Shown here: positions 1-43,977 of the stretch, one piece after another
Position numbering within the stretch: the first letter of the stretch is position 1
Layout of the letters: each line of letters opens with the position of its first letter
Source: Betaproteobacteria bacterium RIFCSPLOWO2_02_FULL_66_14
GTDB taxonomy: Bacteria > Pseudomonadota > Gammaproteobacteria > Burkholderiales > SG8-39
Reading direction: 5' to 3'
DNA: 43,977 bases
Assembly: GCA_001770475.1 (NCBI GenBank)
Contig: MERB01000016.1
Location: 23,274 to 67,250 of the forward strand
The notes under the pieces: model-generated
The model's database searches: none
The model's input: only the letters and a program-made list of their open reading frames with translations
What the model was told of the DNA's origin: nothing
Translations under genes and position numbers: made by a program

Positions 1-351
1 CGAGTAGCGCCCGCCGACGCGGTGCAGGTCCGGGCCGGTGCGCTTCGATCCCCACTGGAACGGATGGTCGTAGACGAATTCGCCCGCCACCGAGTAGTGC
101 CCGTAGCGCTCCACTTCGGCGCGCAGCGGTCGCACCATCTGGGAGTGGCAGTTGTAGCAGCCTTCGCGGATGTAGACGTCGCGCCCGGTGAGTTCCAGCG
201 CGGTGTACGGCTTGAGGCCCGCGACCGGCTCGGTCATCGTCTTCATGAACGACAGCGGCACGATCTCGACCAGCCCGCCGACTGCGATCACGAGGATGAC
301 CAGGACGATCAGGAGCGCCTGGTTGCGCTCGATCATGTCGTGGGTGAGCAT
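1..351 (-). CDS. ccoO: cbb3-type cytochrome c oxidase subunit II (CcoO), first 117 codons only; gene runs off the left edge
   Basis: Absent from the ORF track because no stop lies in the window. My translation of the reverse complement from 351 reads [33 protein letters not shown]...[26 protein letters not shown]...[20 protein letters not shown]. It shows an N-terminal TM helix, one CxxCH and the conserved [10 protein letters not shown] segment. The ATG lies 16 nt after the ccoN stop and is preceded by GGAAAGGGG. Confidence 0.93.
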
Positions 352-367
352 CCGGTTTCCCCTTTCC

Positions 368-1789
368 TCAGGCATGCGCGGGCGCCGGAATCGGCGCATC
401 GACCGGTTTCGTGCCGGCCACCGTCTTCCACACGTTGTAGAGCATGACCAGCATGCCGGCGAGGTACAGCACGCCGCCCAGCAGGCGGATGGCATAGAAC
501 GGGTAGGTCGCCTTGACGCTCTCCACGAAGGTGTAGGTGAGCGTGCCGTCGGCGCTCACGCCGCGCCACATCAGCCCCTGCATCACCCCGGCGATCCACA
601 TCGCCGCGATGTACAGCACGATGCCGATCGTGGCGATCCAGAAGTGCGTGTTGATCAGGCGCACCGAGTGCATCTCGGTGCGGCCAAAGAGCCGCGGCAC
701 GAGGTGGTAGATGCAGCCGATGCTCACCAGCCCGACCCAGCCAAGCGCGCCGCTGTGGACGTGGCCGATGGTCCAGTCGGTGTAGTGCGACAGCGCGTTC
801 ACCGTCTTGATCGACATCATCGGCCCTTCGAAGGTCGACATGCCGTAGAACGACAGTGACACGACGAGGAACTTGAGGATCGGATCGGTGCGCAGTTTGT
901 GCCAGGCGCCCGAGAGCGTCATGATGCCGTTGATCATCCCGCCCCAGGAAGGCGCGAGCAGGATGAGCGAAAACAGCATCCCGAGCGACTGCGCCCAGTC
1001 GGGCAGCGCGGTGTAGTGCAGGTGGTGCGGGCCGGCCCACATGTAGGTGAAGATCAGGGCCCAGAAATGCACCACCGACAGGCGATACGAGTACACCGGG
1101 CGCTCGGCCTGTTTCGGGATGAAGTAGTACATCATCCCGAGGAAGCCCGCGGTGAGGAAGAAACCGACCGCGTTGTGCCCATACCACCACTGCACCATCG
1201 CGTCCTGCGCGCCGCTGTAGGCCGAGTAGGATTTCCAGAGACTCACGGGAATCGCCGCGCTATTGACGATGTGCAGCACCGCGACCGTGATGATGAAGGC
1301 GCCGAAAAACCAGTTGGCGACGTAGATGTGTGCGATGCGCCGCTTGAACAGCGTGCCGAAGAACACCACTGCGTAGGCCACCCAGACCAGCGTGATCAGG
1401 ATGTCGATCGGCCATTCGAGCTCGGCGTACTCCTTGCCCGAGGTGTAGCCGAGCGGCAGCGTGACGGCGGCGAGCACGATCACCGCCTGCCAGCCCCAGA
1501 AGGTGAAGGCGGCAAGGCGATCGCCGAACAGGCGCGCATGGCAGGTACGCTGCACGACGTAATAGGAAGTCGCGAACAGGGCGCAGCCGCCGAAAGCGAA
1601 GATCACGGCGTTGGTGTGCAGTGGCCGCAGCCGGCCGTAGCTCAGCCAGGGCACATCGAAGTTCAGCTCCGGCCACAGCAGCTGCGCCGCGATGACCACG
1701 CCGACCAGCATGCCCACGACGCCCCAAACCACGGTCATGATCGCGAACTGCCGGACGACGGTGTAGTTGTAGCTGCCTTCGGTGGACAT
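368..1789 (-). CDS. ccoN: cbb3-type cytochrome c oxidase subunit I (CcoN)
   Basis: ORF 368..1855 shows haem-copper oxidase subunit I features ([49 protein letters not shown]; many TM segments). I trimmed the start to the internal ATG at 1789 ([12 protein letters not shown]). The longer N-terminus would cover the FNR box at 1849-1862 and looks non-coding. Confidence 0.95.
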
Positions 1790-1848
1790 ACGGGGCCCCG
1801 CGATGCGCGATGAATCGAAAAATCGTAAGGCGCCAGCCCCTCGCGGGG

Positions 1849-1862
1849 TTGACATGGATCAA
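1849..1862. promoter_or_regulatory. FNR/Dnr-type box TTGACATGGATCAA upstream of ccoN
   Basis: Palindrome TTGAC-N4-ATCAA centred ~66 bp upstream of the ccoN ATG at 1789. ccoNOQP operons are classically FNR/Anr-activated from such sites. Confidence 0.8.
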
Positions 1863-2852
1863 TCAAATCGGAGGCCTTGGGGGGACGAGGATCGCGGCCC
1901 CGGCCAGACGGGCTTCGCGCAACGCGGCGAGCGCCTCGTTCGCTTCGGCAAGCGCGAAGTGCGCGGTCGCGATCCGGAGTGGAACCGCAGCGGCGATACG
2001 CATGAACGCTTCGGCGTCGGCGCGCGTGAGGTTCGCCACCGACTGGATGCGACGCTCGCCCCACAGGAGCGCGTAGGGAAACGCGGGGATGTCGCTCATG
2101 TGGATCCCGCCGCACACGACCGAACCGCCTTTGCGCACGGCGGCGAGCGCTTGCGGCACGAGCGCTCCGACAGGCGCGAAGAGGATCGCGGCGTCGAGCG
2201 CTTCGGGCGGCGCGCTCGTCGAATCCCCCGCCCAGTCCACGCCGCAACTCAAAGCAAAACGCTGCGCCTCGGCGTCGCCGGGCCTGCAGAACGCGTACAC
2301 GGCCCGGCCCTCGTGCTTCGCCACCTGCGCGACGATGTGCGCGGCGGCGCCGAAGCCGTAGATCCCGAGTCGCCGGGCGTCGCCCGCGATCGCGAGCGAG
2401 CGGTAACCAATCACCCCGGCGCACAGCAGCGGCGCGGCTTCCTCGTCGCCATAGCCCGGCGGAATCGCGACGCAGTAGCGCTCGTCGGCGAGCACGTACT
2501 CGGCGTAGCCGCCGTCGAGATCGTAGCCCGTGAAGCGCGCCTCGTCGCAGAGGTTTTCGCACCCGGCGCGACAGTGATCGCATTCACCGCAGGTCGCGCC
2601 GAGCCAGGGCACGCCGACGCGGTCGCCCACCCGGTAGCGCGTTGCCGACGCCCCCGCCGCCGCCACCCGGCCGACGATTTCGTGCCCCGGCGTGAGCGGC
2701 CGTCGACCGCCCGCCAGTTCGCCATCGACGATATGCAGGTCGGTACGGCACACACCGCAAGCGAGCACCTCGAGCAACACCTGTCCCCTTCCAGGCTCAC
2801 TCAGCGGCAAACGCGATTCCTCGAGCGGCCCGCGCGGCCCACGCAGCCGCAT
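1863..2852 (-). CDS. zinc-dependent alcohol dehydrogenase family oxidoreductase
   Basis: ORF 1863..2885. It carries the catalytic Zn motif CGVCRTDLH, GHEIVG, the structural Zn cluster CGECDHCRAGCENLC, and a Rossmann GIYGFGAAAH. The start was set at the ATG at 2852 (MRLRGPRGPLEE). The 11-codon GTG extension to 2885 is encoded by one arm of the palindrome at 2859-2933 and is probably an artefact. Confidence 0.85.
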   Translation of the reverse strand: MRLRGPRGPLEESRLPLSEPGRGQVLLEVLACGVCRTDLHIVDGELAGGRRPLTPGHEIVGRVAAAGASATRYRVGDRVGVPWLGATCGECDHCRAGCENLCDEARFTGYDLDGGYAEYVLADERYCVAIPPGYGDEEAAPLLCAGVIGYRSLAIAGDARRLGIYGFGAAAHIVAQVAKHEGRAVYAFCRPGDAEAQRFALSCGVDWAGDSTSAPPEALDAAILFAPVGALVPQALAAVRKGGSVVCGGIHMSDIPAFPYALLWGERRIQSVANLTRADAEAFMRIAAAVPLRIATAHFALAEANEALAALREARLAGAAILVPPRPPI

Positions 2853-2858
2853 CGCCCG

Positions 2859-2933
2859 AAAATCAGGGACAGACCACGATTTCACCGGTCCTTCCCGTCG
2901 GGCTTATGGAAATCGTGGTCTGTCCCCGATTTT
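2859..2933. repeat. 75-bp imperfect palindrome (25-bp arms, 1 mismatch, 25-nt spacer); likely hairpin or bidirectional terminator-like element
   Basis: The left arm is aaaatcagggacagaccacgatttc (2859-2883). The right arm is gaaatcgtggtctgtccccgatttt (2909-2933). An A-run precedes and a T-run follows. It lies between the ccoS 3' end and the adh start. Confidence 0.7.
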
Positions 2934-3073
2934 TCGTCGTCATCGAGAATCGAGTAGCCCGGGCGATCGAGATCGTCGAACTGGCCGCCGTGCAGCGCGC
3001 GCCAGAACACCCAGCCGATCAGGAATACGAGCGCGACCGAGAGGGGAACGAGGAGGTAGAGGCTGCTTTCCAT
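2882..3073 (-). CDS. ccoS: cbb3 oxidase maturation protein CcoS (FixS)
   Basis: The last 63 codons of track ORF 2882..4183 read MESSLYLLVPLSVALVFLIGWVFWRALHGGQFDDLDRPGYSILDDDEK... This is a typical CcoS N-terminal TM helix plus an acidic tail. It sits directly after ccoI. The C-terminal ~17 codons are encoded by the palindrome. Confidence 0.85.
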   Translation of the reverse strand: MESSLYLLVPLSVALVFLIGWVFWRALHGGQFDDLDRPGYSILDDDEKSGTDHDFHKPDGKDR

Positions 3074-5478
3074 GTGGCGTGACCCGGTTCCCTCGTCGCA
3101 ACGCGCAGCGCGTTCAGCACCACGATGAACGAACTCGCCGCCATGCCGACCGCGGCTTCCCAGGGCCCGACCCAGCCGGCCGCGGCGAGCGGCAGCGCGA
3201 GCGCATTGTAGGCGAGCGCCCAGCCGAAATTCTGCCGGATCACGCGCATCGTTCCGCGCGCCTGCGCAAACGCCGCACCGACCGACGCGAGGCGTTCGCC
3301 CGTCAGCACCAGATCGGATTGCAACTGCGCGATTTCCGATCCGCCGCCCATCGCGATCGAGACATCGGCGCGCGCGAGTACCGGCGCATCGTTCAATCCG
3401 TCGCCGAGCATCGCCACGACGCGCCCCTCGGCCTGCAGCCGCTCGACGTAGGCGAACTTCGCCTGCGGCGTCGCGCCGCCGGAGAAGTTCTCGATGCCGA
3501 GCGCCTTCGCCAGCGGCTCGACCACCCGCGGATCGTCGCCGCTCACGAGGTGCACGCGCAGTCCGCCCGCGATCAGGTCCTGCACCAGGCGCGCCGCATC
3601 GGGCCGCAGCGGGTCTTCGAACGTGAACCGGGCGAGCCAGCCGCCCTCGTCGGCGAGCCACGCCGAACTGCGTGCCTCGATCTCGCGTGGCGCGGGTCCA
3701 GCAAGCGCGCCGCAGAACGCGGCAGCGCCGATTCGCAGGCGTCGTCCCGCCACCACCGCGTCGATGCCGTGCCCCGGATGATTCACGATCTCCGACACGC
3801 CCTGCGCCTGCGGGCCATCCCCGAAGGCGCGCGCGATCGGATGCCGGCTGGAGGATTCGAGCGCGCGAGCGAGCGAAAGGCATTGCGCCCGGTCGAGATC
3901 GCCGAGCGGCTCCGCGTCCGCAAGCGCCATTCGACCCGTGCTCAGCGTGCCGGTCTTGTCGAGCACGATGTCGGTCGCGCGAGCGAGCGACTCGAGCGCC
4001 CCCGAGCGCGTCAGCGCGACGCCGCGCTCGAGCATCCGGCCCACCGCCGCCGTGAGCGCGATCGGCGCCGCGAGCGCCAGTGCGCAGGGGCAGGTGACGA
4101 CGAGCACGGCGACCGCGACCCACGGATCGCGCCACCACAGGAGCGCGCCGAACGCGACCGCAACGACGACGTAGGTCAGCCAATGCGCGATCCGGTCCGC
4201 GCTCGCCACCAGCGCCGGTTTCGCCGCCGCGGCGCGCTCCACGAGCCGCGCGATCGCCGCCACCGCGGTCTCCGCGCCGACGCGCGTCACGCGCATCACG
4301 AGCGGCTGCTCGACGTTCACAGAGCCGCCGATCAGCGCCGCGCCCGCGTCCTTCCTGACCGGGAGCGATTCACCGGTGAGCAGCGATTCGTCCGCGCTCG
4401 AGATTCCGCTTTCCACGATGCCGTCGGCGGGCACGCGTTCGCCGGGCGGCACGACGACCCGGTCGCCCGCGACGAGCGCGTGCGCGGGAACGCTTTCCGT
4501 CGCCCCGCCGGCGAACCGCAACGCGAACGAAGGCATCCAGCGCGAAAGGCGGTCGAGCCCGCGCGCCGCCCGCCCGCGCGCGAGCAACTCCGCATAGCGG
4601 GCGCCGAGCAGGAGAAACACGAGCATGCTGATGGAGTCGAAATACACTTCGCCCGTGGCGCTGACCGTCGCCCAGACGCTCGCCGCGAAACCGGCGGCGA
4701 TGCCGAGCGCGATCGGCGTGTCGAGCCCGAATCGCCCGAGTTTCAAATCGCGCCAGGCAGCGCCGAAAAACGGCCCGCAGCTGAACAGGATCACGGGCAA
4801 CGTCAGCGCAAGACTCGCCCAACGCAGCACCTGCGCGCTTTCCGGCGACAGGGTTGCACCGCCGTCCAGATACGCCGGGATCGCATACATCATCACCTGC
4901 ATGGCGCCAAACCCGGCGACGAACAGCCGCCACAGCGCCGAACGCTTTTCAGCGCGCGCGAGATCGACCTGGCGCTGCGGATCGAACGGATAGGCCTCGT
5001 AGCCGATGGCGCGGATCGCTTCGATGATTCGCGACAACCGTGTTGCGCGCTCGTCCCATTCGATCTGAGCGCGGTGCGTCGCGTAGTTGACGTCGACCCG
5101 CAGCAGTCCCGGGAGTTTTCGCAGCCACTGCTCGTTCAGCCACAGGCAGGCCGCGCAGCGGATGCGATCGAGGATCAGCGTCGCAGCGTGCGAATGCTCG
5201 CCGACGCGCAGCGCGAACTGCCGCTGCGCCGCCGGGTCGTCGTAGGCTTCGAGGGGCGGCAGATCCTGCGGCCGCGGGCCCGCCGCCGAACGCGTTTCGT
5301 AGTAGTTCGCGAAGCCCGCGGCGACGATGGTGTCCGCGACCGCGCGGCAACCGCCGCAGCAGAACTCGCGCTCTGCGCCGAGCACGGGCGAGCGCCAGCG
5401 GCGCACCTCGAGTACCGGCGCGCCGCAGTGAAAACAGCCGGGCAGCGCCTCCGAGGCGCCACCCGCGGGGGCGGGCAC
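3019..5478 (-). CDS. ccoI: copper-translocating P1B-type ATPase CcoI/FixI
   Basis: 819-aa ORF with N-terminal Cys motifs (CFHCGAPV, CCGGC), the membrane CPC site (VVTCPCALALAAP), the phosphorylation motif DKTGTLS and the hinge GDGLNDAP. It overlaps the ccoS start by 55 nt. Confidence 0.93.
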   Translation of the reverse strand: MPAPAGGASEALPGCFHCGAPVLEVRRWRSPVLGAEREFCCGGCRAVADTIVAAGFANYYETRSAAGPRPQDLPPLEAYDDPAAQRQFALRVGEHSHAATLILDRIRCAACLWLNEQWLRKLPGLLRVDVNYATHRAQIEWDERATRLSRIIEAIRAIGYEAYPFDPQRQVDLARAEKRSALWRLFVAGFGAMQVMMYAIPAYLDGGATLSPESAQVLRWASLALTLPVILFSCGPFFGAAWRDLKLGRFGLDTPIALGIAAGFAASVWATVSATGEVYFDSISMLVFLLLGARYAELLARGRAARGLDRLSRWMPSFALRFAGGATESVPAHALVAGDRVVVPPGERVPADGIVESGISSADESLLTGESLPVRKDAGAALIGGSVNVEQPLVMRVTRVGAETAVAAIARLVERAAAAKPALVASADRIAHWLTYVVVAVAFGALLWWRDPWVAVAVLVVTCPCALALAAPIALTAAVGRMLERGVALTRSGALESLARATDIVLDKTGTLSTGRMALADAEPLGDLDRAQCLSLARALESSSRHPIARAFGDGPQAQGVSEIVNHPGHGIDAVVAGRRLRIGAAAFCGALAGPAPREIEARSSAWLADEGGWLARFTFEDPLRPDAARLVQDLIAGGLRVHLVSGDDPRVVEPLAKALGIENFSGGATPQAKFAYVERLQAEGRVVAMLGDGLNDAPVLARADVSIAMGGGSEIAQLQSDLVLTGERLASVGAAFAQARGTMRVIRQNFGWALAYNALALPLAAAGWVGPWEAAVGMAASSFIVVLNALRVATREPGHATWKAASTSSFPSRSRSYS

Positions 5479-5498
5479 CTAGCCCGCCTCCGGATGCA

Positions 5499-5924
5499 TC
5501 AATGCACCGCCAGGCGCCGGGTCTGCGCGCTCGCCTTCTTGGGCAGGGTCAGTTCGAGCACCCCGTCCTTGTAGTTGGCGACCGCGCCCTGCGCGTCGAC
5601 ATCGGTCGGCAGCGTGAAGCTGCGCGACGCCATGCCGTAGTAGCGCTCGCCGTGCAGGACCTTGTCGCCTTCCTTCTTCTCGTGCTCGCGCTTGACCTCG
5701 GCGCGGATCGAGACCTGGTCGCCGTTGAGGTCGATCTGGATGTCGTCCTTCTTCACACCGGGAATTTCCGCGTCCACCTTGTAGGACTTGTCGTCTTCCT
5801 CGACATCGACCTTCATGCGCAACTCGGTCTCGCCCGGATAGGCGAACGGCCGCACCCAGTACCCCTTGTTGAAGTCGCCCAACAAGTCGTCCAGCAAACT
5901 GCCATAGCGTTGAATGTTTGCCAT
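5499..5924 (-). CDS. Hsp20/alpha-crystallin family small heat-shock protein
   Basis: 141 aa with an alpha-crystallin domain pattern (SYKVDAEIPGVKKDDIQIDLNGDQVSIRAE...ERYYGMASRSFTLP...ANYKDGVLELTLPK). It ends 20 nt before the ccoI start. Confidence 0.92.
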   Translation of the reverse strand: MANIQRYGSLLDDLLGDFNKGYWVRPFAYPGETELRMKVDVEEDDKSYKVDAEIPGVKKDDIQIDLNGDQVSIRAEVKREHEKKEGDKVLHGERYYGMASRSFTLPTDVDAQGAVANYKDGVLELTLPKKASAQTRRLAVH

Positions 5925-6004
5925 CGTTGGCCTCCTTTCTGGCTGCTAGATGGGGTTGCACCCGGCCATCGTCAAGCAGCGTAAATCATTGCGCGGAATC
6001 CGTG

Positions 6005-6018
6005 TTGACGGGGGTCAA
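6005..6018. promoter_or_regulatory. FNR/Dnr-type box TTGACGGGGGTCAA in the hsp20 / Fe-S protein divergent intergenic region
   Basis: Palindrome TTGAC-N4-GTCAA. It lies ~98 bp upstream of the ATG at 6110 and ~87 bp upstream of the hsp20 ATG at 5924. Confidence 0.6.
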
Positions 6019-6109
6019 TCGGGTTTGCGCCAGCATAGGCCGACCGAATGCATCCGATTGCGAGAATCCATTTGTTCAATCGAGGCGACGGCCTGTAGAG
6101 TGCCCTCTT

Positions 6110-7459
6110 ATGACGACCCCGACCTCCACCCCGCGCGAAGGCAGCCTCGAGGCCCCCACCCGCCACGCGCTCGACTGGAAGAACCCCGAGTTCTACGATG
6201 CGGCGTCGCTCGACAGGGAACTCGAGCGCGTGTTCGACATCTGTCACGGCTGCCGCCGCTGCGTCAACCTGTGCACCGCGTTTCCCACGCTCTTCGACCT
6301 GGTCGACGCATCCCCCACGCTGGAAGTGGATGGCGTCGCGAAGGCCGATTTCCGCAAGGTGGTCGAGCAGTGCTACCTGTGCGACATGTGCTACATGACC
6401 AAGTGCCCGTACGTTCCGCCGCACGCCTGGAACGTGGATTTTCCCCACTTGATGCTGCGCGCGAAGGCCGCCCGCTTCCGGGAGCGCGGCGCGAGCTTCC
6501 GCGACCGGCTGCTGTCCTCGACCGACGCGCTCGGCAAGCTCGCTACGATTCCGATCGTGGTGCAGACGGTCAACGCACTCAATCGCAACGGCGCGGCGCG
6601 CACGGTGATGCAGGCGACGATCGGCGTGCACCGCGAGCGAAGACTGCCGCCGTACGCCGGCGCGAAGTTCCGCCCGAATGCGGCCCGCTCGCAGGAGTTC
6701 CAGGTGAAGGACGGCGCGAACACGCCCGGCAAGGTCGCGATTTTCTCGACCTGCTACGTCAACTACAACGAACCGGGAATGGGGCACGACCTCCTCGCCG
6801 TGCTCGCGCACAACGAGGTTCCTTACGTGATCGTGGAGAAGGAAGCCTGCTGCGGAATGCCGAAACTGGAACTCGGCGATCTCGAGAGCGTGGCGAAGCT
6901 CAAGGCGGTCAACATTCCGCCGCTGGCGAAGCTGGCGCGCGAGGGCTACGCGATTCTCACGCCGGTGCCCTCGTGCACGCTGATGTTCAAGCAGGAGCTG
7001 CCGTTGATGTTTCCAGGCGATGCCGACGTGAAGGCGGTGCAGGAGGCGATGTTCGATCCGTTCGAGTACCTGATCCTGCGCAACCGCGACGGCCTGCTGA
7101 AGAAGGATTTCAAACACAAGCTGGGCAGGGTCTCGTACCACATCCCGTGCCATTCGCGCGTGCAGAACGTCGGCCAGAAGACGCGCGAGATGCTCGAGCT
7201 GATCCCGGGCACCGAGGTGAACACCGTCGAGCGCTGCGCCGGCCACGACGGCACCTGGGGCGTGAAGCGCGAGTACTACGAGAACTCGATGAAGATCGGG
7301 CGGCCGGTGTTCCGCCAGATGGCTGGGACGCAACCCGACTACGTCGCCTCCGATTGCCCGATCGCCGGTCGCCACATCCTGCAGGGCATGGGCGCGGAGG
7401 CGAAGGGCGCCGAGAAGGCGCACCCGCTCACGCTGCTGCGCAAGGCCTACGGCCTCTGA
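6110..7459 (+). CDS. HdrD/GlpC-like (Fe-S)-binding oxidoreductase with CCG-type Cys-rich domains
   Basis: In ORF 5918..7459, starting at the ATG at 6110 (MTTPTSTPREG). It has two ferredoxin-type motifs (CHGCRRCVNLC and CYLCDMCYMTKCP), then Cys-rich C-terminal repeats including EACCGMP. Confidence 0.8.
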   Translation: MTTPTSTPREGSLEAPTRHALDWKNPEFYDAASLDRELERVFDICHGCRRCVNLCTAFPTLFDLVDASPTLEVDGVAKADFRKVVEQCYLCDMCYMTKCPYVPPHAWNVDFPHLMLRAKAARFRERGASFRDRLLSSTDALGKLATIPIVVQTVNALNRNGAARTVMQATIGVHRERRLPPYAGAKFRPNAARSQEFQVKDGANTPGKVAIFSTCYVNYNEPGMGHDLLAVLAHNEVPYVIVEKEACCGMPKLELGDLESVAKLKAVNIPPLAKLAREGYAILTPVPSCTLMFKQELPLMFPGDADVKAVQEAMFDPFEYLILRNRDGLLKKDFKHKLGRVSYHIPCHSRVQNVGQKTREMLELIPGTEVNTVERCAGHDGTWGVKREYYENSMKIGRPVFRQMAGTQPDYVASDCPIAGRHILQGMGAEAKGAEKAHPLTLLRKAYGL

Positions 7460-9936
7460 TCCGGCGCCGCGGGCGGGGCGCCGTCCATGCACGCGCGCCA
7501 GGTGTCGCGCCCTGCCGCCTTGGCGCGGTAAAGCGCCTCATCGGCTGCCTTGAGAATTCCGGCGGCTTCGCTTTCCTCCTCGCCCTGGTAGAACGCGACC
7601 CCAAGGCTGGTTGAAATCGCCAATCGGTGTTCGCCGAGGTCGAATTCGGCGCGCATTGCGGCCACGATCTTCCCGGCGATGCGCTCGCCGGCCGCGCGGT
7701 CATCGAGCGCCTCCAGGATCACCGCGAACTCGTCGCCGCCGAGGCGCGCCGCGGTGTCGGTATCGCGGATGCATTGGTTGAGGCGTTTCGCGAAGCCGCG
7801 AATGAGCGCATCGCCCGCGTCGTGGCCGAAGCTGTCGTTGATGCGCTTGAACCGGTCGATGTCGAGGTACATCGCCGCCATCAGCGTGCGGTTGCGCCGG
7901 CTGCGCGCGATCGCGCGTTGCATGCGGTCGTGAAACAGGTTCCGGTTGGGCAGCCCCGAGAGCGCGTCGTGCCCCGCCTGGTGCGCGAGTTCCAGTTCCA
8001 GGCGCTTGCGGTGCTCGATATCGGCATTGGTGCCGGCCAGCCGCAGCGCGCGGCCGCGGCCGTCGCGCGCCACGACCCGGCCGCGGCTGCGGATCCACAT
8101 CCAGTCGCCCGAAGGCTTGCGCACGCGATGCTCGATGTCGTAATGCGTCGCCTTGCCTTCGAGCACCTCCTGCAGGTGCCGGCGCAGCGCCGGGAGGTCA
8201 TCCGGGTGCACGAGCGCCTCGAGCTCCGGCGGCGTGTGCGAGACCGCCGCAGGCGCCTTCCCGAGCAGGGCAGACCACTGTTCGTCGAGGTATATCCGTC
8301 CCGAGCGCACGTCGAAATCCCAGAGCGCGAGGCGCGAGCCGTCGAGCGCAAGCGACAGGCGCTCCTCGTCGGCGGCGAGCCGGCGCACCAGGGGCGCGAC
8401 GCGCAAACGCAGCAGCCAGGCGCCGAGCGCCGCCAGCACCACAAGCAACAGCACTGCGGCCAGCAACTGCCGGCGCACCGGCGCATACAGCTCGGCGGTA
8501 TCCATCTTGATCACCATGGCGAGACCGGTGGCGCCGATCGGCGCGTAGGCGGCGATGACGAATCGCTCGCGATAGTCGCGCCCCACCGCCACGCCCTGCT
8601 CGCCTGCGAGCGCGTGCGCCATCGGCATCGCATCCGAGAATGCGGTCTGAAACGCGGACGGGGCCGGTCGCTGGCGCACGCAATCCAGTTCCATTGCAAG
8701 GCGCCTGCAGACCACGATCTCGGCGCTCGCCGCGAAGTCGTCCGCGTTGCCGAGGGCGCGCGTCAATGCCTCCAGGCGCTGCTCGCTCACGACCACCCCG
8801 ACCGGCTCGCCGTTCAGGCTCACCGTCACGCGGTCGTAGAGCACGAAGCCGTCGTCCCAGAGCAGCGCCGAGCGATGCGCACCCGCAATGGGGAGCACGA
8901 GTGCCGGGACCTCCAGCTGCCGTCCCGCGGCGGCGTGCCGCGCGCCGTGCAGGCCGTGGAACGCGATGCCGGAAAATCCGAACTGCAGCGCGCTGTCCGC
9001 TTCCGCCTGCAGCGCCCGGCGCGCGGCCGCGTCGTCCGGCCGTCCCTGCAGCGCAGCCAGATTCGCGGCGATGGCCGGGCGGGTCGCCACCACGGCCGCC
9101 CGCGTCGTTCGATACTCGACCGTCGTGCGGAACGAGTCGACGCGGCCGTTGACCTGGGCCAGCAGGTTGCTGCGCGCGAAATCCTCCAATTGGTGCATGG
9201 TGACGGCGAACGCGCCAATGGCGTAGGCGCAGACGATGAGCGCGAGGATCCCGGCGCCGGCGGCGGCGATGCGCCGATCCTCGCGTTCGATCACGGTACG
9301 ACTGCGGTACCATGCCATTCGCCGCGCGCACAGCCACAATGCCACGCTCAGAGCGACGAACCCCGCAGCCGTATGCAGCGCCATCGGACCGAACGGATAG
9401 TCCGCGAAGATCAGCGCGAAACGCAGCGCCTGGCCCGCGATGCCGATCGCGGCGAGCGTGACGGTCGCAAGCGCGAGGCCCTGCACCGCGACGCCCTGCC
9501 AGGCGGCGCGCACCCGGTGCAGGAGGACGAGCGCCGCGCCAACGCACATGAATGCGGCCGCGGCAGGCGCCGCCATCCGCCCGGGGTGCGGATTGTCGTC
9601 GGTGAGCCAGCGGTGCAGCTGCGGCCAGTCGATGCCGAGCGAGCGCCCGGAGAGATATTCGGCCAGCACCAGCGCGCTCACCAGGATGAGCACGGTGCCG
9701 AGCACCGTTCGCAGTCGTTGCAGGCGCGCCTCGGGCACGAGGCCTTCGGCGCCAAGCGCCAGCCCGGCGAGCGCAAAGCACAGTGCCGTGTTGAACACCA
9801 TCAGCGTGCCGGGCACGGCGCGCAGGATCGCGGGCTCGCGCAGCAGCCAGCCTGTCATGACGACAGCCGCCACCGCGACGATGCCCCAGCCGATCAGGCC
9901 CGACGCAGGCAGTTTCATGCCAAATGGCTCGCGCAT
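7447..9936 (-). CDS. membrane sensor diguanylate cyclase (multi-TM N-terminal domain, extracytoplasmic domain, PAS, GGDEF)
   Basis: 829-aa ORF. The C-terminus reads LSGLPNRNLF...YLDIDRFKRINDSFGHDAGD...RDTDTAARLGGDEFAVIL, giving an intact GGDEF and an RxxD I-site 5 residues upstream. A PAS-like segment is present (LALWDFDVRSGRIYLDEQW...HPDD...). No EAL domain was seen. The start could instead be the ATG at 9918 (MKLPASG). Confidence 0.88.
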   Translation of the reverse strand: MREPFGMKLPASGLIGWGIVAVAAVVMTGWLLREPAILRAVPGTLMVFNTALCFALAGLALGAEGLVPEARLQRLRTVLGTVLILVSALVLAEYLSGRSLGIDWPQLHRWLTDDNPHPGRMAAPAAAAFMCVGAALVLLHRVRAAWQGVAVQGLALATVTLAAIGIAGQALRFALIFADYPFGPMALHTAAGFVALSVALWLCARRMAWYRSRTVIEREDRRIAAAGAGILALIVCAYAIGAFAVTMHQLEDFARSNLLAQVNGRVDSFRTTVEYRTTRAAVVATRPAIAANLAALQGRPDDAAARRALQAEADSALQFGFSGIAFHGLHGARHAAAGRQLEVPALVLPIAGAHRSALLWDDGFVLYDRVTVSLNGEPVGVVVSEQRLEALTRALGNADDFAASAEIVVCRRLAMELDCVRQRPAPSAFQTAFSDAMPMAHALAGEQGVAVGRDYRERFVIAAYAPIGATGLAMVIKMDTAELYAPVRRQLLAAVLLLVVLAALGAWLLRLRVAPLVRRLAADEERLSLALDGSRLALWDFDVRSGRIYLDEQWSALLGKAPAAVSHTPPELEALVHPDDLPALRRHLQEVLEGKATHYDIEHRVRKPSGDWMWIRSRGRVVARDGRGRALRLAGTNADIEHRKRLELELAHQAGHDALSGLPNRNLFHDRMQRAIARSRRNRTLMAAMYLDIDRFKRINDSFGHDAGDALIRGFAKRLNQCIRDTDTAARLGGDEFAVILEALDDRAAGERIAGKIVAAMRAEFDLGEHRLAISTSLGVAFYQGEEESEAAGILKAADEALYRAKAAGRDTWRACMDGAPPAAPDQRP

Positions 9937-9956
9937 GGCGCAATTCCGGTCGCGTG

Positions 9957-10820
9957 ATGCGCAAGGCTACCGCGTTCCGGCGTGCGCTGCTTCTTGCCGT
10001 TGCGCTGCAGGGCTGCGCGGCGACGCCACCGCCTGCGCCCGACTTCGCGTTCGCGCTGATGGGCGACATGCCGTATTCGCACGCGCAGGCCAACCTGCTC
10101 GACGAGCTGATCGCGCAAATGAACGCCGAGCCGCTCGCGTTCGTCGCGCACGTCGGCGACATCACCTCCGGCCGGGGGCCCTGCAGCGACGAGTGGCTGG
10201 AGGCGCGAAGGCGCCAGTTCGCGCGCCTCCGGCATCCGTTCGTGCTGCTGCCGGGGGACAACGAGTGGACCGATTGCCACCGCAGCGGTTTCGATCCGCT
10301 CGAGCGCCTAGCACGCTGGCGGGAGTTGTTCTGCGGGCCGGTCGCGTTGCACGCATTCCGGCGCCAGCCCGGAGCGCACTGCGAAAACGTGCTCTGGGAA
10401 GCGAACGAAATCGTCTTCGTGGGAGTGAACGTTCCCGGCAGCAACAACAATCTCGACCGCACTCCGCAAATGGACGCCGAACACTCGGCGCGAATGCGAG
10501 CCGTATTCGGCTGGCTCGAGGAAGCGAAGACTCTCGCGCAGGGGCGCGGCGCGCTCGTGGTGCTCATGCAGGCCGACCCGTTCCTCGCGCCGCGCGCGGG
10601 GCCGGACGGCTTCGCGTCGCTGCGCGATTGGCTGCGCCGCGCGGCGCAGGATTCTTCGCCGAGGATTCTGCTGGTCCACGGCGACACGCATTTTTTCCGC
10701 GACGACGAACCGCTTCCGCGGCTGCGTCGTGTCGTGGTGCCGGGTTCGCCGCAGGTTCGCTGGCTGCGCGCATCCGCGGTGCGCGGTGAATTTCGCATCG
10801 AGGTCGCCGATCCGCCCTGA
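9957..10820 (+). CDS. metallophosphoesterase family lipoprotein
   Basis: In ORF 9924..10820. The ATG at 9957 gives MRKATAFRRALLLAVALQGC, a lipobox. Phosphoesterase-type motifs are present: LMGDMPY, HVGDITS, LPGDNEW. Confidence 0.75.
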   Translation: MRKATAFRRALLLAVALQGCAATPPPAPDFAFALMGDMPYSHAQANLLDELIAQMNAEPLAFVAHVGDITSGRGPCSDEWLEARRRQFARLRHPFVLLPGDNEWTDCHRSGFDPLERLARWRELFCGPVALHAFRRQPGAHCENVLWEANEIVFVGVNVPGSNNNLDRTPQMDAEHSARMRAVFGWLEEAKTLAQGRGALVVLMQADPFLAPRAGPDGFASLRDWLRRAAQDSSPRILLVHGDTHFFRDDEPLPRLRRVVVPGSPQVRWLRASAVRGEFRIEVADPP

Positions 10821-10841
10821 GTTTTCGAACGGCCGCGTGCC

Positions 10842-10855
10842 TTGACCTGGATCAA
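10842..10855. promoter_or_regulatory. FNR/Dnr-type box TTGACCTGGATCAA upstream of the CbcL-like gene
   Basis: The palindrome is centred ~75 bp upstream of the ATG at 10924. It is identical to the box at 21326-21339. Confidence 0.75.
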
Positions 10856-10923
10856 CCGTCACCCGGCCGTCCATCTTTAAGGTACGGGGCGCCTGCAATT
10901 ACCCGGTTCAGAGGCCCCAATCG

Positions 10924-12909
10924 ATGAAGTGGTATAGCACAGGACTTTTGTCCGTCGGCCTGGTCGCGGTGCTGGTCGCGCTCGTCGCGTCGCCTGCGTT
11001 GACGCAGCAGTCGGCCAAGCCCGCCGAGACAGCGGCCGCGCCCGCGGCAGTGGCCGATGAACGTCCCGACAACGAGTCCTGCCTCGCCTGCCACGGCAAC
11101 GAGGGCTTCGAATCCGACGGGCCGAACGGCAAGAAGCGCGACCTCCACGTGAACGCCGAGCGCTTCGGGGGCAGCGTGCACGGCAAGCGGCTGTGCGTCG
11201 AGTGCCACAAGAACATCACCGAAGTGCCTCACGAGCCCGTGCAGGTCCGCGTGAGCTGCGTGCAGTGCCACGAGGATCTGTGGGCGGAGGCGGAGCGCGA
11301 CGGCAAGACGAAGGACCATTCGCGCCTGGGCGTGGTCGTCGAGCAGATCAAGCATTACATGCGTTCGATCCACGCCCGGCCGAGCCGCGCCGACCAATCG
11401 CGCACCAACGCGACCTGCTACAACTGCCACGAAGCGCATTACGTGTCCCCGGTCGGCAGTACCGGACGCGCGGACTGGCGCCTGGGCATTCCCGACGCCT
11501 GCGGCAAATGCCACGTCAAGCAGCGCGAGGAATACGCCCAGTCGGTCCACGGCAAGGAAGTCCTCGAGAACAAGAACCCGGTCGCCGCGATCTGCTCGGA
11601 CTGCCATACGACGCACGACGTGGAATCGGCGAAGCTCGACGCGAGCCGCCTCGTCATTACCAGGAACTGCGGCAATTGCCACCACGATGCGCTGAAGACC
11701 TACTCGCAGACCTATCACGGCCAGGTCAACACGCTCGGCTTTGCGTACACCGCGAAGTGCTTCGACTGCCACGGCAGCCACAAGATCCAGCGGGTCGCGG
11801 ATGCCTCGTCCACGGTGCACCGGGACAACCGCCTGCAGACCTGCAAGCAGTGCCACAAGGACGCGAGCGCCGGATTCGTCTCGTTCCAGCCGCACGGCGA
11901 CCCGCACGACCGCAAGGCCTATCCGCTGCTTTGGGGCACCTACGTCTTCATGATCGCGCTGCTTGCGGGCGTGTTCACGTTCTTCTGGTCGCATATCGCG
12001 CTGTGGTTCTACCGCGAGTACAAGGAACGCAAGGCACGTCTGGCGCGGCCGCACGTCGTGCTCGATGCGTTGCCCGAAGAATTCAAGGGCAAGCAGATCC
12101 AGCGCTTCGAACTGCCGTGGCGGATCGCGCACCTGCTGCTGCTGCTGAGCGTCATGGCGCTGGTGCTGACCGGCACCTCCGTGCTGTTCGCGCACACCGA
12201 GTGGGCGCCGATGGTGATGAGAAACCTCGGAAGTCCCAAGGTCGCGGCGCTGATCCACCGTGCCGCCGCGGCGTTGTTCATGGGCCTGTTCGTGTGGCAC
12301 CTGGTGTACCTCGCGATCCGCATGGCCCGCAGCGGCACGCCGTTCGACGTCTTCGGGCCCACATCGCTCGTGCCCAATCTTCAGGACCTGAAGGACATCG
12401 TGGCGATGTTCCAGTGGTTCTTCGGCAGGGCGCCACGGCCCAAATTCGATCGCTGGACGTACTGGGAGAAATTCGACTACTGGGCGGTGTTCTGGGGCGT
12501 CGGCGTGATCGGCGGCAGCGGCCTGGTGCTCTGGTTCCCGACGGTCGTCGCCACGTTCCTGCCGGGCTGGATCTTCAACATCGCGACCATCTTCCACGGC
12601 GAAGAGGCGATCCTCGCCGCGGTGTTCCTGTTCACGGTGCACTTCTTCAACAACCACTTCCGGCCGGACAAGTTCCCGATCGACGTCGTCATGTTCACCG
12701 GGCGCGTGTCGATCGAGGAGTTCAGGCACGAGCACGCGCTGGAATACAGGCGCCTGCTGGAAAGCGGCGAGTTGCAGAAGTACCTGGTGGACGCGCCGTC
12801 CGAGCCGCTGACGCTCGGCTCCAAAGTCCTCGGATTCACACTCATCACCATCGGCCTGATCCTGCTGTTGCTGGTCGTGACCGGATGGGTCAGCGGCATC
12901 ATGCAGTGA
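10924..12909 (+). CDS. nonahaem cytochrome c fused to a multi-TM b-type cytochrome domain (CbcL-like inner-membrane quinol/quinone oxidoreductase)
   Basis: 661 aa with a signal/anchor helix. It has nine CxxCH motifs (CLACH, CVECH, CVQCH, CYNCH, CGKCH, CSDCH, CGNCH, CFDCH, CKQCH). About six hydrophobic segments follow, with conserved His (RIAHLL, LIHRAA, VWHLV, FHGEEA, TVHFF), as in FdnI/HydC-type dihaem b cytochromes. Confidence 0.85.
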   Translation: MKWYSTGLLSVGLVAVLVALVASPALTQQSAKPAETAAAPAAVADERPDNESCLACHGNEGFESDGPNGKKRDLHVNAERFGGSVHGKRLCVECHKNITEVPHEPVQVRVSCVQCHEDLWAEAERDGKTKDHSRLGVVVEQIKHYMRSIHARPSRADQSRTNATCYNCHEAHYVSPVGSTGRADWRLGIPDACGKCHVKQREEYAQSVHGKEVLENKNPVAAICSDCHTTHDVESAKLDASRLVITRNCGNCHHDALKTYSQTYHGQVNTLGFAYTAKCFDCHGSHKIQRVADASSTVHRDNRLQTCKQCHKDASAGFVSFQPHGDPHDRKAYPLLWGTYVFMIALLAGVFTFFWSHIALWFYREYKERKARLARPHVVLDALPEEFKGKQIQRFELPWRIAHLLLLLSVMALVLTGTSVLFAHTEWAPMVMRNLGSPKVAALIHRAAAALFMGLFVWHLVYLAIRMARSGTPFDVFGPTSLVPNLQDLKDIVAMFQWFFGRAPRPKFDRWTYWEKFDYWAVFWGVGVIGGSGLVLWFPTVVATFLPGWIFNIATIFHGEEAILAAVFLFTVHFFNNHFRPDKFPIDVVMFTGRVSIEEFRHEHALEYRRLLESGELQKYLVDAPSEPLTLGSKVLGFTLITIGLILLLLVVTGWVSGIMQ

Positions 12910-12954
12910 GCCCCACCGCGTCCTTCGGTTCGCGCCGCCGGCCATGCTTCGACC

Positions 12955-12978
12955 CGCGCTTGACATAGGTCAAGCGCG
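12955..12978. promoter_or_regulatory. FNR/Dnr-type box TTGACATAGGTCAA embedded in a 10-bp-arm palindrome (alternatively a stem-loop after the CbcL-like gene)
   Basis: The sequence is cgcgcTTGACATAGGTCAAgcgcg, with the core at 12960-12973. It lies 46 nt after the stop at 12909 and ~180 nt upstream of the ATG at 13149. No T-run follows. Confidence 0.5.
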
Positions 12979-13148
12979 TGCAGGACCTCGCTGATAGGTT
13001 CATCCGGTCGCAGGCGTCGGTTGCGCGAGGGGGACAAGCACGTGAATCGGAATCACGGGTCGGAGCGTGTGCGGGTTGATGCGAAGGTCACTTGCCTTCG
13101 GGCACCGGCACGGTTAGCCGTCCCGCGCAAGACCTGAAACCAATACCA

Positions 13149-14147
13149 ATGCCCAGGCACATCTCCCGGTTGCTGCTGCTGTTCGTCGGCGCGGGCATTC
13201 TTGCCCTCGTCGCCAGGTGGTACTTCACCGCCGATACGTTTTACCAATTCGGCCATTTCCGTGGCAAGGCGGTAGGCGAAATCGCCGCCAAGGAGCCCGC
13301 TTATCAGACCGCCCGCTATTGCGAAGACTGCCACACCGAGCGCCATGCGCAATGGTCGGCGAACAACCACAAGAGCGTGAATTGCGAAGTCTGCCATGGC
13401 GCGGCGAAGGGCCATCCCGAGAACGGCAAGCTGCCCATTCCCGCCGACACGCGCAAGCTCTGCACGCTGTGCCATGAGCGCATGGCGGAACGGCCGCGCC
13501 CGCAGCCGCAGATCGATCCGGCCCAGCACTCTCCGGGCCAGCAATGCATCGTGTGCCACAACCCGCACGCGCCCAAGCTTGCCGGCGTCGTGGCGAAGGT
13601 GGCGGGCGACGCCGCCGCGGGAGCGAAGACCCACGCCGCGCGTTGCGCCGATTGTCACGGCGCTGCGGGGGTCAGCCCGAACGACTCCTGGCCGAATCTG
13701 GCCGGGCAGCACGGCGCCTACCTCGTCGGCATCCTGGCCGCGTACAAGTCCGGCGCCCAGACCGACGCCATGATGTCGCCCATCGCGCAGGGCCTGAGCG
13801 ACGCGGAGATCCAGAACCTCGCGACCTACTACGCCGGCCTGCGCTGCGAGGCGAAACCGCGCAAGTCACGCCTCGGCGATCCTGCGGCCGGCAAGGCGCT
13901 GGCGAAGAACTGCGCCGCGTGCCACGGCGATGCGGGCATCGGGGGCAATCCTGCGTGGCCGAACATCGCCGGCCAGGCGCCGGAATACCTGGTGAATTCA
14001 CTCAAGGCATTCCGCGCCGGATTGCGCAAGGATCCAATGATGGCGGGCGTCGTCCGCGGCCTGAGCGACACGGATATCGCCAACCTCGCCGCGTTCTACA
14101 GCGCGCAGAACTGCGCCCCCGCAGCCAAAGTGAAGGAAACGCCATGA
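13149..14147 (+). CDS. membrane-anchored hexahaem cytochrome c (N-terminal tetrahaem module + C-terminal c4-type dihaem module)
   Basis: In ORF 13092..14147. The ATG at 13149 gives MPRHISRLLLLFVGAGILALVARWYF, a TM anchor. The haem motifs are CEDCH, CEVCH, CTLCH, CIVCH, then CADCH and CAACH in c4-like repeats (PNLAGQ...Y...L..Y..G...D.MM....LSD.DI.NLA.YY). Confidence 0.88.
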   Translation: MPRHISRLLLLFVGAGILALVARWYFTADTFYQFGHFRGKAVGEIAAKEPAYQTARYCEDCHTERHAQWSANNHKSVNCEVCHGAAKGHPENGKLPIPADTRKLCTLCHERMAERPRPQPQIDPAQHSPGQQCIVCHNPHAPKLAGVVAKVAGDAAAGAKTHAARCADCHGAAGVSPNDSWPNLAGQHGAYLVGILAAYKSGAQTDAMMSPIAQGLSDAEIQNLATYYAGLRCEAKPRKSRLGDPAAGKALAKNCAACHGDAGIGGNPAWPNIAGQAPEYLVNSLKAFRAGLRKDPMMAGVVRGLSDTDIANLAAFYSAQNCAPAAKVKETP

Positions 14148-14974
14148 CCAATCCGTCCGACCCATCCGGGAAGGCGCGGCGCGAATTCCTCCGGCGGCTG
14201 GGCGGCGTTGCAGTCGCGTGCACCGGGGCGGCGGCGTGCTCGGTGGCGCCACAAAGCGGCGGACCCGTCGCGGGTCCGGACCCGTCCCCGGTCAAGGATT
14301 ACGACTGGACCAAGCACCACTGGGCCTTCGGCGTCGATGCGACGAAATGCATCGGCTGCCTGCGTTGCGTGGAAGCGTGCAAGACCGAAAACGACGTTCC
14401 CGGCGACGCGCACCACTTCAATACGTGGATCGAACGCTACGTCTACCTGGAGGGAGAAACCAAGGCGCGCATCGACAGCCACCACGACCCCGTCAACATC
14501 GCCGCCTCCGGGTCGGAAAAGGAATTCCGATTCGCCAACCGCTACCAGGACGCGAAGGTGGAAAAGGCCTTCTTCGTGCCCAAGCTGTGCAACCAGTGCA
14601 CGCACCCCGCCTGCGTTCAGGTGTGCCCGACCGGGGCGACCTACAAGAGCAAGGACGGCGTGGTCCTCATCGACGACAAGTACTGCATCGGCTGCCAGTA
14701 TTGCGTGCAGGCCTGCCCGTACGGGGCGCGCTACTTCAACCCGACCAAGGGGGTCACGCAGAAGTGCTACTGGTGTTATCACCGCATCACCAAGGGACTG
14801 CGGCCGGCCTGCGTCGAGGCGTGCCCGGTGGGCGCACGCATCTTCGGTGATCGCAACGACAAGCAGAGCCCGATCAGCCTGTTCATACGCAACAACCGCG
14901 TGCAGGTCCTGCGGCCCGAATCGGGCAACGAACCGAACGTCTTCTATGTCGGCATCGACAAGGAGGTGAGCTGA
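14144..14974 (+). CDS. Tat-exported 4x[4Fe-4S] ferredoxin subunit, NrfC/PsrB/HybA family
   Basis: In ORF 13544..14974. The ATG at 14144 overlaps the upstream stop (ATGA). It has the twin-arginine motif RREFLRRLGG and four Cys clusters (CIGCLRCVEAC, CNQCTHPACVQVCP, CIGCQYCVQACP, CYWCYHRI...ACVEACP). Confidence 0.9.
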   Translation: MTNPSDPSGKARREFLRRLGGVAVACTGAAACSVAPQSGGPVAGPDPSPVKDYDWTKHHWAFGVDATKCIGCLRCVEACKTENDVPGDAHHFNTWIERYVYLEGETKARIDSHHDPVNIAASGSEKEFRFANRYQDAKVEKAFFVPKLCNQCTHPACVQVCPTGATYKSKDGVVLIDDKYCIGCQYCVQACPYGARYFNPTKGVTQKCYWCYHRITKGLRPACVEACPVGARIFGDRNDKQSPISLFIRNNRVQVLRPESGNEPNVFYVGIDKEVS

Positions 14975-16185
14975 TGGAACCCGTCGGCTTCTGGGGGCAT
15001 CTTGTCGAAATCGCCCCGTACACGGGCTATGTGTACCCCAACGAGACGGCCATTCCGTGGACCGTGCTGATCGTCGTCTATCCCTACCTCACGGGACTGG
15101 TGGCCGGCGCCTTCACGGTATCGAGTCTTTATCACGTGTTCGGCATGGAACGGTTCAAGCCGGTGGGGCAGTTCGCGCTGCTCACGGCGCTCGCCTTCAT
15201 GCTCTTCGTGCCCCTGCCGCTGCTGCTGCACCTGGGCCACGCGGAGCGGGCGTTCAATACGATGCTCACGCCACACTGGACGTCGGCGATGGCCATGTTC
15301 GGCATGTTCGCCAGTTTCTACCTCCTCCTGCTGATGCTGGAAATCTGGTTCATGTTCCGGCCCTATGCCGTGAGGAAAGCGCAGCAGACAAGCGGGTTCA
15401 TCGGCAGGCTCTGGCACCTGGCGAGCCTCGGATCCGACGACCTTTCCGCGAAGGCGATGCGTTACGACGAGAAGTGGATTTTCGCACTGGCCGTGGTCGG
15501 CATACCCTCCGCGCACGGGCTGCACGGCTACGTGGGATTCATCTTCGGCTCCCTCAAGTCCCGCGAATGGTGGTCCTCCGACCTGATGCCGGTGGTGTTC
15601 CTGTTTTCCGCGATCATCTCCGGCGTCGCGCTGCTGATCGTCCTCTACGTCCTGTCCTGCCGGTTGCGCAAGATCCCGGTTGACCTGGCGTGCCTGAAGG
15701 GCCTGGCGTACGTGCTGTGGGGTTTCGCCATGTTCACCCTGGCGCTCGAAGGGCTGGAATTCGCCAACATCATGTACAAGGGCCGCGAAGGAATCGAGAT
15801 GATCGTGCAGTACGTGACCGGCCCGCTGCTGGTGCCGTTTTTCATCCTGCAGTTCAGCTTGGGGGCGGTGATCCCGATCACGCTGCTCACCTATATGATC
15901 TGGCGGGGCACCACCGGCAAGGCGCTGATTGCTGGCGTGACGGTGAGCGCATTGCTGGTATTGTTCCAGGTCTGGATGATGCGCTGGAACGTCGTCATCG
16001 GCGGGCAGGAAATTGCCAAGACCGGCAAGGGCCTGCTCACCTATCAGATGGTTCTGTTCCACAAGGAGGGCTTGTTGACGGCGATTGCCGTGGCGATTGC
16101 GCCGCTGTTCGTATTGCTCGCGATGGTTCGTGTGCTTCCACCGTGGTCAGCCGGCGCGCATGCTCACCAACGGAGCGTATCTTGA
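14974..16185 (+). CDS. NrfD/PsrC-family polytopic membrane quinone-interacting subunit
   Basis: 403 aa and strongly hydrophobic throughout, with an NrfD-like N-terminus (WTVLIVVYPYLTGLVAGAF). The ATG overlaps the NrfC-like stop by 1 nt, and an AGGAGG lies 8 nt upstream. Confidence 0.85.
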   Translation: MEPVGFWGHLVEIAPYTGYVYPNETAIPWTVLIVVYPYLTGLVAGAFTVSSLYHVFGMERFKPVGQFALLTALAFMLFVPLPLLLHLGHAERAFNTMLTPHWTSAMAMFGMFASFYLLLLMLEIWFMFRPYAVRKAQQTSGFIGRLWHLASLGSDDLSAKAMRYDEKWIFALAVVGIPSAHGLHGYVGFIFGSLKSREWWSSDLMPVVFLFSAIISGVALLIVLYVLSCRLRKIPVDLACLKGLAYVLWGFAMFTLALEGLEFANIMYKGREGIEMIVQYVTGPLLVPFFILQFSLGAVIPITLLTYMIWRGTTGKALIAGVTVSALLVLFQVWMMRWNVVIGGQEIAKTGKGLLTYQMVLFHKEGLLTAIAVAIAPLFVLLAMVRVLPPWSAGAHAHQRSVS

Positions 16186-16198
16186 CGGGAGAGCACTG

Positions 16199-17434
16199 AT
16201 GAAACGACCTGCACAGATTCTCTTGGCGATGGCGAGCGTGTTCCTTGCGGCGCTGATGGCCGGCTACGCGCCGACCGCCGGCGCCCAGTCGTCCACGGCC
16301 AAGCCGGCAGCGGGCGCCGGACCGGACTTGCGTTCGCTCTACGTCACGGCCCCTGAGGTTGCGGAAGGCAAGCGGCTCGCGGAAGTCTCGTGCGCCCGTT
16401 GTCACGGCATCAACGGCATCAGCACCGCGAAAGGCATCCCGCACATCGCGGCCCAGCGCGCGCCTTATATCCATCTCCAGATGCGCGATTACCTGCAGGG
16501 CAAGCGCCCTCAGAGCGCGATGACCGGGGCGGTGCGGTTTCTCAGCGACGACGCACTGGCCAAAGTATCGGCGTATTACGCGAGCATGGATCCGCCGCGC
16601 TCGGCGGCCGCGCCGGCCAGGGCCGCCGCGCAAAGACCAGATCCCGTGCAAGCGGGCAGAGCCGCGGCGGGCGCCTGCGCCGGCTGCCATGGCGACACCG
16701 GCATCAGCGAGACGCCCGGGTCTCCCAGTCTCGTCGGCTTCGATCCGAAATACTTCGTCGCGGCGATGAACGCCTACAAGAGCGGACAGCGCAAGAACGA
16801 CGTCATGAAAACGTTCGCGGCGGGAGTGAAGGACGCCGACCTGGCCAATCTTGCACTGTTCTATGCGCTGCAGAAGCCGGTTCGCGCTGCGACCAAGAGT
16901 ACGGGCGATGCGGCCGCGGGCAAAGCGGCAGCGAGCGCCTGCTCGGGTTGCCACGGCGACAAGGGTGTCGCTTCGGATCCGGCGACTCCGAGTCTCGCCG
17001 GCCAGGACGCGCAATATCTCGCCGTTGCGACGCAGGCCTACAAGGACGGCACGCGCAAGGACGAGACGATGAAGGGCGCGGCGGCCGATCTCAGCGAGAA
17101 GACCATACGCGACATCGCCGCCTTCTATGCCGCTCAGCAACCGCAAGCGCCGAAGGTTCGCAGACCGCTGAGCTTGACGGAATGGACCGAGCGCTGCGAC
17201 CGCTGCCACGGCATCAACGGCAACAGCAGCGACCCGATCGTACCCGCGATGGCGGCGCAGCGCGCCGACTGGCTCGAGGAGGTGATGAACGCCTATCGCA
17301 CGGGTGCGCGCAAGAGTGCCGCCATGAGCGCCATGATGTCGGTGTTGAGCGACGCAGAAGTCAAGGAACTCGCGGCACACTATTCGCAACAGACCGCGCG
17401 CGCCGTGTCCTTCATCGTGCTGCCCTCCAAGTGA
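16199..17434 (+). CDS. periplasmic tetrahaem cytochrome c built from four c4-type domains
   Basis: In ORF 16085..17434. The ATG at 16199 gives MKRPAQILLAMASVFLAALMAGYAPTAGAQ, a signal peptide. It has four CxxCH motifs (CARCH, CAGCH, CSGCH, CDRCH), each followed by a c4-like LAGQ/AAQ...Y.....Y..G.R...M segment. Confidence 0.88.
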   Translation: MKRPAQILLAMASVFLAALMAGYAPTAGAQSSTAKPAAGAGPDLRSLYVTAPEVAEGKRLAEVSCARCHGINGISTAKGIPHIAAQRAPYIHLQMRDYLQGKRPQSAMTGAVRFLSDDALAKVSAYYASMDPPRSAAAPARAAAQRPDPVQAGRAAAGACAGCHGDTGISETPGSPSLVGFDPKYFVAAMNAYKSGQRKNDVMKTFAAGVKDADLANLALFYALQKPVRAATKSTGDAAAGKAAASACSGCHGDKGVASDPATPSLAGQDAQYLAVATQAYKDGTRKDETMKGAAADLSEKTIRDIAAFYAAQQPQAPKVRRPLSLTEWTERCDRCHGINGNSSDPIVPAMAAQRADWLEEVMNAYRTGARKSAAMSAMMSVLSDAEVKELAAHYSQQTARAVSFIVLPSK

Positions 17435-17456
17435 CCTGCCAGGGAAGGATAAGACC

Positions 17457-18242
17457 GTGATCGATTCGCCCGTACATCGGCTGTACCACCATTTCTCCGA
17501 GTTGCCGGCAAGCTTGCGGGTCATGTACACCGCCGTGCTGCTCATGCTCGGCATGGGCTACCTCTTCGCCATTGTGTACCTGTTTCACAATTATTCGGGC
17601 AAGGACGGCAATTCGGCGTCGCTGTCCTACGACGACGTCGTCATCGCCTACAGCGGCACCGGCAAGGGATCCCGCCTGGAGGCCGCATTGCGGGGTTCGA
17701 TGTCGGTCATGCTGCCGTTCGAAGAGCGCGACGTGCTTCTCGGCTGGGTAAAGGACGGAGCCGACCGCGCCAGGTTCGAACCGGAAGTCCGGCCGATCCT
17801 GGACCGGCGTTGCATGGCGTGCCACGACGGCAGCAACCCGAACCTGGTCAATCTGAACGGCTTCGACAACATGCTCAAAGTCACCGAGCAGGACACCGGC
17901 GCCGGCTTCTTCACCCTGGTGCGCGTTTCGCACATCCACATGTTCGGCCTGACTTTCGTGTTTTTCCTCATGGGCACGATTTTCAGTCACGCCTATGTGC
18001 GTCCCGTGTGGTTCAAGTGCACCGTGATGGCGCTTCCGTTCATCAGCCTGGCGCTCGACATCAGCTCGTGGTACTTCACCAAGCTTTTCCATCCGTTTGC
18101 CGGAGTCGTCATCGTCTCGGGCGCCGTCATGGGCCTTTCGTTCGCCTACATGTGGTTCGTATCGATGTACCAGCTCTGGTTTGCCAAGCTGCCCGCTGCG
18201 ATCGCGCAACGCAGTGAAAGCAGAACACCGGATGTGGGTTGA
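17457..18242 (+). CDS. uncharacterised integral membrane protein with a single CxxCH in an extracytoplasmic loop
   Basis: 261-aa ORF with a GTG start and GGGAAGGA upstream. It has a TM helix near residues 22-45, a ~100-aa loop containing RPILDRRCMACHDGSNPNLVNL, then about three more TM segments (VSHIHMFGLTFVFFLMG..., CTVMALPFISLAL, AGVVIVSGAVMGLSFAYMWF). Confidence 0.65.
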   Translation: MIDSPVHRLYHHFSELPASLRVMYTAVLLMLGMGYLFAIVYLFHNYSGKDGNSASLSYDDVVIAYSGTGKGSRLEAALRGSMSVMLPFEERDVLLGWVKDGADRARFEPEVRPILDRRCMACHDGSNPNLVNLNGFDNMLKVTEQDTGAGFFTLVRVSHIHMFGLTFVFFLMGTIFSHAYVRPVWFKCTVMALPFISLALDISSWYFTKLFHPFAGVVIVSGAVMGLSFAYMWFVSMYQLWFAKLPAAIAQRSESRTPDVG

Positions 18243-18265
18243 GCGGCGAAATTTCGAGGACTCCG

Positions 18266-19408
18266 ATGAAACGCATGCTGCTGGGAATTTTGTGTGCGCT
18301 CGCCTTGGCGGGCTGTTCGAAGGAAGAACCTCCGAAGCCGGCCGCCAAGCCTGCCGCAGAACGCGCGCCTGGCGATCCCAAGGCGGGAAAGACGTTTGCC
18401 GACGGGGAGTGCAGGACCTGCCACGGCGCAGATGGCGGCAGCGTCGCACCCGGAGTACCCCATCTGGCTGGGCAGCGTGAAAGCTACCTGCTCGCTGCGC
18501 TTCACGCCTACAAGGAAAACAAACGCTCGCACGCCGCGCTCAAGGTCATCGCGGAGCACATGAGCGAGGCCGAGATCCGCAACGTGTCCGCCTACTACGC
18601 CAGTTTGCCGCCGGTCGGCCTGCTGCACGCGCCGAATGGCACGCAGGTTTCGCCCTACGAGCGCGGCAAGGCGCGCTCCGTGACCTGCGCAAAATGCCAC
18701 GGCGCGGATGGCAACAGCACCCTCCCAGGCGTGCCGAGCCTTGCCGGACAACAGGCCCGCTACCTCATCATCGCGTTGCACGAATACGCGCGTGCCGAAC
18801 GCAAGATTGCCGCGGCGCATACCGAAATGCGCTCGCTCACTCCGACCGACATGGAGGCCGTGGCGCTCTATTTCGCGTCGCAGGCGCCGATGCCGCGTCC
18901 CGCTCCGACCACTGGCGACCCCGCCGCAGGCGGTGCGCTGAGCGCGGTGTGCAGCGGCTGTCACGGCGCGCACGGGGTCAGCGCCGACTCGTCGACGCCA
19001 AACCTCGCCGGCCAGGACTTCAGCTATCTCGTGGAAGCGATCAAGGCGTACCGCACGACTCGCAAGCGGGAGAAGATGCGCCTTTACATCACCGGGCTGG
19101 GGGACACCGACATCCGCAACATCGCCGCGTTTTACACGGTGCAGAAATCACGCCCTGCCGAACGCGCGCAGACCATGGTGCGCGATCTCATCGACAGGTG
19201 CGACCGCTGCCACAGCGCGCAGGAGGAAATCCCGGGAATGCCAGTGCCGAAGCTGGCCGGCCAGGACCGTGACTACCTGATCATGGCGTTGCGCGCGTAT
19301 CGCGACGATCGTCGCGAAAGCACGACCATGCACAAAATGAGCCTGCCTTACGGCGACTCGGTCATCGAAGGCATCGCAGCCCACTACGCCGGCCAACCGG
19401 CGAAGTGA
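18266..19408 (+). CDS. tetrahaem c4-repeat cytochrome c lipoprotein (paralogue of 16199-17434)
   Basis: In ORF 18239..19408. The ATG at 18266 gives MKRMLLGILCALALAGCS, a lipobox. It has four CxxCH motifs (CRTCH, CAKCH, CSGCH, CDRCH) with the same domain order as the upstream tetrahaem protein. Confidence 0.88.
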   Translation: MKRMLLGILCALALAGCSKEEPPKPAAKPAAERAPGDPKAGKTFADGECRTCHGADGGSVAPGVPHLAGQRESYLLAALHAYKENKRSHAALKVIAEHMSEAEIRNVSAYYASLPPVGLLHAPNGTQVSPYERGKARSVTCAKCHGADGNSTLPGVPSLAGQQARYLIIALHEYARAERKIAAAHTEMRSLTPTDMEAVALYFASQAPMPRPAPTTGDPAAGGALSAVCSGCHGAHGVSADSSTPNLAGQDFSYLVEAIKAYRTTRKREKMRLYITGLGDTDIRNIAAFYTVQKSRPAERAQTMVRDLIDRCDRCHSAQEEIPGMPVPKLAGQDRDYLIMALRAYRDDRRESTTMHKMSLPYGDSVIEGIAAHYAGQPAK

Positions 19409-19423
19409 AGCGGCCGGCGCCGG

Positions 19424-20482
19424 TCAGTATTGCCGGTACTGGAAGCGGGCCTCGACCGGCAGCGGGCTTTCCGCGGTACGCACCCGCACGGTGACGACGT
19501 AGCTCGTTTTCGGCTTGAGCTTCACGTAGTTCCCATAACTCGCGAGCCTGTTGATCACGACGGGCTCGAGCGACTGGGTTTCGCTCGTCAGTCCGGGTTG
19601 CTCGACCTGCACCTCGACCTTCGCCTTCGCGATCGGCGCCTTGCTGACGCGATCGAGCACCGTGACGTTGGCGTGGAATTCGTTGTCGCCGCCCGGCACG
19701 CCGCCGTGCATCACCCGCTCGTACGAACCCTCGGGGTACTTGCGAAGCGCTTCCGCCGGGACGAAGCCGAGGTAGATGTCGAGGCCGCCGACCACCTTGT
19801 GCATGCCGGCCGGAACGAGCGCCTCCCTGGGCGCGGGCGCGCTCTTCGCCGGCACGACCGGGTTGTACATGTACAGAATCGCGCTACGCAACTCGGCATC
19901 GGTCAGGTCGGCGCGGTTGCCGCGCGGAGGCATGCCGCCGTGCCCGCGCACCGCGGAGCGCACCAGCGCTTCGACCCCCTGGGACAGCCGCGGCCTCCAG
20001 GCCTCCCGGTCGCCGATCCGCGGCGCCCCGCCCTCGCCCTTGGCATGGCACTTGGAGCATTGGATCTCGACGACGTGCTGTCCGCCGCGCTCGGCCATCA
20101 GGTCGGCAGCCGTCGCCGGCTCGATCCAGCTGCCGCCGGACCGGTTCACCATGTAGGTCACCGCGCGGGCAATTTCGAGATCGGAGAGTTTCAGGTCGCC
20201 GCCGTGCGCCGGCATTTCGCGAATCCCCTTGAGGGCGTGATCGGTGAGGCTGGTGAGGCCCTGAAACGCGCGCGTGCTCCAGGCCTTGCGATCGCCGATC
20301 CTGGGCGAGCCCTTGGCGCCGGTGGCGTGGCAGGACGAGCAGACTGCGTCGACCACCTGTTTGCCGCTGCGCTCGGCGGCCTGGACTCCTGCGCTGCCCG
20401 CCACGAGCAGCAGCACCAATGAAAGAAATCGGGCGACCGCCTGCAGAGGCGACGTTCCGGCGAGGCTGCAATCGAGTTTCAT
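19424..20482 (-). CDS. dihaem c5/c55x-type cytochrome fused to a ~140-aa beta-rich C-terminal domain of unknown function
   Basis: 352 aa with a signal peptide (LLLVAGSAGVQA). It has two class-I domains (CSSCH...EMPAHGG and CSKCH...GGMPPRG), then GLDIYLGFVPAEALRKY...HANVTVLD...YGNYVKLKPKTSYVVTVRV. Confidence 0.8.
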   Translation of the reverse strand: MKLDCSLAGTSPLQAVARFLSLVLLLVAGSAGVQAAERSGKQVVDAVCSSCHATGAKGSPRIGDRKAWSTRAFQGLTSLTDHALKGIREMPAHGGDLKLSDLEIARAVTYMVNRSGGSWIEPATAADLMAERGGQHVVEIQCSKCHAKGEGGAPRIGDREAWRPRLSQGVEALVRSAVRGHGGMPPRGNRADLTDAELRSAILYMYNPVVPAKSAPAPREALVPAGMHKVVGGLDIYLGFVPAEALRKYPEGSYERVMHGGVPGGDNEFHANVTVLDRVSKAPIAKAKVEVQVEQPGLTSETQSLEPVVINRLASYGNYVKLKPKTSYVVTVRVRTAESPLPVEARFQYRQY

Positions 20483-20551
20483 GCGGGCAGGTGTCCGGTA
20501 AGGAGACGTTTTCGGGATTGTAACCGAGCGCTTTTGCCGAGCTCCAAAACG

Positions 20552-20578
20552 AAAAAAGCTGGCCGAGGCCAGCTTTTT
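20552..20578 (-). terminator. rho-independent (bidirectional-looking) terminator after the small cytochrome gene
   Basis: The sequence is aaaaaagctggcc-gag-ggccagcttttt, a GC stem with A/T runs on both sides. It lies 19 nt downstream of the stop at 20597 on the minus strand. Confidence 0.8.
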
Positions 20579-20596
20579 CCGAAGCGCATTGCCCGA

Positions 20597-20875
20597 TTAC
20601 TTGAGCATCTGCTGCACGGCCGCCTTGAGTTCGGCGTCGGACTCCTTGGCCTTCGGGTGGCCTTTGCCATCCTTCAGCTTCGCCACCAGCATCGCCTCGG
20701 CATCCTTGTTGCCTTTGTATTTCGCGGAGACGTCCTTGATCGCGGGCCCGACCTTCTTCTTTTCCGCGTCGTGACACTTCACGCAACCTTTCAGCGCGTC
20801 GTCCGCCTGCACGGTACCCGCTGCGAACATCGCGGCTGCCGCCATGACCACCAACATCGACTTCATCGCGTCCAT
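20597..20875 (-). CDS. small periplasmic monohaem cytochrome c (c551/c552-like, lacking the usual Met loop)
   Basis: 92 aa with a signal peptide (AAGTVQA). It reads GCVKCHDAEKKKVGPAIKDVSAKYKGNKDAEAMLVAKLKDGKGHPKAK. Confidence 0.85.
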   Translation of the reverse strand: MDAMKSMLVVMAAAAMFAAGTVQADDALKGCVKCHDAEKKKVGPAIKDVSAKYKGNKDAEAMLVAKLKDGKGHPKAKESDAELKAAVQQMLK

Positions 20876-20956
20876 CCTTTCGTCAGTTTGGATCCCAGCG
20901 ACGCGATCGCGTGGCTTGCGTCAGGCAGCGTCCCGCGCAACCGCATCATCGTCCGT

Positions 20957-21250
20957 TCACTGCTTCTGCACCCACTCCATGATCGTCTTGAGCGCGGCGT
21001 CATCCGTTTTCTGCAACGCCGATTTGTGCACCGGCTTGCCCTTCATTCCCGCCATCGCCTCGTCGACTTTCTTGCCCTTGTACTTGGCGGAAATGTCCTT
21101 GAACGACGGTCCCACCTTCTTCTTGTCGAGTTCGTGGCAGTTCGTGCAGCCGCCCGCCTTGAGTGCGTCCGGCTCGCCAGACGCGAAAGCCGAAACCTGG
21201 AACGCTGCGACGACCAAGCCGATTGCCGTGGAAACGATGATGCGCTTCAT
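20957..21250 (-). CDS. small periplasmic monohaem cytochrome c, tandem paralogue of 20597-20875
   Basis: 97 aa with a signal peptide (FQVSAFA). It reads GCTNCHELDKKKVGPSFKDISAKYKGKKVDEAMAGMKGKPVHKSA. Confidence 0.85.
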   Translation of the reverse strand: MKRIIVSTAIGLVVAAFQVSAFASGEPDALKAGGCTNCHELDKKKVGPSFKDISAKYKGKKVDEAMAGMKGKPVHKSALQKTDDAALKTIMEWVQKQ

Positions 21251-21325
21251 GCGACTTTCCTCCCGAAAAAGTTAGGAACCATGCCAACTATTCACATCAT
21301 TTCAACGCATACGCTGCCCCTGAGG

Positions 21326-21339
21326 TTGACCTGGATCAA
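21326..21339. promoter_or_regulatory. FNR/Dnr-type box TTGACCTGGATCAA upstream of the small cytochrome genes
   Basis: The palindrome is centred ~82 bp upstream of the ATG at 21250 (minus strand). Confidence 0.7.
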
Positions 21340-21370
21340 GCGCAATTCGGGTGCCGGTCATGGCGAGGGC

Positions 21371-21384
21371 TTGACACAGGTCAA
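21371..21384. promoter_or_regulatory. FNR/Dnr-type box TTGACACAGGTCAA upstream of the Crp/Fnr-family regulator gene
   Basis: The palindrome is centred ~41 bp upstream of the ATG at 21419. Confidence 0.65.
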
Positions 21385-21418
21385 TCGCAGGAAACGCCCG
21401 TCCGCGATCATTTGTGCC

Positions 21419-22159
21419 ATGCACCAAGCGCTCCAAGGGACACGCGTAAACGGCGATGGCCGAACCCGGGACCCTCGCGTGCTCGAAGGCGTGCTCTCGA
21501 ATATCGCGCTCTTCCGGGGTGTCGCGCCGCGCCAGGTGGCGGAACTTGCAGCGCGTTCGAAGGCGCTGCACGTACGGCGCGCAGCGCACGTCAGCGAAAA
21601 AGGCGAATACCCCGCGGGGCTGCACGCGATTGCTTACGGGCAGGTGAAACTCGCGCTGCGCGCCGCCGATGGCGACGAGCGGGTGCTGCGCCTCGCCGGG
21701 GCCGGCGAATGCTTCGGTCTGGCGGTGGCGCTCCTCAACCGTCCGCAACCCTTCGAAGCGGTCGCGCTCGAAGACACGCTGCTGCTCGTCGTACCGACCG
21801 CGGCGATCCGTGTACTCATCGACAACGATCCCAAGTTCATGCACACCGTGCTCAACGCGGTTGCCGAGCGCGCGTTGATCCTGCTGGCGGAAGTCGAGTC
21901 CGGTTCGCTGCATCGCGGCGTGCAGCGGCTCGCGACCTACCTCGATTCGCTCGCCGAAGGCGCCGGTGGCAACGGGCGCTGCCAGGTGCAACTGCCGACC
22001 TCCAAGACGGTGGTGGCCTCCCGCCTTGGAGTGAAAAAGGAAACGCTCTCGCGCATGCTGCGCGACCTGAGCGAACGCGGCGTGATCAGCGTTGAGCAGC
22101 GGGACATCCAGATCCTCGATCGCCCGCGCCTGTCGGCGATCGCGCGCGAGGCCGCCTAG
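21419..22159 (+). CDS. Crp/Fnr-family transcriptional regulator (Dnr/NnrR-like; no N-terminal FNR Cys cluster)
   Basis: In ORF 20534..22159. It has a cNMP-binding-like fold (NIALFRGV...GECFG) and a C-terminal HTH with the FNR-class E--SR recognition motif (LGVKKETLSRMLRDL). The exact start is uncertain: the ATG at 21419 or a downstream GTG. Confidence 0.85.
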   Translation: MHQALQGTRVNGDGRTRDPRVLEGVLSNIALFRGVAPRQVAELAARSKALHVRRAAHVSEKGEYPAGLHAIAYGQVKLALRAADGDERVLRLAGAGECFGLAVALLNRPQPFEAVALEDTLLLVVPTAAIRVLIDNDPKFMHTVLNAVAERALILLAEVESGSLHRGVQRLATYLDSLAEGAGGNGRCQVQLPTSKTVVASRLGVKKETLSRMLRDLSERGVISVEQRDIQILDRPRLSAIAREAA

Positions 22160-22402
22160 CCCGCATACTGCACGGCCGATCGGTCGCGAAGCGTAAGGGA
22201 GTTTGCGCGACGACGTCGTTGCCGACGTGGCGGCAAGCGGTCGTTTTCGTGGAACCGGGCGAGGCGGCCGGATTTTGACCCAAGGCAAACTGATGCCGGA
22301 GCGCAGGCGTAGATTCGATTCGTCTGCTGCTCGAATTCCGAGAGCGCGAAATGGGGCGTGTACGCGCCGCATTCGCGCGGATTTTCTTTGGAGGGAAAGC
22401 CA

Positions 22403-22804
22403 ATGAAACCATGCCTCTCCATGCTGCTTGCCGGCATGATCGTCGCGACGCTTGCCACGACCGCTGCCGTAATGGCTGCCGGGACCGCCGCGGAGAAAGT
22501 TGCGAGCGCGTATCCCCTGGACTGCGCCAGGTGGAAGGACAAGGCACGTTGCGCGGCCCTCAACAAGGATATCCAGGCGTGCAGGGACAAGACGGACGAC
22601 GAGTGGCGCGAGTGCATGCATCAGCCGGCGCCGGCCGCGAAGTTCACTCCGCCCAAGCCCCGCGACTGCAGCAAGGCGCGCAGTGCGCAGGCCTGCGAAT
22701 TACATGCGAGCGCGCTGAGAGCGTGCGAGGACAGGGGCACGCGTGCCGAGCACCGCAAGTGCATGGCGGAGCAATCGCGGGCATCGGCACCAAAGAAGGA
22801 CTAG
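22403..22804 (+). CDS. exported Cys-rich protein of unknown function (two 4-Cys modules)
   Basis: In ORF 22358..22804. The ATG at 22403 is preceded by GGAGGG. It has a signal peptide (MKPCLSMLLAGMIVATLATTAAVMAAGTA). The mature part has 8 Cys in the pattern C-x8-C-x9-C-x10-C and then C-x8-C-x9-C-x11-C. Confidence 0.6.
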   Translation: MKPCLSMLLAGMIVATLATTAAVMAAGTAAEKVASAYPLDCARWKDKARCAALNKDIQACRDKTDDEWRECMHQPAPAAKFTPPKPRDCSKARSAQACELHASALRACEDRGTRAEHRKCMAEQSRASAPKKD

Positions 22805-22855
22805 GTTGGCGAATTCGCAGGAAAGGCGGTCGCCCGGGATGCACCAAGGGCGACG

Positions 22856-24241
22856 CTAGCCCGGTGCATGACGCAGGATGTGCGCCTTGACCGCCTGCGC
22901 ATCGACCGCGATCACCTCGTAGCATTGCGGACGTCGCTCCAGCGACTCGAACCCCGCGGGCCGGTCCGGTTCCCGGCCGAGCGCCTCGCGAATCGTTTCG
23001 CCGAACTTGGCAGGCAGCGCGGTCTCCAGGCACACCAGCGGCACGCCCGCCTCGCGATGCTCGAGCCCCACCTTGATTCCGCAGGCGGTGTGCGGATCGA
23101 CCACCACGCCGTGACGCCGGTGCACCTCGCGGATGGTCGCCAGGCGGTCTGCATGCGTACTGCGCCCGGAGACGAACGCCGATCCCGCGATGCGTTCGCC
23201 GAGCGCCGACAGGTCGAATTCGCCGCGCGCACCGAGTTCACGCCACAGCGCCTGGACGCGCGCGCCGTCGCGGCCGACGAGATCGAACACGTAGCGCTCG
23301 AAGTTGGACGCCTTCGAGATGTCCATCGACGGGCTCGAGGTCGCCTGCACGTCGCGGCGCACGCGGTAGCGGCCGCTGCGGAAGAACTCGTCGAGCACGT
23401 CGTTTTCGTTCGTGGCGAGAATCAGGCGCCGCAGCGGCAGGCCCATGGCGCGCGCAACGTAACCGGCGTAGACGTTGCCGAAATTGCCCGAAGGCACCGC
23501 GAACGACACTTCCTGGTGATTCGACGACGTGGCCGCGAAATAGCCCTTGAAGTAGTACACGACTTGCGCCGCGACCCGCGCCCAGTTGATCGAATTCACT
23601 GCGCCGATGTGGTGGCGCCGCTTGAACGGCGCATCGGCGTTGACCGCCTTCACGAGGTCCTGGCAGTCGTCGAAGCTTCCCTTCACCGCCAGGTTGTGGA
23701 TGTTCGGATCCTGCAGGCTGTACATCTGCGCCCGCTGGAATTCGCTCATGCGAGCGTGCGGCGAGAGCATGAACACCCGGATGCCGCGCTTGCCGCGCAT
23801 CGCGTGCTCCGCCGCAGAGCCCGTGTCGCCGGAGGTTGCGCCGAGAATGTTGAGCGTCGCGCCGCCACGCGAAAGCGCGTTCTCGAACAACTCGGCGAGG
23901 AGGCGCATCGCCACGTCCTTGAACGCGAGCGTCGGGCCGTTCGAAAGCCGCAGCAGGTGCAGCCCCGGCTCGAGCGTCGCGAGCGGGGTGACTTCTTCGC
24001 CGCCGAACGCGTCCGCGGAATAGGCGCGGGCGACGAGCGCCGGAAGCTCCGGAACGTCGTCCATGAACGGACGCAGCACCTCGCAGGCGAGATCCGGATA
24101 GCGCCTGCCGCGCAGCGCAGCGAGGTCGGCGCGCGGAATCGAATCCGGAACGTACAGCCCGCCGTCGGGAGCGAGGCCCTCGAGCAGGATTTCGCCGAAG
24201 CGCCGCGGCGGCGCCTCGCCGCGCGTGGAGACGTAGCGCAC
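22856..24241 (-). CDS. thrC: threonine synthase
   Basis: In ORF 22856..25096. The GTG start at 24241 ([12 protein letters not shown]) shares 1 nt with the hom stop. The PLP-Lys region is SNGPTLAFKDVAM, and GATSGDTGSAA is present. Confidence 0.93.
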   Translation of the reverse strand: MRYVSTRGEAPPRRFGEILLEGLAPDGGLYVPDSIPRADLAALRGRRYPDLACEVLRPFMDDVPELPALVARAYSADAFGGEEVTPLATLEPGLHLLRLSNGPTLAFKDVAMRLLAELFENALSRGGATLNILGATSGDTGSAAEHAMRGKRGIRVFMLSPHARMSEFQRAQMYSLQDPNIHNLAVKGSFDDCQDLVKAVNADAPFKRRHHIGAVNSINWARVAAQVVYYFKGYFAATSSNHQEVSFAVPSGNFGNVYAGYVARAMGLPLRRLILATNENDVLDEFFRSGRYRVRRDVQATSSPSMDISKASNFERYVFDLVGRDGARVQALWRELGARGEFDLSALGERIAGSAFVSGRSTHADRLATIREVHRRHGVVVDPHTACGIKVGLEHREAGVPLVCLETALPAKFGETIREALGREPDRPAGFESLERRPQCYEVIAVDAQAVKAHILRHAPG

Positions 24242-25578
24242 TAAAGCAGCTCTTCCAGCCGGATCCGCGTCACCTTGCCGAGCACCGTCGCGAGCTTCTC
24301 GATGCGCAGCATCGCGGCCTCGACGTTCTTTTCCAGCGCCAGGTGCGTGAGCATCACGATGTCGACCCGGCTCTCGCCCTCGCCCGGCTCCTTCTGCACC
24401 ATCGCGTCGATCGAAATGCCGGCGTCGGCGAGGATGCGCGTGATGTCCGCGAGCACCCCGGGCCGGTCGCGCACCCGCATGCGCAGGTAGTAAGACGTTT
24501 CCACCTCGCCGATCGGCAGGATCCGCTCGCCCGATAACCGGTCGGGCTGGAACGCGAGGTGCGGCACCCGGTGCTCCGGGTCCGCGGTGATGAGGCGCGT
24601 CACGTCGACCAGGTCGGCGACCACCGCGCTCGCGGTCGGCAGGCTGCCGGCGCCCGCGCCGTAGTAAAGCGTCGGACCGACCGCGTCGCCCTTCACCAGG
24701 ATCGCGTTCATGACGCCCTCGACGTTCGCGATCAGCTGCCTGGTCGGCACCAGCGTCGGATGCACGCGCAGCTCGATCCCCTTCTTCGCGCGGCGCGTGA
24801 TGCCCAGCAGTTTGATGCGATAGCCCAGTTCCTCGGCGTAGCGGATGTCCTGCGTGGTCAACGCCGAAATACCCTCGGTATAGGCGCGATCGAGCTGCAT
24901 CGGGATGCCGAACGCGAGCGCCGCGAGGATGGTCAGCTTGTGCGAGGCGTCGACGCCGTCGATGTCGAACGCCGGGTCCGCCTCGGCGTAGCCCCTGCGC
25001 TGCGCGTCCTTGAGCGCCGTGGCGAAAGGCAGCCCCTTGTCGCGCATTTCCGAAAGGATGAAGTTCGAGGTGCCGTTGATGATCCCGGCGATCCATTCGA
25101 TTCGGTTCGCCGTGAGTCCCTCGCGCAGCGCCTTGATGATCGGGACGCCGCCCGCGACCGCACCTTCGAACGCGACCATCACCCGCGCCTTCTGCGCGGC
25201 CGCGAAGATCTCGTTGCCGTGCCTGGCGAGCAGCGCCTTGTTCGCGGTCACGACGTGCTTGCCGTGAGCGATCGCATCGAGCACCAGTTCCTTCGCGATG
25301 CCGGTTCCGCCGATCAGCTCGATCACGATGTCGATGTCGCGCGCCCGCGTCACCTTCCGCGCATCCGCCGTCAGCCGTGCGCCCGCGCCAACGATCTTGC
25401 GCGCGCGTTCGAGCGCGGTGTCGGCGACGCGCGTGATGCGGATCGCGCGGCCTGCGCGGCGCTGGATCTCGTCGGCATTGCGCCCGAGCACTTCCCAGGT
25501 GCCGCGCCCCACCGTGCCGATGCCCAGCAGCCCGGCGTGGATCGGCCGCGCCCCGCGGATCGCGCGCGCGCGCCTCAA
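24241..25578 (-). CDS. hom: homoserine dehydrogenase
   Basis: In ORF 24241..26547. It has NAD-binding [11 protein letters not shown], a catalytic-domain match ([29 protein letters not shown]) and a C-terminal ACT domain ([22 protein letters not shown]). The proposed TTG start at 25578 overlaps the alaC stop (TTGA). The start codon is the uncertain part. Confidence 0.9.
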
Positions 25579-26783
25579 GCCGCGCCTTTCAGCAACCCGT
25601 CCTTGCGGAACAGGTCGCGCACGCCGCGCAGCGCCTGGCGCAGCCGGTGATCGTTCTCGATCAGCGCGATGCGCACGTGATCGTCGCCGTAGTCGCCGAA
25701 ACCGATCCCCGGTGCGACCGCGATGCGCGCGTCCTGCAGCAGCCGCTTGGAGAATTCGATCGAACCGAGGCTCGCGTAGAACGGCGGGATCTTCGCCCAG
25801 ACGTACATCGAGGCCCGCGGGTTCTCGACCATCCAGCCGATCTCGTGCAGGCCGCGCACCATCACGTCGCGCCGGCGCTGGTAGGTCTCGCGCACTTCCT
25901 CGACGCAGTCCTGCGGCCCCTCGAGCGCGATGATCGAGGCGACCTGGATCGGCGTGAAGGTGCCGTAGTCGTGATAGCTCTTGATGCGCGCGAGCGCGTG
26001 CACCAGGTCGCGGTTGCCGACCATGAAACCGATGCGCCAGCCGGCCATGTTGTAGCTCTTGGAGAGCGTGAAGAACTCGACCGCGACTTCGCGCGCGCCG
26101 CTCACCTGCATGATCGAGGGCGCGCGGTTGTTCGGCCAGGCGCCGTCGAAACAGATGTCGGCGTAGGCCAGGTCGTGCACCACCAGGATGTCGTGCTGCC
26201 GCGCGATCGCGATCACGCGCTCGAAGAATTCCAGTTCGACGCATTGCGCGGTCGGATTGGACGGAAAGCCGATCACCAGCATCTTCGGCTTCGGGAACAG
26301 CTCGCCGATGGCGCGCTCGAGCTCGGCGAAGAAATCGACCCCCGGCGTCATGCGCACCGAGCGGATGTCGGCGCCGGCGATGATCGCGCCGTAGATGTGG
26401 ATCGGGTACGAGGGATTGGGCACCAGCACCGTGTCGCCGCGCTCCAGCGTCGCGAGCATCAGGTGCGCGAGCCCTTCCTTCGATCCGATGGTGACGATCG
26501 CCTCGGAATCCGGGTCGAATTCGACGTCGTAGCGCCGCCGGTACCATTCGCAGATCGCGCGCCGCAGGCGCGGAATGCCCTTCGAGACCGAGTAGCCGTG
26601 CGTATCCTGGCGCTGCGCCGCCTCGACCAGTTTGTCGACGATGTGCTTCGGCGTCGGCCCGTCCGGATTTCCCATCGACAGATCGATGATGTCCTCGCCG
26701 CGACGGCGCGCCGCCATTTTCAGCTCGGCAGTGATGTTGAAGACGTACGGCGGCAGGCGGCGGATGCGCGAAAACTCTCTCAT
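25575..26783 (-). CDS. alaC: class I/II aminotransferase, AlaC-type glutamate-pyruvate aminotransferase
   Basis: 402 aa. It reads [37 protein letters not shown]...[12 protein letters not shown]...NPSYPIHIY...[12 protein letters not shown], which closely recalls E. coli AlaC (YfdZ). Confidence 0.88.
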
Positions 26784-26801
26784 GACGCTAGAATTCTAGC
26801 A

Positions 26802-27182
26802 GTGAAACTCACGCCTTCCGGCCCGCTTCCCGGCCACTCCGCGCTCAACCTCATCAACGGATACGGCAGCGGCTACGTCCTCGTCAACAACGCGCGACAC
26901 GAGGCAAACCTGATCGTGCTGCCCGAGCGCGTTCTCGCCTGGAGCGCGCAGAGTTTCGATGCGCTCGCGGTGGCCGACTTCGAGCGCCTCGCGGAACTCG
27001 ATCTGGAAATCGTGCTGCTCGGCACCGGCGCGCGCCTGCGGTTTCCGCGGCCCGAGCTGACGCGGCCGCTCGTCGCCGCGCGCATCGGGCTCGAAGTGAT
27101 GGACCTTCAGGCGGCCTGCCGCACCTACAACTTCCTGATGGCGGAATCGCGCAAGGTGGCTGCGGCGCTGCTGTTCGCATGA
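26802..27182 (+). CDS. Mth938-like (DUF498) domain protein
   Basis: This is the tail of ORF 25647..27182, with a GTG at 26802 (VKLTPSGPLPGHSALNLINGYGSGYVLVNNARHEANLIVLPE...LLGTGARLRFP...GLEVMD..AACRTYN). Confidence 0.7.
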   Translation: MKLTPSGPLPGHSALNLINGYGSGYVLVNNARHEANLIVLPERVLAWSAQSFDALAVADFERLAELDLEIVLLGTGARLRFPRPELTRPLVAARIGLEVMDLQAACRTYNFLMAESRKVAAALLFA

Positions 27183-28828
27183 TCGCGGCGCGGCGCGGCG
27201 TCGTCGCGGCGCTCGCGCTCGTCCTCGCGCTCGCCTGGTTCGCCGGTCTGGACCATCGCAAGCTGATCAAGCCCGACGAGGGCCGCTACGGGGAAATTCC
27301 GCGCGAAATGGTCGCGAGCGGCGACTGGCTCACGCCGCGCCTGAACGGATTCAAGTACTTCGAAAAGCCGCCCTTGCAGTACTGGACGACGGCTGCCGCG
27401 TACCGGCTGTTCGGCGTCGGCGAATGGCAGACGCGGCTCTGGACCGCGCTCACCGCCTTCGGGGGCATCGTCCTGGCCGGATTTGCTGCCGCCCGGCTGT
27501 ACGGCGCTACGGCAGGCGTGCTCGCCGCCGCAGTGCTCGCGGGCAGCGCGCTCTACGTGGTCACGGGTCACCTCGCGTCGCTCGATGCGGGCGTCGCGTT
27601 CTTTCTCTCGTTGGCGGTGTTCGCGATCCTGCTGGCCCAACGCGAGGAAGCCGGCGAATCCTCGCGCCTGCGCTGGATGCTCGCGGCGTGGTCCGCGGCT
27701 GCGCTCGCGGTACTGTCCAAGGGGCTCATCGGAATCGTGCTCCCGGTTGCCGCGCTCGCAACCTACCTGCTGTGGCAGCGCGACTGGCGAACGGCGCGCC
27801 GCCTGCACGCGGGGGCCGGGAGCGCGCTTTTCCTCGCGCTGAGCGCGCCCTGGTTCGTCGCCGTGTCGCTCGCCAACCCGGAATTCTTCCGCTTCTTCTT
27901 CATCCACGAGCATTTCGAGCGGTTCCTCACCAAGGTCCATGGACGCTACGAGCCGCCGTGGTACTTCGTGCCGGTGCTCGCGGTCGGGATCCTGCCCTGG
28001 TTGCCGGCGCTGCCCGGCGCCGTCGTGGCCGCGTTTCGGACTGCCGAACCGGGGCGGTTCCGGCCGCTGCGCTGGCTGCTCGCGTGGTGCGCCGTCGTGT
28101 TCGTCTTCTTTTCGGTTTCGGGCTCGAAGCTGCCTTCGTACATCCTGCCGATGTTCCCGGCGCTCGCGGTGCTGATCGGCCGGCACCTGCAGCAGGCGTC
28201 CCGACGATTGCTCGCAGTGCAGGCGGGCGTCGCGATCCTGGTCGGGCTGGCGATCGTCGCGTTCGGGTCAGGGCTTTCCGATCGCGCGAGCGGCAGGTAC
28301 TCGCCCGGGCAGATCGAGGCCTATCTCGAGTGGATCCTTGCCGCCGGAGGCGTGCTTGCGGCCGCTTCCGCTGCGGCGCTCTGGCTCGCCTGGCGGCGAC
28401 GGACGCTCGCCTCGGTGATCGCGCTTGCGCTCGCCGGCCTCGCGAGCACCCAACTGCTCCTGCTCGGACACGAATCGCTCGCGCCGGCGTATTCTGCGTA
28501 TCATCTCGCGCAACGCGCCCGGCCGGCGATCGGCGACGGCGTGCCACTGTATGCCGTCGACCTCTTCGACCACACCATTCCGTTCTATTTCGAAAGGACC
28601 GTGACCATGGTCGGCTACCGCGACGAGCTGGCGGCCGCGATTTCGTGGGAGCCGCAGAAGTTCCTGCCGGACGTGGCGGCCTTTGCCGCCGCCTGGCGCA
28701 CGCAACCGAAGGCGGCGGCGATCTTTCGCACGGGAGATTTCGAACGCATCGCCGCCGAGTACTCGCTGCCGGCGGAGATCGTGGCGCGCGATGCGCGTTT
28801 CGTGGTCGTCCGGAAGCCCGGACCATGA
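27179..28828 (+). CDS. arnT: 4-amino-4-deoxy-L-arabinose (L-Ara4N) lipid A transferase, GT39/ArnT family
   Basis: 549 aa and polytopic. The N-terminal signature is KPDEGRYGEIPREMVASGDWLTPRLNGFKYFEKPPLQYW. It heads an arn gene cluster. Confidence 0.88.
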   Translation: MIAARRGVVAALALVLALAWFAGLDHRKLIKPDEGRYGEIPREMVASGDWLTPRLNGFKYFEKPPLQYWTTAAAYRLFGVGEWQTRLWTALTAFGGIVLAGFAAARLYGATAGVLAAAVLAGSALYVVTGHLASLDAGVAFFLSLAVFAILLAQREEAGESSRLRWMLAAWSAAALAVLSKGLIGIVLPVAALATYLLWQRDWRTARRLHAGAGSALFLALSAPWFVAVSLANPEFFRFFFIHEHFERFLTKVHGRYEPPWYFVPVLAVGILPWLPALPGAVVAAFRTAEPGRFRPLRWLLAWCAVVFVFFSVSGSKLPSYILPMFPALAVLIGRHLQQASRRLLAVQAGVAILVGLAIVAFGSGLSDRASGRYSPGQIEAYLEWILAAGGVLAAASAAALWLAWRRRTLASVIALALAGLASTQLLLLGHESLAPAYSAYHLAQRARPAIGDGVPLYAVDLFDHTIPFYFERTVTMVGYRDELAAAISWEPQKFLPDVAAFAAAWRTQPKAAAIFRTGDFERIAAEYSLPAEIVARDARFVVVRKPGP

Positions 28829-29196
28829 GCCCGGTCAGCCTCGGGCTCATTCTCGGCGGCGTGCTGCTCAACGCCGTGGCGCAACTGCTTCTGAAGGCGG
28901 GAACCAACGCCATCGGCCATTTCGAATTCAGCGCCGGCAACGTCGTGCCGGTCGGCTTGAGGCTCGCGTTCGAACCCCACATCCTCGGCGGCGTCGCCTG
29001 CTACGTCGTCAGCCTCGTGGTCTGGATACTCGGCCTGTCGCGCGTCGAGGTGAGCATCGCGTATCCGATGCTCTCGCTCGGCTACGTGATCAACGCGGTC
29101 GCCGCCTGGTACCTGTTCGGCGAATCGCTGACCGCGGTGCGCATGGCCGGAATCGGATTCATCATCGTGGGCGTGGTCCTGGTGGCGCGAAGCTGA
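28825..29196 (+). CDS. small EamA/SMR-like membrane protein, ArnE/ArnF-type L-Ara4N-undecaprenyl phosphate flippase subunit
   Basis: In ORF 27424..29196. The ATG at 28825 overlaps the arnT stop (ATGA). It is 123 aa with 4 TM segments (LNAVAQLLLKAG...AYPMLSLGYVINAVAAWYLFGE). Confidence 0.75.
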   Translation: MSPVSLGLILGGVLLNAVAQLLLKAGTNAIGHFEFSAGNVVPVGLRLAFEPHILGGVACYVVSLVVWILGLSRVEVSIAYPMLSLGYVINAVAAWYLFGESLTAVRMAGIGFIIVGVVLVARS

Positions 29197-30299
29197 TGCA
29201 GATGCTCCCTTTCACCCGGCCCTCGATCGACGAGCAGACGATCGAAGGCGTTGCCGAGGTGCTGCGTTCCGGCTGGATCACCTCGGGGCCGCAGGTGAAG
29301 GCGTTCGAAGCGGCGCTGTCGCAGCATTGCGGCGGCAGGAGCGTGCGCACGTTCTGCTCCGGCACGGCGGCGCTCGAAGTGGCGCTGCGGCTTGCCGGAA
29401 TCGGCGCCGGCGACGAGGTGATCACGACGCCGCTGTCCTGGGTCGCGACCGCCAACGTGGTGCTCGAGGTCGGGGCGCGCCCGGTGTTCGCGGACGTCGA
29501 TCCGCGCAGCCGCAACCTCGATCTCGACGCGGCGGAAGCCGCGATCACGCGGGCGACGCGCGCGATCCTGCCGGTGGACCTCGCCGGGCTGCCGGTGCCG
29601 CGCGATCGCCTCTACGCCATCGCCGAACGGCACGGCCTGCGCGTCATCGAGGATGCCGCCCAATCTTTCGGCGCACGCTCGCGGGGCCGGCCGATCGGAT
29701 CCTTCGGCGACCTCGTCGCGTTCAGCTTTCACGCCAACAAGAACGTCACCACGGCCGAGGGCGGCGCCGTGGTGCTCCCCGATCCGGGACTCGCGAGCCT
29801 GTGCGAACGGCTGCGCCTGCAGGGCGTAGTGCGCTCGGGCGAGGACGGCATGGAGGTGGAGGTGCTCGGCGGCAAGTGGAACCTGACCGACGTCGCCGCG
29901 CGCATCGGCCTGGGGCAGCTCGCCCGGCTCGAGGAGTTCACGGCACGCCGGCACGCGCTCGCGCGCCGCTATTTCGCGCAATGGGATCGGACGCTCGGCT
30001 GCGGGCTTCCGGTCGAGGACTTCGACGAAAGCAACTGGCACATGTTCCAGGTGACCCTGCCGGAAGGCGCCGACCGCGCCGCGTTCATCGCGGAGATGCG
30101 CGGCCTGGGGATCGGCGTCGGCGTGCACTATCCGGCGATGCACCTGTTCGCCCTCTACCGCGCGCTGGGCTGGAGGGCCGGACAGTTTCTTCAGGCCGAA
30201 CGCATCGGCCGCTCGATCGTCACGCTGCCGCTTTTTCCGGCGATGGCGGACGCAGATGTCGATCGCGTTTGCGCAGCGGCGCGCAAGGTGCTTGCATGA
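29196..30299 (+). CDS. arnB: UDP-4-amino-4-deoxy-L-arabinose--oxoglutarate aminotransferase (DegT/DnrJ/EryC1 family)
   Basis: In ORF 28683..30299. The start MQMLPFTRPSIDE overlaps the upstream stop by 1 nt. It has the SGWITSGP motif and the PLP-Lys context FSFHANKNVTTAEGG. Confidence 0.9.
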   Translation: MQMLPFTRPSIDEQTIEGVAEVLRSGWITSGPQVKAFEAALSQHCGGRSVRTFCSGTAALEVALRLAGIGAGDEVITTPLSWVATANVVLEVGARPVFADVDPRSRNLDLDAAEAAITRATRAILPVDLAGLPVPRDRLYAIAERHGLRVIEDAAQSFGARSRGRPIGSFGDLVAFSFHANKNVTTAEGGAVVLPDPGLASLCERLRLQGVVRSGEDGMEVEVLGGKWNLTDVAARIGLGQLARLEEFTARRHALARRYFAQWDRTLGCGLPVEDFDESNWHMFQVTLPEGADRAAFIAEMRGLGIGVGVHYPAMHLFALYRALGWRAGQFLQAERIGRSIVTLPLFPAMADADVDRVCAAARKVLA

Positions 30300-31252
30300 G
30301 CGCGATCGAGCTTTCCGTGGTGATCCCGGTGTTCGACGAGGAGGCCGGGCTGCCGGCGCTGTTCGAGCGGCTGTATCCGGCGCTCGATTCACTCGGCTTG
30401 CGCTACGAAGTGATTTTCGTCGACGACGGCAGCCGAGACCGCTCTGCCCAGGTCCTGCGCGAGCAGTTTGCGCGGCGCGCAGACGTGACCCGCGTCGTGC
30501 TGCTCGCGGCCAACTTCGGGCAGCACATGGCGATCCTCGCCGCGTTCGAGCGCTCGCGCGGCGGGACCGTGGTGACCCTCGACGCCGACCTGCAGAATCC
30601 GCCCGAGGAAATCGGCAAGCTGCTCGAGGCGATCCGCGCGGGGCACGACTACGTCGGCAGCTACCGGCACGAGCGCGAGGACAGCGCCTTCCGCCGCATC
30701 GCGTCGCGAATGATCAACTCGCTTCGCGAACGCACCACGGACATCCGCATGACCGACCACGGCTGCATGCTGCGGGCCTACGCCCGGGGCGTGGTGGACG
30801 CCATCAACCAGTCGCGCGAAACCAACGCCTTCGTCCCCGCCCTCGCCTACACCTTCGCGCGCCGCCCGACCGAAATCGAGGTCGCGCACGCGCCGCGCGC
30901 CGCCGGCGAATCGAAGTATTCGCTGTATCGGCTGATCCAGCTCAATTTCGACCTGATGACCGGGTTTTCCGCGAAGCCTCTGCAGATCTATTCGCTGTTC
31001 GGAATGCTGGTGTCGGTCGGCTCGATCGCCACCTACGTGATCGTGCTCGGCAAGCGGCTCCTGGAGGGCGATTCGTTCGGTCGCGCGATCGCGGTCATCT
31101 GGGACCGTGACATCCTGCAGTTCCTGCTCATCGGCGTGACGCTCTTCGGCATCGGGCTGCTCGGCGAATACGTCTCCCGAATCATCGAGCAGGTGCGCGG
31201 CCGGCCGCGCTACCTGGTGCGCGCGGTGATCGAGCGTGACCCTCCGGCCTGA
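30296..31252 (+). CDS. arnC: undecaprenyl-phosphate 4-deoxy-4-formamido-L-arabinose transferase (GT2)
   Basis: In ORF 29327..31252. The ATG at 30296 overlaps the arnB stop (ATGA). It reads LSVVIPVFDEE...VIFVDDGSRD...TLDADLQNPPEEI and has two C-terminal TM helices. Confidence 0.9.
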   Translation: MSAIELSVVIPVFDEEAGLPALFERLYPALDSLGLRYEVIFVDDGSRDRSAQVLREQFARRADVTRVVLLAANFGQHMAILAAFERSRGGTVVTLDADLQNPPEEIGKLLEAIRAGHDYVGSYRHEREDSAFRRIASRMINSLRERTTDIRMTDHGCMLRAYARGVVDAINQSRETNAFVPALAYTFARRPTEIEVAHAPRAAGESKYSLYRLIQLNFDLMTGFSAKPLQIYSLFGMLVSVGSIATYVIVLGKRLLEGDSFGRAIAVIWDRDILQFLLIGVTLFGIGLLGEYVSRIIEQVRGRPRYLVRAVIERDPPA

Positions 31253-31255
31253 GCG

Positions 31256-32122
31256 ATGCCCGTCCGCGCCGCGGTCTTCGCCTACCACGACGTCGGCGTG
31301 CGCTGCCTGGGCGTGCTGCTCGCTGCGGGCGTCGAAGTCCCGCTGGTGGTCACGCACCGCGACGATCCCGGCGAGCGCATCTGGTTCGCGAGCGTCGCTG
31401 AACTCGCCGCCCGGCACGGTATCGAGACTCTCACTCCGGAGGATCCGGACACTCCCGAATTGATGGCGCGGCTGCGAGCGCTGGCGCCGGATTTCCTCTT
31501 CTCCTTCTACTACCGGCGCATGCTTTCGCCCGAACTCCTCGCCGTCGCCGGTCGCGGCGCGTTCAACCTGCACGGCTCGCTGCTGCCGCGGTATCGCGGC
31601 CGTGCGCCCGTCAACTGGGCGGTGCTGCGCGGAGAAACCGAAACCGGCGCGACGCTGCACGAGATGGTCGCAAAGCCCGATGCGGGACGGATCGTCGACC
31701 AGGAGCCGGTCCCGATCGGACCGGAGGATCTCGCGGTCGAAGTGTTCCGACGCGTCACCGAGGCAGCCGAAACGGTCCTGCGCCGCAGCCTGCCCGGACT
31801 GATCGCCGGCACCACCGCGTTTCGGGCGCAAGATCTCTCGAAAGGCAGCTACTTCGGCGGCCGCAAGCCGGAGGACGGCCGCATCGACTGGCGGCGCAGC
31901 GCAGCCGAGATTCACAACCTGGTGCGCGCCGTGGCGCCGCCTTTTCCGGGCGCGTTCACCGAGATCGGCGGCGCCAGCCTGATGATCCATCGCACGCGCC
32001 GCGAGCCCGGGCGCACGGCGCCGCAGGCGGTTTCCGGCCCGTTCCGCGAGGGCGATGCGTGGTTCGCGGCCTGCGGCGATGGTACAGTCCTGCGCCTGCT
32101 CGAAGTCGAACTCAAACCATGA
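31256..32122 (+). CDS. arnA: UDP-L-Ara4N formyltransferase (stand-alone ArnA N-terminal domain)
   Basis: 288 aa. The formyltransferase motifs are FNLHGSLLPRYRGRAPVNWAV and TLHEMVAKPDAGRIV. Confidence 0.88.
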   Translation: MPVRAAVFAYHDVGVRCLGVLLAAGVEVPLVVTHRDDPGERIWFASVAELAARHGIETLTPEDPDTPELMARLRALAPDFLFSFYYRRMLSPELLAVAGRGAFNLHGSLLPRYRGRAPVNWAVLRGETETGATLHEMVAKPDAGRIVDQEPVPIGPEDLAVEVFRRVTEAAETVLRRSLPGLIAGTTAFRAQDLSKGSYFGGRKPEDGRIDWRRSAAEIHNLVRAVAPPFPGAFTEIGGASLMIHRTRREPGRTAPQAVSGPFREGDAWFAACGDGTVLRLLEVELKP

Positions 32123-33162
32123 AACGCGTCCTCATTCTCGGCGTCAACGGATTCATCGGCCACCATCTCTCGCGCCGCATTCTCGAGACGACGAGCTGGG
32201 AGGTCTACGGCATGGACATGCAGACCGACCGCGTCGACGGCCTGCTCGCCGAGAAGCGCTTCCATTTCTTCGAAGGCGACATCACCATCAACCGCGAGTG
32301 GATCGAGTATCACGTGCGCAAGTGCGACACCGTGATCCCGTTGGTCGCGATCGCCACGCCCGCGCTGTACGTAAAACAGCCGCTGCGAGTGTTCGAGCTC
32401 GATTTCGAGGCCAATCTGCCGATCGTGCGCGCCTGCGTGCAGCACGGCAAACGGCTCATCTTTCCGTCGACTTCCGAGGTCTACGGCATGTCGCCGGACC
32501 GCGAGTTCGATCCCGAGACCTCGCCCCTGGTTTACGGCCCGATCGGCAAGCCGCGCTGGATCTACGCCTGCGCCAAGCAGCTGATGGACCGGGTGATCTG
32601 GGCCTATGGCGCCGAGCGCGGACTCGACTACACGCTGTTCCGGCCGTTCAACTGGATCGGCTCGGGGCTCGATTCGATCAACACGCCGAAGGAAGGCAGT
32701 TCGCGCGTGGTGACGCAGTTCTTCGGCCACATCGTGCGGGGCGAAACCATTCACCTGGTGGACGGTGGACGGCAGACGCGCGCCTTCACCTACATCGACG
32801 ACGGCATCGACGCGCTGATGAGCGTCATCGAAAACCGCGGCGGGGTCGCCTCGGGAAAGATCTACAACATCGGCAATCCGCGCAACAACGTCTCGGTGGC
32901 CGCGCTCGCGCGCGCCATGGTGAAGCTCGCGCTGGAGTACCCCGAGTACCGTGCTGCCGCGCGCAAGGTGCGCATCGTGAAGACGCGAGCCTGCGACTAC
33001 TACGGCCGCGGCTACCAGGACGTGCAGCACCGCGTGCCACGGATCACCAACACGCGGCGCGATCTCGCCTGGCGGCCGCGAGTCGGCATGAGCGACGCGT
33101 TGCGGCGCATTTTCGACTCCTACCGCACACAGGTGCGCGAAGCACGGCGCCTGGTCGACTGA
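32119..33162 (+). CDS. arnA: UDP-glucuronate oxidative decarboxylase (stand-alone ArnA C-terminal SDR domain)
   Basis: In ORF 32059..33162. The ATG at 32119 overlaps the upstream stop (ATGA). It has the Rossmann motif VLILGVNGFIGHHL, PSTSEVYG and YACAKQLMD (YxxxK). Confidence 0.88.
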   Translation: MKRVLILGVNGFIGHHLSRRILETTSWEVYGMDMQTDRVDGLLAEKRFHFFEGDITINREWIEYHVRKCDTVIPLVAIATPALYVKQPLRVFELDFEANLPIVRACVQHGKRLIFPSTSEVYGMSPDREFDPETSPLVYGPIGKPRWIYACAKQLMDRVIWAYGAERGLDYTLFRPFNWIGSGLDSINTPKEGSSRVVTQFFGHIVRGETIHLVDGGRQTRAFTYIDDGIDALMSVIENRGGVASGKIYNIGNPRNNVSVAALARAMVKLALEYPEYRAAARKVRIVKTRACDYYGRGYQDVQHRVPRITNTRRDLAWRPRVGMSDALRRIFDSYRTQVREARRLVD

Positions 33163-33171
33163 ATCCCCGGA

Positions 33172-34074
33172 TTGAAGCTCGCCCTCAAGGTGGACGTCGA
33201 CACGTTCCGCGGCACGCGGGACGGGGTGCCGCGCCTGATCGAGCGGCTTCGTCGCCACGGAGCGGGGGCGACGTTTCTCTTCAGCCTCGGGCCCGACCAT
33301 ACCGGCCGCGCCATCCGGCGCGCCTTCCGGCCGGGATTCCTTGGGAAAGTCAGGCGAACCTCGGTGCGCGAGCACTACGGGCTCAAGACGCTGCTCTACG
33401 GCACGCTGCTTCCCGGACCGGACATCGGGCGCGAGTGCGCGGCGCAAATGCGCTCCGCGCGCGACGCGGGATTCGAGGTAGGCATCCATTGCTGGGACCA
33501 CGTTCGCTGGCAGGATGGCGTCGCGGATGCGGACGCGGCGTGGACCGAGCACGAACTAAATTTGGCATGCGAGCGTTTCCGTGAGGTGTTCGGCGACGCG
33601 GCGCGCGTCCACGGCGCTGCGGGCTGGCAGATGAATCCGCATGCATTACGGCTACTGGATGCGGCGCGATTCCGCTACGCCTCCGACACGCGCGGCACGC
33701 ACCCGTTTCTTCCGGTGTGGGGCGGCGAGCGGTTCTCCTGTTTGCAGCTTCCCACGACGCTGCCTACGCTCGACGAACTGATCGGCACCGACGGGATCGA
33801 CGCCAGCGATGTGGTGCAGCATGTGCTGGCACTGACGGCGCGCCCAGCACCGCAGGTGTACACAGCGCACGCCGAACTCGAAGGCGGAAAACTCGAGGGC
33901 GTGTTCGACGCGCTGCTCGAAGGTTGGCGGCAGCAGGGCTATGAAATTGTCAGCCTGCAGGCATTTGCGATCGCACTTGATCCTGCGCACTTGCCGCGCC
34001 ACGAGGTCGCGCTCGGCGCGGTTCCGGGACGTTCCGGCACGCTTGCGCTGCAAGGCAGAGAGATCGTCGCGTGA
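33172..34074 (+). CDS. arnD: 4-deoxy-4-formamido-L-arabinose-phosphoundecaprenol deformylase (polysaccharide deacetylase fold)
   Basis: 300 aa with a TTG start. It reads LKVDVDTFRGTRDGVPRL...ATFLFSLGPDHTGRA...GIHCWDHVRWQ... Confidence 0.85.
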   Translation: MKLALKVDVDTFRGTRDGVPRLIERLRRHGAGATFLFSLGPDHTGRAIRRAFRPGFLGKVRRTSVREHYGLKTLLYGTLLPGPDIGRECAAQMRSARDAGFEVGIHCWDHVRWQDGVADADAAWTEHELNLACERFREVFGDAARVHGAAGWQMNPHALRLLDAARFRYASDTRGTHPFLPVWGGERFSCLQLPTTLPTLDELIGTDGIDASDVVQHVLALTARPAPQVYTAHAELEGGKLEGVFDALLEGWRQQGYEIVSLQAFAIALDPAHLPRHEVALGAVPGRSGTLALQGREIVA

Positions 34075-34128
34075 CTCAGACCGATGTTCGTCGGCTCAAC
34101 CTTTAGCTTTCAACGCATTGGCCCGTCT

Positions 34129-34866
34129 CTATGCTGCAGAGACGGCCGGGACCGCTCGGCGCAGGGGCATCTCGTCGTAGTGCCTGCCGTTGAGTCTGCG
34201 CCCCGTCAAATCCTTGCGCGTCCCGCCCCATTGCTTGAAGAAGAATGCCACGCCCGCGGTGCGGCACTGGCGCAGTATCGATGTCACCCACTCGCGCTTC
34301 ATCGGCCGTGCACGCGGTCCTGATTCTCCCCCAACAATCGCCCAGTCGACACCGGCAAGCGGCAGTGCCTCCAGCGGCCCGATCAAGGGCTCGAGCGAAA
34401 GAAAACGCACCGCAGCCGGCACTTGCTGCAGATAACCGATGCGATTCACGACTCTGTCATCCTCGACGCTGACGCCCATCCAGACGTTCTCGGGCCAAGG
34501 CAGTCGAGGGGCGAGGGCAGCGAGGCGCTCAGCGCGCTTCGTGAGGATCTGAAACGTGTGCTGGCGCGCCCGCCTCATGCTTACAAAGACGCTGGCGATG
34601 TAACTTTCCGGCACATCTTCATGAAACAGATCGCTCATGGAATTCACGAACACCACGCGAGGTTGCTGCCATTTCAGCGGCACCTCCAGCAAATCTGGGT
34701 GCAGCGTGACGCGGAATCCGTTGCGGTAGCGCCCATTGCCCATTGCCGTCAGTCGTCTTGCCATGCGTTCCGCATAGCAGTTCTTGCATCCCTGGCTGAT
34801 CTTCGTGCAACCCGTGACCGGGTTCCACGTCATTTCGGTCCACTCGATGTTGCTCTTCGTCGGCAT
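34129..34866 (-). CDS. DUF5131 / phage Gp37-Gp68 family protein with N-terminal three-Cys motif
   Basis: In ORF 34129..34908. The ATG at 34866 gives MPTKSNIEWTEMTWNPVTGCTKISQGCKNCYAERMA, the family-typical IEWT..TWNP..GC......GC.NCYA. It continues ...VFVNSMSDLF...FLSLEPL...VDWAIVGGESG...FFFKQWGG. Confidence 0.85.
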   Translation of the reverse strand: MPTKSNIEWTEMTWNPVTGCTKISQGCKNCYAERMARRLTAMGNGRYRNGFRVTLHPDLLEVPLKWQQPRVVFVNSMSDLFHEDVPESYIASVFVSMRRARQHTFQILTKRAERLAALAPRLPWPENVWMGVSVEDDRVVNRIGYLQQVPAAVRFLSLEPLIGPLEALPLAGVDWAIVGGESGPRARPMKREWVTSILRQCRTAGVAFFFKQWGGTRKDLTGRRLNGRHYDEMPLRRAVPAVSAA

Positions 34867-34921
34867 AGCGCCCTGCCCTCCCCGCCTTGCGCACAATACC
34901 TTGACCAAGCGGCAAGCTCAA

Positions 34922-35737
34922 TCAGATGAGGCGCCCCTGAGGCGACACGTTCGCTATCGCTTCCCATAACTTGTGCGCCAGAGGAGCACGGGACACGAAC
35001 ACGAGCCAATACAGGTCCGTGTTCTTGCTGTTCAGAACCTCTTCCACTCGTGCGTTCGGCGCGATATCAAGCCGGCTGATCAGGAGTTCGCGCCAATGCT
35101 CGAAGATTCCTTGACGAACCGATTCCTTCGGTAATCGCGTGTCGACGGCCTGCCGCCAATTGGGCGCAAACTCGTCCAGAACCCGAGACTTTGGCTTCAT
35201 GTAGTTGTGCAAATTGCGCTTCAGATCCATGGAGCTCACGTGAATGAGCAGGTCAATGTGCTTGCGCGCGGCGAGTTCCTCGATGATCGCAAAGGGCAGC
35301 GACGCAAGGCCGTAGGGATCCAGGAACGCGAAGTGCAAGCCCTTCGGATCAAGCGAGAAAATGATTTCTTTGGTGACATTGCGCGCCTCTCCGGTGTACG
35401 CATGCACCCTGGCGCCCAGTTTCTCAAGCCGCGTCTTGGCCGCCTCGACAAAAGCCGGTTCACGGTCGGCCACATAAAAATCGGTGAACTGATCGCCGTG
35501 CTTAGCAGCGGAGCGAAACGCAACTAACGGACTGCCGTCCGCCATCTCGCCCGTCTCCTCTATCCGGGCGCGTCCCGGCCCGCAATAGAGATCCACGTAC
35601 GCGCAGCTGATGAACCTTCTGCGCGCGCCGTGCGCTGCGTCCACATACTTGCGCAGGCGCTCGTGTTTTTCTAGCGACCAGATGCCGATTTCAGCTACCG
35701 GCAGCCCGTCTTCCGGGTCGGTCAAGGTCAAGTCCAC
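34922..35737 (-). CDS. tcmP: three-Cys-motif partner protein TcmP (TIGR04474-like)
   Basis: 271 aa. It reads IGIWSLEKHERLRKYVDA...YVDLYCGPGRARI...FAFLDPYGLASLPF...DLLIHVS...YWLVFVSR. It sits immediately upstream of a DUF5131 gene, which is the defining genomic context of TcmP. This is recognised from memory of the family description, not searched. Confidence 0.75.
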   Translation of the reverse strand: MDLTLTDPEDGLPVAEIGIWSLEKHERLRKYVDAAHGARRRFISCAYVDLYCGPGRARIEETGEMADGSPLVAFRSAAKHGDQFTDFYVADREPAFVEAAKTRLEKLGARVHAYTGEARNVTKEIIFSLDPKGLHFAFLDPYGLASLPFAIIEELAARKHIDLLIHVSSMDLKRNLHNYMKPKSRVLDEFAPNWRQAVDTRLPKESVRQGIFEHWRELLISRLDIAPNARVEEVLNSKNTDLYWLVFVSRAPLAHKLWEAIANVSPQGRLI

Positions 35738-35791
35738 GCCCTCTCAACGCACCGCTGGAATGATACTGTGCTTATATTCAGTTATCGAGCC

Positions 35792-38614
35792 ATGCCATGG
35801 CCGATAACGCACGTGGTATCGTTTGCGCCGACACGATCGAAGACCCCCTTGCCCCTGCCCTGGAACGAGATCCGCGACCGCGCCATCGGCTTTGCACGCG
35901 ACTGGCAGGACGCGGAAAGCGAGCGCGCCGAGGCGCAGACGTTCTGGAACGAGTTCTTTGCGGTGTTCGGCGTGCCGCGCCGGCGCGTGGCGAGCTTCGA
36001 GGAGCCAGTCCGCAAGCTCGGCGAGCGGCGCGGCCGCATCGACGCCTTCTGGAAAGGCATTCTGGTGGTCGAACACAAGTCGCGCGGGCAGGACCTCGAT
36101 CGCGCGTTCATCCAGGCGCTCGATTACTTCCCCGGCATTGCCGACCGCGACCTGCCCAAGTACGTGCTGGTATCCGATTTCGCCCGCTTCCGGCTCTACG
36201 ACCTCGATGCGGACACCCACAGCGAGTTCGCGCTGAAGGACCTCCACAAGCACATCAAGCGCTTCGGCTTCATCGCGGGCTATGCGGCGCAGGAGATCAA
36301 GCCGCAGGACCCGGTCAACATCCGCGCTGCCGAGCAGATGGGGCGGCTGCACGATCTGCTGAAGGACACGGGATATTCCGGCCACGATCTTGAGGTGCTG
36401 CTGGTGCGGCTCGTCTTCTGCCTGTTCGCCGACGACACCGGCATTTTCTCGAAGCAGTCGTTCCGCGACTGGATCGAGACCCGTACCGCCGAGGACGGAA
36501 CGGACCTGGGACCGCAGCTCGCCCTGCTGTTCCAGGTCCTGAATACCCCGGAGGGTCACCGGCAAAGCAATCTTGACGAGCAGATTGCCGCGTTCGCCTA
36601 CGTCAACGGCAGGCTCTTCGAGGAAACCCTGCAACTTGCGACCTTCGACCGCAAGATGCGGGCGACGCTGCTCGATTGCTGTGCGCTCAACTGGGGCTCG
36701 GTAAGCCCCGCGATCTTTGGCGCCCTGTTCCAGAGCATCATGGACGCGAAGGCGCGCCGCAACCTCGGCGCGCACTACACCAGCGAGGAGAACATCCTCA
36801 AGCTGATCAAGCCGCTCTTCCTCGACGAGTTGTGGGCCGAATTCAGCCGGATACGGAACAACAAGAACCGGCTATTCGAGTTCCACAAGAGGCTGCGCAC
36901 GCTCGTGTTCCTTGACCCGGCCTGCGGCTGCGGCAATTTCCTTGTCATCACCTACCGAGAGCTGCGGCTGCTTGAACTGGAACTCCTGCGTGCCGTGCAC
37001 AGCGGTCCCGGGTCGCGGTTTCTAAACATTCACCAGGAACTGACTCTCGATGTCGATCAGTTCTACGGCATCGAGATCGAGGAGTTTCCGGCGCAGATCG
37101 CGCAGGTGGCTCTGTGGCTGATCGACCACCAGATGAACCTCAAGGTGTCTGAAGAGTTCGGGATGTATTTCGCCCGGATTCCGCTGAAGACGACGCCGCA
37201 CATCGTTCACGGCAACGCGCTGCGGCTCGACTGGAACGAGGTGGTGCCAGCCGAGCGGCTGAGCTACAGCATCAGTAATCCACCGTTTGTCGGGAAGCAG
37301 CACCAGACGGTCGAACAGAAGGCGGATCTCGAGTCCGTCCTCTCGGGGGTGAGCGGCGCCGGGGTACTCGACTTTGTGACTGGCTGGTACTTCAAGGCCG
37401 CGCGATACCTGCAATCCAACAAGGCGATCCGCTGCGCGTACGTGTCCACGAACTCGATTTCGCAAGGCGAGCAGGTGGGCGTGCTTTGGGCAGATTTGCT
37501 GCGTGCGGGGATACGGATTCATTTCGCGCATCGCACGTTTCGGTGGTCGAACGAAGCTCGCGGTATGGCGGCCGTTCATTGCGTGGTGATCGGCTTTGGT
37601 GCGAGTGATGTGGAACGCAAGACGATCTTCGAGTACGAACGACCCGACGGCGAGCCGCACGCGATCGTCGCAGGGAACATCAATCCGTATCTGGTAGACG
37701 CCCCCGATGTCCTGCTAAAGTCCAGGAGTGAGCCGATCTGTGATGTACCGCCGATTCAGTTCGGGAGTATGCCGAACGACGGCGGCCACCTGCTGCTGAC
37801 CGACGCAGAACGTGCTGAATTGGTGATCCAGGAAATTGGCGCTGCGCGCTGGATCCGCAGGTTCATGAGTGCCGAGGAGTTTCTCCACAATGTGCCGCGA
37901 TGGTGTTTGTGGCTGAAGGGAATCAGCCCCACCGATCTCAAGGCCCTGCCTGAAATCGCGCGACGCGTTGCTGAGGTGAAGGCCTTGAGATCCATCAGCC
38001 GGCGCGCTACGACGAAAGAACTCGCCGCATTTCCGACGTTGTTTGGCGAAGACCGTCAGCCCGACTCGGCCTACATCCTCATCCCACGTCATTCGTCCGA
38101 GCGGCGAGCCATAGTCCCGATGGGATTTTTCGGTCCTGAAGTCATTGCCGCAGATAGTTGTCTAGCGGTTCCGAATGCAACGCTCTATGTGTTTGGGGTA
38201 TTGTCTTCGGCTATGCACAATGCTTGGATTCGCTCCGTCGCAGGCCGTTTGGAGAGCCGCTATCGCTATTCAAATCAGATTGTCTACAACAACTTCCCTT
38301 GGCCAGACCGACCTACCGACAAGCAGACGCAGGCAATCGAGTCGGCGGCGCAAGGCGTGCTCGACGCGCGAGCCGAATTTGCGGACTCATCGCTGGCGGA
38401 TTTGTACGACCCATTGACCATGCCACCATCGCTCACGCATGCGCACCAAGCACTCGACCGCGCAGTTGACGCCGCCTACGGAAAAAAGGGTTTTGCTTCG
38501 GACGCGGAGCGCGTGGCTTTTCTGTTCGGCCTTTATCAGCGCTACACCAGCCTTCTGCCAAGCGCGACGCCACCTTCGGCGCGAAAGGCCCGCGTGCGGC
38601 GCGCGCACGCGTAG
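35792..38614 (+). CDS. MmeI-family Type IIL (IIG) restriction endonuclease / N6-adenine DNA methyltransferase fusion
   Basis: In ORF 35768..38614. It is collinear, as I recall the sequence, with MmeI along its length: LPWNEIRDRAIGFARDW, the nuclease motif D-x9-E-x-K (RIDAFWKGILVVEHKS), RNLGAHYTSEENILKLIKPLFLDEL, SAM motif I FLDPACGCGNFLV, EIEEFPAQIAQVALWL, catalytic NPPFVG, STNSISQGEQV and GRLESRYRYS. The start is uncertain within ~10 codons (ATG at 35792). Confidence 0.88.
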   Translation: MPWPITHVVSFAPTRSKTPLPLPWNEIRDRAIGFARDWQDAESERAEAQTFWNEFFAVFGVPRRRVASFEEPVRKLGERRGRIDAFWKGILVVEHKSRGQDLDRAFIQALDYFPGIADRDLPKYVLVSDFARFRLYDLDADTHSEFALKDLHKHIKRFGFIAGYAAQEIKPQDPVNIRAAEQMGRLHDLLKDTGYSGHDLEVLLVRLVFCLFADDTGIFSKQSFRDWIETRTAEDGTDLGPQLALLFQVLNTPEGHRQSNLDEQIAAFAYVNGRLFEETLQLATFDRKMRATLLDCCALNWGSVSPAIFGALFQSIMDAKARRNLGAHYTSEENILKLIKPLFLDELWAEFSRIRNNKNRLFEFHKRLRTLVFLDPACGCGNFLVITYRELRLLELELLRAVHSGPGSRFLNIHQELTLDVDQFYGIEIEEFPAQIAQVALWLIDHQMNLKVSEEFGMYFARIPLKTTPHIVHGNALRLDWNEVVPAERLSYSISNPPFVGKQHQTVEQKADLESVLSGVSGAGVLDFVTGWYFKAARYLQSNKAIRCAYVSTNSISQGEQVGVLWADLLRAGIRIHFAHRTFRWSNEARGMAAVHCVVIGFGASDVERKTIFEYERPDGEPHAIVAGNINPYLVDAPDVLLKSRSEPICDVPPIQFGSMPNDGGHLLLTDAERAELVIQEIGAARWIRRFMSAEEFLHNVPRWCLWLKGISPTDLKALPEIARRVAEVKALRSISRRATTKELAAFPTLFGEDRQPDSAYILIPRHSSERRAIVPMGFFGPEVIAADSCLAVPNATLYVFGVLSSAMHNAWIRSVAGRLESRYRYSNQIVYNNFPWPDRPTDKQTQAIESAAQGVLDARAEFADSSLADLYDPLTMPPSLTHAHQALDRAVDAAYGKKGFASDAERVAFLFGLYQRYTSLLPSATPPSARKARVRRAHA

Positions 38615-38621
38615 GCTGACC

Positions 38622-38666
38622 GCATTAGACCCGGAGCCGAAAACCGCCTTAAAATCAGTCTAATGC
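38622..38666. repeat. inverted repeat (9-bp arms gcattagac / gtctaatgc, 27-nt spacer) at the right edge of the accessory island
   Basis: It was read directly from the sequence, 8 nt after the MmeI-like stop. There is no flanking T-run, so it is not a convincing terminator. Confidence 0.35.
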
Positions 38667-38774
38667 ACATGACCGTGGACGGTCTCGGTCAAGCACTTGC
38701 AGCCTCAGCAAAAAACATGTTCAATGAAGGCGTTGCGCAACTATCCTAAGATGGGGTCGTAAGAACCCGCCCGG

Positions 38775-39230
38775 ATGCCCGGAAAATCCGTCAAGGACTT
38801 TTCCCTCCCCTCGACTGGCGGCACCGCGTTTCGCCTGAGCGCACTTCGCGGCAGGAAGCTGGTCCTGTACTTCTACCCGAAGGACAACACCCCGGGCTGC
38901 ACCACCGAGGGAATGCAGTTCCGCGACCTGCACGAGGAATTCGTGAAATCGGGCTGCGCGGTGTACGGCGTTTCGCGCGACTCGCTCAAGTCGCACGAAA
39001 ACTTCAAGTCGAAATTCAAGCTGCCGTTCGAACTGCTCTCGGACGAAAAGGAAAGCGTCTGCACGCAGTTCGGCGTCATCAAGCTGAAGAACCTTTACGG
39101 CCGGAAGGTCCGTGGCATCGAGCGCAGCACCTTCGTTCTCGATCGCGAGAGCGTGGTGGCGCGCGAGTGGCGCGGCGTGAAAGTGCCGGGACATGCGCAG
39201 GAGGTACTCGACTTTGTTAAAACCCTCTGA
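38775..39230 (+). CDS. bcp: thioredoxin-dependent thiol peroxidase (peroxiredoxin Bcp)
   Basis: 151 aa. The peroxidatic Cys context is LYFYPKDNTPGCTTE, and GVSRDS...H..F and STFVLD are present. Confidence 0.92.
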   Translation: MPGKSVKDFSLPSTGGTAFRLSALRGRKLVLYFYPKDNTPGCTTEGMQFRDLHEEFVKSGCAVYGVSRDSLKSHENFKSKFKLPFELLSDEKESVCTQFGVIKLKNLYGRKVRGIERSTFVLDRESVVAREWRGVKVPGHAQEVLDFVKTL

Positions 39231-39294
39231 AGGTCACATCGCTCCCGATTCGCCATCCGTCACGGAACCCGCCCCCACGCCCCGTTCCCCCGCA

Positions 39295-40725
39295 ATGGCC
39301 AAACGCTCCCGCGCCCCGCGCAGCCAGCGCCTCGCCAAGCTGTTCGTGCTGGACACGAACGTCCTGATGCACGATCCGACGAGCCTGTTCAGGTTCCAGG
39401 AGCACGACGTCTACCTCCCGATCGGAACGCTCGAGGAGCTGGACAACCACAAGAAGGGGATTTCCGACGTCGCGCGCAACGCACGCCAGGCGAGCCGCTT
39501 TCTCGACGAGATCCTGTCCGGGACGAGCGCCAAGAGCGCGTCCGACATTGCGGCGGGAATCCCGCTGCCCTCCCGCGTCGGGGAGCGGCCGCGTGGAAGC
39601 CTGTTCCTGCAGACCGAGGCCATCAACGGCGAACTTCCCGCGACGCTCGCCATCGGCAAGGCGGACAACCAGATCCTGTCGGTGGTGCGCCACCTGCAAA
39701 AGCGCGAACCCGAGCGCCGCGTGATCCTGGTGTCCAAGGACATCAACATGCGCATCAAGGCGCGCGCCCTCGGGCTCGCGGCCGAGGACTACTACAGCGA
39801 CAAGGTGCTCGAGGACACCGACCTGCTGTATACGGGCGTGCGGCGACTGCCCGACAATTTCTGGGAAGCGCACGGCCGCGACATGGAATCGTGGAAGAAG
39901 GAAGGCCACACCTACTACCGGGTGCGCGGCCCGCTGGTGCCGCAGCTGCAGCTGAACGAATTCGTCTACGACGAGAGCGGCGACCGCCCGCTGCACGCGA
40001 TGGTCCGGGAGAAACAGGGACGCGTCGCGGTGCTCGAGACGCTGCGCGACTACACCCACGCCAAGAACTCGGTGTGGGGCATCACCGCGCGCAACCGCGA
40101 GCAGAATTTCGCGCTCAACCTGCTGATGAGTCCGCAGATCGACTTCGTCACGCTGATCGGCCAGGCCGGCACCGGCAAGACGCTGCTCACGCTCGCGGCC
40201 GGGCTCACGCAGGTGCTCGACGAAAAGCGCTACAGCGAGATCATCGTCACGCGCGTCACCGTGCCGCTGGGCGAGGACATCGGCTTCCTTCCCGGGACCG
40301 AGGAGGAGAAGATGCTGCCGTGGATGGGCGCGATGGAGGACAACCTCGACGTGCTCAACGCCTCCGAGGAATCGGGCGGCGAATGGGGCCGCGCCGCGAC
40401 GCGCGACCTGGTGCGCTCGCGCATCCGCGTCAAGTCGCTCAACTTCATGCGCGGACGCACCTTCATCAACAAGTGGCTCATCATCGACGAGGCGCAGAAC
40501 CTCACGCCGAAGCAGATGAAGACGCTGGTGACTCGCGCCGGCCCCGGAACCAAGGTCGTGTGCCTGGGCAACATCGCCCAGATCGACACGCCCTACCTCA
40601 CCGAGGGCAGCTCGGGGCTCACTTACGTCGTCGACCGGATGCGCGGCTGGGCGCACGCAGGGCACGTCACGCTCGCCCGCGGAGAGCGCTCCAGGCTCGC
40701 TGACCACGCCGCCACGACGCTCTGA
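39295..40725 (+). CDS. PIN-domain / PhoH-like ATPase (PhoH2/YlaK type)
   Basis: In ORF 39193..40725, starting at the ATG at 39295 (MAKRSRAP). It has an N-terminal PIN domain (FVLDTNVLMHDP...GTLEELD), Walker A LIGQAGTGKT, and Walker B/PhoH LIIDEAQNLTP and GNIAQID. Confidence 0.88.
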   Translation: MAKRSRAPRSQRLAKLFVLDTNVLMHDPTSLFRFQEHDVYLPIGTLEELDNHKKGISDVARNARQASRFLDEILSGTSAKSASDIAAGIPLPSRVGERPRGSLFLQTEAINGELPATLAIGKADNQILSVVRHLQKREPERRVILVSKDINMRIKARALGLAAEDYYSDKVLEDTDLLYTGVRRLPDNFWEAHGRDMESWKKEGHTYYRVRGPLVPQLQLNEFVYDESGDRPLHAMVREKQGRVAVLETLRDYTHAKNSVWGITARNREQNFALNLLMSPQIDFVTLIGQAGTGKTLLTLAAGLTQVLDEKRYSEIIVTRVTVPLGEDIGFLPGTEEEKMLPWMGAMEDNLDVLNASEESGGEWGRAATRDLVRSRIRVKSLNFMRGRTFINKWLIIDEAQNLTPKQMKTLVTRAGPGTKVVCLGNIAQIDTPYLTEGSSGLTYVVDRMRGWAHAGHVTLARGERSRLADHAATTL

Positions 40726-40767
40726 ATTCTGCTAGGCTGCGTTTCTTTTTTTTTCGGGGATTCCCGC

Positions 40768-41601
40768 ATGACCGCTTTCGTACGCCTGCTGGCGGTGCTC
40801 GCCGCCGCCCTTCCGCTCGCTTTCGCGGTCCACGCGCAACCCAAGGAAGGCGACTACGAGCCGCACATCGGCCAGGCGGGCAAGGACGTGATCTGGGTGC
40901 CGACGCCCGACGACGTGGTCGATCGCATGCTGCGCATGGCGCAAGTGACCCCGCACGACTACGTGATCGATCTGGGCGCCGGGGACGGCAAGATCGTGAT
41001 CGCCGCGGCGAAGCTGGGCGCCCGCGCGCTCGGCATCGAGTACAACGGCGACATGGCCAGGCACGCGCAGCGCAACGTCGAGCGGGCGGGCGTCGCGGCG
41101 CGCGCCAAGATCGTGCAGGGCGACATATTCACGAGCGACTTTTCGCAGGCGAACGTGATCACGATGTACCTGCTGCCTGCGCTCAACATCAAGTTGCGGC
41201 CGATCCTCCTGGCAATGCGACCCGGCACGCGCGTGGTGTCGCACTCGTTCAACATGGAGGACTGGGAGCCCGACGAGAGCGCCAACCTGGACGGCCGGCG
41301 CGCCTACTTCTGGCTCGTTCCGGCCAGGGTCGCCGGCAACTGGACCCTGGAGATGGGAAGCGAGCGGTTCGAACTCGTACTCGAGCAGCGCTACCAGAAG
41401 GTCGACGGCACGGTGGCGCTCAAGCCCTCGCACGCCGGACTGCGCGACGCACTCCTGCGCGGGGCGAACATCAGCTTCGGGTTCATCGACAACTCGGGGG
41501 TGCGCCGCGACTTTTCCGGTCGCGTCACCGGCAACCGCATGGAAGGCAGCTTCCGGGTCGAAAGCGGTGCCGAGAGCAGGTGGAGCGCGGTCAAGAAGTA
41601 G
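40768..41601 (+). CDS. class I SAM-dependent methyltransferase with a cleavable-looking N-terminal signal peptide and a C-terminal beta-rich domain
   Basis: 277 aa. It has MTAFVRLLAVLAAALPLAFAVHAQP, SAM motif I VIDLGAGDGKIV and an acidic post-I LGIEYN, and QGDIF and MYLLP. Confidence 0.75.
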   Translation: MTAFVRLLAVLAAALPLAFAVHAQPKEGDYEPHIGQAGKDVIWVPTPDDVVDRMLRMAQVTPHDYVIDLGAGDGKIVIAAAKLGARALGIEYNGDMARHAQRNVERAGVAARAKIVQGDIFTSDFSQANVITMYLLPALNIKLRPILLAMRPGTRVVSHSFNMEDWEPDESANLDGRRAYFWLVPARVAGNWTLEMGSERFELVLEQRYQKVDGTVALKPSHAGLRDALLRGANISFGFIDNSGVRRDFSGRVTGNRMEGSFRVESGAESRWSAVKK

Positions 41602-41656
41602 TAGCGCGCGGCTCGCTCCAGGCGGGCGCCGATTTTTCCGCAGTCTCGCGCAGCCA

Positions 41657-41682
41657 GCGGCGCGCGGCGGAGCGCCGGTTTT
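41657..41682 (+). terminator. possible rho-independent terminator after the methyltransferase gene
   Basis: The sequence is cggcgc-gcggcgga-gcgccg followed by gttttt. The stem is short (6 bp, all GC). Confidence 0.4.
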
Positions 41683-41726
41683 TCCGCGATTTCGCGCGGC
41701 CGGCGGCACGCGGCCGCGCGTCGGTT

Positions 41727-41966
41727 CTAATCCAGTCTTTTGTGCGTGCCGTCGCAGAACGGCTTGTTCGCGCTGCGCTTGCAGCCGCACAGCCACACCT
41801 TCTGCGCCTCGGTGATCGTGAACTTGACCGGGGTGAATTCGGTGCTCTTGTGCGACCCGTCGCAGAAGGGCTGGCGCCCCGAGCGCCCGCAGGCGCACCA
41901 CCAGTAATCGCCGGGCGCGAGTTCGACCGCATAGGGGCTTTTCTGCGCGATGTTCGGCTCTGCCAT
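41727..41966 (-). CDS. CDGSH iron-sulfur domain protein (two CDGSH motifs)
   Basis: In ORF 41727..42041. The ATG at 41966 is preceded by GGAGGA. It reads CACGRSGRQPFCDGSH and CGCKRSANKPFCDGTH. Confidence 0.9.
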   Translation of the reverse strand: MAEPNIAQKSPYAVELAPGDYWWCACGRSGRQPFCDGSHKSTEFTPVKFTITEAQKVWLCGCKRSANKPFCDGTHKRLD

Positions 41967-42037
41967 GCGTATCCTCCGCTGGCGGCAATCGACTGCAATG
42001 CGATCGAGCGCGCGGCGCCGCCCCGGCGCGCGCCGGT

Positions 42038-43444
42038 TCAATAGTTGGTCGTGTTGGCGAGATTTTCGAAACGCGTGTACTGGCCGAGGAAAGTGAGGTC
42101 GACGCGGCCGATCGGTCCGTTACGCTGCTTGCCGATGATCACCTCGGCGCGCCCCCTCGATTCCGGCTTGTCGGGAAAATAGACCTCGTCGCGGTAGATG
42201 AAGAAGATCACGTCCGCGTCCTGCTCGATGGCGCCCGATTCGCGCAGGTCCGACATCATCGGGCGCCGGTCATTGCGGCCCTCGACCGCTCGGGAGAGCT
42301 GCGACAGCGCGATCACCGGCGCCTCGAGCTCCTTCGCCAGCGCCTTGAGCGAGCGCGAGATCTCGGAAATTTCGGTGGCGCGATTCTCGCCCTGCGACGA
42401 AGCCGACATGAGCTGCAGGTAGTCCACCACCACCAGGCCGAGCTTGCCGCACTGGCGCCGCAGGCGCCGCGCGCGCGCGCGCAGCTCGAGCGAGTTGAGC
42501 GCCGCCGTCTCGTCGACGAAGATCGGCGTCTCGTGCAGCCGGCCCATGGCGTGCGACAGGCGCTGCCACTCGTCATCGGTGAGCCGGCCGGTGCGCATTT
42601 TGTGCTGGTCGACGTGCGCGATCGAGCCCAGGATGCGTGCCGCGAGCTGAGTGCCCGACATCTCCATGCTGAAGATCGCGACCGGAAGGCCGTTGTCCAC
42701 CGCGACGTGCTCGGCGATGTTCAGCGCGAGCGCGGTCTTGCCCATGCTCGGGCGGCCCGCGATGATGATCAGGTCCCCCGACTGCAGTCCGGCGGTCTTC
42801 TCGTCGAGGTCGATGAAACCGGTCGGAATCCCGGTGACGCTCGACGCGTTCCCGCGGTGGTACAGGTCGTCGATCCGCTCGAGAACCCGCGCCAGCTCCT
42901 GCTTGATGTCCTTGAACCCCTGGTTCGCGCGCGCCCCGGACTCGCCGACTTCGAGAATGCGCGACTCGGCCTCGTCGAGCAGCTGCCGCACGTCCTTTCC
43001 GGTCGGGGTGAGCGCGCTCTCGGCGATTTCGGTCGCGACGTGAGCGAGTCGCCGCTGCACCGCGCGCTCGCGCACCAGTTCCGCGTAGCGCCGGATGTTG
43101 AGCGCCGAGGGCGTGCTCTGGGACAGCGCGCCGAGGTAGGCGGCGCCGCCGGTCTTGTCGCGGTCCTCGCTCGACTCGATCGATTCGGCGAGCGTGACCA
43201 CGTCGGCGGGCTTGCCCGCCTCGATCAGCTTGACCAGGTGGCGATAGATGCGGCGGTGATCGTCGCGGTAGAAATCCTCGGCGCGAACCAGGTCCGCGAT
43301 CTTGTCGAAGGCCTGGTTGTCGAGCATCAGGCCGCCGAGCAGCGACTGCTCCGCCTCCACCGAGTGCGGAGGCACCCGCATCGCGAGCAGCTGCGGATCG
43401 CCCAGTTCGGTGCGCGCGAGTTGCGACTGAGGGTTGCGGGCCAT
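42038..43444 (-). CDS. dnaB: replicative DNA helicase DnaB
   Basis: 468 aa. It has the N-terminal motif PPHSVEAEQSLLGGL, Walker A AGRPSMGKT, and SLKALAKEL..PVIALSQLSR and GAIEQDADV. Confidence 0.96.
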   Translation of the reverse strand: MARNPQSQLARTELGDPQLLAMRVPPHSVEAEQSLLGGLMLDNQAFDKIADLVRAEDFYRDDHRRIYRHLVKLIEAGKPADVVTLAESIESSEDRDKTGGAAYLGALSQSTPSALNIRRYAELVRERAVQRRLAHVATEIAESALTPTGKDVRQLLDEAESRILEVGESGARANQGFKDIKQELARVLERIDDLYHRGNASSVTGIPTGFIDLDEKTAGLQSGDLIIIAGRPSMGKTALALNIAEHVAVDNGLPVAIFSMEMSGTQLAARILGSIAHVDQHKMRTGRLTDDEWQRLSHAMGRLHETPIFVDETAALNSLELRARARRLRRQCGKLGLVVVDYLQLMSASSQGENRATEISEISRSLKALAKELEAPVIALSQLSRAVEGRNDRRPMMSDLRESGAIEQDADVIFFIYRDEVYFPDKPESRGRAEVIIGKQRNGPIGRVDLTFLGQYTRFENLANTTNY

Positions 43445-43464
43445 GCTGCGGTGATGCTACCGCA

Positions 43465-43914
43465 TCAGGACTCCGCGAGCACCGAAACCGTGATCGTGAC
43501 GACGACGTCGGCGTGCAGCGCGAGCTGGATCGGGTACTCGCCGATCAGTTTCAGCGGACCTTCCGGCATGCGCACCATCGAGCGCTCCACCTCGTGGCCC
43601 TGCGCCTTGAGTCCCGCCACGATGTCGATATTGGTCACCGAGCCGAACAGCCGGCCGTCGACGCCTGCCTTCTGCGTCACCTGCAGCGTCAGGCCGTCGA
43701 TTTTCGCGGCGCGCTCGCGGGCGCCCCCGAGCGCCTCGTTCTGCGCCTTTTCCAGCTCGGCGCGGCGGGCTTCGAACGCCTTCAGATTGTCCGCGGTCGC
43801 GCGCTTCGCCTTGCCCTTGGGCAGGAGGTAGTTGCGCGCGAAGCCGTCCTTCACCTTGACGACGTCGCCCAGTTCGCCGAGGTTCACCACCTTTTCCATC
43901 AGGATCACTTGCAT
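43465..43914 (-). CDS. rplI: 50S ribosomal protein L9
   Basis: 149 aa, reading MQVILMEKVVNLGELGDVVKVKDGFARNYLLPKGKA. Confidence 0.96.
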   Translation of the reverse strand: MQVILMEKVVNLGELGDVVKVKDGFARNYLLPKGKAKRATADNLKAFEARRAELEKAQNEALGGARERAAKIDGLTLQVTQKAGVDGRLFGSVTNIDIVAGLKAQGHEVERSMVRMPEGPLKLIGEYPIQLALHADVVVTITVSVLAES

Positions 43915-43924
43915 GGCGGGCCCC

Positions 43925-43977
43925 TCAGTGCAGGTCGGTGTACGGCAGCAGCGCGAGATAGCGCGCGCGCTTGATTG
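43925..43977 (-). CDS. rpsR: 30S ribosomal protein S18, C-terminal 16 codons plus stop; gene runs off the right edge
   Basis: The reverse complement reads ...IKRARYLALLPYTDLH*, a typical S18 C-terminus. It sits directly upstream of rplI, as in the conserved rpsR-rplI arrangement. Confidence 0.85.
   Translation of the reverse strand, partial: IKRARYLALLPYTDLH

Follow-up and report, generated by a model that had tools for sequence, protein, structure and literature searches.

Three separable cytochrome modules behind FNR-type boxes, possibly the inner-membrane and periplasmic side of extracellular electron transfer of the Mto/Mtr type

We herein describe a seven-gene multihaem cytochrome region (g1-g7) in a 44-kb stretch of betaproteobacterial DNA, analysed over its full length (the window; Table 1). 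We propose, at slightly better than an even chance, that this region encodes those parts of an Mto/Mtr-type extracellular electron-transfer (EET) pathway that lie in the inner membrane and the periplasm, consisting of three modules and favouring electron uptake at low oxygen. Most probably, it serves to take up electrons from outside the cell when oxygen is low (Fe(II) oxidation), with branches to a cbb3 oxidase and to the quinone pool.

Translation of the plus-strand open reading frames reproduced the seven co-oriented genes and 24 CxxCH motifs of a first-pass annotation (9+6+0+0+4+1+4 from g1 to g7). Shuffling the residues of the seven proteins left 0.09 motifs on average and never more than 2, vs the 24 observed, and when the window was scanned in all six frames, only six motifs lay outside g1-g7, four of them in the three minus-strand genes for c-type cytochromes that follow immediately downstream. 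The three tight junctions described before (14144, 14974 and 16186-16198) were also found, i.e., an ATGA overlap between g2 and g3 (14144-14147), TGATG between g3 and g4 (14972-14976) and a 13-nt gap between g4 and g5. Position 10842, however, which had been given as the start, is not a start codon but the first base of an FNR/FixK/Dnr-type box, the ATG of g1 being at 10924. The start of g2 is most likely 13149, with a conserved MPxHI N-terminus, and not the TTG at 13092; that of g7 is most likely 18266 (MKRML..., with the lipobox LAGC) and not the TTG at 18239. Since the g1/g2 spacer is 239 nt long and has its own FNR-type box (TTGACATAGGTCAA), which probably marks a separate g2-g7 promoter, g1 alone and g2-g7 are probably two transcription units. 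The gene set of the earlier description stands but its unity does not: judged from gene order in relatives, the cluster is composed of three separable, independently moving modules (g1; g2-g3-g4; g5-g6(-g7)) and is not a single complex.

Table 1. Coordinates of the features in the window.
Feature	Position	Strand	Remarks
cbb3 oxidase genes	1..1862 (including FNR-type box); ccoN 368-1789, ccoO start 1-351	-	NCBIfam
FNR-type box	1849-1862		before ccoN
FNR-type box	6005-6018		before CCG-domain gene
GlpC/HdrD-like CCG-domain Fe-S protein	6110-7459	+	FNR-type box upstream
FNR/FixK/Dnr-type box TTGACCTGGATCAA	10842..10855		~75 nt upstream of g1 ATG
g1, CbcL/MtoC-type inner-membrane protein	10924..12909	+	661 aa; nine CxxCH, PF01292
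FNR/FixK/Dnr-type box TTGACATAGGTCAA	12960..12973		in g1-g2 spacer
g2, membrane-anchored hexahaem cytochrome c	13149..14147	+	332 aa; six CxxCH, Pfam
g3, Tat-exported periplasmic 4x[4Fe-4S] protein, PsrB/NrfC/TtrB/DsrO type	14144..14974	+	276 aa; Fer4_11
g4, NrfD-family integral membrane quinone/quinol-interacting subunit	14974..16185	+	403 aa; Pfam NrfD 1e-38
g5, periplasmic tetrahaem cytochrome	16199..17434	+	411 aa; four CxxCH
g6, monohaem four-TM membrane cytochrome c, PF27139 (Aq_1264_TM)	17457..18242	+	261 aa; precomputed Pfam hits
g7, lipoprotein tetrahaem cytochrome, four class I domains	18266..19408	+	380 aa; four CxxCH, lipobox LALAGC
Dihaem class I cytochrome c	19424..20482	-	352 aa; convergent with g7; ~130-aa C-terminal domain without assignment
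MtoD-like periplasmic monohaem cytochrome c	20597..20866	-	89 aa; one CxxCH
Second MtoD-like monohaem cytochrome c	20957..21250	-	97 aa; at mtoB-mtoA position of relatives
Two FNR/FixK/Dnr-type boxes	21326-21339, 21371-21384		between MtoD-like gene and regulator gene
Crp/Fnr-family regulator, FixK/Dnr/FtrB-like	21419..22159	+	gene callers' start 21281

Synteny was followed in 80 species-level genomes encoding a g6 orthologue. Among these, g5 lies directly upstream of g6 in 76, g7 is present in 61 and g1 in 40; g2-g3-g4 always travel together (~30 loci), and g1 followed by g7 is a two-gene unit in many relatives. The porin-cytochrome count was restricted to the 33 loci in which the g6 orthologue has 8 kb or more of flanking DNA to either side, and in 24 of them genes for an MtrA-like decahaem cytochrome and an MtrB/PioB (PF11854) porin, as MtoA/MtoB or MtrCAB, are located at most 10 kb away. 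This confirms in relatives the Mto/Mtr co-occurrence that the first-pass annotation had proposed to look for, and agrees with the extracellular or metal direction it had considered possible. The complete order g1-g2-g3-g4-g5-g6-g7, cyt-mtoD-mtoB-mtoA, fnr occurs in three loci (L025, L031, L037), and minimal mtoA-mtoB-g5-g6-cyt operons occur in four others. The flanks of the ~80 related loci share no conserved catalytic enzyme, their recurring extras being Ccm, HemN, Fnr and RegA-like genes; the absence of a substrate-converting subunit, noted before, is thus borne out. In the window, mtoAB is missing from the syntenic site, as it is within reach in two close relatives, and no porin-cytochrome gene is present anywhere in the 44 kb. 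The earlier report of neither porin-cytochrome nor oxidase is therefore correct for the former but not for the latter, since cbb3 genes lie in the window, outside 10842-19408. Because mtoAB is not within reach here, the EET role is assigned to this organism through guilt by association, and the outer-membrane component must be elsewhere in the genome or replaced.

The comparison with Geobacter Cbc complexes made at first pass is supported by g1 (module A), which has the exact CbcL/MtoC architecture of nine CxxCH motifs plus PF01292 (31.5 bits vs a cut-off of 30.1), with an N-terminal periplasmic nonahaem c domain followed by an FdnI/HydC-like cytochrome b membrane domain of ~6 hydrophobic segments, and a weak match to formate dehydrogenase gamma. 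The distal His is conserved for all nine haems (bis-His), nine haems are found in 37 of 39 family members, and the membrane His residues 357, 403, 445, 558, 573, 578 and 604 are invariant. In module A, the nine bis-His haems would connect with a quinone-reactive membrane domain carrying two b haems.

In module B, g2 (Pfam Cytochrome_C7 and Cytochrom_C/CBB3; PdsA model 74.7 bits, under the 330 cut-off) has a single TM helix at its N-terminus, followed by four bis-His haems and two class I (c4/PdsA-like) His-Met domains, and its distal His 74, 89, 127 and 140 and Met 209 and 298 are conserved in 27 orthologues. The 4x[4Fe-4S] Tat protein and the NrfD-like membrane subunit of the earlier description were both recovered, g3 by an RREFLR twin-arginine motif, 16 Cys in four ferredoxin-type motifs and the Fer4_11 match (7e-27), and g4 by the Pfam match. 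The top solved relative of g3 is PsrB (2vpw_B, 5.9e-47), with ActB of ACIII at 3.5e-23. For g4, no PDB sequence match was found, profile search included, and its NCBIfam matches are weak and far under the cut-offs (DsrP 41.6, NrfD 38.1, HmcC 25.7); on these scores, g4 is divergent from every named NrfD subfamily. Module B may be an ACIII/Psr-like complex without catalytic subunit, in which electrons would pass between an NrfD-type quinone site, four [4Fe-4S] clusters, four bis-His haems and two fused high-potential His-Met haem domains.

Module C would pair g6, a four-TM monohaem protein of an unstudied family, with g5 as a tetrahaem c4-like periplasmic relay; each of the four domains of g5 is class I and c4-like and conserves its Met ligand. 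Conservation within the cluster is highest for g6, which has 2814 homologues (737 representatives at 50% identity), among which G67, C119xxC122-H123, H161 and G222 are invariant and M82, W97, G101, H159 and D201 nearly so. Its AlphaFold2 model is confident (pLDDT 90.3, pTM 0.81) and has no solved structural relative (best Foldseek PDB match E = 1.3). Since g6 has no bis-His pairs indicating transmembrane haem b, any redox link between g6 and quinone is speculation. The link to quinone proposed earlier, with two independent entry points, is supported, and there may be a third membrane entry point if g6 is redox-active with quinone.

Altogether, 10 of the 24 haems lie in class I c4-like domains, and 8 of those 10 keep the Met ligand (in g7 only domains 3 and 4 do). 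Given these ligands, the class I domains are likely high-potential carriers, pointing to electron uptake/oxidation over metal reduction. The opposite direction, towards which the first-pass annotation leaned, is in our opinion unlikely: under anoxia, g1 and the NetBCD-like g2-g4 would oxidise quinol and pass electrons via periplasmic cytochromes and an Mtr/Mto porin-cytochrome to Fe(III), Mn(IV), humics or an electrode. CbcL and NetBCD-PdsA indeed serve reductive pathways as quinol dehydrogenases (PMC6295460, PMC8805035), the Mto-pathway protein ImoA shows quinol-oxidising activity and may work in both directions, an MtrC-like lipoprotein decahaem, typical of reducers, is encoded in nine related loci, and FNR-type control suits anaerobic respiration. 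However, most related loci carry mtoAB without mtrC, and with ubiquinol as donor the probably high-potential His-Met domains would be a thermodynamic trap en route to Fe(III) oxides; moreover, the cluster is co-regulated with cbb3, and the matching Ferrigenium complex is induced in Fe(II) oxidation.

The pattern TTGAYNNNNRTCAA has six matches in the window vs 0.08 expected, standing before ccoN, g1, g2, the MtoD-like operon/regulator and the CCG-domain gene. Related loci hold 178 FNR-type boxes in 1.25 Mb, which are enriched before the orthologous genes and stand upstream of mtrA (16 loci), g5/g7 (22), mtoC (11) and mtoD (10). The Crp/Fnr-family regulator, which lacks the FNR-type N-terminal Cys cluster, is encoded syntenically in relatives; an FNR/FixK/Dnr-type regulator would switch the region on at low oxygen. 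With ccoN an NCBIfam equivalog (807 bits vs a cut-off of 583) and a ccoO fragment with a CcoO-like monohaem N-terminus, cbb3 is a candidate co-regulated electron sink. The CCG-domain gene is syntenic in L087 and L037, and its product is a possible cytoplasmic partner. The dihaem cytochrome adjoins the cluster in 36 of the 80 related loci and is part of the minimal operons, and the 89-aa MtoD-like protein is 60-70% identical to small cytochromes flanking mtoB in L087 and L088.

The same neighbourhood allows a respiratory hub that is wholly internal in this organism, which we regard as distinctly unlikely. Modules A and B would then be alternative complex-III-like quinol:cytochrome c oxidoreductases. 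At low oxygen, they would feed cbb3, periplasmic denitrification enzymes or both through c4-type cytochromes, which are classical cbb3 donors. All genes are intact in a window without mtoAB, the cbb3 genes lie 9 kb off behind the same FNR-type box, and the homologous-looking Ferrigenium complex was read by its authors as ACIII-like and denitrification-specific, yet such a hub leaves unexplained both the mtoAB/mtrCAB adjacency in about three quarters of the well-sampled relatives and the minimal mtoA-mtoB-g5-g6 operons, and implies redundancy among three parallel quinol oxidases and the MtoD-like shuttles. Periplasmic sulfur-compound oxidation, with g2-g4 as a DsrJOP/Ttr-like module between reduced sulfur and quinone and c4-like carriers, is very improbable: g3 scores just under the DsrO cut-off (194.9 vs 200 bits) and near TtrB (193), some carriers are labelled Sulfurifustaceae and Sulfuricaulis has MtoC homologues, but dsrMK, sox, ttrA and a molybdopterin subunit are absent from the window and none is conserved in related loci, and g4 is far under the DsrP, NrfD and HmcC cut-offs.

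According to the uptake reading that we prefer, a high-potential c-type pool would be fed with electrons by Fe(II), by Fe(II) minerals or by further donors outside the cell, the MtoD-like and dihaem cytochromes connecting the modules with one another and, in relatives, with the MtoAB porin-cytochrome. Downhill, this pool could be drained by the co-regulated cbb3 oxidase or by denitrification enzymes; uphill, proton-motive force would drive electrons into ubiquinone via modules A and/or B, supplying quinol-dependent enzymes and NADH synthesis. MtrAB systems can run either way, and in Aeromonas reductive EET employs PdsA, a c4-like dihaem; both points count against fixing the direction that we infer.

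To our knowledge, MtoC has never been biochemically characterised. It has been proposed to act as the quinone oxidoreductase that mtoABCD operons encode for the inner membrane (PMC6295460, PMC5566968, PMC8805035), and belongs to the CbcL/MtoC family (PMC6295460); by its architecture, g1 is a putative orthologue of the bona fide proteins of Gallionella ES-2 and D. aromatica. A role for MtoD has been described (PMC5566968, PMC13390432), and in Sideroxydans, an organism with ubiquinone only, it lies at +155 mV (PMC13390432). Module B shares its hexahaem, FeS and NrfD architecture with the "novel ACIII-like complex" of Ferrigenium straubiae, reported in 2026 as strongly induced in nitrate-dependent Fe(II) oxidation; its authors consider it denitrification-specific and favour quinol oxidation, the opposite of our uptake reading. 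MtoC, MtoD and the Ferrigenium complex have been named or described before; two of the three modules are in the literature, and the third (g5-g6) centres on an unstudied membrane cytochrome.

Translation of the seven plus-strand genes g1 to g7 (2,724 residues) gave 9, 6, 0, 0, 4, 1 and 4 CxxCH motifs, respectively, in agreement with the first-pass annotation, which had counted 24 such motifs (9+6+4+1+4) in seven co-oriented genes; 2,000 residue shuffles of the same products yielded 0.09 motifs on average and never more than 2. Nearly all CxxCH motifs detected by a six-frame scan of the window (66% G+C) lie either in g1-g7 or in the three opposite-strand cytochrome genes just downstream. The predicted Tat protein with 4x[4Fe-4S] was recognized in g3 (276 aa, FeS only), which carries a twin-arginine motif and sixteen Cys in four ferredoxin motifs, while the proposed NrfD-like membrane subunit corresponds to g4, matching Pfam NrfD at 1e-38. 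The tight gene junctions were likewise found as described: genes overlap by ATGA at 14144 and by TGATG at 14974, and 13 nt separate the genes at 16186-16198. The start of the cluster, previously placed at 10842, had to be moved, as this position is the first base of a regulatory box; the corrected gene starts are listed in the table. Moreover, clustering of all ORFs from the related loci revealed no conserved substrate-converting enzyme, as had been claimed for the cluster itself. Hence, the earlier interpretation of a quinol-linked electron conduit lacking a catalytic subunit is overall supported and sharpened by our analyses.

Features of the window discussed in the text, in order of position
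Feature	Position	Strand	Remark
ccoN and ccoO (cbb3)	within 1-5478	minus	
Zinc-type alcohol dehydrogenase	within 1-5478	minus	between ccoNO and copper P-type ATPase
Copper P-type ATPase	within 1-5478	minus	ATPase-cat_bd domain typical of CcoI/FixI
TTGAYNNNNRTCAA box	1849-1862		60 nt upstream of ccoN
TTGAYNNNNRTCAA box	6005-6018		between hsp20 and GlpC/HdrD-like CCG Fe-S gene
GlpC/HdrD-like gene	6110-7459	plus	two CCG domains and ferredoxin motifs
Lipoprotein gene	9957-10820	plus	immediately upstream of g1
TTGAYNNNNRTCAA box	10842-10855		75 nt upstream of g1
g1 to g7	10924-19408	plus	corrected starts: g1 10924, g2 13149, g7 18266
TTGAYNNNNRTCAA box	12960-12973		g1-g2 spacer
g7	18266-19408	plus	lipoprotein tetrahaem
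Dihaem cytochrome	19424-20482	minus	
MtoD-like gene	20597-20866	minus	
Second MtoD-like gene	20957-21250	minus	
TTGAYNNNNRTCAA boxes	21326-21339 and 21371-21384		between MtoD-like operon and Crp/Fnr gene
Arn-type lipid A aminoarabinose genes	27179-33200		ArnT, GT2 glycosyltransferase, formyltransferase, epimerase/dehydratase
Stretch of lower G+C	34000-38700		0.61 against ~0.67
MmeI-family restriction-modification enzyme	35768-38614		within the stretch of lower G+C

Proteins identical to those of the window are encoded on metagenomic contigs as long as 437 kb, and g6, the monohaem membrane cytochrome, was found in 357 species-level genomes. The best 80 of these 357 are all metagenome-assembled, originate from soil and groundwater, and belong to Burkholderiales/Betaproteobacteria, Casimicrobiaceae, Sterolibacterium, Steroidobacteraceae, Sulfurifustaceae and unclassified Gammaproteobacteria. 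When the window proteins were mapped onto the loci of these best 80 of 357 genomes, the tetrahaem gene g5 lay directly upstream of g6 in 76 of the 80; g7 was present in 61 and g1 (nonahaem plus cytochrome b) in 40, with g1 followed by g7 as a frequent pair, and 36 loci had the downstream dihaem cytochrome. The genes g2-g3-g4 (hexahaem, FeS and NrfD-family subunits) were found in about 30 of the 80 loci, always together, in some cases inverted, in some elsewhere, and in some missing from between g1 and g5. This mobility indicates that the seven genes constitute three modules, g1 (with or without g7), g2-g3-g4 and g5-g6, which happen to be contiguous here, and the 239-nt g1-g2 spacer, with its own regulatory box, fits the three-module view.

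Co-occurrence with porin-cytochrome genes, which the first-pass annotation had put forward as a check, was seen in the relatives and not within the window. Using tblastn, we detected homologues of MtrA/MtrB no farther than 10 kb from g6 in 35 of the 80 loci, or 24 of 33 when the count is restricted to loci with 8 kb or more on each side, and no Mtr homologue anywhere in the 44-kb window. In two relatives, the gene tables show genes for an MtrA-family decahaem cytochrome and an MtrB/PioB porin (PF11854) immediately adjacent to the cluster. Three related loci (L025, L031 and L037) carry g1-g2-g3-g4-g5-g6-g7 followed by opposite-strand cytochrome-mtoD-mtoB-mtoA, then the Crp/Fnr gene and thrC; the window keeps this frame from g1 to thrC, with the second MtoD-like gene standing between 20866 and 21420 in the place of mtoB-mtoA, and the close relatives L007 and L011 show the same mtoAB-free state. 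The variable presence of mtoAB and g2-g4 among close relatives suggests modular gain and loss. Several Casimicrobiaceae/Burkholderiales loci contain only mtoA-mtoB-g5-g6-dihaem cytochrome in one orientation, hence g5-g6 can by itself partner MtoAB locally. Moreover, an MtrC-like lipoprotein decahaem cytochrome is encoded upstream of mtrA in nine, mostly gammaproteobacterial, loci that have g5-g6 as well (e.g., L074 1952-4237), which implies that the same inner modules serve both mtoAB-type and mtrCAB-type conduits. Recurrent additional genes of these loci include those for cytochrome c maturation, HemN, Crp/Fnr and RegA-like regulators (the latter, response regulators, recur in ten loci) and small monohaem cytochromes. 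In six relatives a sensor histidine kinase with a periplasmic CxxCH is encoded near the cluster (e.g., L037 17392-19026). An EB_dh protein (ethylbenzene dehydrogenase gamma/DOMON-like haem domain, ~435 aa, one CxxCH) lies directly upstream of MtoC in nine relatives (L087 5128-6438, L088 12200-13507 and seven other loci) and is missing from the window.

The g1 protein (661 aa) starts with a signal/anchor sequence and has nine haem motifs, for each of which a second His is conserved; the nine CxxCH are kept in 37 of 39 orthologues. Its membrane domain, of about six hydrophobic segments and with seven invariant His across the 39 orthologues, matches PF01292 (cytochrome b561/HydC/FdnI) at 31.5 bits against the Pfam cut-off of 30.1; g1 also matches TIGR01583 (2.9e-7), while a sequence search of PDB chains returned weak MtrC haem-motif matches only and nothing useful. 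The predicted architecture is the one known from CbcL of Geobacter and MtoC/MtrH of Betaproteobacteria. To our knowledge, biochemistry has been done for CymA/ImoA only, and MtoC amounts to a gene name. Roles have been put forward for both MtoC and MtoD, and the CbcL/MtoC/MtrH family has been proposed to be the inner-membrane quinone oxidoreductase of mtoABCD operons (PMC6295460, PMC5566968, PMC8805035).

In the second module, g2 (332 aa) has a single helix at the N-terminus, followed by four bis-His haems and a pair of class I domains in which Met is conserved. The best solved relative of g3 is PsrB (5.9e-47), the match to ActB of ACIII being weaker (3.5e-23), whereas g4 scored above the cut-off of no NCBIfam NrfD subfamily model and matched no PDB chain, either as a single sequence or as a 9-sequence profile. 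Three adjacent genes of Ferrigenium straubiae KS (IMG 2878408594-96) were recently described as a ‘novel membrane-bound redox complex’ composed of a hexahaem cytochrome (four bis-His haems, then two His-Met), a PsrB-like 4x[4Fe-4S] protein and an ACIII/Psr-like membrane subunit, and they were among the most strongly induced genes under nitrate-reducing Fe(II) oxidation (bioRxiv 10.64898/2026.01.22.701106). Since g2-g3-g4 match this complex in composition, gene order and cofactor layout, we infer orthology from this architecture.

The third module comprises g5 and the g6 protein (261 aa), which belongs to PF27139 (Aq_1264_TM; precomputed Pfam match of an identical protein), a family named after Aquifex aq_1264; homologues of g6 number 2,814 at 90% clustering and 737 representatives at 50%. 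In keeping with the PF27139 build, g6 has four TM helices in the AlphaFold2 model and one CxxCH in the first periplasmic loop. Among family members 25-55% identical, G67, the CxxCH, G222 and His161, which lies where helix 2 ends on the periplasmic side, are invariant, and Met82, a WxxxGA motif, His159 and Asp201 nearly so; no paired His lies deep in the membrane part, thus a transmembrane haem b is unlikely. The model (pLDDT 90.3, pTM 0.81), with a helical periplasmic haem domain besides the TM helices, was obtained from a diverse 59-sequence alignment; a shallow 51-sequence alignment gave a pLDDT of 66 and meaningless Foldseek matches. Foldseek comparison of the confident model with the PDB returned nothing better than E = 1.3, a profile search of PDB chains gave no match, and the periplasmic loop matched nothing in Pfam and NCBIfam. 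We also considered Slit_2494/PmcA of Sideroxydans, a monohaem cytochrome co-expressed with Mto, and rejected it as the g6 family, because it is described as a soluble periplasmic protein with a signal peptide. The four distant PF27139 members that we looked up lie on contigs of only 0.8-2.8 kb; one of them (L090 1-2807; 40% identity, 52% G+C contig) has NrfD-like and tetrahaem genes upstream and a class I cytochrome gene downstream, which suggests that the family generally accompanies NrfD-like/tetrahaem modules. The g5 and g7 proteins each consist of four c4-like class I domains, of which all four in g5 and only two in g7, a lipoprotein, keep the Met ligand. In g7, it is domains 1 and 2 that lack the Met conserved in all other c4-like domains of the cluster, and these may use a different sixth ligand.

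A palindrome of the FNR/FixK/Dnr type, TTGAYNNNNRTCAA, occurs at six perfect sites in the window, as compared with 0.08 expected. In the related loci, 178 boxes of this type were counted in 1.25 Mb, preferentially upstream of mtrA, g5/g7, mtoC, mtoD and fnr. Judging from these sites, ccoNO (ccoN being an NCBIfam equivalog match), hsp20/CCG, g1, g2-g7 and the MtoD-like operon with the regulator gene would be tied together; the shared boxes thus place the cluster, the porin-cytochrome genes of its relatives and the cbb3 oxidase in one putative low-oxygen regulon. The Crp/Fnr regulator itself lacks the FNR Cys cluster and scores best with FtrB/FixK-type models. A scan for consensus promoters and terminators between 10700 and 21500 gave nothing above background.

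Several flanking genes deserve mention. The GlpC/HdrD-like gene behind the FNR-type box is syntenic with the cluster in L087 and L037, and its product might work with a membrane cytochrome b from the cytoplasmic side, by analogy with Tmc/DsrMK. The lipoprotein encoded immediately upstream of g1 has a weak metallophosphoesterase match and 62-71% identity to its counterparts in L087, L011 and L037; Pfam/NCBIfam scans of it and of the small cytochromes found nothing. The downstream dihaem cytochrome ends in an apparently beta-rich domain of ~130 aa (residues ~215-352) with no Pfam or NCBIfam match. Farther away, the stretch of lower G+C is possibly an acquired island; besides the restriction-modification enzyme, a DUF5131 (phage Gp37/Gp68-like) protein is encoded there.

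Our collective results fit a hub connecting the quinone pool with a c-type pool that is probably of high potential and, in relatives, with an outer-membrane conduit. As to direction, we favour electron uptake, because eight of ten class I domains are His-Met, MtoD-type carriers are of high potential, most of the partner conduits are mtoAB without mtrC, cbb3 appears co-regulated, and the look-alike complex of F. straubiae is induced with Fe(II) as the electron donor. In Sideroxydans, which makes only ubiquinone, the potential of MtoD is +155 mV (PMC13390432). With uptake, some electrons would go to the oxidase (or denitrification enzymes), and others would enter ubiquinone, at an energy cost, via MtoC and/or the NrfD module; a nitrate-reducing Fe(II) oxidizer would presumably need high-flux entry for its quinol-dependent nitrate reductase and for reverse electron transport. 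Two other readings are viable. A purely internal, ACIII-like role is especially so for the genome of the window, since mtoAB is not at the locus, although mtoAB or mtrCAB genes adjoin the cluster in relatives. The other is reverse flow, from quinol to the outside. For the F. straubiae complex, the preprint proposes quinol oxidation, with nitrite as a speculative acceptor (bioRxiv 10.64898/2026.01.22.701106), whereas for this type of module we favour the direction from cytochrome c to quinone. We consider a membrane-surface quinone site or oxidase docking to be the most interesting possibilities for g6. Possibly, though we regard it as rather doubtful, g5-g6 would be an unrecognized inner-membrane terminus of Mto/Mtr conduits, with His161/Asp201 of g6, near the periplasmic membrane face beside the c-haem, forming a quinone or oxidase docking site and g5 serving as a tetrahaem relay, so that MtoAB, in several hundred uncultured species of soil/groundwater Proteobacteria, would have this pair, and not MtoC/CymA, as its most frequent partner at the inner membrane. 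If true, it would provide a concrete route for extracellular Fe(II) electrons into the respiratory chain.

Of all steps in neutrophilic iron oxidation, the least understood is the passage of electrons from extracellular Fe(II) or minerals across the periplasm into the quinone pool or an oxidase, and the same step is relevant to electrosynthesis on cathodes. The locus and its ~350 relatives represent a recurrent toolkit of three candidate inner-membrane modules, independently gained and lost beside mtoAB/mtrCAB, one of which is of a type just found to be strongly induced in nitrate-dependent Fe(II) oxidation and another built on an unstudied, highly conserved membrane cytochrome. It offers specific genes to express, titrate and delete, as well as marker genes for iron- or electrode-oxidizing potential in abundant uncultured soil/aquifer Burkholderiales and Gammaproteobacteria. 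While MtoC and MtoD are already named and the g2-g4 type was recently noticed, in the literature we found no paper linking MtoC with NrfC, or MtoA with NrfD, in the sense meant here, none mentioning aq_1264, and none that describes the g5-g6(-g7) module or the cluster as a whole beside mtoAB. As far as we found, earlier work covers neither the gene combination nor its modular mtoAB/mtrCAB association across hundreds of uncultured species, nor the shared FNR-type regulon, nor the PF27139-based module.

Among known systems, Qrc, Hmc and Tmc of Desulfovibrio and the DsrJOP part of DsrMKJOP similarly join multihaem c, FeS and NrfD-type or cytochrome b subunits without a catalytic subunit, but the probably high-potential class I domains of our cluster are alien to these sulfate-reducer systems. 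Membership was rejected for Qrc (QrcC 92.9 against 400; no molybdopterin-like QrcB gene in the window), for Hmc/Tmc (HmcB 112.7 against 420, HmcC 25.7 against 550) and for DsrMKJOP (g3 just under the NCBIfam DsrO cut-off, 194.9 against 200; DsrP 41.6 against 350; no dsrMK or dsrJ genes). ACIII (ActABCDEF) resembles the cluster in its membrane-anchored multihaem c subunit, its FeS protein in the periplasm, its quinone subunit of the NrfD type and its lipoprotein partners with cytochrome c. Like the cluster, it is devoid of a substrate-converting site, and it connects quinone with high-potential cytochromes/oxidases. The cluster differs from it in lacking the molybdopterin-like ActB1 domain and ActD, in having a single NrfD-like subunit where ACIII has both ActC and ActF, and 4+2 haems instead of 5 in the haem subunit, and in that g3 is closer to PsrB than to ActB. 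With no molybdopterin-family ORF and a single NrfD-family gene in the window, membership of ACIII was likewise rejected; g7 is a lipoprotein, as is the monohaem ActE, but is tetrahaem.

The NetBCD-PdsA system of Aeromonas hydrophila/Vibrio, a divergent NrfBCD quinol dehydrogenase with a periplasmic dihaem shuttle for MtrCAB, resembles the cluster in combining cytochrome c, an NrfC-like FeS protein and an NrfD-like subunit without a catalytic partner to serve an Mtr-type conduit. However, NetBCD works in reductive EET, the dihaem unit is fused to a multihaem subunit in the window, and adjacency to mtrCAB/mtoAB is seen only in relatives of the window locus; the C-terminus of g2, g5 and g7 match the PdsA model at 75-120 bits, far below the cut-off of 330, and are thus not equivalogs. 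In Acidithiobacillus ferrooxidans, the class I dihaem c4 units Cyc1 and CycA1 follow the outer-membrane Fe(II) oxidase, Cyc1 leading to the terminal oxidase (downhill) and CycA1 to the quinone-reducing complex (uphill). By analogy, the same intermediate role may be proposed for g5, g7 and the dihaem cytochrome, with the difference that the window units are duplicated to four domains per protein, one being lipid-anchored and one paired with a new membrane cytochrome. As for the F. straubiae complex, its induction under anoxic Fe(II)-oxidizing conditions fits the FNR/Dnr-type box before g2, but in the window g2-g4 share one operon with g5-g6-g7, beside MtoC. Finally, in its predicted architecture of nine CxxCH and an FdnI/HydC-type cytochrome b, g1 resembles its counterparts in the Mto system (mtoABCD; Gallionella capsiferriformans ES-2, Dechloromonas aromatica RCB) and CbcL of Geobacter sulfurreducens; MtoD-like monohaem cytochromes adjoin the cluster in the window and mtoA-mtoB adjoins the orthologous clusters of relatives, whereas the window locus is without mtoAB and adds the membrane modules g2-g4 and g5-g6 and three multi-domain c4-like cytochromes, which lie outside the described mtoABCD operon.

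Follow-up and report, generated by a model that had tools for sequence, protein, structure and literature searches.

A putative LexA (SOS) box upstream of a tcmP–DUF5131 gene pair located back to back with an MmeI-family restriction-modification gene

The stretch of DNA analysed here (the window; 43,977 nucleotides of contig MERB01000016.1 from Betaproteobacteria bacterium RIFCSPLOWO2_02_FULL_66_14) carries a tcmP–DUF5131 gene pair preceded by a putative LexA (SOS) box of the type appropriate to its lineage, which is the new finding for this pair. Judging from the upstream sequences, the operon is probably a member of the LexA (SOS) regulon in this clade and in a large share of the family as a whole. 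The locus is best explained, with moderate confidence, as an old, horizontally acquired islet of two separate units placed back to back, the second of which would be an autonomous, DNA-damage-inducible SAM/radical-SAM module directed at nucleic acid.

Organisation of the locus

Three genes occupy the gap between the arn operon and bcp: those of a DUF5131 protein and of TcmP on the minus strand, and that of an MmeI-family enzyme on the plus strand (Table 1). This layout was described in a first-pass annotation of the sequence and all of its coordinates were borne out on re-checking. The reading of tcmP and DUF5131 as a two-gene minus-strand unit with a short gap was likewise confirmed, as was a compact divergent control region common to both units, which was found to contain a conserved operator. 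The start codons of tcmP and the MmeI-family gene are 54 bp apart if tcmP begins at GTG and 60 bp apart with the TTG start used by gene callers (269 aa, P0001). For DUF5131, the open reading frame spans 34129-34908 and the ATG at 34866 was chosen in line with homologues and gene callers.

Table 1. Coordinates of the features of the locus within the window
Feature	Position	Strand	Details
DUF5131 (Gp37/Gp68, three-Cys) gene	34129..34866	-	245 aa; PF07505, E=2.9e-99
Intercistronic gap tcmP/DUF5131	34867..34921	-	55 bp; both genes read as one operon
tcmP (three-Cys-motif partner protein)	34922..35737 (GTG) or 35731 (TTG)	-	269-271 aa
Divergent control region	35738..35791		Common to tcmP-DUF5131 and the MmeI-family gene
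Predicted sigma-70-type tcmP promoter	35760..35788	-	-35 TCGATA (35788-35783), 17-nt spacer, -10 TATCAT (35765-35760)
Putative LexA (SOS) box CTGTGCTTATATTCAG	35766..35781		One mismatch to betaproteobacterial CTGT-N8-ACAG; CTG and CAG triplets kept
MmeI-family Type IIL restriction-modification enzyme	35792..38614	+	940 aa; all five MmeI Pfam domains

The island is flanked on one side by an operon of arnT/E/B/C/A plus an arnD-like gene and on the other by bcp (AhpC-TSA) and a PIN-PhoH gene. It is lower than these flanks both in G+C (0.59-0.63 versus 0.65-0.70) and in GC3 (0.72-0.77 versus 0.78-0.91). The same three genes in the same order were found at the identical chromosomal site in two other species-level genomes (L023 and L027), showing that the layout is not an accident of assembly. 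More widely, TcmP adjoins DUF5131 in 79 of 80 species-level loci, with a co-directional TcmP>DUF5131 order and short gaps at 59 of the 79 assessable ones. The surrounding genes are highly variable and at most loci are housekeeping genes such as those of EF-G, S1, ClpB, PBP, PGI and GuaA.

The control region and its LexA (SOS) box

The putative LexA box occupies the stretch between the -35 and -10 elements of the predicted tcmP promoter and lies 10 bp before the ATG of the MmeI-family gene. The promoter call comes from a consensus scan only, which gave two sites in a 5-kb region against 1.3 expected. The box of the window is not significant alone (with up to one mismatch allowed, the window has seven matches where 8.7 are expected), and its weight therefore derives solely from comparative evidence. 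Orthologous boxes are present in L023 and L027, and perfect ones in L017-L020, L024 and L026. Ahead of the pair's first gene, loci of Beta- and Gammaproteobacteria possess CTGT-N8-ACAG boxes that are perfect or nearly so, and those of Alphaproteobacteria possess GTTC-N7-GTTC or GAAC-N7-GAAC boxes. Using strict criteria, boxes were identified at 30 of 79 pair loci; the control set, made up of other genes with an upstream region of their own, gave 9 of 542 (odds ratio 36, p=5e-22). When the criteria were relaxed, the figures became 34/79 and 7/440 (p=1e-24), and the median position of the box was -36 relative to the start codon. Alignment of nine beta- and gammaproteobacterial upstream regions (consensus ATACTGTAnATATATACAGTA) placed six of the seven invariant columns in the CTG and CAG triplets of the box. 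Approximately 57% of pair loci have no recognisable LexA box; these are chiefly convergent-gene variants and members of a Bradyrhizobium-like clade.

Comparison of loci also indicates to which of the two units the box belongs. A scan of 72 MmeI-only loci gave a single match, the other 71 having no LexA box, whereas the 54-60 bp divergent region of the window has one. Perfect boxes are found at pair-only loci with unrelated neighbours, and where a plasmid copy of the pair lies inside a restriction-modification (RM)-like operon, a perfect box of its own precedes the DUF5131 gene by 31 bp. On this comparative evidence, the putative LexA/SOS operator is that of the pair and not of MmeI. The first-pass annotation overlooked this key feature of the control region, namely that it is a putative LexA/SOS operator of the pair.

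The distribution of box types bears on whether the pair might instead serve mobile elements, for example in phage or plasmid anti-restriction DNA modification or in addiction, with chromosomal copies as leftovers and the adjacency to MmeI incidental. DUF5131 occurs in 181 phage records (hosts among Actinobacteria, Proteobacteria and Cyanobacteria, along with an archaeal virus), in many cases close to genes of a DNA methylase or polymerase, and a TcmP-like partner is present in a Gordonia phage; the resemblance seen in one Synechococcus phage is weak and non-significant. Plasmid copies of the pair lie among TniB/TniQ and IS elements, and integrases are among its recurrent neighbours. However, the type of LexA box follows host class, and host-type boxes switching in this manner imply long-term integration into host regulation. 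Many chromosomal pair loci also have no mobile-element hallmarks, and a tblastn search with the window-type TcmP gave no match among 50,697 phage records. Service to mobile elements is therefore considered very improbable.

The MmeI-family enzyme and its relationship to the pair

The MmeI-family enzyme has an intact nuclease motif D-X9-E-X-K (IDAFWKGILVVEHK) and intact methyltransferase motifs (DPACGCGNF and NPPF), and is matched by the PADLOC model REase_MTase_IIG at 1200 bits. Its residues 21-925 align to the sequence of the MmeI crystal structure (PDB accession no. 5HR4; 1200 bits), a full-length alignment in which the five-domain single-chain architecture, the D-X9-E-X-K, NPPF and FxGxG motifs and the target-recognition domain stretch GRLESRYRYS are kept, while the remaining sequence has diverged. 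MmeI is documented as self-sufficient. That enzymes of this family need no partner genes, as the first-pass annotation held, agrees with the absence of the pair from 79 of the 80 closest MmeI homologue loci. The enzyme is an intact, self-sufficient Type IIL unit, separate from the pair.

The same annotation suggested that the pair could serve as an accessory DNA-modification or effector module forming one composite system with the MmeI-type enzyme. A specific version of this proposal is damage-induced protection ('restriction alleviation') for RM systems methylating one strand, the sites of which turn unmodified following repair synthesis. Methylation is confined to one strand in MmeI-type (IIL), Type ISP and Type III enzymes. 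MmeI-like genes were identified beside the pair in the window, L015, L023, L027 and L095, and the divergent layout is kept in L023 and L027 although TcmP is only 59-60% identical. L095 shows a second architecture, MmeI>TcmP>DUF5131, which is co-directional with 40-bp gaps, and the alphaproteobacterial locus L029 retains a decayed MmeI N-terminus in the same position and orientation. Other RM genes beside the pair are Eco57I-like (L042, a IIG enzyme for which one-strand methylation is not assumed), Type ISP-like (L010, divergent with a 71-bp gap) and Type III-like (L016), and on an Acidovorax plasmid the pair is embedded in a methyltransferase-helicase-nuclease operon. As the box lies only 10 bp from the MmeI ATG, co-regulation is physically plausible, and in this lineage LexA may repress MmeI along with the pair.

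Against a composite system, an MmeI homologue adjoins only 3 of 80 pair loci, plus the decayed remnant, and three of the MmeI-linked cases (window, L023 and L027) represent one vertically inherited locus; in the reciprocal comparison, the pair is present at only one of the 80 closest MmeI homologue loci. MmeI_Mtase is the commonest Pfam family among close neighbours of the pair, yet accounts for only 4 of 112 ORFs, and these counts are too small to separate a specific MmeI link from a general clustering of mobile DNA-metabolism genes. The MmeI-only loci without a LexA box and the self-sufficiency of MmeI, all catalytic motifs of which are kept in the window copy, argue in the same direction. 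A composite system is thus improbable. Of the proposed cooperation or co-regulation, the compact shared region with its operator and the recurrence of RM neighbours stand, whereas a specific or dependent tie to MmeI does not, given the near-constant adjacency of DUF5131 and TcmP among mostly housekeeping neighbours. MmeI is a co-resident neighbour of long standing in the island and not an obligate partner of the pair.

TcmP and DUF5131

TcmP matches TIGR04474 (E=1.4e-46; 159.6 bits, cut-off 53) and possesses motif I (DLYCGPG), D89 and an invariant LDP[Y/F] loop, its SAM-binding motifs being invariant in an alignment of homologues (A1). Foldseek analysis of its confident AF2 model (pLDDT 90.6) returned class I methyltransferases. 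The closest of these in global structure is RlmJ (DUF519), the 23S rRNA m6A2030 methyltransferase (TM 0.55, rmsd 4.6 A), and TcmP models as an RlmJ-like class I SAM-methyltransferase fold. Besides this fold, the two have in common an acidic-proline-aromatic loop in the place of motif IV. They differ in that sequence identity is about 12-13% with no HMM-level match, that a conserved N-terminal KH-RLR-Y helix and a C-terminal YWLVF sheet are particular to TcmP, and that its loop reads D-P-[Y/F] rather than DPPY. Compared with the canonical (D/N/S)PP(Y/F) motif, the loop lacks the second proline, which makes methyltransferase activity of TcmP uncertain; the likeness to RlmJ is structural only and would not imply action on rRNA.

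DUF5131 possesses the invariant residues C20, C27 and C30 (CX6CX2C) and a GGE-type motif (GGESG). It matches rSAM_mob_pairA weakly, under the cut-off of that model (E=1.5e-20). Among PDB folds, the top Foldseek hits of its AF2 model (pLDDT 70.7) are to spore photoproduct lyase (E~3e-3, TM 0.43-0.47), and RadicalSAM.org places DUF5131 in Megacluster-5-2, beside spore photoproduct lyase in 5-3 (PMC9477430). The protein may thus be described as a CX6CX2C radical-SAM-like protein with spore photoproduct lyase as its predicted nearest fold. Its conservation is very strong: identity is 77% or higher across the best 120 matches and 55% to the copies in Gordonia phage. Such conservation fits a fixed chemical substrate better than a protein engaged in an arms race.

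Is the pair a defence system?

DUF5131 is matched strongly by the PADLOC models PDC-M41B (E=1e-119) and PDC-M30B (E=2e-113). Cassettes of DUF5131 with a TcmP-like partner have been nominated as the defence candidates PDC-M30 and PDC-M41 by 'guilt by embedding', because they occur inside systems of the BREX, DISARM or Type I RM kind (Payne et al., bioRxiv 10.1101/2024.01.29.577857), and the arrangement is therefore not an undescribed one, as had been suggested. The window-type cassette shares the DUF5131 component and is also found beside or inside RM systems; its TcmP scores only 37.9 bits to the PDC-M41A models, a weak match placing it in a different TcmP subfamily. In the literature searched on PDC-M30 and PDC-M41, neither SOS regulation nor a fold assignment was found.

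The pair may accordingly be an anti-phage or anti-mobile-element defence that is independent of MmeI and switched on through the SOS response by phage infection or prophage induction. It might, for instance, attack nucleic acid through radical-SAM or methyltransferase chemistry. Its close neighbours include Type IIG, Type III and DUF499 systems, DrmD-like helicases, a CBASS cyclase, DarT and AbiEi, and its distribution is patchy, with plasmids and transposons carrying it. In a temperate Gordonia phage it lies between the integrase and immunity repressor genes, a typical site of prophage defence genes, and in Sinorhizobium meliloti the TcmP gene SMa2243 is tabulated beside the Hna defence gene SMa2245 in one table. 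Enrichment near RM or defence genes, also raised by the first-pass annotation, holds in part: PADLOC matched 77 families among neighbours within 1.5 kb versus 35 at 5-9 kb, but this control set also holds defence genes, so that the local enrichment is modest, and for MmeI-like genes the rarity noted above stands against it. PDC-M30 is somewhat commoner in phage-resistant Pseudomonas aeruginosa strains (68.8% of 32), a correlation which is weak and confounded. As most pair loci sit among housekeeping genes and the conservation of DUF5131 is higher than is usual in defence proteins, a defence function is possible but rather unlikely.

Proposed role of the pair

For the favoured reading, that of an autonomous damage-inducible module, the following mechanism is proposed. 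LexA would occupy the box in the tcmP promoter spacer and, upon DNA damage, RecA-mediated cleavage of LexA would derepress the tcmP-DUF5131 operon. TcmP, with its RlmJ-like fold and amino-methyltransferase-like D-P-[Y/F] loop, would be the nucleic-acid-binding partner, presenting (flipping) a base that is damaged or otherwise targeted. As a CX6CX2C [4Fe-4S] radical-SAM-like enzyme, DUF5131 would cleave SAM and perform radical chemistry on the base presented by TcmP, presumably with both proteins in a complex and with DNA as the substrate. The most likely role of the pair would be repair or processing of a DNA lesion, a reading suggested by the resemblance of the modelled DUF5131 fold to the DNA-repair enzyme spore photoproduct lyase, weak as that match is; damage-induced nucleic-acid modification is the next possibility.

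Two known systems offer comparison. The radical SAM repair enzyme SplB (spore photoproduct lyase, COG1533) and a two-gene cassette of a uracil-DNA glycosylase (UDG) and a radical-SAM protein (COG1573-COG4277) are both members of the SOS regulon (PMC8565304). Neither has sequence-level homology to the pair, nor was a link at the level of sequence found to any solved protein. The cluster motif also differs (CX6CX2C in DUF5131 versus CX3CX2C), and the partner in the pair has a methyltransferase fold, not that of a glycosylase. Like both systems, the pair is predicted to be under LexA control and to contain a radical-SAM-type enzyme, and, like COG1573-COG4277, it is a two-gene cassette combining such a protein with a member of a fold family that includes base-flipping nucleic-acid enzymes.

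Gene content of the island

The island formed by tcmP, the DUF5131 gene and an MmeI-family gene is flanked by an arnT/E/B/C/A and arnD-like operon on one side and by bcp and a PIN-PhoH gene on the other, and both its G+C and its GC3 are below those of these flanks. The window itself is metagenomic DNA of a Burkholderiales-like bacterium. All three genes were found at the positions and on the strands reported in the first-pass annotation, and the 55-bp gap between tcmP and the DUF5131 gene was also confirmed. TcmP matches TIGR04474 (three-Cys-motif partner) with 159.6 bits (cut-off 53), covering model positions 2-260 of 263, while profile search of DUF5131 gave 332 bits against the PF07505 cut-off of 28.9.

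Features of the island and of its divergent control region (positions in the window)
Feature	Position	Strand	Details
DUF5131 ORF	34129-34908	-	ATG at 34866 is the start in homologues and public gene calls (245 aa); PF07505 E=2.9e-99
tcmP	34922-35737	-	GTG start; gene callers take TTG at 35731, two codons downstream
Predicted tcmP promoter, -10	35765-35760	-	consensus scan
Putative LexA box	35766-35781		
Predicted tcmP promoter, -35	35788-35783	-	consensus scan
MmeI-family gene	35792-38614	+	940 aa; all five MmeI Pfam domains

Some details of the flanks were also recorded. The PIN-PhoH gene as listed begins 38 bp within the end of bcp (window 39193-39230): this is an overlap of the two genes unless PIN-PhoH in fact starts further downstream. 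Long spurious antisense or alternative-frame ORFs of up to 546 aa cover the arn genes (window 28683-33552); such ORFs are common in high-GC DNA and easily mislead naive ORF calling. At one related locus (L027:6748-6966) the bcp beside the island is matched in two fragments only (residues 1-49 and 126-151) and may be a pseudogene.

The MmeI-family enzyme

Type IIL enzymes of the MmeI family cleave about 20/18 nt from an asymmetric site and methylate one strand only. Their catalytic motifs are a PD-(D/E)XK-type D-X9-E-X-K, an FxGxG-like motif I and a motif IV of the form NPPF/Y. The domains PF20464, PF20465, PF20473, PF20466 and PF20467 each scored far over cut-off in the protein of the window, and its residues 21-925 align with the sequence of the MmeI crystal structure (5HR4) at 1200 bits. 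Its single-polypeptide architecture comprises an N-terminal nuclease, a helical spacer, a gamma-class N6-adenine methyltransferase, a target-recognition domain and a C-terminal domain. The D-X9-E-X-K nuclease motif (IDAFWKGILVVEHK) aligns with its MmeI equivalent, and methyltransferase motif I (DPACGCGNF) and motif IV (in SNPPFVGK) are both kept and aligned to their MmeI counterparts. No separate methyltransferase or specificity gene was found in the island among the window ORFs and public gene calls. The first-pass annotation had regarded the enzyme as self-contained, and this holds: it is a stand-alone gene, and 79 of the 80 loci of its closest homologues lack the TcmP/DUF5131 pair. Judged by its sequence, the gene adds an unexceptional new member to a known family.

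Association of the pair with restriction-modification genes

Comparison of 80 species-representative loci encoding TcmP relatives (38-72% identity) showed the DUF5131 gene adjoining the TcmP gene in 79, the sole exception being a contig end. Among these 79 assessable loci, TcmP and DUF5131 are co-directional in that order in 59, convergent in 15 and in reverse order in four. When 790 neighbour ORFs were clustered all against all, no third gene family was common to the loci beyond small syntenic groups; the surroundings vary, and a fixed larger operon around the pair was rejected. Frequent housekeeping neighbours are EF-G, ribosomal protein S1, ClpB, PBP, PGI, GuaA, PDH E1 and GyrB/ParE.

Only three of the 80 loci (L015, L023 and L027) have a complete MmeI homologue upstream of the pair and divergent from it. 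The arnD-like and PhoH flanks of the window also occur in L023 and L027, and the window, L023 and L027 are therefore considered one vertically inherited locus, across which the arrangement is kept despite divergence (identities of 59-60% for TcmP, 70-85% for MmeI and 79-83% for DUF5131). Reciprocally, the pair is present in only one of the 80 loci carrying the closest metagenomic MmeI homologues (53-69% identity). Neither MmeI nor the pair thus needs the other, and a requirement for, or specificity of, MmeI was rejected on these counts. The two families have nonetheless been joined at least twice.

The one metagenomic locus (L095:1047-5369, soil metagenome contig Ga0193726_1004761) carries MmeI, TcmP and DUF5131 co-directionally in that order with gaps of about 40 bp; its TcmP is 40% and its DUF5131 77% identical to those of the window, and no LexA box was found there. 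In a Rhizomicrobium MAG, an alphaproteobacterium (L029:6151-6318), 56 residues of an MmeI N-terminus (66% identical) remain about 860 bp upstream of the pair, in the same position and divergent orientation, which points to a three-gene module that has decayed in another class.

Restriction-modification (RM) genes of other types were also found beside the pair: a Type III-like Mod/Res pair upstream of the cassette in L005 and L016, a 1019-aa ISP-coupler/N6_Mtase/Eco57I/Type_ISP_C protein divergent from it across a 71-bp gap in L010, and a 785-aa Eco57I-like protein upstream of it in L042. MmeI_Mtase tops the Pfam families among neighbours within 1.5 kb, yet it accounts for just four of 112 ORFs. 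With PADLOC models, 77 families were matched within 1.5 kb of the pair, including Type IIG, Type III, DUF499, DrmD, CBASS cyclase, DarT and AbiEi, against 35 in a matched set 5-9 kb away; these neighbour counts are approximate, as the simple GC3-based gene caller errs in high-GC DNA (for example in the window at 28.7-32 kb), although the spurious ORFs it yields receive no family match. These counts show a modest local enrichment near RM and defence genes; defence or RM neighbourhoods of the pair are frequent but far from universal.

In Hydrogenophaga-, Verminephrobacter- and related betaproteobacteria (L061:6833-9703, L076:5987-9415 and L087:6680-9964) the pair is convergent and directly downstream of large proteins of DUF499, a defence-island family, and the LexA box is absent at these three loci. 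They may represent a subtype of the cassette in its own right, embedded in defence genes.

A putative LexA operator upstream of the pair

A palindrome common to the divergent intergenic region of the window and its orthologues corresponds to the betaproteobacterial SOS box (consensus CTGT-N8-ACAG, cited in PMC6595937). The putative LexA box of the window (CTGTGCTTATATTCAG) has one mismatch, intact CTG and CAG triplets and a spacer that is A/T at six of eight positions; taken alone it is not above chance, with seven matches at one mismatch or fewer in the window against 8.7 expected. The boxes of L023 and L027 have one mismatch each, while perfect boxes with spacers of 7-8/8 A/T occur in relatives that carry only the pair, among unrelated neighbours (L017, L018, L019, L020, L024 and L026). 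When nine upstream regions were aligned, the CTG and CAG triplets made up six of the seven invariant columns, and the consensus, ATACTGTAnATATATACAGTA, is in sequence a classical LexA box.

GTTC-N7-GTTC or GAAC-N7-GAAC, which we take to be the alphaproteobacterial LexA motif, lies upstream of tcmP in 17 alphaproteobacterial loci. Four loci have the DUF5131 gene in first place, and in three of them a box of this type precedes it. Each of the two motifs, the Beta/Gamma palindrome and the Alpha direct repeat, is confined to the matching taxa. At the Rhizomicrobium locus with the MmeI remnant (L029), an alphaproteobacterial-type box (GTTCAGTGACCGTTC) overlaps the tcmP start codon.

Under strict criteria a box precedes the first gene of the pair in 30 of 79 loci, compared with nine of 542 control genes (odds ratio 36, p=5e-22); the controls were other genes with their own upstream region, and divergent neighbours sharing the intergenic region of the pair were removed. 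Relaxed criteria gave 34 of 79 against seven of 440 (p=1e-24), with a median box start 36 bp before the start codon. A recognisable box is missing in about 57% of loci, mainly convergent variants beside DUF499-type systems and a Bradyrhizobium-like clade.

The box could in principle belong to the MmeI gene. Only one of 72 MmeI-only loci has any box match, with a GC-rich spacer, and this assignment was rejected. That count, together with a plasmid-borne, RM-embedded cassette that carries its own perfect box, assigns the box to the pair. The plasmid locus (L178:1-7925; p1-T1 of Acidovorax sp. T1, NZ_CP021649.1) is a seven-gene, co-directional, operon-like run with tiny gaps, in the order DNA methyltransferase, DEAD/DEAH helicase, GIY-YIG nuclease, DUF5131, TcmP (427 aa), TcmP (281 aa) and PIN protein. 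Its perfect SOS box (CTGTGCAAATAAACAG, 3756-3771) lies inside the run, 31 bp before the DUF5131 gene. By its gene content, the cassette here is a variant of three genes, two of them TcmP paralogues, set within an RM-like system.

The first-pass annotation had expected the pair and the MmeI gene to share a compact divergent control region; this region exists and holds what is, by these comparisons, a putative LexA operator of the pair, conserved in orthologues. In the predicted minus-strand tcmP promoter the 17-nt spacer between the -35 and -10 elements is the box itself. In the window lineage the putative operator thereby sits within a promoter region that a Type IIL restriction enzyme shares. 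With 10 bp between the end of the box and the MmeI ATG, bound LexA could also hinder MmeI transcription, which raises the possibility of an SOS-regulated Type IIL restriction enzyme.

Fold-level assignment of TcmP and DUF5131

Sequence and profile searches against PDB sequences gave no significant match to a solved relative of either protein; fold comparison was informative for both. The AlphaFold model of TcmP (pLDDT 90.6, pTM 0.89) has a class I SAM-methyltransferase fold and gave 122 PDB matches at E<=1e-3, those listed being SAM methyltransferases. The best global superposition (TM 0.53-0.56) was with RlmJ, the 23S rRNA m6A2030 methyltransferase, and a DUF519 relative. Invariant features of TcmP are D47, G51 and G53 of motif I (VDLYCGPG), the motif II acid D89 and a motif-IV-like L-D-P-[Y/F] loop. 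This loop has a single proline, unlike the canonical amino-methyltransferase motif IV, (D/N/S)PP(Y/F/W), and because the second proline is absent TcmP is classed as having a methyltransferase fold and not as a proven amino-methyltransferase. Searching viral folds (BFVD) with TcmP returned generic methyltransferases only.

DUF5131 belongs to a very large family (PF07505, at least 8,000 matches). Its cysteines C20, C27 and C30 are invariant and form a CX6CX2C motif (GCTKISQGCKNC), which differs from the canonical radical SAM cluster motif CX3CX2C; GGESG at 179-183 is also invariant. Radical SAM enzymes cleave SAM reductively by means of a [4Fe-4S] cluster and have a partial (beta/alpha) TIM barrel in which a GGE motif binds SAM. 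The protein matches "radical SAM mobile pair protein A" below threshold. Its model, of moderate quality (pLDDT 70.7), has a repeating beta-alpha pattern, and its top PDB folds are spore photoproduct lyase (SPL) and lipoyl synthase, matched weakly (E about 3e-3 to 1e-2, TM 0.43-0.47). In RadicalSAM.org DUF5131 is subgroup Megacluster-5-2, and spore photoproduct lyase occupies the adjacent 5-3 (PMC9477430). Conservation is high: the best 120 database matches are at least 77% identical, and identity to the copies of Gordonia phages is 55%.

TcmP evolves much faster than DUF5131 in the same loci (40-60% against 77-83% identity between the window and L010, L023, L027 and L095). This could reflect a role of TcmP as specificity or sensor subunit, or no more than relaxed constraint.

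Proposed role of the pair

In the best-supported reading of the operator and the predicted folds, tcmP-DUF5131 would work autonomously, as a SAM-dependent module of two enzymes that is induced by DNA damage and acts on a nucleic-acid base; its chemistry is narrowed to such an action by the RlmJ-like methyltransferase fold together with the SPL-like fold of radical-SAM type. LexA would repress the operon until DNA damage occurs; TcmP would then bind and present the target base, on which DUF5131 would perform radical-SAM chemistry. Lesion repair or processing is favoured as the role of the pair. Judged by the putative operator, the cassette is an SOS-regulon member in three classes of proteobacteria. 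Both by fold and by superfamily, DUF5131 is closest to a DNA-repair enzyme that is under SOS control in several phyla, and conservation of the radical-SAM component is extreme. A further reason is the known SOS-regulated cassette COG1573-COG4277, which combines a uracil-DNA-glycosylase-family protein with a radical-SAM protein (PMC8565304).

The main rival is that the pair is an SOS-triggered anti-phage system, as hypothesised in PADLOC; the defence-island and prophage contexts fit this better than they fit repair. PADLOC-DB v2 lists the cassette as PDC-M41/PDC-M30, whose B components are matched by the window DUF5131 at E=1e-119 and 2e-113, and whose A components are matched weakly by the window TcmP (37.9 bits, E=3.6e-10). 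Both are among 145 untested phage-defence candidates nominated because they lie within BREX, DISARM or Type I RM systems (Payne et al., bioRxiv 10.1101/2024.01.29.577857; see also PMC10855318). The arrangement can therefore not be called undescribed as a defence candidate, as it was at first: the pair consists of known but uncharacterised families that had already been flagged as such. In the DUF5131/TcmP literature neither a functional study nor a link to LexA was found. Within the literature searched, two things appear to be new: the fold-level assignment and a putative LexA operator that is conserved and matched to the lineage. Such an operator, predicted across Alpha-, Beta- and Gammaproteobacteria, is the first concrete way of approaching the function of the cassette, and one that is cheap to test; with the fold assignments, a pair of "function unknown" becomes an SOS module open to direct testing. 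Should the pair prove to be a repair system, the PADLOC label of defence candidate would have to change and a new radical-SAM route of DNA repair would be gained; should it prove to be a defence system, it would be one tied directly to the SOS signal.

The composite model of the first-pass annotation, in which the pair works or is co-regulated with the MmeI-type enzyme, is possible, if weakly supported; what it observed was confirmed, and its interpretation is partly supported. MmeI-type (IIL), Type ISP and Type III enzymes methylate one strand only. Most RM neighbours seen (MmeI-type, ISP-like and Type III-like) fall in these classes, so that a damage-induced protective function is conceivable, but their numbers are far too small for a test. 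It seems improbable to us that a LexA-controlled pair of radical-SAM-like and base-presenting methyltransferase-fold proteins, repairing or marking damaged DNA, is coupled in several lineages, physically and in its regulation, to one-strand-methylating RM enzymes (MmeI-type IIL, ISP-like and Type III) and gives damage-induced protection of unmodified self sites. Were the coupling real, restriction alleviation would have a new, SOS-wired form here, and the RM module would be composite in the full sense.

Further plasmid and phage copies

The three-gene variant with two TcmP proteins was also observed on a plasmid of B. pseudomallei (L177:3616-6798, NZ_CP009155.1), where the long TcmP and DUF5131 genes are divergent from the short TcmP gene. 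No SOS box was found at this locus, and the variant is flanked by TniB/TniQ (Tn7-like) and IS66 genes.

DUF5131 is present in at least 181 phage genome records. No tblastn match to the window TcmP was obtained in 50,697 phage records, which is attributed to the phage partners being too diverged. In the neighbour of a Synechococcus phage copy, TcmP motifs are visible by eye, but the resemblance is not statistically significant (probability 5.7%). Profile comparison did recover gp39 of Gordonia phage Easley as a TcmP homologue (hhalign probability 95%). In this temperate phage (L175:3492-5983) the DUF5131 gene (gp38) is convergent to that of gp39, a 371-aa "methyltransferase", between the integrase and the immunity repressor gp40; the actinobacterial (Cheo-type) LexA box was not found at the locus. 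The start of gp39 lies 3 bp after gp40 on the same strand, and it is therefore probably co-transcribed with the repressor during lysogeny.
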